From positions 438,105 to 502,104 of the forward strand of contig JACKDR010000001.1 in the NCBI GenBank assembly GCA_020633495.1: a stretch of DNA of 64,000 nucleotides, written 5' to 3'. The number at the start of each line of letters is the position of its first letter. Position 1 is the stretch's first letter. Position numbers and translations under genes: made by a program. Source of the stretch: Kofleriaceae bacterium (lineage in GTDB: Bacteria; Myxococcota_A; Polyangia; Haliangiales; Haliangiaceae). Shown here one piece after another: positions 1-64,000 of this stretch. Under the pieces are notes generated by a model. It was given only the letters and a program-made list of their open reading frames with translations, did no database searches and was not told where the DNA came from.

Positions 1-660
1 CGGCACCGCCCAGCCGTGATCCATGTTCTTGGGCGTGTTGCCGGTGTCGGTGCCCTCGGGGCTCGACGGGTCGTCGACCAGGTCGAAGCGCAGGTCGACG
101 GCGATCGTCCGGTAGCCGCGCGCCGGCAGCAGCTCGGCGAGCTGATCGCGGGCCTCGGTGTCGGCGGGGAAGTCGAGCGACGACGGATCCGGGTGGACGA
201 ACTTGATCCAGCCGGTCGGGCTCTCCGAGTTGCCGTGGACCAGGATGACGATCGGCTTGGAGGTGTCCTCGGTGACGCCGTCGGGGAACGGGAACTCGCG
301 GGCCGCGCACGGGTAGCCGGCGATCGTCGCGGCGTCGTAGGCCAGGCCGGCGGTGGAGCAGCCGGGGTGACGGGCGCCGGTGGCGTCGGGCGCGATCGTG
401 CGGTAGTGCCCGCCCGGGTACGCGCTGTCGCCGGCGGCCGGCATGCTGTGGCCGTCCCACGCGTTGCGGGTCGCGACCGGCAGCGCGTCGCGGAACGAGT
501 AGCCCGCGGGATCGATCGGGGCGTCGGCCATGGCCTGGCGACACGCCGAGACGTCGACGCCGGCGTCGGGGTCGACGCCGTCGTCGCCGGTGGGCGCGGC
601 GGTGCCGCCGAGGCACGCCGCGGTAGGAACGATCAGGGAGAGCAGGACGAAGCGAGACAT
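1..660 (-). CDS. secreted lipoprotein, alpha/beta-hydrolase-like; start at 660, C-terminus beyond window edge
   Basis: Reverse-strand translation from ATG at 658-660 gives MSRFVLLSLIVPTAACLGG (lipobox) then ...PIVILVHGNSESPTGW...; the forward ORF 16-957 is off-frame R/G/A garbage. Confidence 0.55.
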   Translation of the reverse strand, partial: MSRFVLLSLIVPTAACLGGTAAPTGDDGVDPDAGVDVSACRQAMADAPIDPAGYSFRDALPVATRNAWDGHSMPAAGDSAYPGGHYRTIAPDATGARHPGCSTAGLAYDAATIAGYPCAAREFPFPDGVTEDTSKPIVILVHGNSESPTGWIKFVHPDPSSLDFPADTEARDQLAELLPARGYRTIAVDLRFDLVDDPSSPEGTDTGNTPKNMDHGWAVP

Positions 661-934
661 GGATCCTCCAGCGGGCCGCGCGACGCGCGCGCCCCGCGCC
701 GCCCTTCAGCAAGGCTCGTACCGGCGTCGATCGCGATTCACGCCGGCCCACGACGCCCACCGCTGTGGGCCGGGCCCGACGTCGTGCGCTGGCCCCTGCT
801 GGGGCGCCCCAACACCCCGGCCCATCTTGTTGCTCCGCAGCACCAACATGGCTATCAGGCTGGAACTAGCCGGACACAATCATGTTGCATTGCACAACAC
901 CCGGCGATACACCGGGTTCATGAGGGCACCGACG

Positions 935-1537
935 TCAGGGCCGGACGTGGACGGTGAGCGTGTACGTGCCGCCCAGCGCCGCGGCCTCGCCGTCGACCAG
1001 GACGAACAGGTCGCCGGCGGCGACGCCGGTGAGCTGCAGCGGCACGCCGGGCCGCGCGTAGGCGTCGCCGTCGCACGCCGGCGTGTCGGGCACCGGCGCG
1101 CAGGTGCGGATCACGTAGGCGCGCAAGAGCGCGTCGCCGGCGAGCGTGACGTCGACGTCGTCGCCGGCGACGGCGGTGACCCGCCACACCTGGTCGGGGC
1201 CGTTGAGGATCGTCTGACCGCAGCTGCCCGAGACGTGGTTGACGCCGCCGCTGGTGTCGCCGGTGACCATCACCGGCGCGCCGCGCCCGATCAGCCCGGG
1301 GTCGTCGCAGGCGCGCGCCGGCGGGTTGGCGTCGGGCGGCGCGCCGTCGGCCACGACGCCATCGATGGTCGCGGCGTCGATCGCGCCGGGCGCGACGCAG
1401 ACCTCGGCGACACACGCCAGGCCGCTCGGGCACACGCCGTCGCGGCACGTGTAGTGGCCGCCGGCGTAGTCGGCGTCGAAGCGGCAGCCGGCGGCCGCGA
1501 CGATCGCGAGCACGGCGAGGAGGAAGCGCGGCATCAT
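935..1537 (-). CDS. hypothetical Cys-rich lipoprotein
   Basis: ORF 935-1558(-); the internal start MMPRFLLAVLAIVAAAGC gives a signal peptide plus lipobox and avoids overlap with the divergent kinase start. Confidence 0.5.
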   Translation of the reverse strand: MMPRFLLAVLAIVAAAGCRFDADYAGGHYTCRDGVCPSGLACVAEVCVAPGAIDAATIDGVVADGAPPDANPPARACDDPGLIGRGAPVMVTGDTSGGVNHVSGSCGQTILNGPDQVWRVTAVAGDDVDVTLAGDALLRAYVIRTCAPVPDTPACDGDAYARPGVPLQLTGVAAGDLFVLVDGEAAALGGTYTLTVHVRP

Positions 1538-1551
1538 GGGGGCCCGGAGCG

Positions 1552-3378
<1,827 letters not shown>

Positions 3379-4378
3379 CATCGCGCCGTGGATCGCGCTC
3401 GCGCCCGCGCTGCCCGTCGCCTCGCCGCCGCGATCCTCGGCGCCGTCGCCACCGCCATCGCGCTCGCCGCCCCCTCCCCGGCGCGCGCCGACGGCGCATC
3501 CGACCTCGCCGACGCCCGCCGCCTCAAGGCCGCGCTCAACTGGGCCGGCGCGCTCGCCGCCGTCGAGCGCGCGCTCGCCGCCGGCGACGGCGATCCCGTG
3601 CGCGTCGCCGAGGCCCACGAGCTCGCCGGCTCGCTCGCCGCCGGGCTCGGCCGCGACGACGTCGCCGTCGCGCACTTCCGCATCCTGCTGTCGCTGCGCC
3701 CGGACGCCCGGCTGCCCGCCGGCACCTCGCCCAAGATCGTCGCGCCGTTCGACGTCGCCCGCGGCGACGCCGACGCCGGCGTCGCCGGCCCGCTCGCGGT
3801 CCACGTCGAGCCGGGACCGCCGCCGGCGCTGGTCGTCGACCGCGATCCGCTGCACCTGGTCGCGGGCGCGCGCGCCCGCTGGACCGCCGCCGACGGCATC
3901 CCCGCCGAGCTGGTCGCGCGCACGGACGGCGACGGCGACGCGCGCCTCGTCCTCGCGGTCCCGGCCGGCACCCGCGACGTCGAGATCGCCGCCGTCGACG
4001 CCGATGGCAACGCCCTGTGGCGGAGCGACGCGACCGCCGCCTCGGCGGTCGCCGTGACCGCGCCGCCGCGACCGCGCGCCGCGGCGCTGGCGCCGTGGGC
4101 GCGCTGGTACGTGTGGGCCGCGGTCGCGGTGCCGGCCGCCGCGGTCGGCGGCGTCGCGGCGTGGCGGCTCGGCGTCGCCCAGCACGACTGGGACCGGCTG
4201 CGCGCCGACGACGGTGCCCACGACTACTCCGAGCTGACCGCGATCGAGGACCGCGGCCGGCGCCACGCGCTCACCGCCAACCTCGCGTTCGCCGCCGCCG
4301 GCGTCACCGGCGCGGTCGCGGCCGTCCTCCTGGTCCGCGACCTCCGCCACCCGCGCGGCCTCGAGCCGGCGCCGTACG

Positions 4379-5896
<1,518 letters not shown>

Positions 5897-5984
5897 GAGG
5901 TCCTCCTGGGCGCCGCGGCATTGCATCGGGTGTGCCGCAGCCGAGCGCCGCTCAGCGGCGGCGCTTGGCGACGTGTGGATCCAC

Positions 5985-6050
5985 GCCCCCTCGACTCCGC
6001 CCTCGCGGCTGCGCCGCTCGGGCTCCGCTCGGGGTGAGCGATCGTGTCGA
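5985..6050. repeat. dispersed ~65-bp GC-rich intergenic element, copy A; near-identical to 30248-30315
   Basis: ...ccctcgcggctgcgccgctcgggctccgctcggggtgagcg... matches 30250-30310 with few mismatches. Confidence 0.8.
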
Positions 6051-6240
6051 CGTTCCGCTCACCCCGGGAGCGAGGCCACCGCGCAGCGCTCGGCGCGCGA
6101 TCAACGCTCACCCCGAGCGCGAGGCCGCCGCGCCCGAACGCTCACCCCGGGCGCGAGGCCGCCGCGCCCGAACGCTCACCCCGAGCGCGAGGCCGCCGCG
6201 CCCGAACGCTCCCCCGGAGCGCGAGGCCGCCGCGCAGCGG
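6051..6240. repeat. tandem array of ~5 copies of a 34-bp unit (gaacgctcaccccgagcgcgaggccgccgcgccc), inverted relative to copy A and able to form long hairpins
   Basis: Direct inspection; units abut with no spacers, so not CRISPR; cgctcaccccgagcg is the reverse complement of cgctcggggtgagcg in copy A. Confidence 0.8.
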
Positions 6241-6423
6241 CGGCCGAGCAGTCGAGGGGGCGGGCGCCTGTACGCGATCGTCGGCGACGTCCAGCCCGTT
6301 GGCCCGCCCCCACAGCCACGCGCGCGCCTGTTGGCCACTCCCCACGATCCGGTCGGCCGACGCCACCTCGCACCGCCAGCCCGCGCGCCGCCGCCGGCAC
6401 GGCCGCTGCTACGCCCCGTGGCC

Positions 6424-7899
6424 ATGAGCCCGCCACCGCCACCCGCGTCGCCGTCGTCGCTCCGCACCCGGTCCCGGTCCCCGTCCTCCGAGCTCGCGGT
6501 CGTCGACGACCAGGGCCGCGCCTTCGACCACGCCGCGCTGCACCGCCGCGCCGCCGCCTGGGCCGCGGCGCTGGCGCGCCGCCACGGCGTCCGCGCCGGC
6601 GATCGCGTCGGCGTGCTCGCCGACGGCTGCACCGAGGTGTTCGTGCTGCGCGCCGCGTGCGAGCACCTCGGCGCCGCGCTGACGCCGCTGTCGTGGCGGC
6701 TGTCGACCGCCGAGCTCGCCGCGGTGACCGCCGACGCCGCGCCGCGGGTGCTGCTGCACGATCGTGCCCACGCCGACGTCGCCGCCGCCCTCGACGCGCC
6801 GCGCGCCGTGCTCGACGCGCCGCCGCCGCGGGTCGCGCCGGTGGCCGCCGCGCCGGCGCTGCCCGACGACGTCGTCCAGGTCCTGTACACCAGCGGCTCG
6901 ACCGGGCGACCGCGCGGCGCCCGCCTGACCCGCCGCCAGCTCGCGTTCAACGCCGCGATCACGGCGCGGCTGTGCGGCCTCGGCGCCGCCGACCGGGTCC
7001 TGGCGCTGCTGCCGCTGTTCCACACCGGCGGCCTCAACTGCCTGGCCACGCCGGTGCTCGCCGCCGGCGGCGCGGTCATGGTCATGGCGCGCTTCGACCC
7101 CGCCGAGGCTGTGGCGCGCATCGAGCGCCACGGCGTCACCGCGATCGTCGCGGTGCCCACGATCTACGACGCGCTGCTCGACGCCGGCCTCGATCGCCGC
7201 CGCGCCCCGGCGCTGCGGGTCCGGCTGGTCGGTGGCGCGCCGGTGACGCCGCGCCTGCTCGAGCGCGCCCGCGCCGCCGGGCTGCCGCTGCGCCAGGGCT
7301 TCGGCATGACCGAGGTCGGCCCCAACTGCTTCACCTTCGGCCCGGTCGGGCCCAGCGACGGCGACGCGTCGAGCTGCGTCGGCGCGCCGGTGCCCGGCAC
7401 CGAGGCCCGCCTGGTCGACGACGGCGGCGCCGACGTCGCGCCCGGCGCCACCGGCGAGCTGTGGCTGCGCGGCCCCCACGTCTTCGCCGGCTACCTCGGG
7501 CGCGCCTCGTCCGGTCGACCGGACGGCTGGTTCGCGACCGGCGACCTGTTCCGGCGCGACGCCGCCGGCGGCTACCACGTCGTCGGCCGCAAGAAGGACA
7601 TGTTCATCTCCGGCGGCGAGAACGTGTACCCGGGCGAGGTCGAGGCCGCGCTCGCCGGCCACCCCGCGATCGCCGAGGTCTGCGTGATCGGCCGCCCCGA
7701 TCCGCGCTGGGGCGAGGTCGGCGTCGCGGTGGTCGCCACCCGCGGCCCGGTCGACGCCGCCGCGCTCGACGCCTGGCTCCGCCGCCGCCTCGCCGCCTAC
7801 AAGGTGCCGAGGGCGTGGCGCTTCGTCACCGCGCTGCCGCGGACCGCGACCGGCAAGATCGCCCGCGCCGAGCTGATCGCCGCAGCGCGAGCAGCGTGA
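6424..7899 (+). CDS. AMP-dependent acyl-CoA synthetase/ligase
   Basis: AMP-binding signature LYTSGSTGRPRG plus GFGMTE and a C-terminal TGK motif; start MSPPPP at 6424. Confidence 0.85.
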   Translation: MSPPPPPASPSSLRTRSRSPSSELAVVDDQGRAFDHAALHRRAAAWAAALARRHGVRAGDRVGVLADGCTEVFVLRAACEHLGAALTPLSWRLSTAELAAVTADAAPRVLLHDRAHADVAAALDAPRAVLDAPPPRVAPVAAAPALPDDVVQVLYTSGSTGRPRGARLTRRQLAFNAAITARLCGLGAADRVLALLPLFHTGGLNCLATPVLAAGGAVMVMARFDPAEAVARIERHGVTAIVAVPTIYDALLDAGLDRRRAPALRVRLVGGAPVTPRLLERARAAGLPLRQGFGMTEVGPNCFTFGPVGPSDGDASSCVGAPVPGTEARLVDDGGADVAPGATGELWLRGPHVFAGYLGRASSGRPDGWFATGDLFRRDAAGGYHVVGRKKDMFISGGENVYPGEVEAALAGHPAIAEVCVIGRPDPRWGEVGVAVVATRGPVDAAALDAWLRRRLAAYKVPRAWRFVTALPRTATGKIARAELIAAARAA

Positions 7900-9019
7900 C
7901 CACCGCCAGGAGCACGCCGGCGTCACCGCCGCGCGGCCCGGCGCCGCAGCCGCAGCCGCCCACGCCGCCGTCGTCGTCGTCGCCGCCCGCGCCCGCGCCG
8001 CCGTCGGGCCCACCGCCGACGCCGCCGCCATCGCCGCTCACCGGATCGTCGCCGGTGAGGCCCCAGAACCGGGCGATCCGCCAGGTCGAGCACAGCCCGT
8101 GATCCTCGTAGTACGCCGCCGCCGCGGTGCAGCCACCGTCGGGATCGGCGCCGCCGACGACGATCGCGTGGCCCATGCCGGTGACCGTCCAGCGCTCGAC
8201 CACCGGGACGCCGCCGACCCGGTAGACCTCGTGGCTGGCGTCGCCCACGGTCTCGACCTCGGGCGCGGCGGTCACGCCGTGCACCGCGGTCCACTGCTCC
8301 ATCGACTCGCGCGCCGCCGCCGGATCGACGGTGGTGTCGGTGCTGCCGTGCCAGATCGCGACCCGCGGCCACGGCCCGGTCCAGCCGCCCGAGCCCTGCT
8401 CGACCAGCGTCGCCCACGCCGCCGGCTCGAGATCGCGCTCCGGGTGCTGCGACAGCGCCTGGCACGCGTAGGCGCCGTTGACGTCGGTGGCGCACCGGTA
8501 CGGGACGCCGGACAGGATCGCGCCGCCGGCCAGGCGATCCGGCCAGGTCGCCAGCATGACCGCGGCGAACGCGCCGCCCGCCGAGAAGCCGGTGACGTAG
8601 ACCCGCGCCGGATCGCCGTCGTGGGCGGCCAGCGCGTGATCGATCATCGCCATGATCGAGGCGTTCTCGCCCTGGCCGCGGGTGAGGTTGGCGAGGTCGC
8701 CGTACTCGCCGGCCCAGTTGAAGCAGCGCAGCGGGTTGTTGGCGGTCGACTGCTCGGCGTAGACCACGGTGAAGCCGAGCTGATCGGCGACCGTGTTCCA
8801 GCCGGCGCGGACCGCGTCGGCGGCGGTCTGGGTGCAGCCGTGCAGCACGACCACCACGGGTCGCCCGGCGGGCAACCCGTCGGGCACGTACTCGTACATG
8901 GCCAGCGCCCCGGGGTTGTCGCCGAAGCTCGCCACCGGGGTCAGGTCGGCGGCGGCGGCGGGCGCCGCGGCGCCGAGCGCCGCGGTCAGGCACACGATCG
9001 AGATGATGGATGTCCTCAT
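7826..9019 (-). CDS. extracellular esterase (paralog of 4379-5896) with MYXO-CTERM-like tail
   Basis: About 60% identity to the upstream esterase (VVVLHGCTQ, VYVTGFSAGG); C-terminus GCGCGAG...LLAVVTLLALRRSARRGR; signal-peptide start MRTSIISIV at 9019. Confidence 0.8.
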   Translation of the reverse strand: MRTSIISIVCLTAALGAAAPAAAADLTPVASFGDNPGALAMYEYVPDGLPAGRPVVVVLHGCTQTAADAVRAGWNTVADQLGFTVVYAEQSTANNPLRCFNWAGEYGDLANLTRGQGENASIMAMIDHALAAHDGDPARVYVTGFSAGGAFAAVMLATWPDRLAGGAILSGVPYRCATDVNGAYACQALSQHPERDLEPAAWATLVEQGSGGWTGPWPRVAIWHGSTDTTVDPAAARESMEQWTAVHGVTAAPEVETVGDASHEVYRVGGVPVVERWTVTGMGHAIVVGGADPDGGCTAAAAYYEDHGLCSTWRIARFWGLTGDDPVSGDGGGVGGGPDGGAGAGGDDDDGGVGGCGCGAGPRGGDAGVLLAVVTLLALRRSARRGRSCRSRSAAAR

Positions 9020-9069
9020 GGTGAAGCCGGACCGAGCAACCGCCGTGCCTGGTAGATTGGGGCTCAGCA

Positions 9070-10448
9070 TGGACGAGATCCGCACCAAGCTCCAGCCTCG
9101 TCAGGTGCGGGTGGTCCGGCGGCTGCGGGCCCGGGTCGACGAGGGCGCCGACGCCGGCCTGGTGGCCGAGCCGGGCGACGCGCCGTCGCTGGCGGTCGGC
9201 ACCGCCGCCGACAACCAGCTCGTCGTCACCGATCCGACGGTGAGCCGCTACCACCTCGAGCTGCGCCGCACCGCCGACGGCGTCGAGGTCACCGACCTGG
9301 GCAGCCGCAACGGCACCTGGGTCGGCGCCGTGCGCGTGACCCGCGCCGTGGTCCCGCCGGGCACCCACCTGCGGGTCGGCGCCACCGCGATCACCGTCGA
9401 GGACGCCGGCGACCGGGTCGCCGATCCGGGCGCCGACGCGCCGCCACCGCCGGGCCTGGTCGGCGACAGCGACGCGATCCGCGAGGTCGGCCGCCTGGTC
9501 CACCGCCTGGCGCGGGTCGACTCGAGCGCGCTGATCCAGGGCGAGACCGGCTGCGGCAAGGAGGTCGTGGCCCACGCCATCCACGCGCTGTCGCCGCGCC
9601 GCGATCGCGAGCTGGTGGTCGTCGACTGCGGCTCGATGCCGGCGACGCTGGTGGCGTCGCTGCTGTTCGGCCACGAGAAGGGCGCGTTCACCGGCGCCGA
9701 CGCTCGCCGCGCCGGCGCGTTCGAGCGCGCCAGCGGCGGCACCGTCCTGCTCGACGAGATCGGCGAGCTGCCGCTCGAGGTCCAGCCGGCGCTGCTCGGC
9801 GTGCTCGAGCGGCGCTCGTTCACCCGGGTCGGCGGCACCCAGCCGATCACCGTCGACGTCCGGGTCCTGGCCGCGACCCACCGCGACCTGCGCGCCGAGG
9901 TCAACAGCGGCCGGTTCCGCGCCGACCTCTACTACCGGCTGGCGGTGGCGCGCGTCGTCATCCCGCCGCTGCGCGAGCGCCCCGACGACGTCGAGCCGCT
10001 GGTCCGCCACTTCGCCGAGCGCCTCACCGGCGATCCCGACCCCGGGCCGCTGGCCGGCGCGATGGAGGCGCTGCGCGCCCACCCGTGGAGCGGCAACGTC
10101 CGCGAGCTGCGCAACGTGGTCGAGGCCGCGCTGCTGATGGGCCAGGTCGAGCTCGGCGACGGCCCGCTCGGCGACGGGCGGCTCGGCGACGGCGACGGCG
10201 ACGCGGTCACGGCCGCGCCGGCGGTGACGGCCGCGGCCGACGCCGCCACCGGCGCCGCGGCGATGGGCACCGGCGCCGAGCCCCTGCCCTACCGCGACGC
10301 CCGGGCCCGCGCCCTGCACCAGTTCGAGGCCGCGTACCTGCGGGCGCTGATCGACGGCGCCGACGGCAACGCGTCCGAGGCGGCGCGCCGCGCCCGCATG
10401 GACCGGCCGTACCTGCTGACGCTGCTGCGCAAGCACGGCCTGCGCTGA
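9070..10448 (+). CDS. sigma-54-dependent transcriptional activator with N-terminal FHA domain
   Basis: FHA-like N-terminus; AAA+ sigma-54 interaction motifs GETGCGKE, GAFTGA, ESELFGHE-like; C-terminal HTH. Confidence 0.85.
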
Positions 10449-10485
10449 GCCGCGGCCGGCCCACGCCGCCGCCGGCCGTGCGCCG

Positions 10486-11361
10486 CTACATCCGGCCGGT
10501 CAGCGAGAACGCGACCGCCAGGTCGAGGTAGTCCTCGAGCCCGTCGAAGCCGACCGGCAGGATCAGCGCGATGCCGGGCTGGATCTGGCCGTCGAGGCGG
10601 GCGCCGATCGCGAACGTGCTGGCGCTGTCGTCGGCGTTGGGATCGTCGTTGCTGACGACGTTGGTCGCCAGCTCGACCGAGACGTCGGCGGGGCCGAGGT
10701 CGACGCCGCCGGCGACGTTCAGCCGCAGGATCGGCGAGATGTCGACGCCGTCACCGCCGTCGTCGGTCAGCATGACGTCGAGGCCGAAGTCGGCGCGCCA
10801 GAAGATCGGGCCGGCGGTGCCCATCGGTGACACGCCGAGGCGCAGCCAGCTGCTGTTGATCCAGCGCTGCGCCAGGTCGCCGTACCGCGGCACCGCGGCG
10901 AACGCCTGCAGCGCCCCGGGCCCGGTGTCGTCGGCGGTCGGCAGCGCGACGCCGAGGTGCGCGACGATGTCGAGGCGGCGATCGACCTGCCGGGCGTACA
11001 TGCCGCCGAGCTCGAGGTTGCCGATCGCGACCTCGCTGTCGCCCTGGATGACCAGCGGCCCGACCACGACGTCCGGGGTCGAGACGTACGCCATCGGCAC
11101 CACCAGGTAGCCGCCGAAGCCCTGGTCGCTGACGTAGTGGCCGCTGACGTCGAAGCCCAGGATCGTCGGATCGAACGGGCCGCCGCTGTCCCACTTCTCG
11201 TAGCCCAGCTCGAACCCGAACGTGGTCTGCGGGGTCAGCCGATCGACGGTGTGGAAGTCGTGGACGCGGTCGGCCTGGCGCAGCGGCTCGGCCGTCGCGA
11301 CGCGCGCGGCGACCAACCCCGAGCCGATCGTGACGGCGACGCCGAGCAGGTGGTGCTTCAT
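10486..11361 (-). CDS. secreted hypothetical protein, possible beta-rich outer-membrane protein
   Basis: Signal peptide [24 protein letters not shown]; in-frame end of a long ORF whose upstream part is antisense to fumC. Confidence 0.5.
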
Positions 11362-11507
11362 GGCCGCGATGGTGCACCGGCGCCGCCGCGCCGTCCACGC
11401 GTTGTCACCAGTGCGAGCCAGCTCACCGAGGCGGCTTCGCGACCGCCCTCCGCGACGCGCCGTCGCCGCGACGCGCCGCCGCCACGATCCCCGGCCATAC
11501 TGCCGGC

Positions 11508-12903
11508 CATGGACGAGGACACCGCGGTCACCCGCCTCGAGCACGATAGTTTCGGCGCCATCGCGGTGCCGGCCGAGCGGCTGTGGGGCGCGCAGACCCA
11601 GCGCTCGCTGCAGCACTTCCGGATCTCGAGCGAGACCATGCCGCCCGAGCTGATCGCCGCGCTGGCTCGGGTCAAGCGCGCCGCCGCCGAGGTCAACGCC
11701 GAGCTCGGCCTGCTGCGCGGCGATCACGCCCGCGCGATCGTCGCGGCGTGCGACGAGATCCTCGCCGGCCGCCACCCCGACGAGTTCCCGCTGTCCTTGT
11801 GGCAGACCGGCTCCGGCACCCAGACCCACATGAACGTCAACGAGGTGATCGCCAACCGCGCCTCGGAGCTGCTCGGCGGCGGCCGCGGCGAGGAGCGCGT
11901 GCTGCACCCCAACGACGACGTCAACCGCGGCCAGTCGTCCAACGACGTCTTCCCGACCGCGATGCACGTCGCCGCCGCGCTGGCGATCGTCGAGCGGCTG
12001 TCGCCCGCGCTCGACGGCCTGTGCGCCACGCTCGACGGCCTCGCCCGGCGCTTCGCGGCGGTGCTCAAGATCGGCCGCACCCACCTGATGGACGCCACGC
12101 CGATCACGCTCGGCCAGGAGATCTCGGGCTGGGCGGCGCAGCTGGCGCGCGGCCGTCGCGCCCTCGAGGCGATCGCGCCCGGCCTGCACGAGCTGGCGAT
12201 CGGCGGCACCGCGGTCGGCACCGGGCTCAACACCCACCCCGAGTTCGGCCGCCGCGTCGCGGCCCGGCTCGCCGCCGCCACCGGGCTGCCGTTCGTCAGC
12301 GCCGCCAACAAGTTCGAGTCGCTGGCCTCGCACGACGCGCTGGTCCACGCCCACGGCGCGCTGCGCGGCCTCGCGGTCGCGCTGATCAAGATCGGCAACG
12401 ACGTGCGGTGGATGGCCAGCGGCCCGCGCGCCGGCCTCGGCGAGATCACGATCCCCGAGAACGAGCCGGGCAGCTCGATCATGCCGGGCAAGGTCAACCC
12501 GACCCAGGGCGAGGCGCTGGTGATGGCGTGCACCCAGGTGCTCGGCAACGACGTCACGATCGGCGTCGCCGGCGCCGGCGGCGCGTTCGAGCTCAACGTC
12601 GCCAAGCCGGTCATCGCCCACGCGTTCCTGCAGAGCGTCCGCCTGCTCGGCGACGCCATGCGCTCGTTCGACGAGCACTGCGCGCGCGGCCTGGCACCGC
12701 GGGTCGACCGGCTGCGCGCCCAGGTCGAGCGCTCGCTGATGCTGGTCACCGCGCTGACCCCGCACCTCGGCTACGACCGCGCCGCCGCGATCGCGCACCG
12801 CGCCCACGCCGACGATCTGTCGCTGCGCGACGCCGCGCTGGCCTCCGGCGAGCTCACCGCCGCCGAGTTCGACGCCTGGGTCCGCCCCGAGGCGATGGTC
12901 TAG
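11508..12903 (+). CDS. fumC: class II fumarate hydratase
   Basis: [11 protein letters not shown] signature and overall FumC-like sequence over 465 aa. Confidence 0.95.
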
Positions 12904-12906
12904 CGA

Positions 12907-13470
12907 TCACGCCCCCGGCACGCCGCCGGGCAGCAGCAGATCCTCGAGGAAGAACGCGGCGAGCTCGGCGCGCCCGCCCAGGCCCGACTTGCGATAGACC
13001 GCCAGCGCCTGCTGCCGCACGGTTCGCTCCGAGGTCTCGCGGACGCCGGCGATCTCCTTGAGGCTGAGGCCCTTGAGCAGCAGCAGCGCGATCTCGCGCT
13101 CGGCGCCGGTCAGCTGCCAGCGCGTCAGCTGGGCGTCGATCGCGACGCCGAGCCCGCGCAGGTGCTCGCCGGCCTCGCGCTTCCAGGCCTCGGCCTCACC
13201 CCGGGCCGCCTGGACCTCGCGCTCGAGGTGCCCGATGCGGCGGCGGCGGTGCTCGGCCTGACGCCACAGCGCGATCGCGCCGGCCAGCGCCCCGACCATC
13301 GCCGCGACCTCGAGCGCGACGTGCATCCAGCCGGTGCCGGCGCCGGCGTCCGACACCACATCGGCGCCCACGATCACCGCGATGCCGATCATCACGAGCA
13401 TCGGCCAGCGTGCGACGGCCGACGGGTCCTCGGCGTCCAGGTCCTCGAGATCCATGGGCTCGGCTGCCAT
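12907..13470 (-). CDS. membrane-anchored LuxR-family transcriptional regulator
   Basis: C-terminal HTH LLLLKGLSLKEIAGVRETSERTVRQQALAVYRKSG; two N-terminal TM helices. Confidence 0.7.
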   Translation of the reverse strand: MAAEPMDLEDLDAEDPSAVARWPMLVMIGIAVIVGADVVSDAGAGTGWMHVALEVAAMVGALAGAIALWRQAEHRRRRIGHLEREVQAARGEAEAWKREAGEHLRGLGVAIDAQLTRWQLTGAEREIALLLLKGLSLKEIAGVRETSERTVRQQALAVYRKSGLGGRAELAAFFLEDLLLPGGVPGA

Positions 13471-13532
13471 GTGTCGTCCGACGGATGGCCCGCGGCGCGC
13501 CGCGCGCTCACCGTGAGCGCAAGGAGACTGCC

Positions 13533-14057
13533 ATGAATGGAACCCCGCTACACCCCGTGATCGTCCATGTCCCGCTGGTCCTCGCCCTGGTCGCGCCCGT
13601 CGCGATCGGCTGGGCCGCCTGGCGGCGCCTGCGCGGTGCGACCGACCGTCGCACCTGGCTGGCCGCGGCGCTGCTCCAGGTGGTCATCGTGGGCAGCGCG
13701 TTCGCCGCCCTGCGCACCGGCGGCGAGGAGGAGGAGCGGGTCGAGCAGGTCGTCCCCGAGGCCGCGATCGAGACCCACGAGGAGCGCGCCGAGCTGTTCA
13801 CAGGCGCCGCGGTGGTCGCCGCGGTCCTGGTCGCCGGCGCCGCGCTGACCCGCGGCCGGGTCGGGGTCGCGCTCGGCGGCACCGCCACCGCCGCCGCCGT
13901 CCTGGTCGGCGTCCTCGGCGTCGCGGTCGGCGCCGCCGGCGGCGACCTGGTGTACCGGCACGGTGCCGCGGCGGTCTACGTCGCGCCCGCCGGCGGCGGC
14001 GGCCCTGGTGACCCGGCCGCCGCCGCGCCCCGGCACGACGACGACGACGACGACTGA
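13533..14057 (+). CDS. small integral membrane protein
   Basis: ATG preceded by AAGGAGA; 4 predicted TM helices; acidic tail. Confidence 0.5.
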   Translation: MNGTPLHPVIVHVPLVLALVAPVAIGWAAWRRLRGATDRRTWLAAALLQVVIVGSAFAALRTGGEEEERVEQVVPEAAIETHEERAELFTGAAVVAAVLVAGAALTRGRVGVALGGTATAAAVLVGVLGVAVGAAGGDLVYRHGAAAVYVAPAGGGGPGDPAAAAPRHDDDDDD

Positions 14058-14152
14058 ACCGCGTGGGTGACGCCGGCATCGCCCCATCCGGAACACGCGG
14101 CGCCGCAAAGGCGTTGAGCCCCCCGGTGGGCGCTGCTAGCGTCCGCGGTGGC

Positions 14153-15721
14153 ATGCCGGCATCCCAGGGTAGAGACCGCGACCTCTCGGTGGCGCCGGCG
14201 CTGGCGTGGTTCGCGGTGCTGCTGTGCGGCGCGCTGGTGATCCTCGACGGCCACCTGCACGGCCTCGTCGCCATCGTCGACCACCGCGACACCGGCGACG
14301 AGGTCGGGCCGCAGGTCGCCGGCCCCGCCTTCGTCCAGCGCGAGGGCAGCGCCCCCGACGACGACCTCGGCGAGCTGGCCAGCTACGCCGATCCCGACGG
14401 CGAGCCCGCGCCGCCGCGGCGGCCCACCGTCGCGGCCCGCCGGGTCCGCACCGCCGACGCCAGCGCCGGCGCCGGCAGCACCGCCGCCGCGACCGCCGCC
14501 GGCCACGCCGAGGCCACGACCGACACCGGCGACGAGGACGACGGCGCCGACGACGACGGCCCCGCCGCGCGCACCGCGATCGAGGACACCTGCGTCGACG
14601 GCACCGCCGCGAGCTGCCGGCGCTGGGCGATGGACGGCTTCTACCGCGCGCTCGGCCGGGCCCGCGCCGGCACCGGCCTGGCCCGCATCAGCCTCTACGG
14701 CGACTCGGTCACCGCCGAGGGCTACATCGCGACCGGCATGCGGCGCCGCACCATGAAGCGGTACGGCGACGGCGGCGCCGGCTTCGTGTTCCTGGCCTCG
14801 CCCAGCCGCTGGTACCAGAACCAGGTCGTCCGCCAGTCGCAGTCCAAGGGCTGGCAGATCCACAGCATCGTCTTCAACTCGGCCAGCGATCAGCTCCACG
14901 GCTACGGCGGCGTCTCGTTCACCGGCACCTCCGGCGACCACGTCACCTTCAAGACCGCCAAGCGCGGGCCCGGCGACGCGGTGTCGCGCTTCGAGCTGTA
15001 CTACCTGGCCAGCCCCAAGGGCGGCACCGCCGACATCGTCGTCGACGGCGAGGTCGCGCTCACGGTCGACAGCCACGCCGACACCACCGCCTCGGCGTTC
15101 GCCGGCGTCGACCTCGCCGACGGCGCCCACGCGATCGAGGTCCGGGTCACCCGCGGCCGGCTGCGCGGCTTCGGCGTCACGATGGAGCGGGCGTCGGGCG
15201 TCGTGGTCGACAGCCTCGGCGTCGTGTCCAACACCGCCAAGAGCATGGGCAAGATCGACGACGCCCACTACGCCGAGCAGATCGCCCACCGCGACCCGGC
15301 GCTGGTGATGGTGCTGCTCGGCGCCAACGAGAGCGGCTGGCTCAAGGGCGCCGGCGCCATGAAGCAGTACCGGCAGCAGTGGGAGGCCCTGCTGGCCCGG
15401 GTCCGCAAGGGCGACCCGGCGGCGTCGTGCCTGGTGCTCGGCACGCTCGACGCCGGCGAGCTGCAGGACGGCAAGCACTACGTCGCCCGCACCAACATCG
15501 CGGACATGATCGAGGTGGAGCGCGCCGCCGCGGCCGCGCAGGGCTGCGCGTTCTGGGACGCCCGCGCCTTCATGGGCGGCGACGACGCGGCCAGGAAGTG
15601 GTTCCGCAAGGGCCTGATGTCCGGCGACTTCGAGCACCTGACCAGCAAGGGCGGCCAGGTCATCGGCTCCGGCATCGTCGAGGCGCTCGAGGCGGGTTAC
15701 GCTGCTTCCAGGAGCCGTTGA
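14153..15721 (+). CDS. SGNH/GDSL-family hydrolase, membrane-anchored (AlgJ/AlgX/PatB-like candidate)
   Basis: TM helix, then ISLYGDSVTAEG (GDS block I) and LGANESGW; adjacent to a second SGNH gene and an MBOAT gene. Confidence 0.7.
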   Translation: MPASQGRDRDLSVAPALAWFAVLLCGALVILDGHLHGLVAIVDHRDTGDEVGPQVAGPAFVQREGSAPDDDLGELASYADPDGEPAPPRRPTVAARRVRTADASAGAGSTAAATAAGHAEATTDTGDEDDGADDDGPAARTAIEDTCVDGTAASCRRWAMDGFYRALGRARAGTGLARISLYGDSVTAEGYIATGMRRRTMKRYGDGGAGFVFLASPSRWYQNQVVRQSQSKGWQIHSIVFNSASDQLHGYGGVSFTGTSGDHVTFKTAKRGPGDAVSRFELYYLASPKGGTADIVVDGEVALTVDSHADTTASAFAGVDLADGAHAIEVRVTRGRLRGFGVTMERASGVVVDSLGVVSNTAKSMGKIDDAHYAEQIAHRDPALVMVLLGANESGWLKGAGAMKQYRQQWEALLARVRKGDPAASCLVLGTLDAGELQDGKHYVARTNIADMIEVERAAAAAQGCAFWDARAFMGGDDAARKWFRKGLMSGDFEHLTSKGGQVIGSGIVEALEAGYAASRSR

Positions 15722-17190
15722 ACCGCCGCCACCCCGCCGCCGCGCCGGCCGCCCTGCCCGGGCTCGCCGCCGCCGTCACGATCGCCGTCGCCGCCACCAC
15801 CGGCGCCGCCGGGTCGGGGTGCGCCGACGGCGTCCCGACGCCGCGCGCCGGCGCGCCGGTCGTGATCGTCGACCAGCCGAGCCCGGTGGTCGCCGCCGCC
15901 GGGGTCGCGCCGCCGGTGACGCTCGAGGACCCGGCCGGGGCGCTGGCGCCGCTGTACCGAGCGCTGGGCGCCGCCGAGCGCGGCGACGACGGCGCCCGCG
16001 TCGCGATCGTCCAGTTCGGCGACTCGCACACCGCCGGCGACCGGCTCACCGGCGAGCTGCGCGCGGTGCTGCAGCAGCGCTTCGGCGACGCCGGCCGCGG
16101 CTTCCTGCTCACCGGCCGCCCCAAGATCCGCCACTACGACATCGTCGACGCCCGCTACGGCACCGACGGCGCCTGGACCTCGGACCAGGGCGGCCGCCAC
16201 GGCACCGAGGAGCCGTACGGGCTCGGCGGGGTCCGGTCGTACGCGAAGAAGAAGTCGGCGGTGGCCTGGGTCGGCACCTGCGCCGACTGTCCCACCGGCC
16301 AGGCGGTGTCGCGCTTCGAGATCTTCCTGTGGCGCCAGCCCGGCGGCGGCACCCTCGAGGCCCGGGTCGACGACGGCCCGTGGACCCGGATCTCGACCGC
16401 GCTGGCGGGCGACCAGGGCGACGTCGCCATCCCGGACTACGAGGTCATCGAGGTGCCCGACGGCGACCACCGGCTGTCGCTGCGGCCGCGCGGCGACAAG
16501 GAAGTCGACGTCTTCGGGGTCGCGCTGGAGCGTGCCCGCCCGGGCGTGGTGGTCGACGGCCTCGGCATCGTCGGCCTGCAGATGTCGCACCTGTGGCGGT
16601 GGGACTGGACCGTGATCGGGCCGCAGCTGGCCCACCGCGCGCCCGCGCTGGTCGTGCTGCAGTACGGCACCAACGAGGTCGACGACAGCGACCTCGACCT
16701 CGACACCTTCGTGGCCCGCTACACCGAGCTGATCGGCCGCATCCGGAGCGCCGCTCCCGACGCCGCCATCCTGATGCTGGGGCCGCCCGACATGGCGACG
16801 CGCCTGCTCGGGCGCCGCTGCGACAAGCCGGCGAAGAAGCAGACGAAGTCGCGTCACGGCCGGCGCAAGGCGCCGCCGCCGGCGCCCGTCGGGCCCGCCG
16901 CCGAGCCGCCCGAGGGCTGCCGGTGGAAGACCCCGACCCAGCTGCTCGACATCATCGACGCCGAGCGCCGGGTCGCCCGCGCCACCGGCGTCGCGTTCTT
17001 CGACAGCTTCGCGGCGATGGGCGGCGCCGACCTGATCGACGGCTGGGTCCACGCCGAGCCCGCGCTGGCCTACAAGGATCACGTTCACTTCACGACCCGC
17101 GGGTACACGTGGTGGGCCGATCTGCTGCTGGAAGATTTGATGCGCGGATACGCGGCATGGCAGAAAGAGTCGGCTGCCGCGCGGCGTTGA
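15718..17190 (+). CDS. SGNH/GDSL-family hydrolase lipoprotein, second copy
   Basis: TTG start overlaps the upstream stop (TTGA); lipobox GSGC; IVQFGDSHTAGD block I; LQYGTNE. Confidence 0.65.
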   Translation: MNRRHPAAAPAALPGLAAAVTIAVAATTGAAGSGCADGVPTPRAGAPVVIVDQPSPVVAAAGVAPPVTLEDPAGALAPLYRALGAAERGDDGARVAIVQFGDSHTAGDRLTGELRAVLQQRFGDAGRGFLLTGRPKIRHYDIVDARYGTDGAWTSDQGGRHGTEEPYGLGGVRSYAKKKSAVAWVGTCADCPTGQAVSRFEIFLWRQPGGGTLEARVDDGPWTRISTALAGDQGDVAIPDYEVIEVPDGDHRLSLRPRGDKEVDVFGVALERARPGVVVDGLGIVGLQMSHLWRWDWTVIGPQLAHRAPALVVLQYGTNEVDDSDLDLDTFVARYTELIGRIRSAAPDAAILMLGPPDMATRLLGRRCDKPAKKQTKSRHGRRKAPPPAPVGPAAEPPEGCRWKTPTQLLDIIDAERRVARATGVAFFDSFAAMGGADLIDGWVHAEPALAYKDHVHFTTRGYTWWADLLLEDLMRGYAAWQKESAAARR

Positions 17191-17215
17191 GCGCGGGTAG
17201 CCACCCGCTCGCCCG

Positions 17216-19588
17216 GTGACCTTCTCCAGCGCCGACTACCCGCTGTTCCTCATCGCCGTCTTCGCCGTGTACGCGCTCACCCGCGCCGGCGGACGGACGG
17301 GCGTCGTCGCGCGCATGGTCACGCTGGTCCTGCTCGGCGACCTGCTCTACCTGCTGCTGACCAAGGACGTCGGCACGCTGTGGGACCCGCTGGGCAGCGC
17401 CGCGTTCGGTGCGATCGCGCGGGAGCACGACGTGGCGCCGTGGTGGCACCTCGGCGTCGGCGCCGCGGTCCTGGCCGGCGCGCTGTGGACCGGGTGGCGC
17501 CACGGCGCCGCGCTCGGCGCGCCGCGCGGCCAGCGCGTGATCGGCCTGGCGACGCTGGGCGGGCTGATCGGCCTCGGCACCGCGGTGGTCGTGACCCACC
17601 AGTGCGGCGGCCTCGACGCGATGAGCGACGGGTTCGCGACCATCGGCCACCTGATCTTCCTGGCCGGCTGGGGCGTCGCGATCGGCGCCGCGCAGACGCC
17701 GTCGGGCCGGCCGTTCGGCCGCGTCCTGGTGCTGCTGCTGGGCAGCTCGATCTTCTACCACGCGTGGGCGGCGGCCCAGCACGGCTGGTATCGCTACCTG
17801 CTGCTGCTGCTGCTGGCGATCGTCGTCGGGGACTTCCTGCTGGCGCTGGCGATCGAGCGCACCGACGACCCGCGCCGGCGCAAGGCGCTGCTGCTGGTCA
17901 GCCTGCTGTCCAACCTCGGCGTCCTCGGCCTGTTCAAGTACTACGACTTCTTCACGATCGACGTGCTGCGCCTGCACGTGTCGCCGCTGCACCTGATCCT
18001 GCCCGCCGGCATCTCGTTCCACACGTTCCAGTCGCTGTCGTACACGATCGACGTCTACAAGCGGCAGATCCCGGCGACCCGCTCGGTCACGCAGTTCGCC
18101 ACCTTCGTGCTGTTCTTCCCGCAGCTGGTCGCCGGGCCGATCGTCCGCGCCCACCAGCTGCTGCCGCAGATGGACCGGCTGCCGCCGCTCGATCGGCGGC
18201 TCGCCGCCGACGGCCTGTTCCGGATCGTGATCGGCCTGTTCAAGAAGATCGCGCTCGCCGATCTGCTGGCCCACGTCATCGTCGATCGCGTCTTCGAGGC
18301 GCCGGGCCGATTCTCGGGGCTCGAGGTCCTGCTCGCGGTCTACGGCTACGCCTTCCAGATCTACCTCGACTTCTCGGCGTACTCCGACATCGCGATCGGC
18401 TCGGCGCAGCTGCTGGGCTTCGAGTTCCCCGAGAACTTCCAGACCCCGTACCGCTCGGCCAACCTGCAGGAGTTCTGGCGCCGCTGGCACATGACGCTGT
18501 CGAGCTGGCTGCGCGACTACCTGTACATCCCGCTCGGCGGCGGCCGCGGCGGCGCCTGGCTGACCTACCGCAACCTGACGATCACGATGCTGCTCGGCGG
18601 CCTGTGGCACGGCGCGAGCTGGACCTTCGTCACCTGGGGCGCGCTGCACGGCCTCGGCCTCGCGGTGACGCGCGCGTTCCAGCGCCGCGCCGACGCCGGC
18701 GCGCCGATGGGGCCGTGGCTGGCGCGCGCGCTCGCGCTGGCCAGCGCCGGCGCGTCCATCCACGTCACGGCGCTGACCGATCACGGCGTCGTGTTCCACA
18801 TGATGCTGGCGTGGGGCTACACCGCGCCGCTGTGGGCGGCGGCGACGGCGTGGCTGACCCGCGGCACCGAGCCCGCGGAGGCGTGGGCCCCGGCGGAGCG
18901 CGCGCCGCGGGCGCGCGGCGCCGTCACGACGCGCGCGGCACGCCCGGCGCCGAAGACGAGCCGCAAGAAGAAGGCGCGGCGCAAGCGGCGCCACCGCCGC
19001 CAGGGCGGCGGCGTCAGCCTGCCGCGGGCGGTCGCGCTCGAGCCGGCGACGTCGTCGGGGCGCCAGCGCGGCGAGGTGGTCGAGCTGCTGCGCTGGCTGA
19101 GCGTCGGCCTCGCCGCCGCCGGGGTGTGGGCGTTCCTCGACGCCCAGCCGCTGACGATCGCGCTCGCGATGTCGAGCGCCGGCGTCGCGGTGATCGCCGA
19201 CGTGCTCGAGCGCGGCGCGTCGGACGCGTTCGCGCGCCGGTGGGCGCGGTGGGCGGCGCGGCGGGCGCTCGCGATGGTGCTGACGTTCCACTACGTCTGC
19301 TTCGCGTGGGTGTTCTTCCGCGCCACCAGCTTCGCGCAGGCGGCGACGGTGCTGGGCCGGATCGCGAGCGGCTCGACGGACACGCGCAGCCTGCTGCCGC
19401 AGGTGTCGATCGCGCTGATCGTGGCGGTGCTGGCCCACCTGTTCGCGCCGCGCACCTACCGGTGGGCGCGCGACGGCTGGAGCCGGCTGCCGACCTGGGC
19501 GCAGGGCGCGGCGATGGTCGCGGCGGCGCTGGCCCTGCGGCGGCTGGCCTCGAACGACGCCCCGCAGTTCATCTACTTCCAGTTCTAG
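17216..19588 (+). CDS. MBOAT-family membrane O-acyltransferase (AlgI/DltB/PatA-like) with a basic insertion and extended C-terminus
   Basis: MBOAT core FWRRWHMTLSSWLRDYLYIPLGG...LLGGLWHG (conserved His); about 790 aa. Confidence 0.85.
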   Translation: MTFSSADYPLFLIAVFAVYALTRAGGRTGVVARMVTLVLLGDLLYLLLTKDVGTLWDPLGSAAFGAIAREHDVAPWWHLGVGAAVLAGALWTGWRHGAALGAPRGQRVIGLATLGGLIGLGTAVVVTHQCGGLDAMSDGFATIGHLIFLAGWGVAIGAAQTPSGRPFGRVLVLLLGSSIFYHAWAAAQHGWYRYLLLLLLAIVVGDFLLALAIERTDDPRRRKALLLVSLLSNLGVLGLFKYYDFFTIDVLRLHVSPLHLILPAGISFHTFQSLSYTIDVYKRQIPATRSVTQFATFVLFFPQLVAGPIVRAHQLLPQMDRLPPLDRRLAADGLFRIVIGLFKKIALADLLAHVIVDRVFEAPGRFSGLEVLLAVYGYAFQIYLDFSAYSDIAIGSAQLLGFEFPENFQTPYRSANLQEFWRRWHMTLSSWLRDYLYIPLGGGRGGAWLTYRNLTITMLLGGLWHGASWTFVTWGALHGLGLAVTRAFQRRADAGAPMGPWLARALALASAGASIHVTALTDHGVVFHMMLAWGYTAPLWAAATAWLTRGTEPAEAWAPAERAPRARGAVTTRAARPAPKTSRKKKARRKRRHRRQGGGVSLPRAVALEPATSSGRQRGEVVELLRWLSVGLAAAGVWAFLDAQPLTIALAMSSAGVAVIADVLERGASDAFARRWARWAARRALAMVLTFHYVCFAWVFFRATSFAQAATVLGRIASGSTDTRSLLPQVSIALIVAVLAHLFAPRTYRWARDGWSRLPTWAQGAAMVAAALALRRLASNDAPQFIYFQF

Positions 19589-19631
19589 CGGGCCGCCGAG
19601 GCACGCCGCGCAGCGGCGTCGGTCTGCTCCC

Positions 19632-19800
19632 GTGCCCGTGCCCGATCTGGGTCCCGTGCCCGTGCCCGTGCCCGTGCCCGATCTGGGTCCCGTGCCCGTG
19701 CCCGTGCCCGTGCCCGATCTGGGTCCCGTGCCCGTGCCCGTGCCCGTGCCCGATCTGGGTCCCGTGCCCGTGCCCGTGCCCGTGCCCGATCCGGGCTCCG
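19632..19800. repeat. intergenic minisatellite: 36-bp super-unit (cccgtg x4 + cccgatctgggt) in ~4.5 copies
   Basis: Direct inspection; lies between convergent genes; related copy at 44184-44300. Confidence 0.85.
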
Positions 19801-19820
19801 GGTCTCCCCGGCGCCGCCGC

Positions 19821-20732
19821 TTACATCGCGTTGCGGTACGCGCGCTGGACCTTGCCGTCCTTGCGCTCGCACCAGCCCTTGCCGTCGAACACCTGGACCC
19901 GCTTGAGGTGGTGCCGGTGGTCGAGCAGGTTCGAGTACACCTTCTTGGCCACGAAGAAGTCGATGTCGCGGCCCTTGATGCCGCCGCCGCGGTCCTCGGC
20001 GACGACGCAGCCGTCGTGGACCCAGCCGCCCCACGGCGCGTGCCCGGGCATCTGCATGCCGTCGAGGATGGGCACGTACAAGAGGCTCCCCAGCGGCACG
20101 ACGTCGGTGTCGACCGCGACCGAGCGGAACGGCGACAGCTTGCCGGCCGGGCCCATCGCCCACGCCTTGCCGATCTCGAAGTAGCAGGGCGAGTTGGGGC
20201 AGCGGCACGAGCCGCTGGTGTTGATCACGCGGCCGTCGCGCAGCTTGCCGGTGCCCTGGATGTCGAGCTGGGCCTCGAAGCCGGGATCGACCATCGCGAT
20301 GGGGTGGCTGCAGTCCTTGCGGTGGTACAGCGGCACCGCGCGGCGGCGCGGCGTGGCCGCCGGGGTGGCGCCGGCGGTGGCGTCGTCGGCCGCGTCGACG
20401 CCGTCGTCGGCGCCGTCGTCACTGTCCGGTTCGCCGGACGAAACGTCCGGAGCGCCGGACGAGGCGTTGTCGTTGGCCGCGGCCGGCTCGACCGGGGGGT
20501 AGTCCCGCTCGGCGGCCACGTAGTACATCGTGAAGTGGAAGGCGCCGAGCGGCAGGCCCAGCTCCTGCACGGGCGGGTGCGGCAACGGCGCGCGGGGCGG
20601 CGCGGTCGCCACCACCGGCGCGACCTGGGCGTCGAGCGGGATCGCCGAGGACGCCTCGCAGGCGGTCAGCAATCCGGCGGTGCAGAGGGCCGCCGCGGTC
20701 GCGGATCGGCCCCACCGGGCGATGTACAGCAT
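19821..20732 (-). CDS. 3D-domain lipoprotein (MltA/YuiC-like cell-wall-binding domain)
   Basis: C-terminal DTDVVPLGS...GGIKGRDIDFF typical of the 3D domain; lipoprotein signal LLTAC. Confidence 0.7.
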   Translation of the reverse strand: MLYIARWGRSATAAALCTAGLLTACEASSAIPLDAQVAPVVATAPPRAPLPHPPVQELGLPLGAFHFTMYYVAAERDYPPVEPAAANDNASSGAPDVSSGEPDSDDGADDGVDAADDATAGATPAATPRRRAVPLYHRKDCSHPIAMVDPGFEAQLDIQGTGKLRDGRVINTSGSCRCPNSPCYFEIGKAWAMGPAGKLSPFRSVAVDTDVVPLGSLLYVPILDGMQMPGHAPWGGWVHDGCVVAEDRGGGIKGRDIDFFVAKKVYSNLLDHRHHLKRVQVFDGKGWCERKDGKVQRAYRNAM

Positions 20733-20899
20733 AGTCGACCTCGTAACTCAGCGTTGCTTTGCGGATGTCCGAGCACAAATAACGGTCCGTCGGAGGACCG
20801 CATCAGGGCGAGGGCAGCCGACGGTGCAGCGAGCTACACGGTCGGAGAGGAGCCCAGTCTAGCGACGCCGCCGCCGCGCGCACCTGGTGCGCCCACAAA

Positions 20900-20950
20900 A
20901 CTTTCGTGGCACCCCTTACAGTCCTGCCAGGATTGGCACGCTTGGCACGT
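20900..20950. promoter_or_regulatory. cluster of TGGCAC/TGCCA motifs in a 400-bp divergent intergenic region; candidate regulator binding site
   Basis: TGGCAC at 20907, TGCCA at 20925, TGGCAC at 20934 and 20943; spacing does not fit a canonical -24/-12 sigma-54 promoter. Confidence 0.2.
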
Positions 20951-21138
20951 CTCTTTCGACGATCTCAGAGGACGATTCCGCTTCGGCGGCCGCGGCGATC
21001 GGACCTTCTCCGAGCCCGCGATGGTTGGTGCTCCACCGACCCGTGCCCGCGCCGCCGCGTCGTGCCGGGTCTTGCCACGCGCCGCGGCCGCGACGGCGCG
21101 TTCCCCCGCGGTGCTACGCTCGACGCCGGTCTCCGACG

Positions 21139-21765
21139 ATGATCACCCCCGCGCCGCCCGCCGCCACCGATCGTGCGATCTCGATCGCCGCGCGACGCGG
21201 CAGCGTCGCGGGCGCGCGCGCCGTGCTGCGCGCGCTGCGCGATCGCCTCGGCGCGATCACGACGGCGCGCGTGCTGCTGCGGGTCGCGCGCGATCGCGTC
21301 CGCGGCGAGCCGCTACGCGCGCTGCCGCCGCCGCGCGACGACCGCGAGCGACGCTCGCGCGCCCAGCTGCGCGACGTCGTCCTCCTCGATCGCGCGCTGC
21401 GCGCGGCCACCGACGACGCCACCGCGCTGGCGCTGTGTCGCGTCGCGGTCCACGCCGGCGGCGTCGCGTTCCTCGACGCGATGCTGCCCGCGACCGACCT
21501 CGCGGCGCGCGCCGCCGAGGTCGCCGGCTGGTTCTTCAACGCCACCGGCACGGTGAGCCAGGTCGACGACGAGCTGCGCTTCGACGTCACCGCCTGCGAC
21601 TTCGCGCGCCTGCTGCCGCGGCTCGGCGCCGGCCACCTCGCGCCGCTGTTCTGCGAGGTCGATCGGATCTACTTCGACGAGCCGCGCCGCGGCGTCCTGC
21701 TGCGGCGCAGCCGCACGCTCGCCACCGGCGGCGACGGCTGCGACTTCCGGTTCCGCGCCCGCTGA
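21139..21765 (+). CDS. hypothetical protein, possibly L-2-amino-thiazoline-4-carboxylate hydrolase-like
   Basis: C-terminal LFCEVDRIYFD...CDFRFR pattern recalled for that family; weak. Confidence 0.4.
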   Translation: MITPAPPAATDRAISIAARRGSVAGARAVLRALRDRLGAITTARVLLRVARDRVRGEPLRALPPPRDDRERRSRAQLRDVVLLDRALRAATDDATALALCRVAVHAGGVAFLDAMLPATDLAARAAEVAGWFFNATGTVSQVDDELRFDVTACDFARLLPRLGAGHLAPLFCEVDRIYFDEPRRGVLLRRSRTLATGGDGCDFRFRAR

Positions 21766-21778
21766 TCGCGGCGCGCCG

Positions 21779-22603
21779 CTACGCCGCCGGCGCCGCGGCG
21801 TCGAACTCGCCGGCGACGACGCGCGCGAAGTCGAGGCCGCTGACGATGCCGATCGCCTCGCGATCGCGGCACGCGACGATCCGGCGGACGTCGAGGCGCG
21901 CGACCTGCGCGGCGGCGCGGTGGATCCGGGTGTCGCTGGGCAGGCAGATGATCGCGGGCTCGAACAGATCGTCGATCGGCGTGGCGCGCGGCAGGTCGCG
22001 CGACGCCAGCGCCTCGATCTGGGTGAAGACGCCGACCGGCAGGTCGCCGTCGACGACCACCAGCGCGGTGACCTGGGCCTTGTCGAGCCGCTCGATCGCG
22101 ACCCCGATGGGCTGCTCGGCGCGCACCGACACGATCGGCGTCGTCATGATCTCGGACACCGGCCGATCGACGCGCGCGTCGCGCACGACCGCGGTCAGGT
22201 CCTGGGTCGTGATGATGCCGATCAGCCGGCCGGCGTCGTCGACGACGCACAGCCGGTGGATGTGGTGCTGCCGCATCAGCTTGGCCGCCTCGACCAGCGG
22301 CGCGTGCGGCGCGATGCACACCGGCTGCTTGGTCATGACGTCGCCGGCGAGCAGCTCCGGTAGGCGCAGCGCGACGCCGCCGCGATGGTTGCCGGCGCGC
22401 AGCCGCCCGCTGTGGACCAGGTCCGAGCGCGAGATGACGCCCAGCGGCGTGTTCCAGGCGTCGACCACGGGGACGCCGGAGATGCGGCGCTCGTCGAGCC
22501 GCCGCGCCACCTCGGCGAGCGTGGCCTCGGCGTGCACCACCTCGAGCTCGCGGGTCATGAAGTCGGAGACCGGGCTGTCGAACGGGACCATGCCCGGTGC
22601 CAT
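21779..22603 (-). CDS. CBS-domain protein (four CBS domains)
   Basis: Repeated CBS-like segments (GVPVVD, RLCVVDDAGRLIGIIT, ALVVVDGD, IGIVSGLD). Confidence 0.8.
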   Translation of the reverse strand: MAPGMVPFDSPVSDFMTRELEVVHAEATLAEVARRLDERRISGVPVVDAWNTPLGVISRSDLVHSGRLRAGNHRGGVALRLPELLAGDVMTKQPVCIAPHAPLVEAAKLMRQHHIHRLCVVDDAGRLIGIITTQDLTAVVRDARVDRPVSEIMTTPIVSVRAEQPIGVAIERLDKAQVTALVVVDGDLPVGVFTQIEALASRDLPRATPIDDLFEPAIICLPSDTRIHRAAAQVARLDVRRIVACRDREAIGIVSGLDFARVVAGEFDAAAPAA

Positions 22604-22730
22604 TGCACACCCCCTGCCAGGCCCGGGAGCGGTCCTCCGCGGGGGGCGTGACCGGCGTCGCGAAAGGCCTGCGCGGCCCCCCCAGCGCGGCGAAACCCCT
22701 GCGCCGCGGCCGTCTGGCGTGCGCGGCGCG

Positions 22731-23084
22731 CTACGGGACGCCGGGGAAGGCGTCGACGTACTTGATCGTGAAGTCGGGGAACGCGTCGACCAGCTTGATC
22801 GTGAAGTCGGGGAACGCGTCGACCATGCGCCAGCGGCCGCACTCGTCGGGGAAGGCGTCGACCCGCTTGACCTGGAGGTCGGGGAACGCGTCGACGACCT
22901 CGACCTCGAAGTCGGGGAACGCGTCGACGACCTTGACCCGCCCGGCCAGCTTCTTGCCCCCGATGGTGCAGTCGCGGCCGATCTTGCTCGCCAGCGGCGC
23001 GCCCGGCGCCGCCCGAGACGGCGCCGCCACGACCAGCGGCGCGACCACGATGGCGACGGCGAGCGCGGTGGCGGTGGGGTGCAT
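22731..23084 (-). CDS. small secreted protein built from six tandem 11-aa repeats with an invariant VDAFPDF core
   Basis: 33-bp nucleotide periodicity over 22740-22935; signal peptide from MHPTATALAVAIVVAPLVVAAPSRA. Confidence 0.5.
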   Translation of the reverse strand: MHPTATALAVAIVVAPLVVAAPSRAAPGAPLASKIGRDCTIGGKKLAGRVKVVDAFPDFEVEVVDAFPDLQVKRVDAFPDECGRWRMVDAFPDFTIKLVDAFPDFTIKYVDAFPGVP

Positions 23085-23257
23085 GGCCGCGAGCCTAGCG
23101 CGGCGCCGCGGCGGGGTCACGGCGCCGGCCCCGGGCCCCGCCCCGGCCGTGGTCCTGCCCACATCCGGCCGGTCCGACCAGCGAACGCGAACCCATCGTC
23201 ACCTTTTTGCTTCAACCCCGTGAAATCGGGAAGTAGGCTCGCCGCCGGGAGGAAGCC

Positions 23258-25246
23258 TTGCGTACGACTATCCAGCACCTTTTGTGTGCCCTGGTGGCAC
23301 CTGCGTTCGTTGTCGGCACCGGCTGCGGTGGCGATGACGGCACTCCGCTCGACATCGAGGCCGCGTGCAACCCGCTCGGCGGGGTCGCGTGCATGATGCC
23401 GTGGCCGTCGATGGTCTACGCCGAGGAGGACGCCTCCACGGAGACCGGCTACCGGGTGGCGATCCCGGAGGCGGCGATGCCCTCGAACACCGACCCGGTG
23501 GTCGTCGACCCGACGCCGTTCAACCGGTTCGACGGCTTCTCGCCATCGGGGCCGATCCTGGCCAACTTCCCCGGCGGCGTCAGCGCCGAGGGCCTGCCGC
23601 CGCTGACCGACCCGGCGCAGTCGCTCGAGGCCGACTCCCCGGTCATCCTCCTCGACATGGACCGCGGCGAGCGCGCCGTGTTCTTCGCCGAGGTCGACAT
23701 GAGCGTCAACGATCCGGCGTCGCGGCCGATCATCATCCGGCCGATGGTGCGCCTCAAGCCGAACACCCGCTACGCGGTCGGCATCCGCAAGACCGTCAAG
23801 TCGGCGGACGGCGGCGAGCTGCCGGTGCCGCCCGCGTTCGCGGCGCTGCGCGACGGCACCCCGTACAACCACCCGATGATGGCCAAGCTGACGCCGCGCT
23901 ACGACGCCATCTTCGCCGCCCTCGAGGGCGAGGGCGTGTCGAAGGACGAGCTGCTGGTGGCCTGGGACTTCGTCACCGCGTCCGACGCGTCGCTGACCTC
24001 GGACCTGCTGGCGATGCGCGCCGACGCGGTGCCCGCGATGGGCAGCAACGGCGCCAACCTCGGCTACGACCTGACCGAGTTCGCCGGCGACCCGACCCGG
24101 GTCCACAAGCTGGTGGTCGGCACGATCGAGTCGCCGGACTTCCTCACCAACGGCGAGGCCGACTCCTCGATCCTGCGTCGCGACGACGCCGGCCGCCCGC
24201 TGATGCAGGGCAAGCGCGACGCCAACTTCACGGCGATCGTCCCGCAGTGCGTCGAGACCGCGCAGCTGCCCATCCCGGTCATGGTCTTCGGCCACGGCCT
24301 GTTCGGCAGCGGCGAGGGCTACCTCAACGATCGCTTCCTGCAGCAGGTCGCCCAGGACTACTGCTTCGTGGTCGTCGCCGGCGACTGGATCGGCCTGACC
24401 GAGCGCCAGATCGGCGTCGCCGCCCTGGCCGCCAACGACCTCAACAAGGCGGGCGGCATCACCGAGAAGCTGGCGCAGTCGGTGATCGACTTCATCTCGA
24501 TCGAGACGATCTCCCGCGGCCCGCTCCACGACGACGCGATGTTCGCCTACAACGGCACGCCGGTGATCGACCCCAGCCGGGTCTACTACTTCGGCGCGTC
24601 GCTGGGCGGCATCATGGGCACGACGTTCATGGCCTACGACCAGCAGATCACGCGCGGCGTGCTCGGCGTCCCCGGCGGCCCGTGGACGATGCTGTTCGAG
24701 CGCTCGTACGCGTGGAACGCGCTGTCGGGCCCGGCCAAGGCGTCGTACCCCGACCCCACCAACTTCCAGATGATGGTGACGCTGCTGGGCTGGCGCTTCG
24801 AGCCCTACGATCCCATCACCGCGGCGCCCCACGTCATCAACGACCCGCTGCCCGACACCCCCGAGAAGCAGATCCTGATGTACGAGGCGATGGCGGACAG
24901 CCTGGTGACCAACATCTCGTCGGAGACCCTGGCCCGCACGATGGGCCTGCAGGTCGTGATGCCGTCGGTCAAGCAGCCGTACGGCCTGGCCGCGGCGCCG
25001 GCCACCGGCCCCAACGGCTTCTCGGTCTACGACGAGGTCCCCGACCCGCCCGGCGACTTCGAGATCCCGCCGCCGTTCAACCTGCCGCCGCAGGACGACA
25101 ACGGCACCCACGGCGGCGTCCACGAGCGCCCCGCGGTGCTGCGCCAGATCGAGGCCTTCCTCTACGACGGCGTGGTCTCGAACCAGTGCCAGGTCGGCGG
25201 CACCCCCGCGGCCTGCTCGTGCGTCGCCGGCAACGCCTGCGAGTAA
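23258..25246 (+). CDS. secreted lipoprotein, putative alpha/beta-fold hydrolase
   Basis: TTG start with GGGAGG RBS; lipobox GTGC; VMVFGHGLFGS and YYFGASLGG (GxSxG) motifs. Confidence 0.6.
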   Translation: MRTTIQHLLCALVAPAFVVGTGCGGDDGTPLDIEAACNPLGGVACMMPWPSMVYAEEDASTETGYRVAIPEAAMPSNTDPVVVDPTPFNRFDGFSPSGPILANFPGGVSAEGLPPLTDPAQSLEADSPVILLDMDRGERAVFFAEVDMSVNDPASRPIIIRPMVRLKPNTRYAVGIRKTVKSADGGELPVPPAFAALRDGTPYNHPMMAKLTPRYDAIFAALEGEGVSKDELLVAWDFVTASDASLTSDLLAMRADAVPAMGSNGANLGYDLTEFAGDPTRVHKLVVGTIESPDFLTNGEADSSILRRDDAGRPLMQGKRDANFTAIVPQCVETAQLPIPVMVFGHGLFGSGEGYLNDRFLQQVAQDYCFVVVAGDWIGLTERQIGVAALAANDLNKAGGITEKLAQSVIDFISIETISRGPLHDDAMFAYNGTPVIDPSRVYYFGASLGGIMGTTFMAYDQQITRGVLGVPGGPWTMLFERSYAWNALSGPAKASYPDPTNFQMMVTLLGWRFEPYDPITAAPHVINDPLPDTPEKQILMYEAMADSLVTNISSETLARTMGLQVVMPSVKQPYGLAAAPATGPNGFSVYDEVPDPPGDFEIPPPFNLPPQDDNGTHGGVHERPAVLRQIEAFLYDGVVSNQCQVGGTPAACSCVAGNACE

Positions 25247-25381
25247 CCAGGCCCGCGCGCCCGCGGCCCCGCACCACCGGGGCCGCGCGCGGCGCGCCGG
25301 CGTGAGGCGGGGCGGGCGCCGCCGGTGGATCGGCGGGAGGTGAGGCTGGTCGCGGCGGCCGCCATTGGCGACACTCGGGGC

Positions 25382-26791
25382 ATGGTCCCGTCGCCGGCCC
25401 TGCGCGTCGATGTGGCGCGCGCGCGCGCGCACTGGCACGCCCGCGCCGGGCTGGCCGCGCCGCTGCCGGGCGACGCCGACGAGGTGATCGCGCGCACCGG
25501 GTGGCTGCGCACGCTCGGCGGCGTCGACGTCTACCTGGCGGCGCGGGCGCGGGTGCCCGGGCTGGGGCGCGCGACGCTCGACGCGCTGGTCGACGCCGGC
25601 CGGCTGCGGGTGATCCCGGCGGTGCGGGGCTGCGTCTACCTGGTGCCGGCGGCGCACGTGCCGCTGGCGCTGGCGGTCGCCGACGACGCCTGGCGCAAGC
25701 GCACCGATCGCGACGTCGCCAAGGCCGGCACCAGCTGGCGCGAGATCGAGGAGGTCGGCCGCGCCGTGATGCGCGTGCTCGGCGCTGGCGCCGCGACCAC
25801 CGACGCGATCCGCCGCGCGCTGCCCGACGGCGCGGTGCGCGGCCTCGGCGAGGCGGGCAAGCGGGCCGGCGTGACCTCACCGCTGCCGCTGGCGCTGCGC
25901 GATCTCGAGCTGCGCGGCGCGATCGCGCGCGCCAGCGCGACCGGCCGGCTCGACACCGAGCGCTACGTGTGGCGGCTCGTGCCCGCCGCCGCGCCGGTGG
26001 CGGTGCCCGGCGACGCGGTCGACCGGTGGGCGGCGCTGGTCCGGATCTTCGTCGGCCACGCCGGGCCGGCGACGGTGGGCGACGTCGCGACCTGGACCGG
26101 GCTGGCCCGCCGCGACGCCACCGCCGCGATCGCGCGCGCCGCGCTGGTGCCGGTCGCGGTCGAGGGCCTGGCCGAGCCGGCGTGGATCGTCGAGGACGAC
26201 GTCACGGCGCTGGCCGAGCCGGCGCCGCCGTCGACGCGGGTGACCCTGCTGAGCTTCGAGGACGGCTACCTGGTCCACCACGGCGGGCCGCGCTGGATGG
26301 TGGCGCCGGCGCAGTGGGACCGCCCGGTGCGGGTCTGGGGCAACACCCGCGGCGCGACGCTCGGGGACGCCGCACACCCGGCGACCCGCACGGTGTGCGT
26401 CGGCGGCGTCGTCGTCGGGATCTGGGAGATGGATCCGGACGCCGGCTCGGTGCTGTGGGCGACGTGGACGCCGGTCGCGCCGCCGGTGCGCGCCGCGATC
26501 GATCAGCTGGCGACCGAGACCGGGTACTTCCTCGAGGACGAGCTCGGCCACGCCCGTAGCTTCTCGCTCGACACCGACGCCGAGGTCCGCGGCCGCGCCG
26601 CCGAGGTCGCGCGCCTGGCCAGCGGCGGCGGCGACGTGGTGGCGCCGCGACGGCCGCGCCCGACGGTCGCGGCGACGCGGACCGCGGCGCGCACGGCGCC
26701 CCGGACCCCGGCCAAGAAGGCGGCGCGGACGCCGGCCGAGGAGGCCAAGAAGGCGGCGCGGACGCCGGCCAAGAAGGCGGCGAGGCGCTAG
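25382..26791 (+). CDS. winged-helix protein, YcaQ/AlkZ-like (DUF1006) candidate, with Lys/Ala-rich histone-H1-like tail
   Basis: VDVYLAARARV...LVDAGRLRVIPAVRGCVYLVPAAH pattern; C-terminal (TPAKKAAR)n. Confidence 0.55.
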   Translation: MVPSPALRVDVARARAHWHARAGLAAPLPGDADEVIARTGWLRTLGGVDVYLAARARVPGLGRATLDALVDAGRLRVIPAVRGCVYLVPAAHVPLALAVADDAWRKRTDRDVAKAGTSWREIEEVGRAVMRVLGAGAATTDAIRRALPDGAVRGLGEAGKRAGVTSPLPLALRDLELRGAIARASATGRLDTERYVWRLVPAAAPVAVPGDAVDRWAALVRIFVGHAGPATVGDVATWTGLARRDATAAIARAALVPVAVEGLAEPAWIVEDDVTALAEPAPPSTRVTLLSFEDGYLVHHGGPRWMVAPAQWDRPVRVWGNTRGATLGDAAHPATRTVCVGGVVVGIWEMDPDAGSVLWATWTPVAPPVRAAIDQLATETGYFLEDELGHARSFSLDTDAEVRGRAAEVARLASGGGDVVAPRRPRPTVAATRTAARTAPRTPAKKAARTPAEEAKKAARTPAKKAARR

Positions 26792-26793
26792 CG

Positions 26794-27573
26794 ATGTGCA
26801 CGGTCATCGTGCTGTGGCGGACCAGCCCGGGCGCGCCGCTGATCCTGGCCGCCAACCGCGACGAGCTCTACGCCCGTCCCACCGACGGCCCCCGGTGGGA
26901 GGGTGACGTCGTGGTCAGCGGCGTCGACCAGGTCTCGGGCGGCACCTGGATGGGCGCCACCACCGCCGGCCTGATCGTCGCGGTCACCAACCAGCGCACC
27001 CACGCCGCGCCCGATCCGACCCGGCGGTCGCGCGGCGCGGTGGTGCGCGCCGCGCTGGCCGCCGGCCGCCGCGACGCCGTCCGCGACCTGGTCCGCGCGA
27101 TCGACCCCACCGACTACAACGGCTTCAACCTGATCTTCGGCGACGCCACCGGCGTCGAGGTCGCGTACGTCCACGCCGGCGCGCCGGTCGAGGTCCACGC
27201 CTTGCCGCAGGGCGTCAGCGTGATCGCCAACGACCGCATCGGCTCGCCCGAGTTCCCGCGCGCCGACCTCGCCGCGGCGCGCGCCGGCGCGGTCGCCGGC
27301 CGCCCGTGGCCGGCGCTCGCCACCGACCTCGCCGGCGTCCTCGCCGATCACACGCTGCCGCCGCCGGAGCGAACCCCGGTTCCGCCGCCGGGGGCGTTCA
27401 TCACGGCCGAGACCGCGCGCCTGGTCCAGGCCGTGTGCATCCACGCGCCACGCTACGGCACGCGCTCGGCCACCCTGGCCGCCGTCGGCGACGACGGGCT
27501 GCGCGACTACCACGTGTCGCTGGACGCCCCCTGCCGGTCGCCGCTGGTCGACGCTCGCCGCCTGCGTCGGTGA
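26794..27573 (+). CDS. NRDE-family protein
   Basis: N-terminus MCTVIVLWRTSPGAPLILAANRDE matches the NRDE family hallmark. Confidence 0.8.
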   Translation: MCTVIVLWRTSPGAPLILAANRDELYARPTDGPRWEGDVVVSGVDQVSGGTWMGATTAGLIVAVTNQRTHAAPDPTRRSRGAVVRAALAAGRRDAVRDLVRAIDPTDYNGFNLIFGDATGVEVAYVHAGAPVEVHALPQGVSVIANDRIGSPEFPRADLAAARAGAVAGRPWPALATDLAGVLADHTLPPPERTPVPPPGAFITAETARLVQAVCIHAPRYGTRSATLAAVGDDGLRDYHVSLDAPCRSPLVDARRLRR

Positions 27574-27633
27574 GCCGTTGCCAGCGGATCGGCTTGGCCT
27601 GGGTGCCCGGGCCGAGTACCGTGCGGGCTCGCC

Positions 27634-29253
27634 ATGGCCAGCAACGACACGGACGACGCGAAGCTCCACGATACGGCGTTCTTCGGGCACCCCCGCGGGC
27701 TGTCGACGCTGTTCTTCACGGAGATGTGGGAACGCTTCAGCTACTACGGGATGCGAGCGTTCCTGGTCCTGTACATGACCGCCGAGGTCGCCAAGGGCGG
27801 GCTCGGCTACGGCGTCGCCCGGGCCGGCCTGGTCTACGGCATGTACACGTCGTCGGTGTACCTGATGAGCGTGCCGGGCGGCTGGATCGCCGACCGCTTC
27901 CTCGGCCTGCGCCGCGCCGTGCTGCTCGGCGGCATCCTGATCATGGCCGGCCACGTCAGCCTCGCGATGCCGCTCGAGGGCAGCTTCTACGTCGGCCTCG
28001 GCCTGGTCGTGCTCGGCACCGGCCTGCTCAAGCCCAACATCAGCGCGATCGTCGGCCAGCTCTACGGCGCCAACGACCCCCGGCGCGACGCCGGCTACTC
28101 CATCTACTACATGGGCATCAACATCGGCGCCCTGGTCGCGCCGATCGCCTGCGGCTTCCTGGCCCAGAGCTCGACGTTCCAGGGCTGGCTGTCGAGCGCC
28201 GGCATCGATCCCAACTCGGCGTGGCACTTCGGCTTCGGCGCCGCCGCGGTCGGCATGTTCTTCGGCCTGGTCCAGTACTGGCTCGGCAGCCGCCACCTCG
28301 GCGACGCCGGCGGCCCGCCGGCGCCGCGCGAGACCGCCGCCGCCAAGAAGCGCGACCGCCTGATCCTGGTCGCGGTGCTCATCGGCACCTTCGGCGTGCC
28401 CATCCTGTTCGGCGTCCTGATGGCCAAGGGCGTCATCGCCAACAAGGAGGACCTCGAGCACGCCTTCACGTACCTGCTGCTGTCGCTGACCGTCGCGCTG
28501 TTCGCGGCGCTGTACCTGTGGGGCTGCGAGGACAGCGAGGAGCGCCGGCGCCTGACCGTCATCCTGGTCCTGTTCCTGGGCGCGGTGACCTTCTGGGCCG
28601 CGTTCGAGCAGGCGGGGTCGACGCTCAACCTGTTCGCGCAGGAGCACACCCGCAACGAGCTGCTCGGCATCGGCTTCCCGGCCAGCTACTTCCAGTCGAT
28701 CAACTCGGTGTGCGTGATCCTGCTGGCGCCGGTGTTCGCGGCGCTGTGGGTGTACCTGGGCAAGCGCGGCAAGGAGCCGTCGTCGCCGATCAAGTTCGGC
28801 ATCGCCCAGTTCCTGGTCGCGCTCGGCTTCGCCGTGCTGATCCCGGCGGCGATCACCCTCGACGGGCCGCAGACCGCGTTCGCCGCGCTCAAGGGGCCGT
28901 TCCAGCACGTGCTGGTCAGCCCGGGCTGGCTGGTCGCGCTGTACTTCATCCACACCGCCGCCGAGATGTGCCTGTCGCCGGTCGGCCTGTCGAGCATGAG
29001 CAAGCTGGCGCCCAAGCGGATCGGCGGCCTGGTCATGGGCATCTGGTTCCTCGCCGCGTCGTGGGGCAACTTCCTCGCCGGCAAGGCGGTCGGCTACACC
29101 GTCACCGCGACGTACCAGAGCTTCTTCACCGGCATGATCATCTTCCCGGTCATCATGGGCATGGTGCTGCTGGTGCTGGCCGGCCCGATCCGCCGCATGA
29201 TGTCGCGCAACGCCGCCGGCGGCCTGCCCAAGGCGACCGCGCGCAAGAAGTAG
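27634..29253 (+). CDS. proton-dependent oligopeptide (POT/PTR2) transporter
   Basis: FFTEMWERFSYYGMRAFLVLYM signature; about 12 TM helices. Confidence 0.9.
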   Translation: MASNDTDDAKLHDTAFFGHPRGLSTLFFTEMWERFSYYGMRAFLVLYMTAEVAKGGLGYGVARAGLVYGMYTSSVYLMSVPGGWIADRFLGLRRAVLLGGILIMAGHVSLAMPLEGSFYVGLGLVVLGTGLLKPNISAIVGQLYGANDPRRDAGYSIYYMGINIGALVAPIACGFLAQSSTFQGWLSSAGIDPNSAWHFGFGAAAVGMFFGLVQYWLGSRHLGDAGGPPAPRETAAAKKRDRLILVAVLIGTFGVPILFGVLMAKGVIANKEDLEHAFTYLLLSLTVALFAALYLWGCEDSEERRRLTVILVLFLGAVTFWAAFEQAGSTLNLFAQEHTRNELLGIGFPASYFQSINSVCVILLAPVFAALWVYLGKRGKEPSSPIKFGIAQFLVALGFAVLIPAAITLDGPQTAFAALKGPFQHVLVSPGWLVALYFIHTAAEMCLSPVGLSSMSKLAPKRIGGLVMGIWFLAASWGNFLAGKAVGYTVTATYQSFFTGMIIFPVIMGMVLLVLAGPIRRMMSRNAAGGLPKATARKK

Positions 29254-29316
29254 CGCCGCCGCACGTTGCCACGCTCGCCGCGCGCCGGTCTCGGCGGCCA
29301 GCGTAGGATCGAGGCG

Positions 29317-30129
29317 ATGCATCGCCACCGTGCGCGTGTCGTGACCGTCACCGCCGCGGGCCTCGCCCTCGGCGCGTGTCGGGGCGCCGCGTCGACGCCC
29401 ACCCGCGACGACGCCACGAGGTCGACCGCGACCGCGTTCGACGCCAGGATCCCGGTCGTGGCCACCGCCGACGGTGGAAGCCCGCGGCCGGTCGCGGACG
29501 CGGGCCCTTCCTCGACCAGGATCGAGACCTTCGACGGCCGGCCCGGCTGGCTGGTGCTCGGCGAGCACAGCCACGACGTCGCCGAGGCGCACGCGCTGGC
29601 GTTCGAACGCCGCGCCGACGGCATCGACGCCCACGCCATCGACACCGGCCTGTTCGAGAACCTGCGCCCCGGCTTCGTCGCCGTGGTCTACGGCCGTTAC
29701 GACGACCGCGCCGATGCACGACGCCTGGTCGCGGCGCTGGCCGACCAGGGCATCGACACCTACGCCACGCAGAGCGGCCCGGTGCGCGCCGTCGACGGCG
29801 CGCCTGCCCCCGCCGCGCTGAGCCTCGTCGAGCCCTGTCTCTCCAACCTTGGTGGCGCCCCGCAGTTCGTGCTGTCGATGTATTCCAGTTCCGATACGCG
29901 CGTCCCGGAGATCGACTCGGTCCGCTTCGACGTGGTCGACAGGTACACGGCCACCTGCGAGATGTATGAGTGGTGGACCAATCGCACCGGCACGGTCTAC
30001 GTCGACGTGACCGCGACCTACCCCCGTGACGGCGTCGACGTCGACTGCGACCCCGTCAAGGTCGAGCTCCCAGCCGACGGCGGTCGTGTGAAGGCCGAGA
30101 TCGAGTGCCAGGAATGGCAGGGCGAGTGA
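29317..30129 (+). CDS. hypothetical lipoprotein
   Basis: Signal plus lipobox LALGAC; protein-like composition. Confidence 0.5.
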   Translation: MHRHRARVVTVTAAGLALGACRGAASTPTRDDATRSTATAFDARIPVVATADGGSPRPVADAGPSSTRIETFDGRPGWLVLGEHSHDVAEAHALAFERRADGIDAHAIDTGLFENLRPGFVAVVYGRYDDRADARRLVAALADQGIDTYATQSGPVRAVDGAPAPAALSLVEPCLSNLGGAPQFVLSMYSSSDTRVPEIDSVRFDVVDRYTATCEMYEWWTNRTGTVYVDVTATYPRDGVDVDCDPVKVELPADGGRVKAEIECQEWQGE

Positions 30130-30247
30130 CGGGCAAGAGACGGGGACGAGTGCCCCGGCCGTCCCGCTCTCGGCGCCCGCGAGTGTCCTCGAAGGCAGGC
30201 TCGTGGTTCGAGACGCGGTGGCCAGGATCCCGGTGCGCCGCCGAGAC

Positions 30248-30315
30248 CGCACCGATCCACACCCTCTCGACCACGCCCTCGCGGCTGCGCCGCTCGGGCT
30301 CCGCTCGAGGTGAGC
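30248..30315. repeat. dispersed GC-rich intergenic element, copy B (matches 5985-6050)
   Basis: gatccacaccctctcgaccacgccctcgcggctgcgccgctcgggctccgctcgaggtgagcg. Confidence 0.8.
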
Positions 30316-30785
30316 GTGACCACATCGCCCCTGCGATCCCACGGTTCGCCTTTGCAGCACATCGCCGACTGCCGTCGGGTGAGCGCTGCCCTGGGGCCGC
30401 GCCGCACACCCTGCGCTCCCCACCGCGGCCCGGCTCGGTTCGCCCGACGTCACGCCGGCCCGGGTGACGCGCGCGCGGGGGGGCCTCCGCCGGCGAGTTC
30501 CGCAGCGGGCCCGCGCCACCACGCGACGGCGTGACCGCCCGCGCCACCACCACCGCCCGCGCTCTCGTCACCGCGAGGACTGTCCGAGCCGGCGGAGGCT
30601 CCCCGCGCGCGCGGCAGGACCAGGGCCGGCGGCCCGCGCTCTCCCCACCGCCCGCACGCGGGCTCTGATCCCGCGTGCCGCGCCCCGCCGCACCCGCGCC
30701 GCCCACGCCGCCCACGCCGCCCGCGCTGCCCGCGCTGCCCGCGCATGGCCGCCATGCCGGACGCCGTGGTATGCGTCTTCCGCCA

Positions 30786-32194
<1,409 letters not shown>

Positions 32195-32236
32195 GCGCCG
32201 CGCCCGCGCCCACCACCACGCCCGCGGCCGCGCCCG

Positions 32237-32680
32237 CTACCGCCACGGCGGATCGGTGGCCCGCGCGTACGGCCGCGCCGAGGCCGCGTCGATCGCCTCG
32301 AGCTCGTGCATCGGCACCACCTGCTGCGCCACCGGGAACACGTCGCGCTCCTCGTAGCGGACGTGGCGATCGAGCTCGTCCGCGAACCGGGTCATCACCA
32401 CCGGGCTCGCCTCCGCGATCGCGACCAGGCCGCGCAGGACCCCGTGATCCTCCACGATCTGCGCCGCGAGATCGGCGCGCCCGGCGGCCTTGAGCGCGGG
32501 CACCAGCAGCTCCTCCTCGATGCGCATGTGCGGCTCGATGTGGGCGGCGAAGTCCTGGCGGGTGGTCCGCCAGGTCCCGACCACCTCGCCCGACTCCGCG
32601 CCCCGGCGCGCGACGCGGGCCAGGACCAGCGCGTGGTGGTGGTCGGAGCTCAGCCGTCGCAGGTGTGGATCACGGTGCAT
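32237..32680 (-). CDS. hemerythrin HHE cation-binding domain protein
   Basis: H...HxxxE/HxxEE spacing typical of hemerythrin-like domains. Confidence 0.7.
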   Translation of the reverse strand: MHRDPHLRRLSSDHHHALVLARVARRGAESGEVVGTWRTTRQDFAAHIEPHMRIEEELLVPALKAAGRADLAAQIVEDHGVLRGLVAIAEASPVVMTRFADELDRHVRYEERDVFPVAQQVVPMHELEAIDAASARPYARATDPPWR

Positions 32681-32862
32681 GGCATCTCCCGGGTGCCGGC
32701 GTCGTCAACGCCATGGCGCCGGGTTGAGCAAGCGACGGGCCAGGGCCCTCGGCGCCCGAGGCGTGACGCCCCGGACCTCGAATGCGCAGACCTTGCGCCA
32801 GCCTGGGAGGTCCGCCATCCGACGTGCGCGGATCGGCACACCCGGCGGTCTACACTGCGGCC

Positions 32863-33840
32863 ATGCCCGAGACCCTGATCCTGTCGAGATCGGACGTCGC
32901 CTCGCTGGTCACGATGGCCGAGGTGGTCGCCGCGGTCGAGGCCGCGTTCGTCGCCCACGGCCGCGGCCAGGTGCAGATGCCGCCCAAGGTGTACCTGTCG
33001 CTGCCCGAGCACGGCGGCGACTTCCGGGCCATGCCCGCGTACATGCCGGCGAGCCGCGACCAGCCGGCGCGCGCCGGCGTCAAGTGGGTCAACTCGCACC
33101 CCGGCAACCCGGCGCGCCACGGCCTGCCCGCGGTGATGGGCACCTACGTCCTGAGCGATCCCGCCACCGCCGCGCCGCTCGCGGTCATGGACGCGACCTG
33201 GTTGACCGCGGTCCGCACCGGCGCCGCCGGCGCGGTGGCGTCCAAGTTCCTCGCGGTCGGCACGCCGCGCTCGATCGGCTTCGTCGGCTGCGGCGTCCAG
33301 GCCCAGGTCCTGCTCGACGCCCACCGGGTCCTGTTCGCGCCGCGGGAGCTGCGCTGCGCCGACGTCCGCCCCGACGCCGCCGCCGCGTTCGCCGCGGCCA
33401 ACGGCGGACGCGTGACCTCGACCGAGGAGGCGTGCGCGTGCGACATCGTGTGCACCTCGACCCCGGGCGTCGCGCCGGTGGTGCGCCGCGCGTGGCTGCG
33501 CCGCGGCACCCACGTCAACGCGATGGGCGCCGACGCGCCCGGCAAGCAGGAGCTCGACGTCGACGTCCTCGACGGCGCCAAGCTGGTCATCGACGATCAC
33601 GAGCAGGCCACCCACTCCGGCGAGCTCAACGTCGCCTGGTCGCAGGGCCGCCTCGGCGACGCCCAGCTCTACGGCACGCTCGGCGAGATCGCCGCCGGCT
33701 TCAAGGACGGCCGCGAGCTCGACGAGCTCACGATCTTCGACTCGACCGGGCTGGCGATCCAGGACCTCGCGGTGGCGCGGCTGATCCACGCGGCGGCGCT
33801 GCGCCGCGACGCAGGCACCCGCGTCGATCTGCAAGCCTGA
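32863..33840 (+). CDS. ornithine cyclodeaminase / mu-crystallin family protein
   Basis: Rossmann IGFVGCGVQA; overall OCD-family similarity. Confidence 0.85.
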   Translation: MPETLILSRSDVASLVTMAEVVAAVEAAFVAHGRGQVQMPPKVYLSLPEHGGDFRAMPAYMPASRDQPARAGVKWVNSHPGNPARHGLPAVMGTYVLSDPATAAPLAVMDATWLTAVRTGAAGAVASKFLAVGTPRSIGFVGCGVQAQVLLDAHRVLFAPRELRCADVRPDAAAAFAAANGGRVTSTEEACACDIVCTSTPGVAPVVRRAWLRRGTHVNAMGADAPGKQELDVDVLDGAKLVIDDHEQATHSGELNVAWSQGRLGDAQLYGTLGEIAAGFKDGRELDELTIFDSTGLAIQDLAVARLIHAAALRRDAGTRVDLQA

Positions 33841-33945
33841 CCACGATCGTCGATGGGGTCCGAAAATCTTCCGGGCGCCGTCGACGGCCCCGCGCAAACT
33901 CCGCGTGTCAAAACGCGTTGACCTCGACGTCGTCGCGACGGCACG

Positions 33946-35550
33946 ATGTCCGCGATGAAGTCGGGTCTCTCGTGGGTGGAGCGCCTCGGGCTGGCGATCG
34001 TCGCCGGCGCGCTCGTCGGAGTCAGCGGCTGCACCGGCGCGATCGTCGGCGGTGGCGACGACGCGATCGTCGGTGACGACGGCCCGCCGGGCGATCCGCC
34101 CGGTGATCCGCCGGGCGATCCGCCGGGCGATCCGCCGGGCGATCCGATCGACACGTCGTTCCAGATCCGCCTCGTGCCCCAGGCCGGCGTGGCCGGCGCC
34201 CAGCGGGTCAACTTCGCGCTGCCGCTGCCCGCCGGGCTGATCGCCGACGAGACGATGATCCGGATCGGCCAGGGCGGCGCCGAGCTACCGACCGCGCGCC
34301 GGGTGCTGGCGAGCTGGCCCGACGGCTCGCCGCGCAGCGTCCAGCTGCAGGTCGACGTCACGATCAGCGGCGAGACCGCGCTCGACGTCGAGGTCGGCAC
34401 CGCGACCACCGCGGCCGCGCTGACGCTGGTGCCGGTCACCGACACGCTGGTCGCCGCCGACGGCACCAGCGGGCCCCGGGTGTGGGCGCTGCTGCCGGCG
34501 GAGTGGCTGGCGCCCAGCGGCGTCGCCGGGCCGCTGGTCGCGGCGAGCGCGATCGCGGGGGGACCGCTCGACGCGTGGGGCGGCGTCTGCGACTACGGTC
34601 GCTGGGACACCGCCGCGTTCCTCGCGATCGACGGCGAGCAGGGCTCGTGGCTGTTCGACCGCGCCACCGCGATGTACCGCGGCTACGCGATCACCGGCGA
34701 CGCCGACGCGCTGGCGTCCGGGTTCCGCGAGGCCGCGATCTACCGGGCCGGGCTGACCGGCACCGGCAGCAGCACGCGCATCCCGGTGCCGAGCTCGGCG
34801 GACGACCTCAAGTACCACTACACCCAGGGCCTGGCGATCCACTACCTGCTCACCGGCGACGATCGCTTCCGCGAGGCCGCCGAGAACGTCGCGATCCGCG
34901 CCCACGATCTGTGGACCTCGCCGGGCTACGCCGGCGGCGCCGACTTCTGGACCGAGCGCCACGCCGGGTTCGGCCTCCTCGCCTACGAGTGGGCGGCGGC
35001 GGTGTCCGACGATCGCGCGGCGACGTTCGCGGGCTGGGCCGACGACGCGGTCGCCGCGTACCTCGCGATCCAGGACGTCGACCACGGCTGGGAGAACGAC
35101 GCGCGCTGCTTCGCCCACACCGCCGAGGCGCACGGCGAGGACTACGGCTACGTCGGGTGCAGCCCGTGGATGAGCGCGATCCTCGCCGACGGCCTCGACG
35201 CCTACGCGCGCCGCGTCGGCGGCGCCACCGGCGACGCCGTGCGATCCGCGCTGGCCCGGCTCGGCCGGATGATCGCGTGGCACGGCCTCGACGACGGCGG
35301 CAAGCCGTACTACTGGATGGGCGCCGGCGTCGACGCCGACGAGATCGACGACTACGACGAGCACTGGGGCGAGTCGGCCTACGTGGTCGCGATGGCCTGG
35401 CACTGGGGCGGCCGCACCGACGCGTCGCTGCGCGCCACCGCCGACGATCTGGTCGCCGGCCTGCGCACCCGCGGCGAGGCCGGCCAGCTGCGCAGCTTCA
35501 ACTGGCAGTGCCGGTCGTCGGTGATGGCGCCGTACTTCCTGCGCGAGTAG
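33946..35550 (+). CDS. hypothetical secreted lipoprotein with (PPGD)n linker
   Basis: Signal plus lipobox VGVSGC; PPGDPPGDPPGD repeat; 534 aa. Confidence 0.55.
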   Translation: MSAMKSGLSWVERLGLAIVAGALVGVSGCTGAIVGGGDDAIVGDDGPPGDPPGDPPGDPPGDPPGDPIDTSFQIRLVPQAGVAGAQRVNFALPLPAGLIADETMIRIGQGGAELPTARRVLASWPDGSPRSVQLQVDVTISGETALDVEVGTATTAAALTLVPVTDTLVAADGTSGPRVWALLPAEWLAPSGVAGPLVAASAIAGGPLDAWGGVCDYGRWDTAAFLAIDGEQGSWLFDRATAMYRGYAITGDADALASGFREAAIYRAGLTGTGSSTRIPVPSSADDLKYHYTQGLAIHYLLTGDDRFREAAENVAIRAHDLWTSPGYAGGADFWTERHAGFGLLAYEWAAAVSDDRAATFAGWADDAVAAYLAIQDVDHGWENDARCFAHTAEAHGEDYGYVGCSPWMSAILADGLDAYARRVGGATGDAVRSALARLGRMIAWHGLDDGGKPYYWMGAGVDADEIDDYDEHWGESAYVVAMAWHWGGRTDASLRATADDLVAGLRTRGEAGQLRSFNWQCRSSVMAPYFLRE

Positions 35551-35567
35551 TGCGCGCGGCGCGCCGC

Positions 35568-38500
35568 TACCCGGCCGGCCACGGCGCGTACATCGCCATC
35601 CAGCGGTCCGGGCGGCGGACGCCGGCGTCGGCCAGCGCCGCCCACGCCGGCGAGGCCTCGAGCGGCTCGCCGCGCACCGCGGCCAGGCGCAGGCGCACGG
35701 CGGCGGCGACCAGCGCGACGCCAGCGCCGGCGAGCTCGTCGGCGGCGACCGCCAGCAGGCGCGCCGCCTCGTCGGCCCGGCCCCGGCCGGCGGCGACCGC
35801 GGCGAGGCGGGCGTGCGCCGCCCCGCCGCCCACGGCGCGCCGTCGCGCAGCGCCGGCGGGCGCCGTCCTCGACCTCGGCCCAGCGCGCCGGATCGCCGGC
35901 GGCGAGCGCGGCGCGGCCGCACAGGTCGAGGTGGGTCAGCCGGGTGTGCTGGATGCGCAGCAGCAGCGAGTCGGCGATCGCCGGGGCCGCGTCGTCGAGC
36001 CGGCGCCGCGCCGCGGCGCCGTCGCCGTCGTAGAGCTCGAGCTCGACGCGGGCGAACAGCTCCATCATGTGCTGCAGGTGGAACCCGGCCTGCGACCAGC
36101 CCGCCATCGCGGCGTCGAGCCGGGCCCGGGCCTCGTAGGCGCGATCGGCGGCGAGCACGGGCAGCACGCCGTTGCCGGCGCGCACCACCGCCAGCGTGTA
36201 CTGGTCGTCGTGCCAGCGCGCGGCGCGCTCGAGCTCGATCGTGCGGCGCGCCAGGTCGTCGAGGCGCCCCAGCTGCGCCACCGCCCAGGTCGCGAACAGC
36301 TCCGCCGACGCCAGCTCCCAGATCTGCCCCGGGCACCGGGCGGCGAGCTGCGCCGCGGCGGCGTCGAGCAGGCCGACCGCGTCGGCGTAGCGGCCCTCGA
36401 GGAAGGCCGCCGCGCCGCGGACCCAGGCGACCATGCACGCCGCCAGCGGCGTGCCGGCGCGGGTCGCCGCGGCGTCGGCGTCGGCCAGCAGGCGCGTGGT
36501 GCGGGCGGCGCCGCGGGTGCCGTGGATCGCGGCGTAGCCGGCCTCGGCGGCGAACGCCCGCGCCAGGCGGTCCGGATCGCCCAGGCGCATCGCGTCGAGC
36601 GCGCCCTGGGCGTGCAGCGCGGCGCCCTGGATCGGCGCCACCGTCGACAGCGCGAGGCCGATCGACAGGCACACGTCGGCGCGCAGCTGGACCGCGGCGT
36701 CGGCCGGCGCGGCGGCGGCGCGGCCGGGCCAGGGCAGGCGCGCGGCGCGGCGGGCGCGCAGCCGGACCGCACCCGCCGCCACAACAGCGACGTCACCGCC
36801 TCGCGCGACGACTGCGGCATCGCGACGCCGACCGCGGCGAGGACGTCGCGCACCACCGCCAGGCCGTCGTCGATGCGGCCGCCGCGCAGCAGGTGCTCGG
36901 CGGCGCGGCGCCGCAGCTCGAGCGCGTCGATGCCGGCGCCGGCGCCGGCCGCCTCGAGGTACCAGCGCGCGGCCTCGGCGCCCTGGCCGGCGTTGGCCAG
37001 CGCCACCGCGTAGCCGCGGCACAGCTCGCCGCGGGCGGCGTCGCCGGCGGGCAGCAGCTCGATCGCGACGCGGCACAGCCGGGCGACCCGGCGCGCCGAC
37101 AGCTCGCGCTGGGCGCGCACCGCGGCCTCGACCGCGAACGGCGCCGCCCGCGCCGGCTCGCCGCCGGCGAGGAAGTGGTGGAAGATCAGCCACGGCGCCG
37201 CGCCGCGCTTCTCGAGCGCCTCGGCGAGGACGCGGTGGCGCCGCCGCGCCTGCTCCGGCGTGATCATCGCGCGCGCCGCCTGCCGCACCTGATCGTGGTA
37301 GGGCTCGACGACGTCGTTGCGGCGGGCGCCGGTGGTCCGGACCAGGCGGTGGCCCTCGAGCTCCTCGAGCGCCGCGCCCAGCTCCTGGCGCGGCAGATCG
37401 GCGGCGCGCGCGACGGTGCCGAGATCGAGCGGCAGGCCGCCCACGCACACCAGCTCGAGCACGCCGCGCGCCGCGTCGCCCAGGCCGCTGATCCGCTCGG
37501 CGAGCGCGTGCTCGAGGCTGTCGGGGCACGCGCCGCCGTCGGCGACCGCGGCCGCCATCTGCTCGAGGAACAGCGGGCTGCCGCCGCACGCCGCGGCGAG
37601 CTGGGCGGCGGCGCCGGCCGGCGGGTCGGCGGGCAGCAGCGAGCGCGCCAGCGCCTCGCAGGCCTCGGCGGGCAGCGGCGCGAGCTCGAGCTCGCGGACG
37701 TCGACGTCGAGCGGGCCCAGCGCGGCGCGCAGCGGGTCGACGCGATCGCGGCCGGTGCTGGGCACGACCGTGCCGATCAGCAACAGCGGCGGCGGCCGCA
37801 TCGCGAAGACGCCCTCGAGCAGCTGGACGCTGTCGTCGTCGATCCACTGCAGGTCGTCGATCACCAGCGCGGTGCGGCGGCCACGCGCGGCGTTGCCGAG
37901 CAGCTCGCGCAGCACCGCGTAGGCGCGGCGCCGCCGGGCCCGGACGTCGAGGCCGCCGCCGTCGCCGTCGTCGGCGGCCGGCGCCAGCCGCTCGAAGACC
38001 TTGAACAGCCGGCTCAACGCCGGCACGTCGGCGGGCAGGATCGCGGCGCGCTCGTCGGCGGGCAGCGACACCAGCCAGCGGGTCAAGGCGTCGGCGATGC
38101 CGTCGAAGGCGCGGAACGGCACCGACTCCTGGCCGTCGCAGTGGCCGGCGAAGATGCGGACGTCCTGGCCGCGGACGTCGGCGGCGAAGCGGCGGATCAG
38201 CGCGCTCTTGCCGACCCCGGCGGCGCCGCTGATCAGCAGCACGACCGGCCCGGCGGCGCTGTCGGCGAGCGCGCGGTGCAGCGTCGCCAGCTCGGCGGCG
38301 CGCCCGACGAACGGCGGCGCGGCGCGCGCGACCTGGCCGCCGCCGCGGCGCCAGTCGGCGCGCCGGCGATCGGCGAGGCCGTCGGCGACCGCGCGGGCGC
38401 TCGGCCGCGCCGCCGGATCGCGCCGCAGCAGCGCCAGGCACAGCTCCTCGAGATCGTGGGGCACGCCGACGAACATCGCGCCCGGCGCGATGACGTCGAG

Positions 38501-39268
38501 GCGCTGCTTGTCGCGCAGGATCTGCAGCGGCTCGCCGACGTACGGCGGCCGCCCGGTCAGCGCCTCGTAGAGCACCGCGCCGAGCGCGTACATGTCGGCC
38601 GCCGGATCGGCGGCGGCGCCGGCGGCCTGCTCGGGCGCCATGTACTCGACGGTGCCCTCGATCGTGCCGACGTGGGCGGCCTCGGCGACGTCGACGGTGA
38701 GGCCGAGATCGAGGACGACGGCGCGGCCGTCGGCGGTGATCAGCACGTTGCCCGGCTTGAGGTCGCGGTGGACCTTGCCGGCGCGGTGCAGGGCGTCGAG
38801 GCCCTCGGCGACCTGCCGGATCGCCGCGCGCAGGCGCGCCTCGTCGTAGAGGACCTCGAGCCGCATCGTGTCGGCGTCCCAGACGTCGTCCTCGAGCGGC
38901 GGCACCACCGGCCGGCTGCCCGACACCGTCGTGCCGCCGCGCCGCCGCCGCGGGCTGGCCCGCACGAAGACGTGGTCGAGGAAGTCGACGCCGTCGACCA
39001 GCTCCATCGAGAAGAAGCTGTGCTCGCGATCGAGGAACAGCTCGCCGAGCTTGACCAGGTTGGGGTGGCTGAGGTCCTTGAGCGCCCGGAACTCGGTCTT
39101 GAGGCGCAGCAGCCCCTCGGGCGTCGGGTTGCGCATCATCTTGATCGCGACCGGCAGCCGGAGGTCGCGATCGAAGGCCTCGTAGACCCGTCCCATCCCG
39201 CCCTCTCCGAGCAGCCGCACGACCCGGAGGCGCCCCCCGGCCAGCCCCGTCGCGACGATCGCGTCCAC
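35568..39268 (-). pseudogene. Ser/Thr kinase - AAA/STAND ATPase - TPR protein with two apparent frame switches
   Basis: Frame A (39268 to ~36760) has kinase motifs and a P-loop (ISGAAGVGKS); protein-like sequence continues in frame B (~36760 to ~35845), then frame C (to stop at 35568). Confidence 0.6.
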
Positions 39269-39379
39269 GAGCCTGAATTAGAGCGCAGCTCCCGGGCCGG
39301 GTCACCCCGAAAAGGTGAGCCCGTGGCCCGGTCGCCGGCCGCGCGACCCGGGTTGCGCGTCCGCCCGGCCGGGGCCCGC

Positions 39380-39628
39380 TCAGGCGCGGTAGGCGCGGAG
39401 CAGGTCGGTGACCAGGACGCCGTCGATCGTCATGCCGTCGAGGTTCGCGCCGGTGATCGCGACGCCGCTGAGGTTCACGTCGTCGAGACGCGCGCCGGTC
39501 AGCGACACGTTGGCGAACGACGCGTCGGCGAGGTCGACGTCGGCGAACCGCGCCGCGCGCAGGTCGACGTCGGTGAACTGCGCGTCGCGCAGGGAGGTGT
39601 TGGCGAAGGTCGGCGGGGCCGGGGGCAT
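39380..39628 (-). CDS. pentapeptide-repeat protein
   Basis: A(D/N)(L/F)xx quintets throughout the 82-aa product. Confidence 0.6.
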   Translation of the reverse strand: MPPAPPTFANTSLRDAQFTDVDLRAARFADVDLADASFANVSLTGARLDDVNLSGVAITGANLDGMTIDGVLVTDLLRAYRA

Positions 39629-39676
39629 GGCGTCTTCCTCGGGGTGAGGGGTGGGGGCGGCCGGGGACCGATCGGG

Positions 39677-40699
<1,023 letters not shown>

Positions 40700-40769
40700 G
40701 GGGCCTCCTTGGGTGCGCGCAGCCTAGCAGGTTCTCGCCGCCGGGCTCGCGTCGGCGACGGCGACGGGT

Positions 40770-41441
40770 ATGCTGCGGCGCCTCATGGACGGACGCGCGG
40801 TCATCTTCGATCTCGACGGCACCCTGGTCGACAGCCTCGACGACATCGCCGGCGCGCTGGGCGCCGCGTTCGTCGAGCTCGGCCTGGCGGCGCCGGGCCG
40901 CGACGCGGTCCGCGCCTGGGTCGGCGACGGCGCGCGCGCCCTGGTCGCCCGCGCGGTCCACGCCGCCGGCCGCGACGACCTCGACGTCGACGAGGTCCAC
41001 GCCGTGTTCCGCGGCCACTACCGCGCCGCGCCGGTGGTCCACAGCCACCTCTACGACGGCGTCGCCGCCGCGCTCGACGCGATCGCCGCCGCCGGCGTGC
41101 CGATGGCGGTGCTCAGCAACAAGCCGCACGACCTCACCACCGTGGTCGCCGCCGCGCTGCTGTCGCGCTGGCGGTTCCGCGCGATCGAGGGCCACCGGCC
41201 CGGCGGCCCGCTCAAGCCCGACGCCGGCGCCGCCGCGGCGCTGCTGGCCGCGCTCGGCGTGCCGGCCGCCGCGTGCACGATGATCGGCGACTCGGTGGTC
41301 GACGTCGCGTTCGCGCGCGCCGCCGGCCTGCGCGCGATCGCGGTGACCTGGGGCCTGCAGCCGCGCGCCGCGCTGGTCGCCGCGGCGCCCGACCGGCTGC
41401 TCGAGCGCACCGCCGAGCTGGCCGACGCGGTCCTGGCGTGA
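40770..41441 (+). CDS. HAD-family hydrolase (phosphoglycolate phosphatase-like)
   Basis: FDLDGTLVDS motif I; SNK motif III. Confidence 0.8.
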   Translation: MLRRLMDGRAVIFDLDGTLVDSLDDIAGALGAAFVELGLAAPGRDAVRAWVGDGARALVARAVHAAGRDDLDVDEVHAVFRGHYRAAPVVHSHLYDGVAAALDAIAAAGVPMAVLSNKPHDLTTVVAAALLSRWRFRAIEGHRPGGPLKPDAGAAAALLAALGVPAAACTMIGDSVVDVAFARAAGLRAIAVTWGLQPRAALVAAAPDRLLERTAELADAVLA

Positions 41442-41518
41442 GCGGCGCCGCGGCCTCCTGACCGAATCGTGACAGAGACCTCGCCGGCGCCCCGCGGGGC
41501 GGCGGCTAGAAACCCAGG

Positions 41519-42409
41519 ATGGAGTCGGTCGCGACCTCTCGACGCTCGGGATGGCGACGCACGTACTTCAACGTGCTGGCCATCCCGTACTGGGGGATCC
41601 ACGTCGCCGCGGTGGCGGGCGTGGCGTGGCTGGGCTGGTCGTGGACCGGCCTGCTGCTGGCGCTGGCGCTGTACGTGCCGCGCATGTTCTTCGTCACCGG
41701 CGGCTACCACCGCTACTTCTCGCACCGCGCCTACAAGACGTCGCGCTGGTTCCAGCTCGTGCTCGCGCTCGGCGCCGCCGGCACCTTCCAGAAGGGCATC
41801 CTGTGGTGGGCGTCGCACCACCGCAACCACCACAAGTTCTCGGACCAGCCCGAGGACGTCCACTCGCCGCGCTACGGCTTCTGGTGGTCGCACCACGGCT
41901 GGATCCTCACCCGCGACTTCGAGGGCACCGACCTGTCCCGGGTCAAGGACCTGGCCCGCTACCCCGAGCTGCGCTGGCTCGATCGGTGGTGGTTCGTGCC
42001 GCCGCTGGCGATCGCCGCCGCGACCTACGCGATCGGCGGCGCCTGGGCCCTGGTCTGGGGCTTCTTCGTGTGCCAGGTCCTGACCTGGCACGGCACGTTC
42101 ACGATCAACTCGCTGTCGCACGTCTTCGGCAGCCGCCGCTACGCCACCACCGACACCTCCCGCAACAACTTCCTGCTGGCGCTGATCACCCTCGGCGAGG
42201 GCTGGCACAACAACCACCACCACTACCAGGTCGCCGCCCGCCAGGGCTTCCGGTGGTGGGAGATCGACGTCACCTACTACGTCCTGCGCGGCCTGGCCGC
42301 GATCGGCGTGGTCTGGGACCTCCACGGCGTCCCCGACCACATCCGCGACGCCGCGCCCGCGGCGCCCGACCTGGCGGCGCCGCCGCCCGCGCTGGCCAGC
42401 CCCGAGTAG
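41519..42409 (+). CDS. acyl-CoA (stearoyl-CoA-type) fatty-acid desaturase
   Basis: Histidine boxes HRYFSH, HHRNHH, HNNHHH. Confidence 0.9.
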   Translation: MESVATSRRSGWRRTYFNVLAIPYWGIHVAAVAGVAWLGWSWTGLLLALALYVPRMFFVTGGYHRYFSHRAYKTSRWFQLVLALGAAGTFQKGILWWASHHRNHHKFSDQPEDVHSPRYGFWWSHHGWILTRDFEGTDLSRVKDLARYPELRWLDRWWFVPPLAIAAATYAIGGAWALVWGFFVCQVLTWHGTFTINSLSHVFGSRRYATTDTSRNNFLLALITLGEGWHNNHHHYQVAARQGFRWWEIDVTYYVLRGLAAIGVVWDLHGVPDHIRDAAPAAPDLAAPPPALASPE

Positions 42410-42457
42410 CGCACCGGCGCGCTTCGACCCGCGCCTGGGGCGCGGTAGATTGCCCTC

Positions 42458-43459
42458 GTGCGGTTTCCGCCCGCCAGCATCCAGCTCCGACGCGCCCAGC
42501 TGATCTTCATGCTGGTCGTGCTGGTGCCGACCGTGCTGATGATCCTCGGCGGCATCGTCTTCCTGGCGATCGGCGCGTCGTCGGCGCTCAACGTCGCGAT
42601 CGGGGTGCTGGTCCTGACCCTGTGCACGACCGCGGTCACCGGCTACATCCTGGGCACGATCTTCGTCGGCAAGGGCGCGTCGCTGGCCCGGCTGCAGAAC
42701 GACTTCCTGTCGTCGGTGGGCCACGAGCTGCGCACGCCGCTGACCTCGCTGCGGCTGCTGCTCGAGTCGCTCAAGGACGGTCGGCTGTCGGCCGAGGAGC
42801 AGGCCCACGTGCTGCGCCTGCTCACCGGCGAGACCGACCGGCTCGACAAGCTGGTCGGCCGGCTGCTCGAGCTGTCGCGGCTGGAGAGCGGCCGCCACGC
42901 CTTCGAGCGGGCCCGGGTCGACGTCGACGACCTGGTCACCGACGCCCTGGGCGCGTTCGACGCCCTGACCCTGACCCGGCCGACCCGGATCGAGGTCACG
43001 CTCGAGCCCGACCTGGCGCTGATGGGCGATCGCGCGACGCTGGTGCGCGCGCTGGTCAACCTGATGGTCAACGCCTGGAAGTACACCGGCGACGACAAGC
43101 AGATCCGCGTCGACGCGCGCAGCGCCGGGCGCTGGATCGAGATCGCGGTGATCGACAACGGCATCGGCGTCGATCGCGGCGAGCAGCGCGACATCTTCGA
43201 GGAGTTCACCCGCGGCAAGCGCGCGATCGACCGCGGCACCGAGGGCGTCGGCCTGGGCCTGGCGTTCGTGCGCGCGGTGGTCCGCCACCACCGCGGCAAG
43301 GTCCAGGTCGAGGCCAACCCCGACGGCGGCTCGACGTTCCTCTTGCGCCTGCGCCGGGCCCGGCTGCCCGCGATCGGCGCCGCCGCCGGCGGCGGCGCCA
43401 CCACCCCGACCGACGCCCGCCCCGCGCTCCCGGAGTCTCACCGTGACCAGCCCGCGTGA
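42458..43459 (+). CDS. sensor histidine kinase
   Basis: H-box SVGHELRTPL; N, G1 and G2 boxes (GVGLGLAFV). Confidence 0.85.
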   Translation: MRFPPASIQLRRAQLIFMLVVLVPTVLMILGGIVFLAIGASSALNVAIGVLVLTLCTTAVTGYILGTIFVGKGASLARLQNDFLSSVGHELRTPLTSLRLLLESLKDGRLSAEEQAHVLRLLTGETDRLDKLVGRLLELSRLESGRHAFERARVDVDDLVTDALGAFDALTLTRPTRIEVTLEPDLALMGDRATLVRALVNLMVNAWKYTGDDKQIRVDARSAGRWIEIAVIDNGIGVDRGEQRDIFEEFTRGKRAIDRGTEGVGLGLAFVRAVVRHHRGKVQVEANPDGGSTFLLRLRRARLPAIGAAAGGGATTPTDARPALPESHRDQPA

Positions 43460-44171
43460 CATCCTGATCGTCGAGGACGACGAGGCCATCGCGACCGGCC
43501 TGTCGCTGAACCTGCGGCTCGCCGGCCACCGCCCGACGGTCGCCCGCGACGGCGACGAGGCCCTGGCCCAGGTCGCCGCCCGCGACTTCGACATGGTCCT
43601 GCTCGACATCAACCTGCCGCGCAAGAACGGCCTCGAGGTCCTGCAGTCGGTCCGGGACTCGGACAACCTGGTCCCGGTGATCGTCGTCTCGGCGCGCGAC
43701 AGCGAGACCGACAAGGTCGCGGCGCTGCGCCTGGGCGCCGACGACTACGTCACCAAGCCGTTCGCGCTGGCCGAGCTGCTGGCCCGGATCGACGCGGTCC
43801 TGCGCCGCACCCAGCCGGTCACCGCCGACGCCGGCCCCGACGGCGCCGGCGACCTGGTCGCGACGCCCGCCGGCGACGCGCTGCGGTTCGGCGACGTCGT
43901 GATCGACCTCGCGCAGCGCACGGTCACCCGCGGCGACGAGCCGGTGAAGCTGACCCACCTCGAGTTCGAGCTGCTGGTCTACTTCGTGCGGCACCCGTCG
44001 CACGTGTTCGCGCGCGGCCGGCTGCTCGCGCAGGTGTGGGGCCAGAGCGCGGGCTCGCCGCGCACCGTCGACAACTTCGTCGGCCAGCTGCGCAAGCGGT
44101 TCGAGCAGGACCCGGAGAACCCGCGCCACTTCGTGACGGTCCGGGGCTCCGGCTACCGCTTCGATCCGTGA
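43443..44171 (+). CDS. OmpR-family response regulator
   Basis: REC domain (DDE...D...K) plus winged-helix trans_reg_C; overlaps the HK stop by 17 nt. Confidence 0.9.
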   Translation: MTSPRDILIVEDDEAIATGLSLNLRLAGHRPTVARDGDEALAQVAARDFDMVLLDINLPRKNGLEVLQSVRDSDNLVPVIVVSARDSETDKVAALRLGADDYVTKPFALAELLARIDAVLRRTQPVTADAGPDGAGDLVATPAGDALRFGDVVIDLAQRTVTRGDEPVKLTHLEFELLVYFVRHPSHVFARGRLLAQVWGQSAGSPRTVDNFVGQLRKRFEQDPENPRHFVTVRGSGYRFDP

Positions 44172-44183
44172 GCGGGGGCCCGC

Positions 44184-44300
44184 GATCCCCGTGCCCGTGC
44201 CCGTGCCCGTGCCCGCGCCCGTGCCCGTGCCCGTGCCCGATCTGATCCCGTGCCCGTGCCCGCGCCCGTGCCCGATCGGCCCCACCCCACCCCACCCCGC
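44184..44300. repeat. intergenic (CCCGTG)n minisatellite, second copy, followed by a (CCCCA)n tract
   Basis: cccgtgcccgtgcccgtgcccgcgcccgtg...cccgatctg, related to 19632-19800. Confidence 0.8.
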
Positions 44301-44333
44301 CCCGCCTCCGATCCTCGGTGGTACGTTCCGGCC

Positions 44334-44744
44334 ATGGCCGAGACCGTGTTCAGCAAGATCCTGCGCGGCGAGCTGCCGTGCCACAAGGTCTACGAGGACG
44401 ACCACGTCCTGGCGTTCCTCGACATCTTCCCGCTCGCCGAGGGCCACACCCTGGTCATCCCCAAGGAGCCGGCCCCGACCCTCGACCAGCTCTCCGACGA
44501 CGCCGCCGCCGCGATCGGGCGGGTCCTGCCCCGCCTGTGCCGCGCGGTCATGGCCGCCTCGGGCGCCGCGGCCTACAACGTCCTGCAGAACAACGGCGCC
44601 GACGCCCACCAGGCCGTCTTCCACGTCCACTTCCACATCATCCCCCGGCTCGGCGATCGCGGCCTCGGCATCGGCTGGAAGCCGGGCCGCCTCGACGACG
44701 CCCGCGCCCACGAGCTGATCCGCGCGATCAGCGGCGCGCTGTGA
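44334..44744 (+). CDS. HIT-family nucleotide hydrolase
   Basis: Histidine triad HVHFHIIPR. Confidence 0.85.
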   Translation: MAETVFSKILRGELPCHKVYEDDHVLAFLDIFPLAEGHTLVIPKEPAPTLDQLSDDAAAAIGRVLPRLCRAVMAASGAAAYNVLQNNGADAHQAVFHVHFHIIPRLGDRGLGIGWKPGRLDDARAHELIRAISGAL

Positions 44745-45817
44745 GCGGCCTGCGCCGGCTCGCCGTCGCGACCGTCGTCGCGGTCGCCGTCGCCGCGACC
44801 GTCGGCGGCTGCCTGATGCCGCGGTACCTGGCCCAGGCCGCCTACGGCCAGCTCGACCTGCTGCGCAAGGCCCGCCCGATCGACGACGCCATCCGCGATC
44901 CCGACGTGCCGCTGGCCATCCGCGAGCTGCTCGCCGAGGTCCCGGCGATCAAGGCGTGGGCGCGCCAGGCCGGGCTGTCGGCGACGCGCAACTACAACAC
45001 CTACGTCCAGCTCGACCACGACTACGCGGTCTACTTCGTCGGCGTCGCGCCGCGGCTGTCGCTGACGCCGCTGCGCTGGTGCTTCCCGATCGCCGGCTGC
45101 TTCACCGGCCTGGGCTGGTTCGACGAGGACGACGCGATCGCCCAGCGCGACGAGATGGAGGCCCGCGGCTTCGACGCCATGGCCCGGCCGGCGTCGGCGT
45201 ACTCGACCGGGGGCTGGTTCCCCGATCCGCTGCTGTCGACGATGCTGCCCGACGGCGACCCCCGCACCGGCGACGAGCAGACCGGCTACGCCGACCTCGC
45301 CAACGTCGTCATCCACGAGTCGGTCCACGCCACCGTGCTGGTCCCCGACCAGCCGTTCTTCAACGAGGGCATCGCCGAGTACATCGGCGACGCCCTCGCC
45401 GACGAGCTGCTGGTCGAGAAGTTCGGCGAGGACAGCGCCGAGGTCGCCGCGTACCGGGCCGACCAGGCCTGGCGGCGGACCCGCACCGAGCGGATGCTGA
45501 AGGCCTACAAGGACCTCGAGGCCCTGTACGCCAGCGCCACTCCGGATGCCGAGAAGCTGAAGGCCAAGGCCGCGATCATCGACGGCCTGGTCGCCGATCT
45601 CGGCCTCTGGCACCGGCCCAACAACGCCAACCTGGTGGAAGTCCGGGTCTACACCGCCAGCTACGACGGCTTCGCCGCGGTCCACCAGGCCTGCGGCTCG
45701 CTGCGGGCGATGATCTCGGCGGGCAAGCGGCTGGGCCGCGGCGACTTCGAGAAGCGGCTCCAGGAGGACCTGGGACCGGTCCTGGACCGGATGAAGGCCT
45801 TGTGTCGCAAGCCATGA
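44741..45817 (+). CDS. predicted lipoprotein aminopeptidase (DUF2265-like)
   Basis: GTG start overlaps the HIT stop (GTGA); lipobox VGGC; HESVH zinc motif. Confidence 0.65.
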   Translation: MSGLRRLAVATVVAVAVAATVGGCLMPRYLAQAAYGQLDLLRKARPIDDAIRDPDVPLAIRELLAEVPAIKAWARQAGLSATRNYNTYVQLDHDYAVYFVGVAPRLSLTPLRWCFPIAGCFTGLGWFDEDDAIAQRDEMEARGFDAMARPASAYSTGGWFPDPLLSTMLPDGDPRTGDEQTGYADLANVVIHESVHATVLVPDQPFFNEGIAEYIGDALADELLVEKFGEDSAEVAAYRADQAWRRTRTERMLKAYKDLEALYASATPDAEKLKAKAAIIDGLVADLGLWHRPNNANLVEVRVYTASYDGFAAVHQACGSLRAMISAGKRLGRGDFEKRLQEDLGPVLDRMKALCRKP

Positions 45818-45875
45818 TTTGTGCCGAAAAAAGTGGCGCGGGCCCGGCCCGCGCTTGCATTCTCGGGCGGGACCC

Positions 45876-46820
45876 ATGAGCCGAAATCACGCCCAACTCC
45901 TCGCCCGCCTCGCGGTGGCAGCCGCGTGCGTCGTGGCCGGCCTCGCGCTCGAGGTCGGGACCGCGTCGGCCGAGAGCATGGTGGTGGTGGAGGACGGGCA
46001 GACCCTGTACGGCATCGCCAAGCGCTACGACTGCTCGGTCAAGGAGCTGCAGCGCGCCAACGACCTCAAGGGGTCGATGATCTTCGCCGGCCAGACCCTG
46101 GTGGTCCCCGACTGCGAGCCCGGCAAGTCCGGCGGCAAGGGCAAGGGCAAGAAGGCCAAGGCGCCCCGCAAGGAGATCGCGGTCTACGCCAAGCCCGGCA
46201 AGGTGCTGGTCAAGACCAAGAAGGGCCAGTCGATCGGCCGGCCCTGGGACGGCCACCTCGAGAACCCCGACAAGCTGCCCAAGGGCAAGGGCTACTTCAT
46301 CCGTCGCCCGGCGCGCGCCTACGGCACCGCGCACATGATCCGCCACATCCAGAAGGCGATCGCCGCGGTCCGCAAGCGGTTCCCGCGGGTCCACACCCTC
46401 GCCATCGGCGATCTGTCCGACAAGGACGGCGGCCAGATCAGCGACCACCACTCGCACCGCACCGGCCGCGACGTCGACATCGGCTTCTACTTCAAGAAGA
46501 AGCCGTCCGGGTACCCGGACTCGTTCGTCAGCTACACCGACGCCGAGCTCGACCTGCCGGCGACCTGGGCCCTGCTCTACGCCTTCGCGCGCACCGCCGA
46601 CTCGCCCAACGGCGTCCAGGCGATCTTCCTCGACTACAAGGTGCAGAAGAAGCTGTACGACTGGGCCAAGGACCACGGCGTCCCCGTGAAGTACCTCGAC
46701 AGCATCTTCCAGTACCCGGACCGCGACGGCGGCGGCCTGATCAAGCACGAGCCCAGCCACGACAACCACCTGCACGTGCGCTTCAAGTGTCCTGAGAAGG
46801 ACAAGCGCTGCGAGAGCTAG
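45876..46820 (+). CDS. LysM-domain penicillin-insensitive murein endopeptidase (MepA/M74-like)
   Basis: Signal peptide; LysM YGIAKRY; metal ligands SDHHSHRTGRDVD and HDNHLHVRF. Confidence 0.75.
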   Translation: MSRNHAQLLARLAVAAACVVAGLALEVGTASAESMVVVEDGQTLYGIAKRYDCSVKELQRANDLKGSMIFAGQTLVVPDCEPGKSGGKGKGKKAKAPRKEIAVYAKPGKVLVKTKKGQSIGRPWDGHLENPDKLPKGKGYFIRRPARAYGTAHMIRHIQKAIAAVRKRFPRVHTLAIGDLSDKDGGQISDHHSHRTGRDVDIGFYFKKKPSGYPDSFVSYTDAELDLPATWALLYAFARTADSPNGVQAIFLDYKVQKKLYDWAKDHGVPVKYLDSIFQYPDRDGGGLIKHEPSHDNHLHVRFKCPEKDKRCES

Positions 46821-46879
46821 CAGGTCGGTGCGCCGGCCGCCGCGCGCGGCTGGCACGGCTGGTGAAGTGAGGGACGGGG

Positions 46880-48460
46880 ATGTGGCGCCTCGTGGTGATT
46901 TCCGCCGCCCTGGCGGCGTGCGGTAGCGATCCCGCCCTGCCCGATGGCGGGGATTCCGACACCGACGCCGCGAACTGCGGCACCGGGTCCGCCGGCGAGC
47001 CCGGCGTGGTGGTGACGACCAGCGGCGCGATCCGCGGCGTCGCCGCGGCCGCGGGCGGCACCGCGTACCTCGGCGTGCCCTACGCCGCGCCGCCGGTCGG
47101 CGACCTGCGGTGGCGCCCGCCGGCGCCCGCCGCCTGCGAGGACGGCGTCCGGGACGCCGACGCCTACGGGCCGCGCTGCCCGCAGGCCGACGCCGGCGGC
47201 GGCGCCGCGACCGACGAGGCCTGCCTCACGCTCAACGTCTGGGTCCCCGACGGCGCCGCGACCGACCGACCGGTGATGGTGTTCGTCCACGGCGGCGGCA
47301 ACTCGGCCGGGTCGGCCAGCGATCCGCTGTACGCCGGCGACCGGCTGGCCGCCGCCGGCGACGTCGTGGTGGTCACGATCGAGTACCGGCTCGGGCAGCT
47401 CGGCTACCTCGCCCACCCGGCGCTGTCGGCGGAGAACGTCGACGGCGTGTCGGGCAACTACGGCCTGCTCGATCAGGTCGCGGCGCTCGGCTGGGTCCGC
47501 GACAACATCGCGGCGTTCTCGGGCGACCCCGACAACGTCACGATCTTCGGCGAGTCAGCCGGCGGCCGGAACGTGTGCACGCTGCTGGCGACGCCGGCGG
47601 CGGCCGGGCTGTTCGCGCGCGCCATCGTCGAGAGCGGCGCCTGCAAGTTCCTGCGCGACCTGCCCGCCGCCGAGGCCCAGGGCCAGGACGTGGTCGACGC
47701 GCTCGGCTGCGCCGGCGCCGGCGACGTCGCGGCGTGCCTGCGCGCCGCGTCGGCCGCCGACGTCGTGGCCGCGGTGCCGTCCGACGTCGGCGTCCTGACC
47801 AGCTCGCTGTACAACCCGGTGGTCGACGGCGTCGTGCTGCCGGCGCAGCCCGAGGCGGCGCTGCGGGCCGGCGACGCCGCGGCGGTGCCGCTGATCGTCG
47901 GCGCCAACGCCGACGAGACCGGCAAGGAGGCGCCGCTGACCCTGACCCAGACCGCGTACGAGGACCTGGTCCACGCCCAGTTCGGCCCGGCGCTCGGCGA
48001 TCAGATCCTGGCCGAGTACGCCGCGGTGTCGCCGCCGCGGGCCGCGTACGTGGCGCTCACCTCCGACGCCCGCTTCATCTGCCCGTCGCGCGAGATCGCG
48101 CGCTCCGCCACGACCGGCGCCGGCACCGCGCGCCGCTACCTGTTCCGCTACGCGCCGGGCGCTGTCGGCGCGGTCCACGGCCTCGAGCTGCCGTACGTGT
48201 TCGGCACCTTCGACGCCGTCGTCGTCCCCGGCGGCGGCACGTACACGCCGACCGCGACCGACCTGGCGCTGTCGGCGCGGCTGCAGCGCATGTGGACCCG
48301 GTTCGCGCGCACCGGCGATCCCGGGGCCGATCCCGACCCGGCGTGGCCGGCCTGGGACGACGGCGACCCGGTGATGGTGCTCGACGACCCGACCGCGGTC
48401 GAGGCCGGCGCCGGCGCCGCGCACTGCGACTTCTGGCGCCCGCTGTACGAGGCGCTGTAG
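46880..48460 (+). CDS. type-B carboxylesterase lipoprotein
   Basis: FGESAGG nucleophile elbow; MVFVHGGG oxyanion region. Confidence 0.85.
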   Translation: MWRLVVISAALAACGSDPALPDGGDSDTDAANCGTGSAGEPGVVVTTSGAIRGVAAAAGGTAYLGVPYAAPPVGDLRWRPPAPAACEDGVRDADAYGPRCPQADAGGGAATDEACLTLNVWVPDGAATDRPVMVFVHGGGNSAGSASDPLYAGDRLAAAGDVVVVTIEYRLGQLGYLAHPALSAENVDGVSGNYGLLDQVAALGWVRDNIAAFSGDPDNVTIFGESAGGRNVCTLLATPAAAGLFARAIVESGACKFLRDLPAAEAQGQDVVDALGCAGAGDVAACLRAASAADVVAAVPSDVGVLTSSLYNPVVDGVVLPAQPEAALRAGDAAAVPLIVGANADETGKEAPLTLTQTAYEDLVHAQFGPALGDQILAEYAAVSPPRAAYVALTSDARFICPSREIARSATTGAGTARRYLFRYAPGAVGAVHGLELPYVFGTFDAVVVPGGGTYTPTATDLALSARLQRMWTRFARTGDPGADPDPAWPAWDDGDPVMVLDDPTAVEAGAGAAHCDFWRPLYEAL

Positions 48461-48512
48461 ATCCCGGCCGGCGGCGGCGACCGTGGGGCCGAGGGGGTAT
48501 CGTCCCTGCCCT

Positions 48513-49622
48513 ATGGCCGAGATCCGCCCGCCCGCCGAAGTCCGGTACGCCGACGAGCTCGCCGCCGTCGCCGGCGCCGACACCGCCGCCCGCCCGCCGG
48601 GCTGGAAGCTGTCGCCGCGCGCGGTCGAGACCTACGTCATGGGCAGCGAGGCGCCGGTCGGCGGCGTCGCGATCACGCCCAAGTACGTCGGCGATCGCGG
48701 CCTGGTCCAGGTCGCGATCGCGACGCTGGCGTCGGACCGGGCGCTGATGCTGATCGGCGAGCCGGGCACCGCCAAGAGCTGGCTCGCCGAGCACCTGGCC
48801 GCGGCGATCAGCGGCACCTCGGCGCTGGTGGTCCAGGGCACCGCGGGCACCAGCGAGGAGCACGTCAAGTACTCGTGGAACTACGCGATGCTGCTCGCCG
48901 ACGGGCCGAGCGAGCGCGCGCTGGTGCCGTCGCCGGTGCTGCGCGCGATGCGCGAGGGCCAGTGCGTGCGGTTCGAGGAGGTGACGCGCACGACCTCGGA
49001 GATCCAGGACTCGCTGATCTCGCTGCTGAGCGAGAAGCAGATCGCGATCCCCGAGCTCGGCGTCCAGGTCGCGGCGCAGCGCGGCTTCAACCTGATCGCG
49101 ACCGCCAACACCCGCGATCGCGGCGTCAACGAGATGAGCTCGGCGCTCAAGCGGCGCTTCAACTTCGTGACCGTGCCGGTGGTCGCCGATCTCGAGCAGG
49201 AGCTGGCGATCGTGACCCGCCGCGAGGCCGAGCTGCGCGGCGACTACCAGGTCGGCATGGCGCCGCCCGCCGAGCTGGCGCGGGTCCTGGTGACGATGTT
49301 CCAGGAGCTGCGCGCCGGCGTCACCAAGGACGGCAAGACCAAGGTCAAGGCGCCGACCTCGACGCTGTCGACCGCCGAGGCGATCAGCGTGCTGTTCCAG
49401 TCGGGCATCCTGGCCCACGGCTTCGGCACCGGCGCGGTCGGCGCCGGCGAGCTCGCCCGCACCCTGGTCGGCGCGCTGGCCAAGGACGGCCCCGACGATC
49501 TGGTCGTGCTGCGCGAGTACGCCGAGACCGTGGCGCGCACCCGTCCAGGGACCTGGAAGCAGCTCCACGCCGCGGTCCGCGACGCCACCGGCGGCAAGAA
49601 GCGCAAGACGGACGAGCCCTGA
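48513..49622 (+). CDS. MoxR-like AAA+ ATPase (AAA_5)
   Basis: Walker A LIGEPGTAKS; Walker B/sensor region; ~370 aa typical of MoxR/CbbQ-type ATPases. Confidence 0.8.
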   Translation: MAEIRPPAEVRYADELAAVAGADTAARPPGWKLSPRAVETYVMGSEAPVGGVAITPKYVGDRGLVQVAIATLASDRALMLIGEPGTAKSWLAEHLAAAISGTSALVVQGTAGTSEEHVKYSWNYAMLLADGPSERALVPSPVLRAMREGQCVRFEEVTRTTSEIQDSLISLLSEKQIAIPELGVQVAAQRGFNLIATANTRDRGVNEMSSALKRRFNFVTVPVVADLEQELAIVTRREAELRGDYQVGMAPPAELARVLVTMFQELRAGVTKDGKTKVKAPTSTLSTAEAISVLFQSGILAHGFGTGAVGAGELARTLVGALAKDGPDDLVVLREYAETVARTRPGTWKQLHAAVRDATGGKKRKTDEP

Positions 49623-52132
49623 TGACTCGCCGCCCCGACCTGGCGACGCTGGCCGCGGTGCGCATCCTGCCGGTGCGCCACCACTCGCCGCGCGTCAGCC
49701 AGGTCGTGCGCGCCGAGCTCGATCGCATCGACCCCGACGTGGTCCTCGTCGAGGGCCCCTCGGACGCCGGCGACCTGCTCTCGGTCCTGGTCGACGACGA
49801 CACCCGTCCCCCCGTCGCGATCCTCGGCTACCGCACCGACGGCCCCAGCCAGAGCGTGGTCTGGCCGTTCGCCAGCTACTCGCCCGAGTACGTGGCCCTG
49901 CGCTGGGCCCACGAACACGGCGTGCGTGCCGAGCTGATCGATCTCGACATCGGCACCGCCCTGGCGATCGCCGAGGAGGATCACGACGCCGAAGATCCGG
50001 ACACGGGCACGGACACGGACACGGACACGGACACGGGTTCGGAGGCGGACACGGGTTCGGAGGCGGACACGGGTTCGGAGGCGGAGGCGGAGGCGGAGGC
50101 GGAGGCGGACACGGACACGGACACGGACACGGACACGGACACGGACACGGACACGGGTTCGGAGGCGGAGGCGGATCCGGCCGCGGCCGCGTCCGCGGAC
50201 GACGACTTCGACTCCCTCGACGACGCCATCGCCTCCTCCGCCCACATGGCCTCCTTCGACGAGGTCTGGGACGCCTGGCTCGAGTCTCCCTCCCACGCCG
50301 CCGCCGACCTCAACCGCGCCCTCCTCGCCTACGCCGGCCTCCTCGCCGCCCGCGGCCGCCGCTCCCACCGCACCCGTCACCGCGACGCCGTCATGGCGCG
50401 CCACATCCTCGCGACCGTCGCCGCCGGCACGCCGCCCTCCCGCATCGTCGTCATCGTCGGCGCCGCCCACGCCGCCGCCTTCCTCGCCGGCGACGTCGAC
50501 CTCGACCTCGCCGACGATCTGCCCGCGCCGCTGCCCTGCGCGCGCACGCTGATCCCCTACAGCTTCCCGCGCCTGTCCGAGCAGCTCGGCTACGGCGCCG
50601 GCAACCGCGCGCCGCGCTACTACCAGCGCGCCCACGACGCCGGCTGCGACTTCGAGCGCGCCTCGCTCGAGACCCTGATCGAGCTCGGCGAAACCCTGCG
50701 CCTGCGCGGCTTCGCGGTGTCGCTCGCCGACACCATCGAGGCCTGGCGCCTCGCCGTCACCCTCGCCGGCATGCGCGGCAAGCCGGCGCCCGGCCTCGAC
50801 GAGGCCCGCCAGGCCGCGATCGCCACGATGGGCCGCGGCGAGGCCGGCCCGATCGACGCCGCCCTCGCCCCCGCCGCGGTCGGCCGCGCCATCGGCCGGG
50901 TCGCGTCGCGCCTCGGCCAGGGCCCGCTGCAGGCCGAGTTCTGGCGCGAGGTCCGGGCCCGCCGCCTGCCCGAGCGCGACGATCCCGAGGACCTCACGCT
51001 GTCGATGGTCGACGACGTCCAGGTCGACACCAGCGTGTTCCTGCACCGCCTCCGCCTCGCCGACGTCCCGTACGCGACCTTCCGCGGCGCCGGCCGCGAT
51101 CGCGGCGCCGCCCGCGGTCGCGGCGACGACGACGCCGGCGGCCTCGACGCGCTGTCGCGGGTCCGCGAGGGCTGGACCGCGCAGTGGACGCCGGCCACCG
51201 ACGTCGCGCTGGTCGAGAAGGTCGTCCTCGGCGACGGCCTCGAGGAGGTCGCGTCGCGCCTGCTGCTCGATCGCCTCGCCGCGGCGCGCGGCACCGGCGA
51301 GGCCGCCGACGTCCTGCTCGAGGCGGTGGTCGCCGGCTGCCCCGCGGTGGTGGCTCGCGCCCTCGCCGCCTGCGACGCCGCCGCCGCCCACGACGACGAT
51401 CTGCCGTCGCTGGCGCGGGCGTGCGCCGCGCTGTCGGCGCTGACCTCGTACGGCACGTCGCGCGCCCACACCGGCGGCGACGCCGCGATCGCGACCCTGT
51501 GCGTGACCACCTTCGAGCGCGCGGTGCTGCGCCTGCCCGGCGCCGCCGCGGTCGACGACGCCGGCGCCGCCGCGGTCAAGACCGCGCTGCGCGCCCTGCA
51601 CGAGGTCGCGCTGGCCCAGCCGCGGGTCGCCGGCCACGGCCGCGACGCCTGGCTCGCCGCCGCGCGCGACACCGCCGACGCCTTCGACGTCCACCCCGAG
51701 ATCGCCGGCCTCGCCGCCGGCCTGCTCTACCTGGCCCAGGCCCTCGACGACGCCGCGGTCGCGACCGCGGTGTCGCTGCGGCTGTCGCCGGCGATCGATC
51801 CCGCGGCCGGCGCCGCGTACCTCGCCGGCTTCCTCGAGGTCAACGCGCTGGTCGTGGTCAAGAGCCGGCCGGTGGTCGCCGCGCTCGACGCCTACCTCGC
51901 CACCCTCGACGGCGAGACCTTCCCCGACGTCCTGCCGGTGCTGCGCCGCGCGTTCGCCGCGCTGGGCGCGACCGAGCGCCGCTACCTGCTCGAGAACGTG
52001 ATCGCGGTGCGTGGCCTGGGCGCGCAGGCCGGGGCCGCCGCCGCGGTCGTCGCCGCCACCGACCGCGCCGCGGTCGAGGCCCTGGCCGGCGATCTCGCCG
52101 GCGCCCTCGACGATCTCGACGACCTGCTGTGA
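49622..52132 (+). CDS. large DUF5682-like protein with internal (GTD/SEA)n acidic repeat
   Basis: ATG overlaps the upstream stop (TGATG); N-terminal ILPVRHHSP motif as recalled for DUF5682; 836 aa. Confidence 0.7.
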   Translation: MTRRPDLATLAAVRILPVRHHSPRVSQVVRAELDRIDPDVVLVEGPSDAGDLLSVLVDDDTRPPVAILGYRTDGPSQSVVWPFASYSPEYVALRWAHEHGVRAELIDLDIGTALAIAEEDHDAEDPDTGTDTDTDTDTGSEADTGSEADTGSEAEAEAEAEADTDTDTDTDTDTDTDTGSEAEADPAAAASADDDFDSLDDAIASSAHMASFDEVWDAWLESPSHAAADLNRALLAYAGLLAARGRRSHRTRHRDAVMARHILATVAAGTPPSRIVVIVGAAHAAAFLAGDVDLDLADDLPAPLPCARTLIPYSFPRLSEQLGYGAGNRAPRYYQRAHDAGCDFERASLETLIELGETLRLRGFAVSLADTIEAWRLAVTLAGMRGKPAPGLDEARQAAIATMGRGEAGPIDAALAPAAVGRAIGRVASRLGQGPLQAEFWREVRARRLPERDDPEDLTLSMVDDVQVDTSVFLHRLRLADVPYATFRGAGRDRGAARGRGDDDAGGLDALSRVREGWTAQWTPATDVALVEKVVLGDGLEEVASRLLLDRLAAARGTGEAADVLLEAVVAGCPAVVARALAACDAAAAHDDDLPSLARACAALSALTSYGTSRAHTGGDAAIATLCVTTFERAVLRLPGAAAVDDAGAAAVKTALRALHEVALAQPRVAGHGRDAWLAAARDTADAFDVHPEIAGLAAGLLYLAQALDDAAVATAVSLRLSPAIDPAAGAAYLAGFLEVNALVVVKSRPVVAALDAYLATLDGETFPDVLPVLRRAFAALGATERRYLLENVIAVRGLGAQAGAAAAVVAATDRAAVEALAGDLAGALDDLDDLL
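49990..50170. repeat. in-frame (GGACAC/GGGCAC)n and (GAGGCG)n hexamer repeats within the DUF5682-like gene
   Basis: ggacacggacacgg...ggaggcggaggcgg; encodes TDTDTD/SEAEAEAE. Confidence 0.8.
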
Positions 52133-52159
52133 TCCTCCGAGTCCGCGACCGCCGCTGCC

Positions 52160-53380
52160 ATGACCGACACCCCCGACCCCGACGACCTGTCCGCCGCCGA
52201 CCGCGCCGCGCTGCTGCGCTGGCGGCTGGCGATCGGTCCGGGCGCCGAGCAGGCGCTGCCCGCGGCCGCGCTCGACCAGCTCGCCGCCGGCGCCGACGGC
52301 CTCGGCGTCGATCCCGACGAGCTCGGCGAGCTCGACGAGGTCCTCGCGTTCGTCTACGACGGCGCCCGCGCCGGCAAGGCGGCGGCGCGGCCGTACCTGC
52401 CGCGCTGGCTGGGCGGGCTGCGCAAGTTCTTCCGCAAGGACGTCGTCGCGATGGTCCAGCAGGACGCGATCGATCGCCGCGGCCTCGCCGAGCTGATGTT
52501 CGAGCCCGAGACCCTGCCGTTCCTCGATCGCAACGTCGAGCTGGTCGCGACGATCATGGCGGCGCGCCACCTGGTCCCCGACCAGGCTCGCGACCTGGCC
52601 CGGCAGATCGTCCGCGAGGTCGTCGACGACCTGCGCCGCCAGCTCGAGCCCGAGATCCGGACCGCGGTGCTGGGCGCGGTGCGCCGCGACCAGCACGCGC
52701 CGCTGCCCAGCCTGCGCAACCTCGACTGGCCGCGCACGATCCGCAAGAACCTCGGCCGCTGGGACGCCGACCGCAAGCGCCTGCTCGCCGACCGCCTGTA
52801 CTTCTGGAAGAACCAGCGCCGCCGCCAGGAGTGGGACGTCGTCCTCGCCGTCGACCAGTCGGGCTCGATGGCGCAGAGCGTGGTCTACGCCGCGGTCATG
52901 GCCGCGATCTTCGCCTCGCTCGACGTCCTGCGCACCCGGCTGTGCTTCTTCGACACCGAGGTCGTCGACGCCACCCCGCTGCTGACCGATCCGGTCGACG
53001 TCCTGTTCTCGACCCAGCTCGGCGGCGGCACCGACATCAACCGCGCGGTGGCGTGGGCGCGCGAGCACCTGGTCGAGCGCCCCGAGCGCACGCTGTTCGT
53101 CCTGGTCAGCGATCTCTACGAGGGCGGCGACGCCGGCCAGCTGGTGGCGCGCATGCGCGAGCTGGTCGAGTCGCGGGCCCGGGTGCTGTGCGTCCTGGCC
53201 CTCACCGACGACGGCCGGCCGTCGTACGACCACGGCCTGGCCCGCGAGCTGACCGCGGTCGGGGTCGCGTGCTTCGGCTGCACCCCGCGGCTGCTCACCG
53301 ACGTGGTCGCGCGGGTGCTGCGCGGCCAGGACCCCGCGCCGCTGCTCGCCGCGGCGCGCGCGCCGCACGTGACGAGGTGA
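52160..53380 (+). CDS. vWA-domain protein (CoxE-like, MoxR-associated)
   Basis: MIDAS AVDQSGSM...T...D; immediately follows the ATPase/DUF5682 pair. Confidence 0.8.
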   Translation: MTDTPDPDDLSAADRAALLRWRLAIGPGAEQALPAAALDQLAAGADGLGVDPDELGELDEVLAFVYDGARAGKAAARPYLPRWLGGLRKFFRKDVVAMVQQDAIDRRGLAELMFEPETLPFLDRNVELVATIMAARHLVPDQARDLARQIVREVVDDLRRQLEPEIRTAVLGAVRRDQHAPLPSLRNLDWPRTIRKNLGRWDADRKRLLADRLYFWKNQRRRQEWDVVLAVDQSGSMAQSVVYAAVMAAIFASLDVLRTRLCFFDTEVVDATPLLTDPVDVLFSTQLGGGTDINRAVAWAREHLVERPERTLFVLVSDLYEGGDAGQLVARMRELVESRARVLCVLALTDDGRPSYDHGLARELTAVGVACFGCTPRLLTDVVARVLRGQDPAPLLAAARAPHVTR

Positions 53381-53382
53381 CC

Positions 53383-56326
53383 GTGCGCCGCCTCGGCCTC
53401 GACGACCTGCGCGCGATCGTCACCGACGCCACCGAGCTGGCCAAGGGCGCCCGCCTCGAAGGCGACGGCGGGCTGGCGAACCTGGCCCGCCACGACGCCC
53501 GCCTGTACGCCGACGCCGCGGGCGCGGCGGCGGCGCCGTACAAGGTCACGATCACGTTCGGCGACGGCGCCAAGGTCACCGCGCGGTGCACGTGCATGGC
53601 GGCGCGGACCCGGCCGTTCTGCAAGCACGCCGCCGCGCTGCTGGTGGCGTGGGCCAACGGCCCCGAGGCGTTCGTCGAGAGCGACCGGCCGCCGCCGGGC
53701 GCGCCGGTCGACAAGAAGCGCGCGGTCAAACGCGGCAAGCGCGACCAGGCCGCGCTGCGCGCCGACGGCGTGGCCCGGGCGATCACGCTGGTCCGCGAGC
53801 TGGCGGCGACCGGCGTGGCGTCGGTGGCGGCGGGCCGCGCCGACGCGGTCCGCGATCTCGCCGAGGCGCTGCGCGCGGCGACGCTGCGGCGGCTGGCGGC
53901 GCGGGTCCACGCGGTCGCGGCGCTGCTGGCGCGCGCCGACGACGGCGGCCGGGTGCCGGCGGCGGCGATGGCGGAGCTCTTGTGCGACGTGCTCTTGACC
54001 GCGCGCAAGATCGAGAAGCACCTCGGCGGCGAGCCGCTCGACGATCGCCACGTCGAGGAGCTGATCGGCAAGACCTGGCGCAAGACCGACCGCGCGCCCG
54101 TCGACGGCCTGGCGCTGGTCGAGTACGCGTACCGCGCCGAGGCCACCGCCGACGGCTTCCTGATCCGCGAGGCCCGCTACCTCGACCTCGAGGGCGGCGG
54201 CCACTACGCCGAGAAGCAGATCCTGCCGGCGTGGCTGGCGCGCCGCACGCCGCCGCCGCCGAGCCGCGCCGGGGTCGTGCTGGTCGGCGCCGGCGGCAGC
54301 CTGTACCCGGGGTTCCCGCCGCGTCGCCTCGACCTCGAGCGCGTCGGCGAGCCGCGGCCGCTCGACGGCGCCGCGACGGCGCGGCTGGTCGGCCACGCCC
54401 TGCCCGGCGTCGGCGCCGCGCTGACCGCGCTGCAGGACCACCGCCGCGATCCGTTCGCGCCGGACCGGCTGCCGGTGGCGGTGCGCGTCGACGCGGTCGT
54501 CGCCGCCGCCGGCCGGCTCCGCCTGGTCGACGACGCCGGGCTGGGGCTGCTGCTGCCCGCCGCGCTCGCCCTCGACGAGGCGCTGGGCGCGGCGCTGCGC
54601 GGCGCGACGCTGCGCGCGGTGATCGGCGAGCTGGCGGTCGAGCACGCGCTGCCGGCGCTGACGCCGCTGGCGGTGATCGTCGAGGTCGGCGGGGTCGCGA
54701 CGCTGCGGCCGCTGGGCCCGATCGCGAGCGGCGCGCGCGGCGGCAGGCGGCGCGGCCGACGACGACGATCGCGACTGGGTCGCGCCGGCGCGCGCCGCCG
54801 GCGCGTCGGTGGCGGCGATCCGGCTCGCCGAGGTCCGCGGCGAGGTCGCCGACCTGCTGGCGCAGGGCCTCGGCGCGTTCACCCCGCGCGCGGTCGAGGC
54901 GCCGGCGGCGCGGCTGCGCGAGCTGGGCGTGGCCAGGCCTGCCGACCTGCTGGCCGGGATCGCGGCGCGCCCGGTCGAGGACCGGCTCGAGGACGTCGTG
55001 CGCGTGCATCAGGTGCTGGGCGTCGCGCTGGTCCGGCTGCTCGGCGCCCAGCCGGTGGCGCTCGACGACCTCGAGGCGGTGCCGACCCACCCGAGCGTCA
55101 AGGTGCCGCGGCCGGCGCGGTGGCTCGCGCTCGACGAGGCGATGGCGGCGGCGGCGCGCGGCGAGCTCGATCGCTGGAGCGCGGCCGCACACCTGGCGCG
55201 CGCGATCGACGCGGTCCCGGCCGCGGAGCTGCTGGCCCGGGTCGATCCGTGGTGGTCGATCGCGGCGCTGGCGCCGATGGTCGCGGCCCGGGTCGCGGCG
55301 CTCGACGGCGCGGCGGAGGTCGCGCGGCAGGTGCTGACCCCGGCGCGGCAGGCCGGGCGGGTGGCGCGGCGTACCGCGGTGCGGGTGCTGGTCGCGACCG
55401 AGGCGGCGCTGGCGCGCGCGGTCGCCGCCGCGATCGGCAGCGACGGCGATCTCGGCCTGCGCAGCTTCGCGCTGGCGTGCATGGACGAGGCGCGGGCGCG
55501 CGGCGGCGCGGGCGGGCGCGCGGGCGACGCGGGCGGCGCGGCCGGCGGCACGCGCGCCGCCGACGGCGGCGACGTCGAGGCCGCAGCGGCGCGGCTGCGG
55601 CAGCGGCGGGCCATGGTCGGCGACCTGGCGCGGACGCTGGCGCAGGCGTCCGGCCCCGACGATCGCCGGCGCGCCGCCGCCGCCCTCGCCGACGCCGGCG
55701 ACGACGCCGCGACCGCGGTGCTGCGCCGCGCGTGGCTGCAGGACAGCTCCGGCGAGGTCCGCGAGGCCGCGGCGATGGCGCTGGGCCGGCTCGGCGACGC
55801 CGAGGCCATCGACAGCTTCGTCGCGGCGCTGCGCCGGCGCGACGTCGACGGTGGCGCCGCGCGCGCCGCCGCGCTCGGCCTCGGTCAGAGCGGCGACGTC
55901 GCCGGCGCCGCGGCGCTGGTCGAGGCCCTGGTCGCCGGCTGGCGCCCGCCGCTGGTTGCCGAGTGCCTGCGCCTGGCCGGCGCGCCGGGCGCCCGCCGCC
56001 TGCTGGCGGCGATCGAGCGCGCACCGGCGGTGGCGAAGCGCAAGTCGACGCGCGAGATCCTGGGCGCCATGTCCGCAGGCGACATCGAGGCCCTGGTCGC
56101 CGAGCGGCTGGCCGAGCGCGGCAGCGGCGGCGGCGGCGGCAGCGGCGACGACGCCGCGGCCGACGACGACGCGCGGGGCGCGCGCGGAGGCGCACCTGAC
56201 CGCGATCGGCAGGACGGGCCGGCGGCGTACGGCTGCGCCCGCGCGGTGATCGCTGCGCTCGGCGACGAGCCGAGCGGGAAGGCGGCGAAGGCCGCCGTGA
56301 AGCGCGCGAAGGCGATCCTGGGCTGA
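53383..56326 (+). CDS. SWIM zinc-finger protein with C-terminal HEAT-like repeats; apparent frame switch near 54720-54810
   Basis: GTG 2 nt after the vWA stop; SWIM CTCMAARTRPFCKH; protein-like sequence moves from the 53383 frame to the 54809 frame; HEAT-like (EVREAAAMALGRLGD) repeats. Confidence 0.6.
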
Positions 56327-56329
56327 GCA

Positions 56330-56770
56330 GGGGCGCGACGGGGCCGCGGCCGTGGCCGTGGCCGTGGCCGTGGCCGTGACCGTGGCCGTGGCCGTGGCGG
56401 TGGCCGTGACCGTGGCCGTGGCCGTGGCCGCCCCGCCCGCCTCCGCCTCCGCCTCCGCCTCCGCCCCCGCCTCCGCCTCCGCAGCCGCCTCCGCCTCCGC
56501 CTCCGCCTCCCCGCCTCCGCCTCCGCCCCCGCCTCCCGCCTCCGCCTCCGCCTCCGCCTCCGCCCCCCCTCCGCCTCCGCCTCCGCCTCCGCCTCCGCCT
56601 CCGCCTCCCCCGCCTCCGCCTCCGCCTCCGCCTCTGCGGCCGCCGCCGCCTCCGCCCCCGCCTCCGCCTCCGCCTACGCCTCCGCCCCCGCCTCCGCGGC
56701 CGCCCCCGCCTCCGCCTCCGCCTCCGCCTCCGCCTCCGCCTCTGCGGCCGCCGCCGCGCCTCCGCGCCCG
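56330..56770. repeat. ~440-bp simple-sequence tract: (GGCCGT/GACCGT)n ~80 bp then (GCCTCC)n ~320 bp
   Basis: Direct inspection; lies between the SWIM-HEAT gene and the SNF2 helicase; ORF 56352-56774 only translates the repeat. Confidence 0.85.
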
Positions 56771-56902
56771 GTGACGCCCGCTTGTCGGGACGCGATCAGC
56801 CCGGCGTGGCATGGTCCGCGGTCGATGATCCCGTCGCAACGGACCCCGCGATCGACGGCGCGACGACGCGACGGCGCCGCCGCCGTGACGGGCGCGACCA
56901 GT

Positions 56903-59608
56903 ATGGGGATCGGCGTGACGCCGCGCGGCCAGCTGACGCTGGTCGACGACGGCGACCAGGCCCCGGTCGGCATCGAGGTCGCGGCGCGGTTGCGCGCCGG
57001 GTTCGCGGGTGGTGACGGCGCGGGCCTGGTCTGGCTCGGCACCGCCGAGGTGCGCACCACGCTGCCGGCGTCGCTCGGGTTCTGGCGCGACCTGGGGGCT
57101 CGCTACGTCGCGACGGTGTGCGCGCGCGGCGAAGACGCGGCGGTCACACCGGTCGCGCCTCCGGACCTCGAGACGCTGACCGCGCTCGCCGCCGCGGCAC
57201 CGCCGGCGCCCGGCGCCGAGTACGTCGACGCCGCGCTGCTCGACGCGGTCTGGCGCCGCCTCGACGACGCGTTCCGCGCCGAGGTCGACCGCACCCGAGG
57301 CGGGGTGGCGGCGCTGCTGCGGGCGCGTGACGCGGCCTGGCATCTGGTCGGGCGGGTCCACTTCAACCTCGCCGAGCACCGGGGCGACGACGACGCGCCG
57401 TTCGCGTTCCTGGCCACGTACACCACCAGCCTCAACCGTCAGGCGCGCGCGCAACACGTGCCGCTGGGCCAGGCGCTCCGCGACTACGCCGGGGCCCGGG
57501 CCCGGGCCCAGCTCCACGCCCTGCTGTCGCCGGTGCAGCGCGCCGCCGAGCGCTGCGCGTGGGTGGCGGAGCTGGTCGAGAGCGGCGACGTCTACCACCC
57601 GCTGCGCTGGAGCGCCGCCGAGGCGTCGCGCCTGCTCCGCGACGTGCCCGCCCTCGAGGCCGCGGGGGTGGTGGTGCGGATGCCGGCGGGCTGGGGTGGA
57701 GCCCGACCGCCGAGGCCGCAGGCGACCGTCACCGTCGGCAGCCGCGCGCCCGGCGGGCTCGGCCTCGACGCCCTGCTCGACTACCGCGCCGAGGTCTCGC
57801 TCGACGGAGAACCGCTCACCGACGACGAGCTCCGGGCGCTGCTCGACGGCGCCGACGGCCTGCGCCTGCTGCGCGGCCGCTGGGTCGAGCTCGATCGCGA
57901 GCAGCTCGCGGCAGCGCTCGATCGCCTCCGCGCCGCCGAGCGAGCCACCGCCGACGGCCTCAGCTTCGCCGAGGCCATGCGCCTGGTCGCCGGGGCGTCC
58001 CTCGCGGCTGACGACGCCGCGCCGCCCGAGGCCCGACCGCGCGTGGTGCCGGGCCCGTGGCTGGCCGAGACCCTCGCCGGGCTGCGCGCGCCCGACGGGC
58101 TCGCCGCGATCGAACCTGGCGAGGCGCTGCACGCCCGGCTGCGCCCGTACCAGGAGGTGGGCGTGCGCTGGCTGTATCTGCTGACCCGGCTGGGGCTGGG
58201 CGCCTGCCTCGCCGACGACATGGGCCTGGGCAAGACGATCCAGGTGATCGCGCTGCTGCTGGTGTCGCGCCGACCACGCGCCGCCACGCCCCCGAGCCTG
58301 CTGGTAGCGCCGGCGTCGCTGCTGGGCAACTGGACCGACGAGCTGGCGCGGTTCGCGCCCGGCCTGCGGGTGCGCATCGCCCACGCCTCGGCGATGCCCG
58401 CCGACCGGCTGACCGCCACGACGCCACCGGTGCTGCGCGACGTCGACCTGGTCATCACCAGCTACGGCACCCTGCCGCGGGTGCCGTGGCTGACCGCAGG
58501 CTCGTGGGACCTGCTGATCGTCGACGAGGCCCAGGCGATCAAGAACCCGGGCGCGCGCCAGACCCGCGCGATCAAGGCGCTGCGCGCGCGGGCGCGGATC
58601 GCGATGACCGGCACGCCGGTCGAGAACCGACTCGGCGACCTGTGGTCGATCTTCGACTTCCTCAACCCGGGGTTGCTGGGCACGGCGCGCCAGTTCACGA
58701 CCTTCACCCGCCAGCTCGACGCCGGCGGCTACGGCCCGCTGCGCGCCCTGATCCAGCCGTACGTGCTGCGCCGGCTCAAGTCCGATCGCCGGATCGTCGC
58801 CGATCTGCCGGACAAGACCGAGGTGATCGCCTACTGCGGCCTGTCGCCGCGCCAGGCGGCGTTGTACCAGCAGACCGTCGACGAGCTGGGCGGGACCCTG
58901 CGGCGCGCGAACGGCATGCAGCGCCGCGGCCTCGTGCTGGCGGCGCTGACGCGGCTCAAGCAGATCTGCAACCACCCCGCGCACGGGCTGGCCGGCGACG
59001 ACTGGCCCGAGGCCGACAGCGGCAAGCTGGGCCGGGTCCGCGAGCTGGCCGAGGTCGTCGCCGCCAAGCAGGAGCAGCTGCTGGTGTTCACCCAGTTCCG
59101 CGAGGCCACCACGCCACTGGCCGCGCTGCTCGCCAGCGTGTTCGGCCGCGACGGCGCGATCCTTCACGGCGGCACGCCGGTGGCGCAGCGCGCCCGACTG
59201 GTCCGACGCTTCCAGGACGGCGACGCGCCGTTCTTCGTGCTGTCGCTCAAGGCCGGGGGCACCGGGCTCAACCTGACCGCCGCCGCGCACGTCGTGCACT
59301 TCGATCGGTGGTGGAATCCGGCCGTCGAGGATCAGGCCACCGACCGCGCGTACCGCATCGGCCAGCACCGCAACGTCCTGGTCCACAAGCTGGTGTGCCG
59401 CGGCACCGTCGAGGAGAAGGTCGACGCCCTGATCGCCGGCAAGCGGGCCCTGGCCCGCGAGCTGCTCGAGGGCGACGGCGCCGCGGCGCTCACCGAGCTG
59501 TCCGACGCCGAGCTGATGGACCTGGTCGCGCTCGACCTCGGGCGCGCGATGGTCGAGGGTACCGGCAACGGCGCGGCGGCGAACCGCCGCAAGGAGCGAC
59601 GCACATGA
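56903..59608 (+). CDS. SNF2-family helicase/ATPase; start uncertain, could be as early as 56771
   Basis: SNF2_N DMGLGKT, DEAQAIKN, TGTPVEN; Helicase_C ...DRAYRIGQ. Confidence 0.85.
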   Translation: MGIGVTPRGQLTLVDDGDQAPVGIEVAARLRAGFAGGDGAGLVWLGTAEVRTTLPASLGFWRDLGARYVATVCARGEDAAVTPVAPPDLETLTALAAAAPPAPGAEYVDAALLDAVWRRLDDAFRAEVDRTRGGVAALLRARDAAWHLVGRVHFNLAEHRGDDDAPFAFLATYTTSLNRQARAQHVPLGQALRDYAGARARAQLHALLSPVQRAAERCAWVAELVESGDVYHPLRWSAAEASRLLRDVPALEAAGVVVRMPAGWGGARPPRPQATVTVGSRAPGGLGLDALLDYRAEVSLDGEPLTDDELRALLDGADGLRLLRGRWVELDREQLAAALDRLRAAERATADGLSFAEAMRLVAGASLAADDAAPPEARPRVVPGPWLAETLAGLRAPDGLAAIEPGEALHARLRPYQEVGVRWLYLLTRLGLGACLADDMGLGKTIQVIALLLVSRRPRAATPPSLLVAPASLLGNWTDELARFAPGLRVRIAHASAMPADRLTATTPPVLRDVDLVITSYGTLPRVPWLTAGSWDLLIVDEAQAIKNPGARQTRAIKALRARARIAMTGTPVENRLGDLWSIFDFLNPGLLGTARQFTTFTRQLDAGGYGPLRALIQPYVLRRLKSDRRIVADLPDKTEVIAYCGLSPRQAALYQQTVDELGGTLRRANGMQRRGLVLAALTRLKQICNHPAHGLAGDDWPEADSGKLGRVRELAEVVAAKQEQLLVFTQFREATTPLAALLASVFGRDGAILHGGTPVAQRARLVRRFQDGDAPFFVLSLKAGGTGLNLTAAAHVVHFDRWWNPAVEDQATDRAYRIGQHRNVLVHKLVCRGTVEEKVDALIAGKRALARELLEGDGAAALTELSDAELMDLVALDLGRAMVEGTGNGAAANRRKERRT

Positions 59609-60729
59609 GCTGGGGGAGCGGCTACGGATACGGCTGGGCACCGAGCAAGACCGTGGCGCAGCGGCGCGCCGAGGCCGCGCGAGCGATCGCCAAGGCGGCC
59701 ACGCGGGGCCGCGCCCTGGCGCCGGTGCGGATCGAAGGCCGCACCATCGCCCGCACGTTCTGGGGCAAGGCCTGGTGCGACAACCTCGAGCGGTACCAGG
59801 ATCTCGCCTACCGGCTCGACCGCGGGCGCAGCTACGTGCGCAGCGGGTCGGTGATCGACCTGCGGATCGGGGAGGGCCGGGTGGAGTCCCAGGTCCTGGG
59901 CAGCGATCGGTACCAGGTGGAGATCGACATCGACCGCCTCGACGCCAAGGTGTGGCGGGCGATCCAGCGCGACTGCGCCGGCAGCATCGGCTCGCTGGTC
60001 GAGCTGCTCGGCGGCGAGCTCTCCGACGCCGTGATGACGCGGCTGTGCGCCGACGGCAAGGGCCTGTTCCCGACGCCGCGGGCGATCCACATGAGCTGCA
60101 GCTGTCCGGACTACGCCACGATGTGCAAGCACGTCGCGGCGACCTTGTACGGCGTCGGCGCCCGGCTCGACGCCGAGCCGTCGATGCTGTTCACGCTGCG
60201 TGGCGTGACCACCGACGATCTGGTCGCCGCCGTGACCCGCGAGCTGCCGGCGGCGAGGCCGGCACGCGGCGGCGCGCGGGTGCTCGACGGCGGCGACGAC
60301 CTGGGCGCGATGTTCGGCATCGACCTCGCGAGCAGCGTCGGCGGGGACGACGCGGGCGACGCGGGCGACGCGGGCGACGCGGGCGACGCGGCGAAGGGGG
60401 CGAAGACGCCGAAGGCCAGGGCCAAGGCCAAGGCCAAGGCCAAGGGCAAGCCCAAGGCCGGGGCCAGGATCGGGACCAAGGCCGCGACCGGGAACAAGAA
60501 CGAGGTCGCGGCCAAGACCGCGGCCATGGCCAAGGCCAAGCCCAAGCCCAAGCCCAAGCCCAAGCCCAAGGCCAAGGCCAAGACCAAGCCCAAGACCAAG
60601 ACCAAGACCAAGACCGCGGCCAAGACCAAGACCAAGACCAAGACCGCGGCCGAGACCAAGACCAAGTCCAAGCCCAAAGCCAGGTCCAAGCCCAAGGCCG
60701 CGATCAGGACCAGCGCCCGGCCCCGGTGA
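59605..60729 (+). CDS. SWIM zinc-finger protein with (GDA)n and Lys/Pro/Ala/Thr-rich histone-like C-terminal tail
   Basis: ATG overlaps the helicase stop (ATGA), AAGGAG RBS; SWIM CSCPDYATMCKH; tail AKAKAKGKPK...KPKPKPKPK. Confidence 0.8.
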   Translation: MSWGSGYGYGWAPSKTVAQRRAEAARAIAKAATRGRALAPVRIEGRTIARTFWGKAWCDNLERYQDLAYRLDRGRSYVRSGSVIDLRIGEGRVESQVLGSDRYQVEIDIDRLDAKVWRAIQRDCAGSIGSLVELLGGELSDAVMTRLCADGKGLFPTPRAIHMSCSCPDYATMCKHVAATLYGVGARLDAEPSMLFTLRGVTTDDLVAAVTRELPAARPARGGARVLDGGDDLGAMFGIDLASSVGGDDAGDAGDAGDAGDAAKGAKTPKARAKAKAKAKGKPKAGARIGTKAATGNKNEVAAKTAAMAKAKPKPKPKPKPKAKAKTKPKTKTKTKTAAKTKTKTKTAAETKTKSKPKARSKPKAAIRTSARPR

Positions 60730-60848
60730 CGGGCCACGCGCTCGGCGCACCCACACCGGGCACCGGCGCCCGCGCGCAGAGCGGCCCGCTCGTCCGCAGA
60801 CGGGCTCGTCGCACCTGCACGGAGACCGCCCCGCGCAGACGCCCGCGC

Positions 60849-61280
60849 TCAGGTCAACGCGCGCTGCATCGCCTCGGCCTGCTCGCGCGTCGCCATCCCG
60901 AGGTGCAGCCGGTACTTCTTCGCCGCCTGCACGATCAGCAGCGGGTACTCGACGCCGCGGCTGTACGCGGAGCGCAGCTCGACGCCCTTGATCTCGGCGC
61001 GCGCGACGTAGACCGAGTGCTTGTCCTGCGCCACGTAGTCGGCCGGCGTCATCGTCGCCAGCCTGGCCTCGGCGGCCTCGATCTCGCGATCGTAGCGCTC
61101 GGCGATCTTGTCGATCATCTTGCGGGCCAGGGCCCCGGCGACGCCGACCGTGCGCACCTCGCGGGTCGCGTTGCCCGTGCACAGGAGGTACATGCCGTCA
61201 CGATCCCAGATCACGGTCCAGGTCCGCGCCCGCGCGATCAGGCCCGGCGGCGTCACGACGCGATCGATGCGCTCGCTCAT
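60849..61280 (-). CDS. hypothetical protein (144 aa)
   Basis: Protein-like composition from the internal start MSERIDRV; no family recognised. Confidence 0.4.
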   Translation of the reverse strand: MSERIDRVVTPPGLIARARTWTVIWDRDGMYLLCTGNATREVRTVGVAGALARKMIDKIAERYDREIEAAEARLATMTPADYVAQDKHSVYVARAEIKGVELRSAYSRGVEYPLLIVQAAKKYRLHLGMATREQAEAMQRALT

Positions 61281-61341
61281 CGGCGACGAGTAGAGCCCAC
61301 GGCGGCGCGGCGAGCAACGCCCGCCGCGCCGCCGCATCCGC

Positions 61342-62020
61342 TTACCAGTTACCCCGCTCGTAGTCGCGCAGCCGCCAGGTCCGGCCGTCGAGGTGATCGA
61401 CGACGGTCCCGTCCTGGCAGCGCACGGTGCGCCGCTTGTCGGCGCGCTCACCACGGCCGATCTGGGCGCGCCGGTCGCGCGCCCGGGCGTCGGCCACCCG
61501 CTCCGCCGCCAGCGCGACCAGCCGGGCCCGCAGGATCGCCAGCGCGCGCTCGCGATTGAACAGCTGCGACCGCTCGGACTCGCAGCGGACCCGCAGCCCG
61601 GTCGGCCGGTGCGTCAGTTGCACCGCGCTGTCGGTCTTCTGCAGGTGCTGACCGCCGCTGCCCGAGGCCCGGCACAGCGTCCACTCGAGGTCGGCGGCGC
61701 GCACCTCGACCGCCGCCGGCGCGACCTCGGGCAGGACCGCGACGGTGATGGTGCTCGAGTGCACGCGGCCCCGCTTCTCGGTGGGCGGCACGCGCTGCCA
61801 GCGGTGACCGCCGGCCTCGCCGGCGAACAGCGCCGCCGCGCCGCGCCCCGCGGCGCGGAAGACGATCAGCCCCGGGCGCTCGTCGACGAGCTCGAGGTCA
61901 AAGTCGCCTCCGCTCCCCGAGCTGGCCATAGATGCGCAGCTGCTCGCGCACCAGCAGGCGGGCGTCCGCGCCGCCCTCGGCGGCGCGGATCTCGACGATC
62001 ACGATCTCCTCGTTCGACAT
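61342..62020 (-). CDS. prfH: PrfH-like short class-I release-factor paralog (domains 2-4, GGQ) read through a +1 frameshift at CTT-TGA-C
   Basis: Frame 0 from ATG 62020 gives MSNEEIVIVEIRAAEGGADARLLVREQLRIYGQLGERRRL then TGA; the +1 frame continues DFDLELVDE...HRWQRVPPTEKRGRVHSSTITVAVLPE...SGSGGQHLQKTDSAVQLTH...SERSQ, matching E. coli PrfH as recalled. Confidence 0.65.
61897..61912 (-). promoter_or_regulatory. RF2-type +1 programmed ribosomal frameshift cassette: internal SD GGAGG, 3-nt spacer, CTT TGA C
   Basis: Minus-strand sequence ggg gag cgG AGG cga CTT TGA Cct; E. coli prfB has AGGGGG uau CUU UGA C. Confidence 0.6.
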
Positions 62021-62400
62021 CACGGATCTCCTTGTTCTCTGCTCGCTTCGCAAACGACTGCCAGGACGCTCGGCCGGTGGGCCGCGTCAAGGCTTGCGCG
62101 AAGGTGCAGACGAGATCGACATGACGAAGAGCTAGCTATCATGGGAGCGCGGGGCGCGCCAGGAGGAAGCGGAGGATGCAGTGCATGGGTGGGTGACCTC
62201 AGTCCTCCGGACTCATCGTCGCGCGAGTTGGATCTGCTGCCGCGAAGAGAACGTCTTGCTTCGAATCCGGTCCGTCCGTCTCGTCGCTATCGCGGCTCCC
62301 ATCCGTCCACAAGCGCGAGAGTCTAAGTTAGTTGATCGAACGTGCTCCAGATCTCGGTTCTTTGTTGCCCGCAACTCGGGTTCGCGGCCAGAATGCAGGC

Positions 62401-63153
62401 ATGTCGCGGAGTTCCATCGAGTGGACGGACGAGACGTGGAACCCGGTGACCGGGTGCGAGAAGGTCTCGCCTGGCTGCAAACACTGCTACGCGGAACGCT
62501 TTGCTGAGCGGTTCCGAGGCGTGGACGGTCATCCATACCAGCAGGGCTTCGATCCCCAGCTTCGCCCTGATCGAGTCGAACAACCGCGGGCCTGGAAGTC
62601 ACCACGCATGGTGTTCGTGAACAGCATGAGCGACCTATTTGGCGACTTTGTACCTGATTCGTATCTCGCGAAAGTCTTCAGGGTGATGCGAGACACGCCG
62701 CAGCACACGTACCAGATTCTGACGAAGCGCGCAGAACGCCTGGAGACATGGACGCGTTCGCAGCGCTGGCTCTTGACCGCGTCGAACATATGGCTCGGCG
62801 TATCTGTTGAGGACAGGAAGTACGGCGTTCCGCGGATCGGGCATCTTCAGAAAGCCAATGCCGCCTGTCGGTTTCTCTCTGTCGAGCCGTTGCTGGAAGG
62901 GCTTGGCACTCTCGACCTTGCGAAGATCGACTGGGTAATCGCGGGTGGAGAGAGCGGGCCCGGTGCGCGTCCGATGCAACTCGAATGGGTGCGTAGCGTC
63001 CGCGATCAGTGCATCAAGAAGCGGGTCGCGTTCTTCTTCAAGCAATGGGGGGGCGTCCAGAAACACCGAAGCGGCCGAGTGCTGGACGGTCGAACGTGGG
63101 ACGAGATTCCCGAAAGGTCTCGACTAGAACAGTCTCCCCTGGCCGCTCGGTAG
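62401..63153 (+). CDS. phage Gp37/Gp68-family protein (DUF5131, three-Cys motif) in a low-GC island
   Basis: SIEWTDETWNPVTGCEKVSPGCKHCYAE hallmark; local GC ~55-60% against ~73% for the window. Confidence 0.8.
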   Translation: MSRSSIEWTDETWNPVTGCEKVSPGCKHCYAERFAERFRGVDGHPYQQGFDPQLRPDRVEQPRAWKSPRMVFVNSMSDLFGDFVPDSYLAKVFRVMRDTPQHTYQILTKRAERLETWTRSQRWLLTASNIWLGVSVEDRKYGVPRIGHLQKANAACRFLSVEPLLEGLGTLDLAKIDWVIAGGESGPGARPMQLEWVRSVRDQCIKKRVAFFFKQWGGVQKHRSGRVLDGRTWDEIPERSRLEQSPLAAR

Positions 63154-63996
63154 CTTGGCGGTGATGCTGTTCCAGATCTTGTCGCCGAGCGAATCCTTGG
63201 ACGCGAAGACTAGGTGGTAGAGCACCACCTGTTGCATGTTCTTGATGGACGGGTACGTCACGTCCCCGCGCTCCGGGTAACCGAGCATGGCGAGTTGGCG
63301 GCGAAAGAGTGGAATCAGCAGGCGCACGTCGTCTCCATGGACGATGTCAACACCCCATCTCGAGCGCGGCAGACCCAGGAATCCCTCGAAGCGCTCGTGC
63401 TCGAGGAAGTTGCGCTTCATCGACCCAAGTGGAAAGTGGATAATGAGATCCATCCGGGGAAACGCGGCGAGCTTACGGATCGTCTCGAATTTCAGGTTAC
63501 TTGCCCCGAATGGATCGATCAGCGCGACCGCGAACCCGTTGGGTGGGATCTTGCCCACAACCTTGTCAATGGTCTGGTTGCAGTCTCCTCCGATGATCGT
63601 GACGCGTTTGTCCCCTTCGGTGCGCTTCTGAAGGGCGGCGATGTTCTCCTCATCGATGTCGCACAAGATAATGTCCGTGAAGCCGTGTTCCCGGTGCGGG
63701 ATGCTCGTCGCGATGAGGGGACTCCCGTCGATGAACTCCACTGGTTCACGGACGCGGGCCTTCCCTGGACCCGCGAAGAGATCGATCAACGCCGTGCCAC
63801 CCGTCCCTTTTGGGGGCATGAATCGCGCACGTACGTTGCGGGTCGCGGCGAGGTAATTGCGCAAATAGTGGTGCTTGTCCTTCGCCCACACTCCCACGCA
63901 CTGGACCGGGAGCTGATCGATCGGATCGACAGCGGCGGTGCAGTTGCCGTTCCTCTTCTCGCACTTCTTCATGTTGCCCACTCCAGGCATTAGCAT
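63124..63996 (-). CDS. TcmP-like three-Cys-motif partner protein, SAM-methyltransferase-like fold
   Basis: LIDLFAGPG (MTase motif I-like) and IDPFG (motif IV-like); convergent with the DUF5131 gene, overlapping it by 30 nt. Confidence 0.65.
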   Translation of the reverse strand: MLMPGVGNMKKCEKRNGNCTAAVDPIDQLPVQCVGVWAKDKHHYLRNYLAATRNVRARFMPPKGTGGTALIDLFAGPGKARVREPVEFIDGSPLIATSIPHREHGFTDIILCDIDEENIAALQKRTEGDKRVTIIGGDCNQTIDKVVGKIPPNGFAVALIDPFGASNLKFETIRKLAAFPRMDLIIHFPLGSMKRNFLEHERFEGFLGLPRSRWGVDIVHGDDVRLLIPLFRRQLAMLGYPERGDVTYPSIKNMQQVVLYHLVFASKDSLGDKIWNSITAKLPSGQGRLF

Positions 63997-64000
63997 ACGC

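Follow-up and report, generated by a model that had tools for sequence, protein, structure and literature searches.

Seven subfamilies of MoxR-type AAA+ ATPases have been recognized, of which YehL is one (Snider & Houry classification, cited in PMC3893208). The MoxR ATPases characterized together with a vWA partner, such as CoxD/E, NorQ/D, CbbQ/O, and RavA/ViaA, all act as chaperones that mature or remodel a specific client (PMC3893208). In Escherichia coli, the yehLMPQ genes encode, in this order, an AAA_5 MoxR ATPase, a DUF5682 protein, a VWA_CoxE protein with a MIDAS, and a SWIM protein with its finger at residues ~55 to 90. We found this operon at one chromosomal site in 5353 of 5426 complete E. 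coli genomes, which makes it near-core. A full-text literature search returned no paper with the term “DUF5682,” and a search on DUF5691, yehLMPQ, and PDC-S62 returned no relevant paper. Among Swi2/Snf2 proteins, YwqA is a poorly characterized translocase that interacts with RNAP (PMC7385302).

We analyzed a window of 64,000 nucleotides from a Kofleriaceae genome (contig JACKDR010000001.1). GC3 frame analysis reveals six coding regions that all run along the + strand between 48513 and 60729, here called g1 to g6 (Table 1). These genes probably make up two unrelated, independently inherited modules that merely lie next to each other in one Kofleriaceae genome: module A, a YehLMPQ-type cassette (g1 to g4), and module B, an SNF2-SWIM pair (g5 and g6). 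Both modules are widespread, already catalogued, and functionally uncharacterized, and the window adds one more copy of each. A preliminary description of this DNA had listed the same genes and domains, which the Pfam assignments and GC3 frames bear out, and knew of no described function for the architecture, in agreement with our full-text search. Its domain calls were right, but it missed that g1 to g3 are homologs of YehL, YehM, and YehP and that g4 is the positional counterpart of YehQ. It also described overlapping starts and stops throughout the first four genes. Read directly, the g1/g2 junction is TGATG (1-nt overlap) and the g3/g4 junction is GTGA (4-nt overlap), but g2 and g3 lie 27 nt apart without overlap; the ATGA coupling reported for the SNF2 gene and the second SWIM gene is there, with a 4-nt overlap at g5/g6. 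Scanning the window against Rfam and for tRNAs yielded no RNA families, and a lone tRNA-Ile call, inside an open reading frame (ORF) and beside a 12-mer repeat, is probably spurious. A scan of 48000 to 62500, uninformative at 75% GC, gave no promoter-like sites and four terminator-like sites, all on the minus strand and inside genes.

Table 1. Features of the locus in window coordinates
Feature	Coordinates	Strand	Evidence
g1, YehL-subfamily MoxR-type AAA+ ATPase	48513..49622 (alternative GTG start 48483)	+	Pfam AAA_5, 2.7e-39
g2, DUF5682 protein, YehM homolog, 836 aa	49622..52132	+	Pfam DUF5682, 1.9e-123
(CGGACA)x26 in-frame microsatellite in g2, encoding a D/T/G/S/E/A-rich disordered insert	49998..50156	+	TRF
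g3, CoxE-like vWA protein, YehP homolog, intact MIDAS	52160..53380	+	Pfam VWA_CoxE, 5e-46, 157 bits
g4 whole, SWIM-HEAT gene split by frame	53377-56326	+	SWIM residues 55-91; HEAT_2 in C-terminal half
g4 N-terminal half: SWIM (55-91), predicted four-helix bundle (124-230), predicted tandem OB-like beta-barrels (240-445)	53377..54744	+	
Frame break in g4, one extra base relative to intact gene	54706..54776	+	GC3 phase switch, tblastn frame switch
g4 C-terminal half: HEAT-repeat region	54773..56326	+	Pfam HEAT_2, 2e-10
Intergenic hexanucleotide microsatellite	56342..56757		TRF and direct reading
g5, DUF3670-SNF2-Helicase_C translocase	56771..59608 (start GTG 56771 or ATG 56825)	+	Pfam DUF3670, SNF2-rel_dom, and Helicase_C
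g6, SWIM protein, basic K/P/A-rich tail	59605..60729	+	Pfam SWIM, 18.4 bits (cut-off 19.6)

By its domains and their order, the g1 to g4 block is a cassette of the E. coli yehL-yehM-yehP-yehQ type. Along 354 of 369 residues, the g1 protein and YehL share 45% identity (E 8e-96); the g1 Walker A motif, GEPGTAKS, is conserved and intact. Throughout the g1 subfamily (78 of 78 members), the Walker B motif reads R-h-E-E-h-T/S-R, with EE instead of DE, a difference from Midasin and NorQ. The solved structures nearest to the ATPase domain are the AAA modules of Midasin (E 5e-22) and NorQ (E 4e-5). In Midasin/Rea1 and NorQ-NorD, as in g1 and g3, an AAA_5 ring goes with a MIDAS/vWA partner; unlike in Midasin, the ATPase and the MIDAS of module A are separate polypeptides, and the locus has neither a nor nor a ribosome-biogenesis context. 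The g3 protein shares 33% identity with YehP, and the MIDAS motif DQSGS is present in all 74 vWA sequences compared, g3 included; a PDB sequence search with g3 found no solved relative.

The g2 protein scores 413.8 bits against a Pfam DUF5682 cut-off of 26, with 717 of 727 profile positions covered, and has 24 to 35% identity to YehM. A structure model predicts a TraB/ChaN/EreA-like domain at the N terminus and an alpha-solenoid at the C terminus. Between them, at about residues 125 to 205, lies an acidic low-complexity insert, of which residues 135 to 193 have pLDDT values below 50. This insert, encoded by a microsatellite, is a difference from YehM. Judging by the model, the N terminus of DUF5682 is probably a hydrolase domain of the TraB/Tiki/ChaN/erythromycin-esterase-like type. 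Comparison across the family identified His20, Glu44, and His283 as invariant; by analogy with TIKI/TraB-family motifs, these residues are putatively catalytic. The Pfam TIKI, TraB, PrgY, ChaN, and erythromycin-esterase families gave no match to g2 at E <= 0.01, and a PDB search with the g2 profile found no solved relative. DUF5682 also differs from the TIKI/TraB superfamily in its other ~500 residues, which comprise alpha/beta and alpha-solenoid domains fused to this one.

To place the cassette in a wider context, we surveyed 80 DUF5682 loci from at least eight phyla, including Myxococcota, Chloroflexota, Bacillota, Actinomycetota, Planctomycetota, Pseudomonadota, and Bacteroidota; GTDB representatives contain at least 587 such loci. 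DUF5682 is flanked by a MoxR gene in 77 of these loci and by a vWA gene in 74, and in 19 diverse loci, the only recurrent additional neighbors encode SWIM, HEAT_2, and DUF5691 proteins. Five modules can be recognized, whose order is permuted and whose genes are fused or split between lineages. For example, the actinobacterial/Firmicute form (SWIM, DUF5691/HEAT, MoxR, DUF5682, and vWA) has the same five modules as module A, but its SWIM and HEAT genes precede MoxR, whereas those of module A follow vWA. HEAT or DUF5691 proteins of ~620 aa have genes of their own in the cassettes of Paenibacillus, Bremerella, Rhodococcus, and Nocardia, and in Nocardia, an SWIM-DUF5691 fusion of ~950 to 1035 aa parallels the SWIM-HEAT fusion of g4. 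The HEAT half of g4 corresponds to DUF5691 and to the HEAT proteins that other lineages encode separately; the Pfam DUF5691 profile scores below significance on it. The fourth protein also differs from that of E. coli, with ~980 aa and C-terminal HEAT repeats compared to the 614 aa of YehQ. BLASTP found no match between g4 and YehQ at 1e-2, and hhalign aligned only the SWIM region (E 0.017); since the likeness is restricted to that region, the orthology of g4 and YehQ is positional. Structure models suggest that the SWIM protein probably combines a ZSWIM8-like SWIM with a four-helix bundle and OB-like barrels, the last matched by Foldseek with E values above 1e-3. The E. coli neighbors yehF (WGR) and yehI (DUF4132) have no counterpart in the window.

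The preliminary description gave g4 as a single SWIM-HEAT protein of ~980 aa. The halves do not share a frame here: the region from 53377 to 56326 measures 2950 nt, a length not divisible by 3, and g4 is therefore not one ORF. The GC3 signal changes phase near 54800, and tblastn with single-ORF relatives places the frame switch between 54714 and 54776. Deleting any one base within 54706 to 54772 restores an ORF of 982 aa, and 10 of 11 relatives have the gene as one ORF. The break may stem from an assembly error or from a real mutation. Given the frameshift in g4, module A may have lost its function in this genome, and one could go further and regard it as a decaying remnant in which the mutation is real and no SWIM-HEAT protein is made. 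Besides the change of frame itself, this reading has in its favor that the upstream frame continues for ~1.45 kb as Arg-rich nonsense to a stop at 56199 and that one other metagenome-assembled genome (MAG), L016, carries a comparable break. However, GC3 remains at 0.94 to 0.99 on either side of the break and no conserved motif is damaged, so any inactivation must be very recent; moreover, an extra base in a low-complexity linker of 75% GC is a typical error of MAG assembly or polishing. We consider decay possible but rather unlikely. The only other contig recovered, L082 (3.7 kb), stops short of the break, no independent contig spanning it was recovered, and exact-protein look-ups for P0001, g6, and both alternative g4 products found no match.

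A mechanism for module A can be assembled from these fold resemblances, and what follows is inferred from models and analogy. The MoxR hexamer and its vWA/MIDAS adaptor would form an ATP-driven remodeler, as in Midasin, NorQ/NorD, and RavA/ViaA, acting on a complex scaffolded by two alpha-solenoid proteins. The part of g4 comprising the SWIM, the four-helix bundle, and the tandem OB-like barrels would recognize the target, which might be a nucleic acid or a complex of protein and nucleic acid, while the TraB/ChaN/erythromycin-esterase-like domain of DUF5682, with His20, Glu44, and His283, would provide a hydrolytic or ligand-binding output. Very tentatively, the YehLMPQ-type cassette might be an unrecognized five-module ATP machine, in which an SWIM/tandem-OB/HEAT sensor binds a nucleic-acid or nucleoprotein target and an EE-type MoxR hexamer with its MIDAS adaptor then remodels or activates a TraB/Tiki-like hydrolase, DUF5682. 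If true, this would define a new class of regulated conflict or stress-response systems spanning E. coli to myxobacteria.

A rival proposal is that module A alone is an antiphage or conflict system, whose TraB-like hydrolase effector is regulated by MoxR-vWA and triggered through nucleic-acid sensing by the SWIM-OB-HEAT protein. The cassette is distributed patchily over at least eight phyla, its flanks vary, its gene order has been rearranged, and it occasionally has defense neighbors, namely, one Septu PtuA/PtuB pair, SoFic, and a type IV restriction enzyme. H-NS binds the E. coli yehL-yehM region, which becomes derepressed in hns stpA mutants (PMC3686432), and horizontal acquisition of yehP has been suggested (PMC2790909). 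The predicted OB/HIN-like fold would also hint at nucleic-acid binding. Against these points, none of the core proteins matches any of the 5027 PADLOC models; in PADLOC-DB v2, g2, g3, and the HEAT half have no matches, g1 hits only mad8 (E 1.4e-3), and the one model reached by the SWIM halves is PDC-S62, a candidate system, along ~80 and ~40 residues. The bpMoxR profile (PF20030) covers only residues 54 to 102 of g1, with 23.6 bits against a Pfam cut-off of 27, and the operon has no beta-propeller partner; the locus lacks the marks of a MoxR-vWA-beta-propeller or ternary conflict system. The genes flanking the window locus are housekeeping genes, as are most of the variable genes flanking the cassette elsewhere, and a defense gene lies within three ORFs in only a few of the 19 sampled loci. 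We see scattered defense genes but no consistent defense-island association, as judged from the window flanks and this small sample, which has no statistical baseline. In addition, the constant site and near-core presence of the operon in E. coli are unlike those of typical strain-variable defense systems. The preliminary description named two outcomes that would count against defense: a neighborhood that varies freely without defense-island association and placement in a known CoxE/NorQ chaperone pathway. The first is, in part, what we find, because the flanks vary, defense genes are scattered, and the operon is near-core in E. coli; the genes do not fall into such a pathway. Overall, a defense role for module A seems improbable.

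Alternatively, module A could serve one housekeeping client complex, as a MoxR/vWA chaperone dedicated to its maturation or remodeling, in the manner of CoxD/E, NorQ/D, CbbQ/O, and RavA/ViaA. The precedent of the characterized pairs, the membership of g3 in the CoxE family, the near-core status of the operon in E. coli, and the presence of NorQ among the nearest solved relatives of g1 are all consistent with this role. Yet the client genes expected from that precedent (cox, nor, cbb, and nuo) recur neither in the 19 diverse loci nor in the window; more broadly, cox, nor, cbb, and ldc genes are absent from the window and from the 112 flanking ORFs of those loci. No NCBIfam model reaches its cut-off, and the three or four large, invariably co-inherited partners (DUF5682, SWIM, and HEAT) seem to make up the machine and not its client. 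We doubt, therefore, that a client-directed chaperone is the right description of the cassette.

Module B, judged by its domains and gene order, belongs to a very common type of bacterial DUF3670-SNF2 + SWIM pair. In g6, the CxCx(n)CxH motif CSCPDYATMCKH can be read directly in the translation, and at least 5798 homologs were found. In three of three relatives (L083, L084, and L086), a g6-family SWIM gene lies directly 3' of a DUF3670-SNF2 gene with a 4-nt overlap, and the SNF2 proteins have 924 to 935 aa and the same architecture as g5. Basic low-complexity tails are present in the g6 homologs inspected; at ~110 residues, encoded by a 288-bp microsatellite, (AAGGCC)x48 at 60412 to 60699 (TRF), the K/P/A tail of g6 has a locus-specific length compared to other SNF2-SWIM pairs. 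Bacillus subtilis YwqA/YwqB and Mycobacterium tuberculosis HelZ/Rv2102 are presumably kindred pairs. The g5 protein scores 594.6 bits against the SCO1167/SCO6262 family helicase equivalog (NF058637), under its cut-off of 1200, and it scores far below the cut-offs of the defense equivalogs: 284 of 1500 for ZorD, 63 to 75 of 610 to 950 for DrmD, and 42 of 500 for DpdE. Like these NCBIfam matches, its PADLOC SNF2 matches (residues ~447 to 920) are confined to the generic helicase core, and the window neighbors include no Zorya (ZorABC), Dpd (DpdA-K), or DISARM (DrmABC) partner genes. The translocase might remodel a protein-DNA complex, for which the SWIM protein with its basic tail would serve as a DNA-binding adaptor.

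The neighborhoods of the two modules argue that they are independent. None of the 80 DUF5682 loci has an SNF2 gene or a g6 (second-SWIM) homolog within 10 kb, and MoxR, DUF5682, and vWA genes are absent beside the g6-family SNF2-SWIM loci in all three neighborhoods examined (the same three relatives); the comparison thus rests on 80 loci from the cassette side and 3 from the module B side. By contrast, the preliminary description had joined both SWIM modules and the AAA, vWA, and SNF2 ATPases into one nucleic-acid-targeting defense system, that is, a composite NTP-dependent system of all six genes, in which the two SWIM proteins would direct these ATPases against foreign nucleic acid. This is now highly improbable and largely refuted by the neighborhood census: although the genes are co-directional and tightly spaced, SWIM modules occur in both halves, the SNF2 core is high-scoring against the ZorD, DpdE, and DrmD models, and the N-terminal SWIM regions of both g4 and g6 weakly match the defense candidate PDC-S62 (1e-8 and 3e-6), the two blocks do not co-occur in any of the surveyed loci, a 416-bp microsatellite separates them, and the SNF2 matches are to the helicase core only, without the Zorya, Dpd, or DISARM partners.

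For the composite system, then, the outcome is negative, and for the YehLMPQ-type family, the gain is modest. The family is now seen to consist of five obligatory modules that have been shuffled, fused, and split across phyla and to have an EE Walker B in its ATPase subfamily-wide, to which the structure models add a probable TraB/Tiki-like start of DUF5682 and probable OB-like barrels in the SWIM partner. Because yehLMPQ is nearly universal in E. coli, the predictions made here are directly testable in a tractable organism.

The simple-repeat tract noted in the preliminary description ahead of the SNF2 gene is real, with (GGCCGT)x15 at 56342 to 56430 followed by (CCGCCT)x54 at 56437 to 56757. 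We considered whether it could encode an N-terminal extension of the SNF2 protein or a read-through of g4 and rejected both, as there is no in-frame start before 56771; the helicases of relatives, at 924 to 935 aa compared to 927 to 945 aa here, likewise speak against a coding extension. Since the window contains at least seven hexanucleotide microsatellites, this tract is not peculiar to the locus.

Because the G+C content of the window is ~75%, mechanical ORF lists were swamped by spurious long ORFs, and genes were called from the third-position GC content of each frame together with the translations. Six coding regions, all in the same direction, fill the interval (g1 to g6 in the table). 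The g2 product matches a protein from a Kofleriaceae (Myxococcota) MAG at 100% identity. Every domain that the preliminary description had named in them was matched by Pfam; the SWIM domain of g6 falls just below the cut-off, and its CxCx(n)CxH motif is visible in the translation. The overlaps described at g1/g2 (TGATG), g3/g4 (GTGA), and g5/g6 (ATGA) are present, whereas g2 and g3 are separated by a gap of 27 nt. As an observation of what is encoded, that description is largely correct, except for this junction and a frameshift in g4.

Features of the window, with positions, strand, and supporting matches
Feature	Position	Strand	Evidence
g1, MoxR ATPase	48513-49622	+	AAA_5 (Pfam); alternative GTG start at 48483
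g2, DUF5682 protein	49622-52132	+	DUF5682 (Pfam), 414 bits, nearly whole profile length
g3, vWA protein	52160-53380	+	VWA_CoxE (Pfam)
g4, SWIM-HEAT protein	53377-56326	+	SWIM and HEAT_2 (Pfam)
g5, SNF2 helicase	56771-59608	+	DUF3670, SNF2-rel_dom, and Helicase_C (Pfam)
g6, second SWIM protein	59605-60729	+	SWIM (Pfam), 18.4 bits
Hexanucleotide microsatellites	2835-2977, 19629-19795, 44188-44274, 49998-50156, 56342-56757, 60412-60699		15-54 copies
tRNA-Ile call, 91 nt	34048-34138	-	ARAGORN; probably a false positive
1070-aa protein	36065-39277	-	Ser/Thr kinase domain and AAA_16 STAND-type NTPase
195-aa protein	61342-61929	-	C-terminal half of release factor 1
DUF5131 protein	62332-63153	+	Pfam, 2.7e-100
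Three-Cys-motif partner protein TcmP	63124-63996	-	TIGR04474, 1.4e-43; convergent with the DUF5131 gene

The six genes had been proposed to form a single, novel defense architecture, which our comparisons do not support. Searching a single genome for each GTDB species with a DUF5682 profile yielded at least 587 confirmed loci, of which 80 were kept, from Myxococcota, Chloroflexota, Actinomycetota, Planctomycetota, Pseudomonadota, and Bacteroidota as well as Paenibacillus and Clostridia, Deinococcus, and a Leptospirales MAG. None of these 80 cassettes had a g5 or g6 match within 10 kb (tblastn, E < 1e-4), a threshold at which the SNF2 core is easily detectable. In each of the three g6-homolog neighborhoods examined, a DUF3670-SNF2-Helicase_C gene (924-935 aa) ends in a 4-nt overlap with the homolog, and genes for MoxR, DUF5682, and vWA are absent within 10 kb. 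The SNF2-SWIM pair (g5-g6) is therefore no part of the cassette (g1-g4); they are two autonomous modules that are chance neighbors across a microsatellite. The locus is a member of two kinds already known yet uncharacterized.

In gene order, the cassette corresponds to E. coli K-12 yehL (MoxR family ATPase), yehM, yehP (vWA), and yehQ (SWIM). YehL is 45% identical to g1 over its full length, YehM aligns with g2 at 24-35% identity, and YehP is 33% identical to g3; one of the seven recognized MoxR subfamilies is named after YehL (PMC3893208). The DUF5682 family comprises about 1280 clusters at 50% clustering (E <= 1e-30), and tblastn placed MoxR before DUF5682 in 77/80 loci and vWA after it in 74/80. 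The SWIM and HEAT parts are constant, while their position within the operon is mobile. Myxococcota have a single SWIM-HEAT gene downstream of vWA; the 614-aa SWIM protein YehQ occupies this position in E. coli, and Pfam detects no HEAT domain in it. In Paenibacillus, Clostridia, Bremerella, and Wohlfahrtiimonas, separate genes for SWIM and for a HEAT protein of ~620 aa lie upstream of MoxR; the HEAT protein of Rhodococcus and Nocardia is Pfam DUF5691, fused to SWIM in Nocardia (~950-1035 aa); and an Anaerolineales MAG (L019) has the order MoxR, DUF5682, HEAT, vWA, SWIM. No families other than SWIM (10), DUF5691 (7), and HEAT_2 (4) recurred in the 112 ORFs that flank 19 diverse cassettes, and the unit is therefore a five-module cassette.

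The cassette is not always contiguous, as vWA lies at least 9 kb from DUF5682 in Sorangium spp. (loci L004, L006, L007, and L018), with genes for a HAMP histidine kinase and a sigma-54 activator among those in between. An NB-ARC and WD40 STAND protein is encoded immediately upstream of the Anaerolineales cassette in the same direction (6543-8801 of L019). The genes that precede yehLMPQ in E. coli, namely, yehF (WGR domain), the yehH pseudogene, yehI (DUF4132), and yehK (475-8290 of L001), have no homologs near any of the 80 other cassettes.

The SWIM-HEAT protein had been read as one ORF of ~980 aa, but g4 is split across two frames in the window. Its interval of 2950 nt is no multiple of 3, its GC3 phase shifts near 54800, and the alignments of single-ORF relatives change frame between ~54714 and ~54776. 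The two halves are joined in an ORF of ~950-1000 aa in 10 of 11 myxobacterial relatives, and dropping any one base between 54706 and 54772 recovers an ORF of 982 aa. The break is either an assembly error or a real mutation; no independent contig spanning the site was found. The SWIM and HEAT halves also lie in different frames in a Polyangiaceae MAG (13467-16338 of L016); the two breaks may be recurrent assembly errors in a GC-rich linker or recurrent inactivation.

Within the cassette, Walker A is invariant in the aligned YehL-subfamily ATPases, and Walker B reads R-h-E-E-h-T/S-R in 78/78 (residues 152-159 of g1), with Glu-Glu instead of the usual Asp-Glu; EE may be a diagnostic signature of the subfamily. 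The MIDAS motif of the vWA protein, DQSGS, is likewise invariant. The closest solved structures to g1 are the Midasin AAA modules (E 5e-22) and NorQ, each of which pulls on a partner protein together with a MIDAS/vWA element. In the AlphaFold2 model of g2 (pLDDT 82, pTM 0.77), the disordered acidic insert breaks up an N-terminal alpha/beta domain, which is followed by a middle domain and a C-terminal alpha-solenoid. Across 82 DUF5682 sequences from all phyla, R19, H20, P23, E44, S87-P88-E89, G280, and H283 are invariant, a pattern that we take to resemble the motifs of the TIKI/TraB/erythromycin-esterase superfamily (GTxH-like, then E, then GxxH). Foldseek aligned two beta-barrels of the SWIM protein to a telomere-end-binding protein, HIN-200 domains, SSB, and RPA70, with marginal E values (1.6e-3 to 1e-2) and probabilities up to 0.99. 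In the most economical model, the SWIM/OB/HEAT subunit would recognize and bind a target, possibly nucleic acid, the MoxR-MIDAS motor would then remodel the complex, and the output would come from a TraB-like hydrolase with a solenoid as its scaffold; we infer each step beyond the presence of the domains. The interest lies in such family-level predictions, testable in E. coli, rather than in this window.

A conflict-type role for the cassette would fit its patchy phyletic pattern and freely rearranged operon order, the H-NS binding of the E. coli yehL-yehM region and its derepression in hns stpA mutants (PMC3686432), and the horizontal acquisition suggested for yehP, a gene that has a swarming phenotype and in which a +1 frameshift site has been validated (PMC2790909). 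Yet no core protein was matched by PADLOC, whose signals were limited to a marginal mad8 match of the ATPase and short matches of SWIM N-terminal regions to PDC-S62, a single-gene candidate. The upstream neighbors in the window code for an aldo-keto reductase, a HAD hydrolase, a desaturase, a two-component pair, a HIT protein, a murein endopeptidase, and a carboxylesterase. Defense genes are only scattered around the 19 cassettes (one Septu pair, one SoFic, one type IV restriction enzyme, and PD-T4-6-like kinases), and unlike strain-variable defense islands, yehLMPQ is nearly universal in E. coli, being single-copy and chromosomal in 5353 of 5426 complete genomes. We consider this role unlikely. 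It is also doubtful that the cassette is a dedicated chaperone for a neighboring client enzyme, because no client gene recurs in the window or among the ORFs flanking the 19 cassettes.

As for the SNF2-SWIM pair, the translation of g5 contains the canonical motifs GLGKT and DEAQ. Its best curated match, below cut-off, is the SCO1167/SCO6262 helicase family, and matches to ZorD, DpdE, and DrmD cover the helicase core only, far under the NCBIfam equivalog cut-offs. The g6 family is very large (at least 5798 matches annotated “uncharacterized Zn finger protein”), with a basic C-terminal tail of low complexity as a shared trait of composition. By default, the pair would remodel protein-DNA complexes, and the SWIM/basic-tail protein would serve as an adaptor. 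We presume that Bacillus subtilis YwqA shares the architecture of g5 and has a SWIM neighbor. YwqA is a poorly characterized Swi2/Snf2 translocase that interacts with RNAP (PMC7385302). Toxin-antitoxin or eCIS/PAAR genes occur in two of the three neighborhoods of g6 relatives, too few to interpret.

The simple-repeat tract previously described before the SNF2 gene is real and consists of (GGCCGT)x15 and (CCGCCT)x54. Because hexanucleotide microsatellites occur at no fewer than seven places in the window, among them the acidic insert in g2 and the basic g6 tail, this tract is a habit of the genome rather than a locus-specific feature. Some are intergenic, and others lie in frame within genes and encode dipeptide repeats as inserts or tails (DT/GSEA in g2 and KA/KP in g6). 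Their density is unusual for a bacterial genome. The G+C content falls from ~74% to 60% over positions 62000-64000.

Elsewhere in the window, the tRNA-Ile call lies inside a high-GC3 ORF (33922-35550), overlaps a 12-mer tandem repeat (34084-34146), and has no tRNA match in an Rfam scan. The kinase-STAND protein has a signaling or conflict-type architecture common in myxobacteria. The 195-aa protein, with the end of a PCRF domain and an RF-1 domain carrying the GGQ motif, scores under the cut-offs for prfA, prfB, prfH, and ArfB; it is a gene fragment or else a release-factor paralog that is truncated or divergent. The DUF5131 and TcmP genes, which lie in the stretch of lower G+C content where the window ends, look like a mobile pair gained by horizontal transfer.

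Follow-up and report, generated by a model that had tools for sequence, protein, structure and literature searches.

A conserved RF2-style +1 frameshift cassette in the gene of a short RF1-like release factor of Myxococcota and large phages

Bacterial prfB is the standard example of +1 programmed frameshifting and, to our knowledge, the sole release-factor gene that has been described with frameshift autoregulation. We report here a gene for a short RF1-like release factor from a Kofleriaceae bacterium, whose coding frame is interrupted at codon 41 by a cassette of the same style: an internal Shine-Dalgarno-like element, a CTT codon and an in-frame stop codon. Comparison with its homologs confirms that this RF2-style +1 frameshift site is genuine and conserved, and that it occupies a position other than that of RF2. 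It very probably represents a programmed +1 frameshift yielding a fused RF1-like factor, and our best reading, which we consider likely, is that of an auxiliary RF1-like factor with its synthesis gated by slow termination.

All features of the gene lie on the minus strand of the window, i.e. the whole 64-kb stretch of DNA analyzed (Table 1). The first of its two reading frames, ORF0, is preceded by a ribosome-binding site, and GGAG-type motifs are likewise found 5' of the ATG in most of the homologs. ORF0 translates as MSNEEIVIVEIRAAEGGADARLLVREQLRIYGQLGERRRL up to its TGA. The junction reads, in order, GGAGG, a CGA spacer, CTT, TGA and C, and the rest of the protein is encoded in the +1 frame. 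A preliminary description of this DNA had placed the frame break exactly at CTT-TGA-C with GGAGG 3 nt upstream, and these coordinates are accurate in the sequence. Its placement of the site inside domain 2, at a position other than that of RF2, also holds, as does the presence of a GGQ motif and of PPT in the PxT position; its length of about 227 aa is slightly too high, since the joined product of ORF0 and the +1 frame has 225 aa. Shuffles predict 0.01 occurrences of the 15-nt pattern GGAGGNNNCTTTGAC in the window, which contains one, and there is no further frame disruption elsewhere in the gene. An in-frame extension 5' of the ATG is possible for at most 11 codons; hence, domain 1 of the class-I release factors is absent.

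Table 1. Features of the short RF1-like gene, in window positions
Feature	Position	Strand	Remarks
Ribosome-binding site AAGGAG	62028-62033	-	7 nt 5' of the start codon; read in the sequence
Start codon ATG	62020-62018	-	opens ORF0
ORF0, 40 codons and TGA	61898-62020	-	from translation; TGA at 61900-61898
Internal Shine-Dalgarno-like GGAGG	61907-61911	-	3 nt 5' of the shift codon; presumed frameshift stimulator
Shift site CTT TGA C	61897-61903	-	CTT at 61903-61901
+1-frame ORF, 185 codons and TAA	61342-61899	-	rest of domain 2, GGQ domain 3, domain 4; translation DLELVDERPG...SGSGGQH...ERGNW from 61899 to TAA at 61344-61342
PPT tripeptide	61780-61788	-	position of the RF1 PxT 'anticodon' motif; aligns with P184-V185-T186 of T. 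thermophilus RF1
GGQ catalytic motif (peptidyl-tRNA hydrolysis)	61648-61656	-	G122, G123, Q124

The joined product is an RF1-type class-I release factor reduced to domains 2-4, and not a PrfH protein. It matches the PCRF and RF-1 domains of Pfam, and among the NCBIfam models it scores 209.9 bits with RF1, 131.6 with RF2 and 76.6 with PrfH. Both RF1 models are matched below their cutoffs (NF001859: 209.9 bits against 400; TIGR00019: 202.3 against 423), as is the PrfH model (TIGR03072: cutoff 166.65). The match to the RF1 profile is restricted to positions 102-314 of 347 and leaves the N-terminal domain 1 unmatched, in agreement with the earlier statement that this domain is missing. NCBIfam has no model for the short RF1-like family. 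In the PDB, sequence similarity is highest to RF1 from T. maritima and T. thermophilus (E about 1e-48 to 1e-45), against E of 1e-11 for the PrfH chains, which align over residues ~109-198, the GGQ domain, only. ArfB/ICT1, which combines a GGQ domain with a basic C-terminal tail and is devoid of a codon-recognition domain, was considered and rejected as an assignment: that model matches residues 103-136 only (39 bits against a cutoff of 100), and a full PCRF codon-recognition domain is present.

The structure agrees with this assignment. An AlphaFold model of the joined product, built from a 42-sequence alignment (mean pLDDT 87.7), superposes on ribosome-bound RF1 with a TM-score of 0.90 and an rmsd of 2.0-2.2 A at 41% identity, against a TM-score of 0.66 at 22% identity for PrfH. 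The part encoded by ORF0 forms a strand (residues 6-13) and a helix (18-37) with a pLDDT of 88-96; these are the first strand and helix of the RF1-type codon-recognition domain and carry the VEIRAAEGGxDA motif. Within it, AEGGxD is the counterpart of G116/E119 in T. thermophilus RF1, with G16 matching G116 and D19 matching E119 (Glu replaced by Asp). Further residue matches to the same RF1 are Q75 to Q181, P78-P79-T80 to PVT, and H87-S88 to H193-T194, and the GGQ residues are invariant in the 42-sequence alignment. Through the junction, the joined product aligns gap-free with RF1 residues ~102-314. The third residue at the PxT position is variable: the bacterial copies have T (37 copies), N (26), S (5) or G (5) there, and across the whole family N, S or G takes the place of Thr in about 45% of copies. 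Based on the RF1-like residues, the stop codons read by the factor are probably UAA and UAG; what the variable residue does to its codon specificity, or even to its dependence on a stop codon, is uncertain. In RF1, contacts with RF3 and the L11 stalk are made by domain 1. By the account of PMC1586002, citing Mora et al. 2003, a truncated RF1 without domain 1 was active in peptide release in vitro and functional in vivo.

These comparisons overturn the initial label 'PrfH-like'. A PrfH-type rescue factor, which would recognize damage in the decoding centre instead of a stop codon, does share with this protein the lack of domain 1; the PxT third residue is variable, and many copies reside in phage translation/tRNA modules, a setting linked to host-phage conflict. 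However, the profile score and the fold both point to RF1 over PrfH, Q75, H87/S88 and the PP(T/N) loop are all preserved, in contrast to PrfH with its divergent loop, and neither RtcB nor any other conserved partner accompanies the gene in 81 bacterial loci. We therefore regard a PrfH-type function as highly improbable. That RtcB is not adjacent had been recognized from the outset, and none lies near the gene in the window.

A homolog search covering 5.8 billion proteins recovered two types of relatives: those of about 222 aa that cover 97-98% of the joined query, and a larger group that covers exactly 83% of it, beginning at the break. At their ends, the alternative-frame leaders of this second group have GG-x-F-D/S, corresponding to a +1-frame reading of GGAGGNNNCTTTGA/AG. 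The relatives in genomes number 321; we fetched the DNA of 80 related bacterial loci, each from a different GTDB species, and found the +1 break at the same codon in 75 of them (75 of the 77 informative loci). Two copies are uninterrupted (L035 and L039), two have in-frame TGAs in place of the +1 break (L075 and L077), and L018 and L043 are truncated by a contig end. The carriers are mostly Myxococcota (Kofleriaceae, Polyangia, Sandaracinaceae and Nannocystaceae), including the isolates Minicystis rosea DSM 24000, Archangium gephyra SDU49 and Pyxidicoccus fallax DSM 14698; a few are MAGs of other phyla. The cassette is also frequent in viruses: among the best 80 of 220 relatives in IMG/VR (GC 0.39-0.68, contigs up to 619 kb), 70 have the CTT-stop +1 cassette, while 6 show no interruption and 2 contain one in-frame stop. 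It is also present in the 485-kb huge-phage genome LR745208.1 from GenBank. Thus, where uninterrupted homologs with an unconserved cassette might have been encountered, the cassette proved to be conserved, and the proposal of an RF2-style element is borne out in bacterial and viral loci alike.

This conservation bears directly on whether the break is a sequencing or assembly error, or a sign of a decaying pseudogene. The source is probably a MAG, the closest protein comes from a Kofleriaceae MAG, and the annotation calls only a 195-aa C-terminal ORF, as a 'PCRF domain-containing protein'. Against this, 145 independent sequences share one 1-nt offset, located at an identical codon and accompanied throughout by the CTT-stop motif; these sequences derive from Illumina, Nanopore and finished isolate genomes. 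Each half is under purifying selection in its own frame, with no other frame disruptions, and the joined proteins align with the uninterrupted homologs through the junction without a gap. The early judgment that a sequencing error is unlikely can hence be sharpened to its exclusion by the conserved break and the gap-free alignment, and we give error or decay only a negligible chance.

The selection on the two halves is apparent from the positional entropy in 144 copies: upstream of the site it is 0.76/0.59/1.49 at the three codon positions of frame 0, and downstream 1.30/0.87/1.70 at those of the +1 frame. As the third-position peak moves from frame 0 to +1, so does purifying selection, which follows the +1 frame from the site onwards. 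At the cassette itself, selection acts on the nucleotides, judging from codon usage far above background. The shift codon is CTT in all 74 frameshifted bacterial copies, and in 145 of 145 when the viral copies are added, against a share of CTT of 3.2% among the Leu codons elsewhere in the same bacterial genes. Similarly, the Arg codon that forms the Shine-Dalgarno-like element (GGAGG being encoded by CGG AGG) is AGG in 52 of 74 bacterial copies, against 2.8% of the Arg codons elsewhere. GGAGG stands exactly 3 nt 5' of CTT in 48 of the 74; it is partial or offset in 14 and not recognizable in 12, so the stimulator is not obligatory. A stop codon follows CTT directly in each of the 145 frameshifted copies, and in 121 of them this stop is followed by C.

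A different way to read the same elements, which involves no fusion, is that GGAGG serves as the ribosome-binding site for independent or coupled initiation of the C-terminal part, with ORF0 as a mere leader peptide. GGAGG is a good Shine-Dalgarno sequence, and in the phage variant L090 a TAG is directly followed by ATG, which could permit termination-reinitiation. Yet, the +1 codons after GGAGG are TTT GAC CTC GAG, and no ATG, GTG or TTG is found in range after it, either in the window or in the consensus; the upstream ATG chosen by annotators (61929) lacks conservation, and the homologs differ in the length of their predicted N-termini. Moreover, the peptide encoded by ORF0 is conserved in 144 genes and holds the conserved first strand and helix with AEGGxD, and a C-terminal protein alone would be devoid of both. 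Separate initiation is accordingly a very improbable account of the locus, and the fused product is the form to which we refer below.

The identity of the stop codon sets the cassette apart from that of prfB. Across 145 copies it is TGA in 104 (72%), TAG in 36 (25%) and TAA in 5 (3%), whereas in the motif of prfB it is TGA in 98.6% of 8160 genomes and TAG in none (Prince, Lin and Feaga). It differs even between close relatives: L026 (TGA) and L042 (TAG) have 95% nucleotide identity, and L024 and L015, near relatives with different stops, are identical over the 18 nt upstream. The stop codon and the factor's own PxT-position residue appear to co-vary weakly in bacteria and not at all in the viral set (Fisher p=0.007 and p=1, respectively, with phylogeny not corrected for). 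Because the stop identity is variable, a simple autoregulatory loop specific for RF2 cannot account for the circuit; should the factor read only UAA and UAG, the UGA here and in 72% of copies is not autoregulatory, unlike that of prfB. The proposal that UGA termination gates expression thus fits the copy in the window, and it does not extend to the family, in which the three stops preclude a dedicated RF2 sensor.

Several members dispense with the frameshift and have in-frame stops instead. In L086 (CTA TGA CTG) and L090 (TAT TAG ATG), which are syntenic phage loci, an in-frame stop stands at the codon of the shift-site stop of other copies, and coding continues in frame 0; three conserved neighbour genes of these loci are free of in-frame stops. 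L075, L077 and L163 (the 635-kb phage LR745206.1) have two in-frame TGAs each, of which one position is common to all three and the other to L075 and L163. Genome-wide reassignment of TGA was considered for these three and is not supported, as reading TGA as sense lengthens essentially the release-factor gene alone in the small sample of 10 kb. What the frameshift and the in-frame-stop forms have in common is that the full-length protein depends on termination failure.

It is conceivable that the frameshift is real and constitutive, delivering a low fixed output, perhaps a set ratio of the 40-aa peptide to the full factor, with no sensing. The spread of the stop over TGA, TAG and TAA, tied to no single release factor, is in line with this, as is the weak stop-tripeptide link that is not reproduced in the viral set. 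Nevertheless, all 145 copies keep a stop codon rather than a rare sense codon, mostly in the weak stop-C context, and the variants that lack a frameshift altogether preserve in-frame stops, at the same codon in L086 and L090 and as two TGAs in L075, L077 and L163. The shared dependence on termination failure speaks against a fixed output, which we deem improbable, albeit the least so of the alternatives; regulated synthesis, gated by slow termination, is the reading we prefer.

In this preferred scenario, ribosomes would initiate at the ATG at 62020, translate 40 codons and meet CUU UGA C, with GGAGG 3 nt upstream and a weak stop context in the A site. Rapid decoding of the stop by a release factor would release a 40-aa fragment; if termination is slow, the peptidyl-tRNA-Leu would slip from CUU to UUU, and translation in the +1 frame would yield the 225-aa factor. 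Pairing between the Shine-Dalgarno-like element and the anti-Shine-Dalgarno sequence would aid the slip, as in prfB, and the balance of slip and release would be set by the speed at which a release factor decodes the cassette stop. Since slip competes with termination, synthesis of the factor is proposed to be coupled to termination capacity. The sensor codon here would be UGA, which is read by RF2, with UAG or UAA in relatives; the loop would hence be cross-regulatory, unless the factor reads UGA too. The product would be an RF1-like hydrolase without the domain that interacts with RF3 and L11. That frameshifting occurs, and that its rate follows release-factor levels, we infer from prfB, and by the same analogy we rather favour, with less assurance than for the frameshift itself, a sensing of termination capacity by the cassette.

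The cassette resembles that of E. coli prfB in having a Shine-Dalgarno-like element, a 3-nt spacer, CUU and an in-frame stop followed by C. As in prfB, only translation into the +1 frame gives a functional protein, the product of the short ORF0 having no function, and frameshifted and uninterrupted versions are interspersed in the tree, the uninterrupted ones looking like 1-nt deletions in the cassette. It differs in belonging to an RF1-type gene family without domain 1, in the site being at codon 41 in domain 2 rather than at about codon 26 in domain 1, in the use of TGA, TAG or TAA where prfB almost always has TGA, and in being common on phage contigs. With RF1 (prfA), its best match in sequence and fold, the short factor shares the PCRF/RF-1 domains, the PxT-position tripeptide, GGQ, the codon-reading Q and H-S/T residues and the switch-loop region; it differs by the lack of the ~100-aa domain 1 and of the C-terminal extension, the change of E119 to Asp, the variable Thr of PxT and the need for recoding to express the full-length protein. 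PrfH (RFH) is likewise a domain-1-less class-I paralog with GGQ and a sporadic, mobile distribution; however, the short factor falls in another subfamily by HMM and fold, has no RtcB partner and retains the RF1-type codon-reading residues. PrfH genes were reported to have 'no discernable ORF interruptions' (PMC1586002).

Dense arrays of as many as 23 tRNAs in 10 kb surround many of the viral copies, and two of the viral loci have a tmRNA. HNH and GIY-YIG homing endonucleases, NADAR and CCA-adding enzyme genes recur loosely near the viral copies, and a cluster of viral neighbours with the look of an RNA ligase has zero Pfam matches. No tRNA arrays are present at the Myxococcota loci examined. 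Stop-codon-recoded phages (Lak, Jade and Agate) encode RF1 or RF2, and it has been proposed that phage release factors alter termination in infected cells (Borges et al., bioRxiv 10.1101/2021.08.26.457843). Those release-factor genes of large phages resemble the ones reported here in standing beside tRNAs and other translation genes; the latter differ in encoding a short factor, in having a frameshift or in-frame stops, and in that the surrounding loci use the standard code. Borges et al. do not mention frameshifting in phage release-factor genes.

In a neighbour-joining tree the short family is monophyletic relative to two RF1 outgroups, with frameshifted and uninterrupted members interspersed; the latter have junctions such as GGT TTG ACC, or the residues F-D-L-E and L-D-V-E, which resemble 1-nt deletions in the cassette. 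The gene of the window belongs to a crown clade of 35 bacterial sequences, mostly of the Kofleriaceae/Haliangiales type, and in a joint neighbour-joining tree viral and bacterial copies are intermixed at depth. The genomic context is not conserved: all-against-all clustering of the ORFs within about 4.5 kb of the gene yielded no cluster common to more than 5 of the 81 bacterial loci. In the window, the gene is flanked by a 143-aa ORF of no known function on one side and, on the other, by a lower-GC stretch with a DUF5131 gene and an ORF without a family match. The GC content does drop from ~0.75 to ~0.60 upstream of the gene (62001-64000), so the low-GC island that had been noted is real; it is, nonetheless, incidental and not part of the feature. 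No neighbour is conserved across loci. Scans with Rfam and for promoters and terminators over 60.5-64 kb gave nothing relevant. Databases hold only the truncated C-terminal ORFs, as 'PCRF domain-containing protein' or 'peptide chain release factor 1', and exact matches to the fused proteins, sought for the window gene and for four genomes from isolates or long contigs, are absent from a collection of 15 billion proteins.

A full-text literature search, with most subscription journals outside its scope, found no frameshift described in an RF1-like, PrfH or phage release-factor gene. It covered the PrfH hypothesis paper, a 2016 review of frameshifting, the GeneTack survey, the release-factor survey of Burroughs and Aravind, a 2025 survey of prfB and the study of stop-codon recoding in phages. 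A reviewer comment states that the RF1 family is without a frameshift mechanism (PMC1586002). While a prior mention is possible, we found no earlier description of a prfB-type device in an RF1-type, partly phage-borne family with an unconstrained stop codon.

The finding would provide a second independent occurrence of the prfB cassette, in an RF1-type gene and at another position, and evidence that the design of the cassette is not bound to the specificity of RF2. It would also constitute a natural experiment on the signal: CUU and the stop are essential here, some copies do without the Shine-Dalgarno-like element, and the stop may be any of the three. At the same time, it brings to light a widespread RF1 paralog without domain 1, which pipelines now annotate as a truncated 'PCRF domain-containing protein'. 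A bolder and more tentative possibility, which we hold to be doubtful though worth stating, is that giant phages, Myxococcota and other bacteria share an unrecognized mobile family of short RF1-like 'backup' factors that carry sensors of termination failure, in the form of a prfB-like +1 frameshift at UGA, UAG or UAA, of one in-frame stop, or of two in-frame UGAs. Were this so, the factor would be made only when the cell's own RF1 or RF2 activity is insufficient, for example upon phage takeover, stop-codon reassignment or an attack on release factors, and the variable PP(T/N/S/G) loop may relax or broaden the stop specificity such that all cassette variants would be autoregulatory. Through the tie to the translation modules of giant phages, sensing and correction of termination capacity by phage and host becomes testable.

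In two phage homologs of the short RF1-like gene from syntenic loci (L086 and L090), a lone in-frame stop occupies the same codon as the frameshift stop of the other copies, and frame 0 coding resumes past it. No in-frame stops were found in the three conserved genes neighboring the RF1-like gene in these loci. These copies suggest that readthrough or reinitiation takes the role of the frameshift.

A different arrangement is seen in L075, L077 and L163, whose homologs are of low GC content (0.30-0.40). All three share a TGA position, VSI/VHI-TGA, while the second is common to L075 and L163. When TGA is read as sense, essentially the RF1-like gene alone becomes longer; hence, these loci otherwise look standard-code. 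L075 and L077 look phage-like despite their assignment to Bacteroidetes and Methanobacterium MAGs. In L077, the RF1-like gene has two RNA genes for neighbors at no more than about 1-2 kb: one for tmRNA, and one for a tRNA whose CUA anticodon makes it a UAG suppressor (labeled ‘Pyl’ by ARAGORN). Their presence is a hint of a phage code-change module. The frameshifted copy of L162 departs in its codon-recognition loop, which is shortened (HRVQRTSNGRIHSST) and is without the PP(T/N)EKRG segment: with this segment absent, RF1-type codon reading is not possible for the predicted factor.

Features of the homolog loci (local coordinates) and of the window
Locus	Feature	Coordinates	Strand	Remarks
L075	RF1-like homolog	5001-5654		two in-frame TGA codons, no frameshift
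L077	RF1-like homolog	5001-5657		two in-frame TGA codons, no frameshift
L077	tmRNA gene	3372-3740		
L077	tRNA, anticodon CUA	6563-6635		
L163	RF1-like homolog	5001-5636		LR745206.1, uncultured phage, 635 kb; two in-frame TGA codons, no frameshift
L086	RF1-like homolog	5001-5660		IMG/VR contig 3300028920_002946; single in-frame stop, CTA TGA CTG
L090	RF1-like homolog	5001-5651		IMG/VR contig 3300037067_027616; single in-frame stop, TAT TAG ATG
L162	frameshifted copy	about 5000-5520		LR745208.1, uncultured phage, 485 kb
L062	tRNA-Lys array	4317-4793		Gemmatimonadota MAG
L146	tRNA-Lys array	4079-4915		IMG/VR
L089	tmRNA	4215-4573		viral contig
L153	locus with large tRNA array	1-10664		23 tRNAs
Window	putative SNF2-type helicase-like ORF, then SWIM-zinc-finger protein	56771-60729	+	helicase assigned by reading sequence
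Window	CRISPR-DR20 match	60697-60732		sub-threshold in Rfam
Window	DUF5131 protein gene	62332-63153	+	Pfam E 3e-100
Window	290-aa ORF	63124-63996	-	convergent with DUF5131 gene; no Pfam match

In the window, the stretch adjoining the RF1-like gene has a GC content of about 0.60 versus 0.75 and contains both the DUF5131 gene and the 290-aa ORF; it is probably a horizontally gained island, which the window end cuts off. The SWIM-zinc-finger protein has a long, repetitive Lys/Ala/Pro/Thr-rich tail; this tail explains both the strong AT skew seen at 60-61 kb and the CRISPR-DR20 match, which is most likely a chance one.

A shared four-gene tRNA-Lys array precedes the RF1-like gene in both the MAG contig L062 and the viral contig L146; therefore, some of the non-Myxococcota GTDB matches are probably phage or prophage sequences binned with their host. 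On the viral contigs (L082-L161), the gene typically lies inside large tRNA arrays (e.g. L153, L086, L090, L119 and L130), alongside genes for HNH and GIY-YIG homing endonucleases, NADAR and the CCA-adding enzyme. A tRNA-Leu(GAG) is encoded within 10 kb in L082, L084, L119 and L153: this isoacceptor would be the reader of the CUU shift codon.
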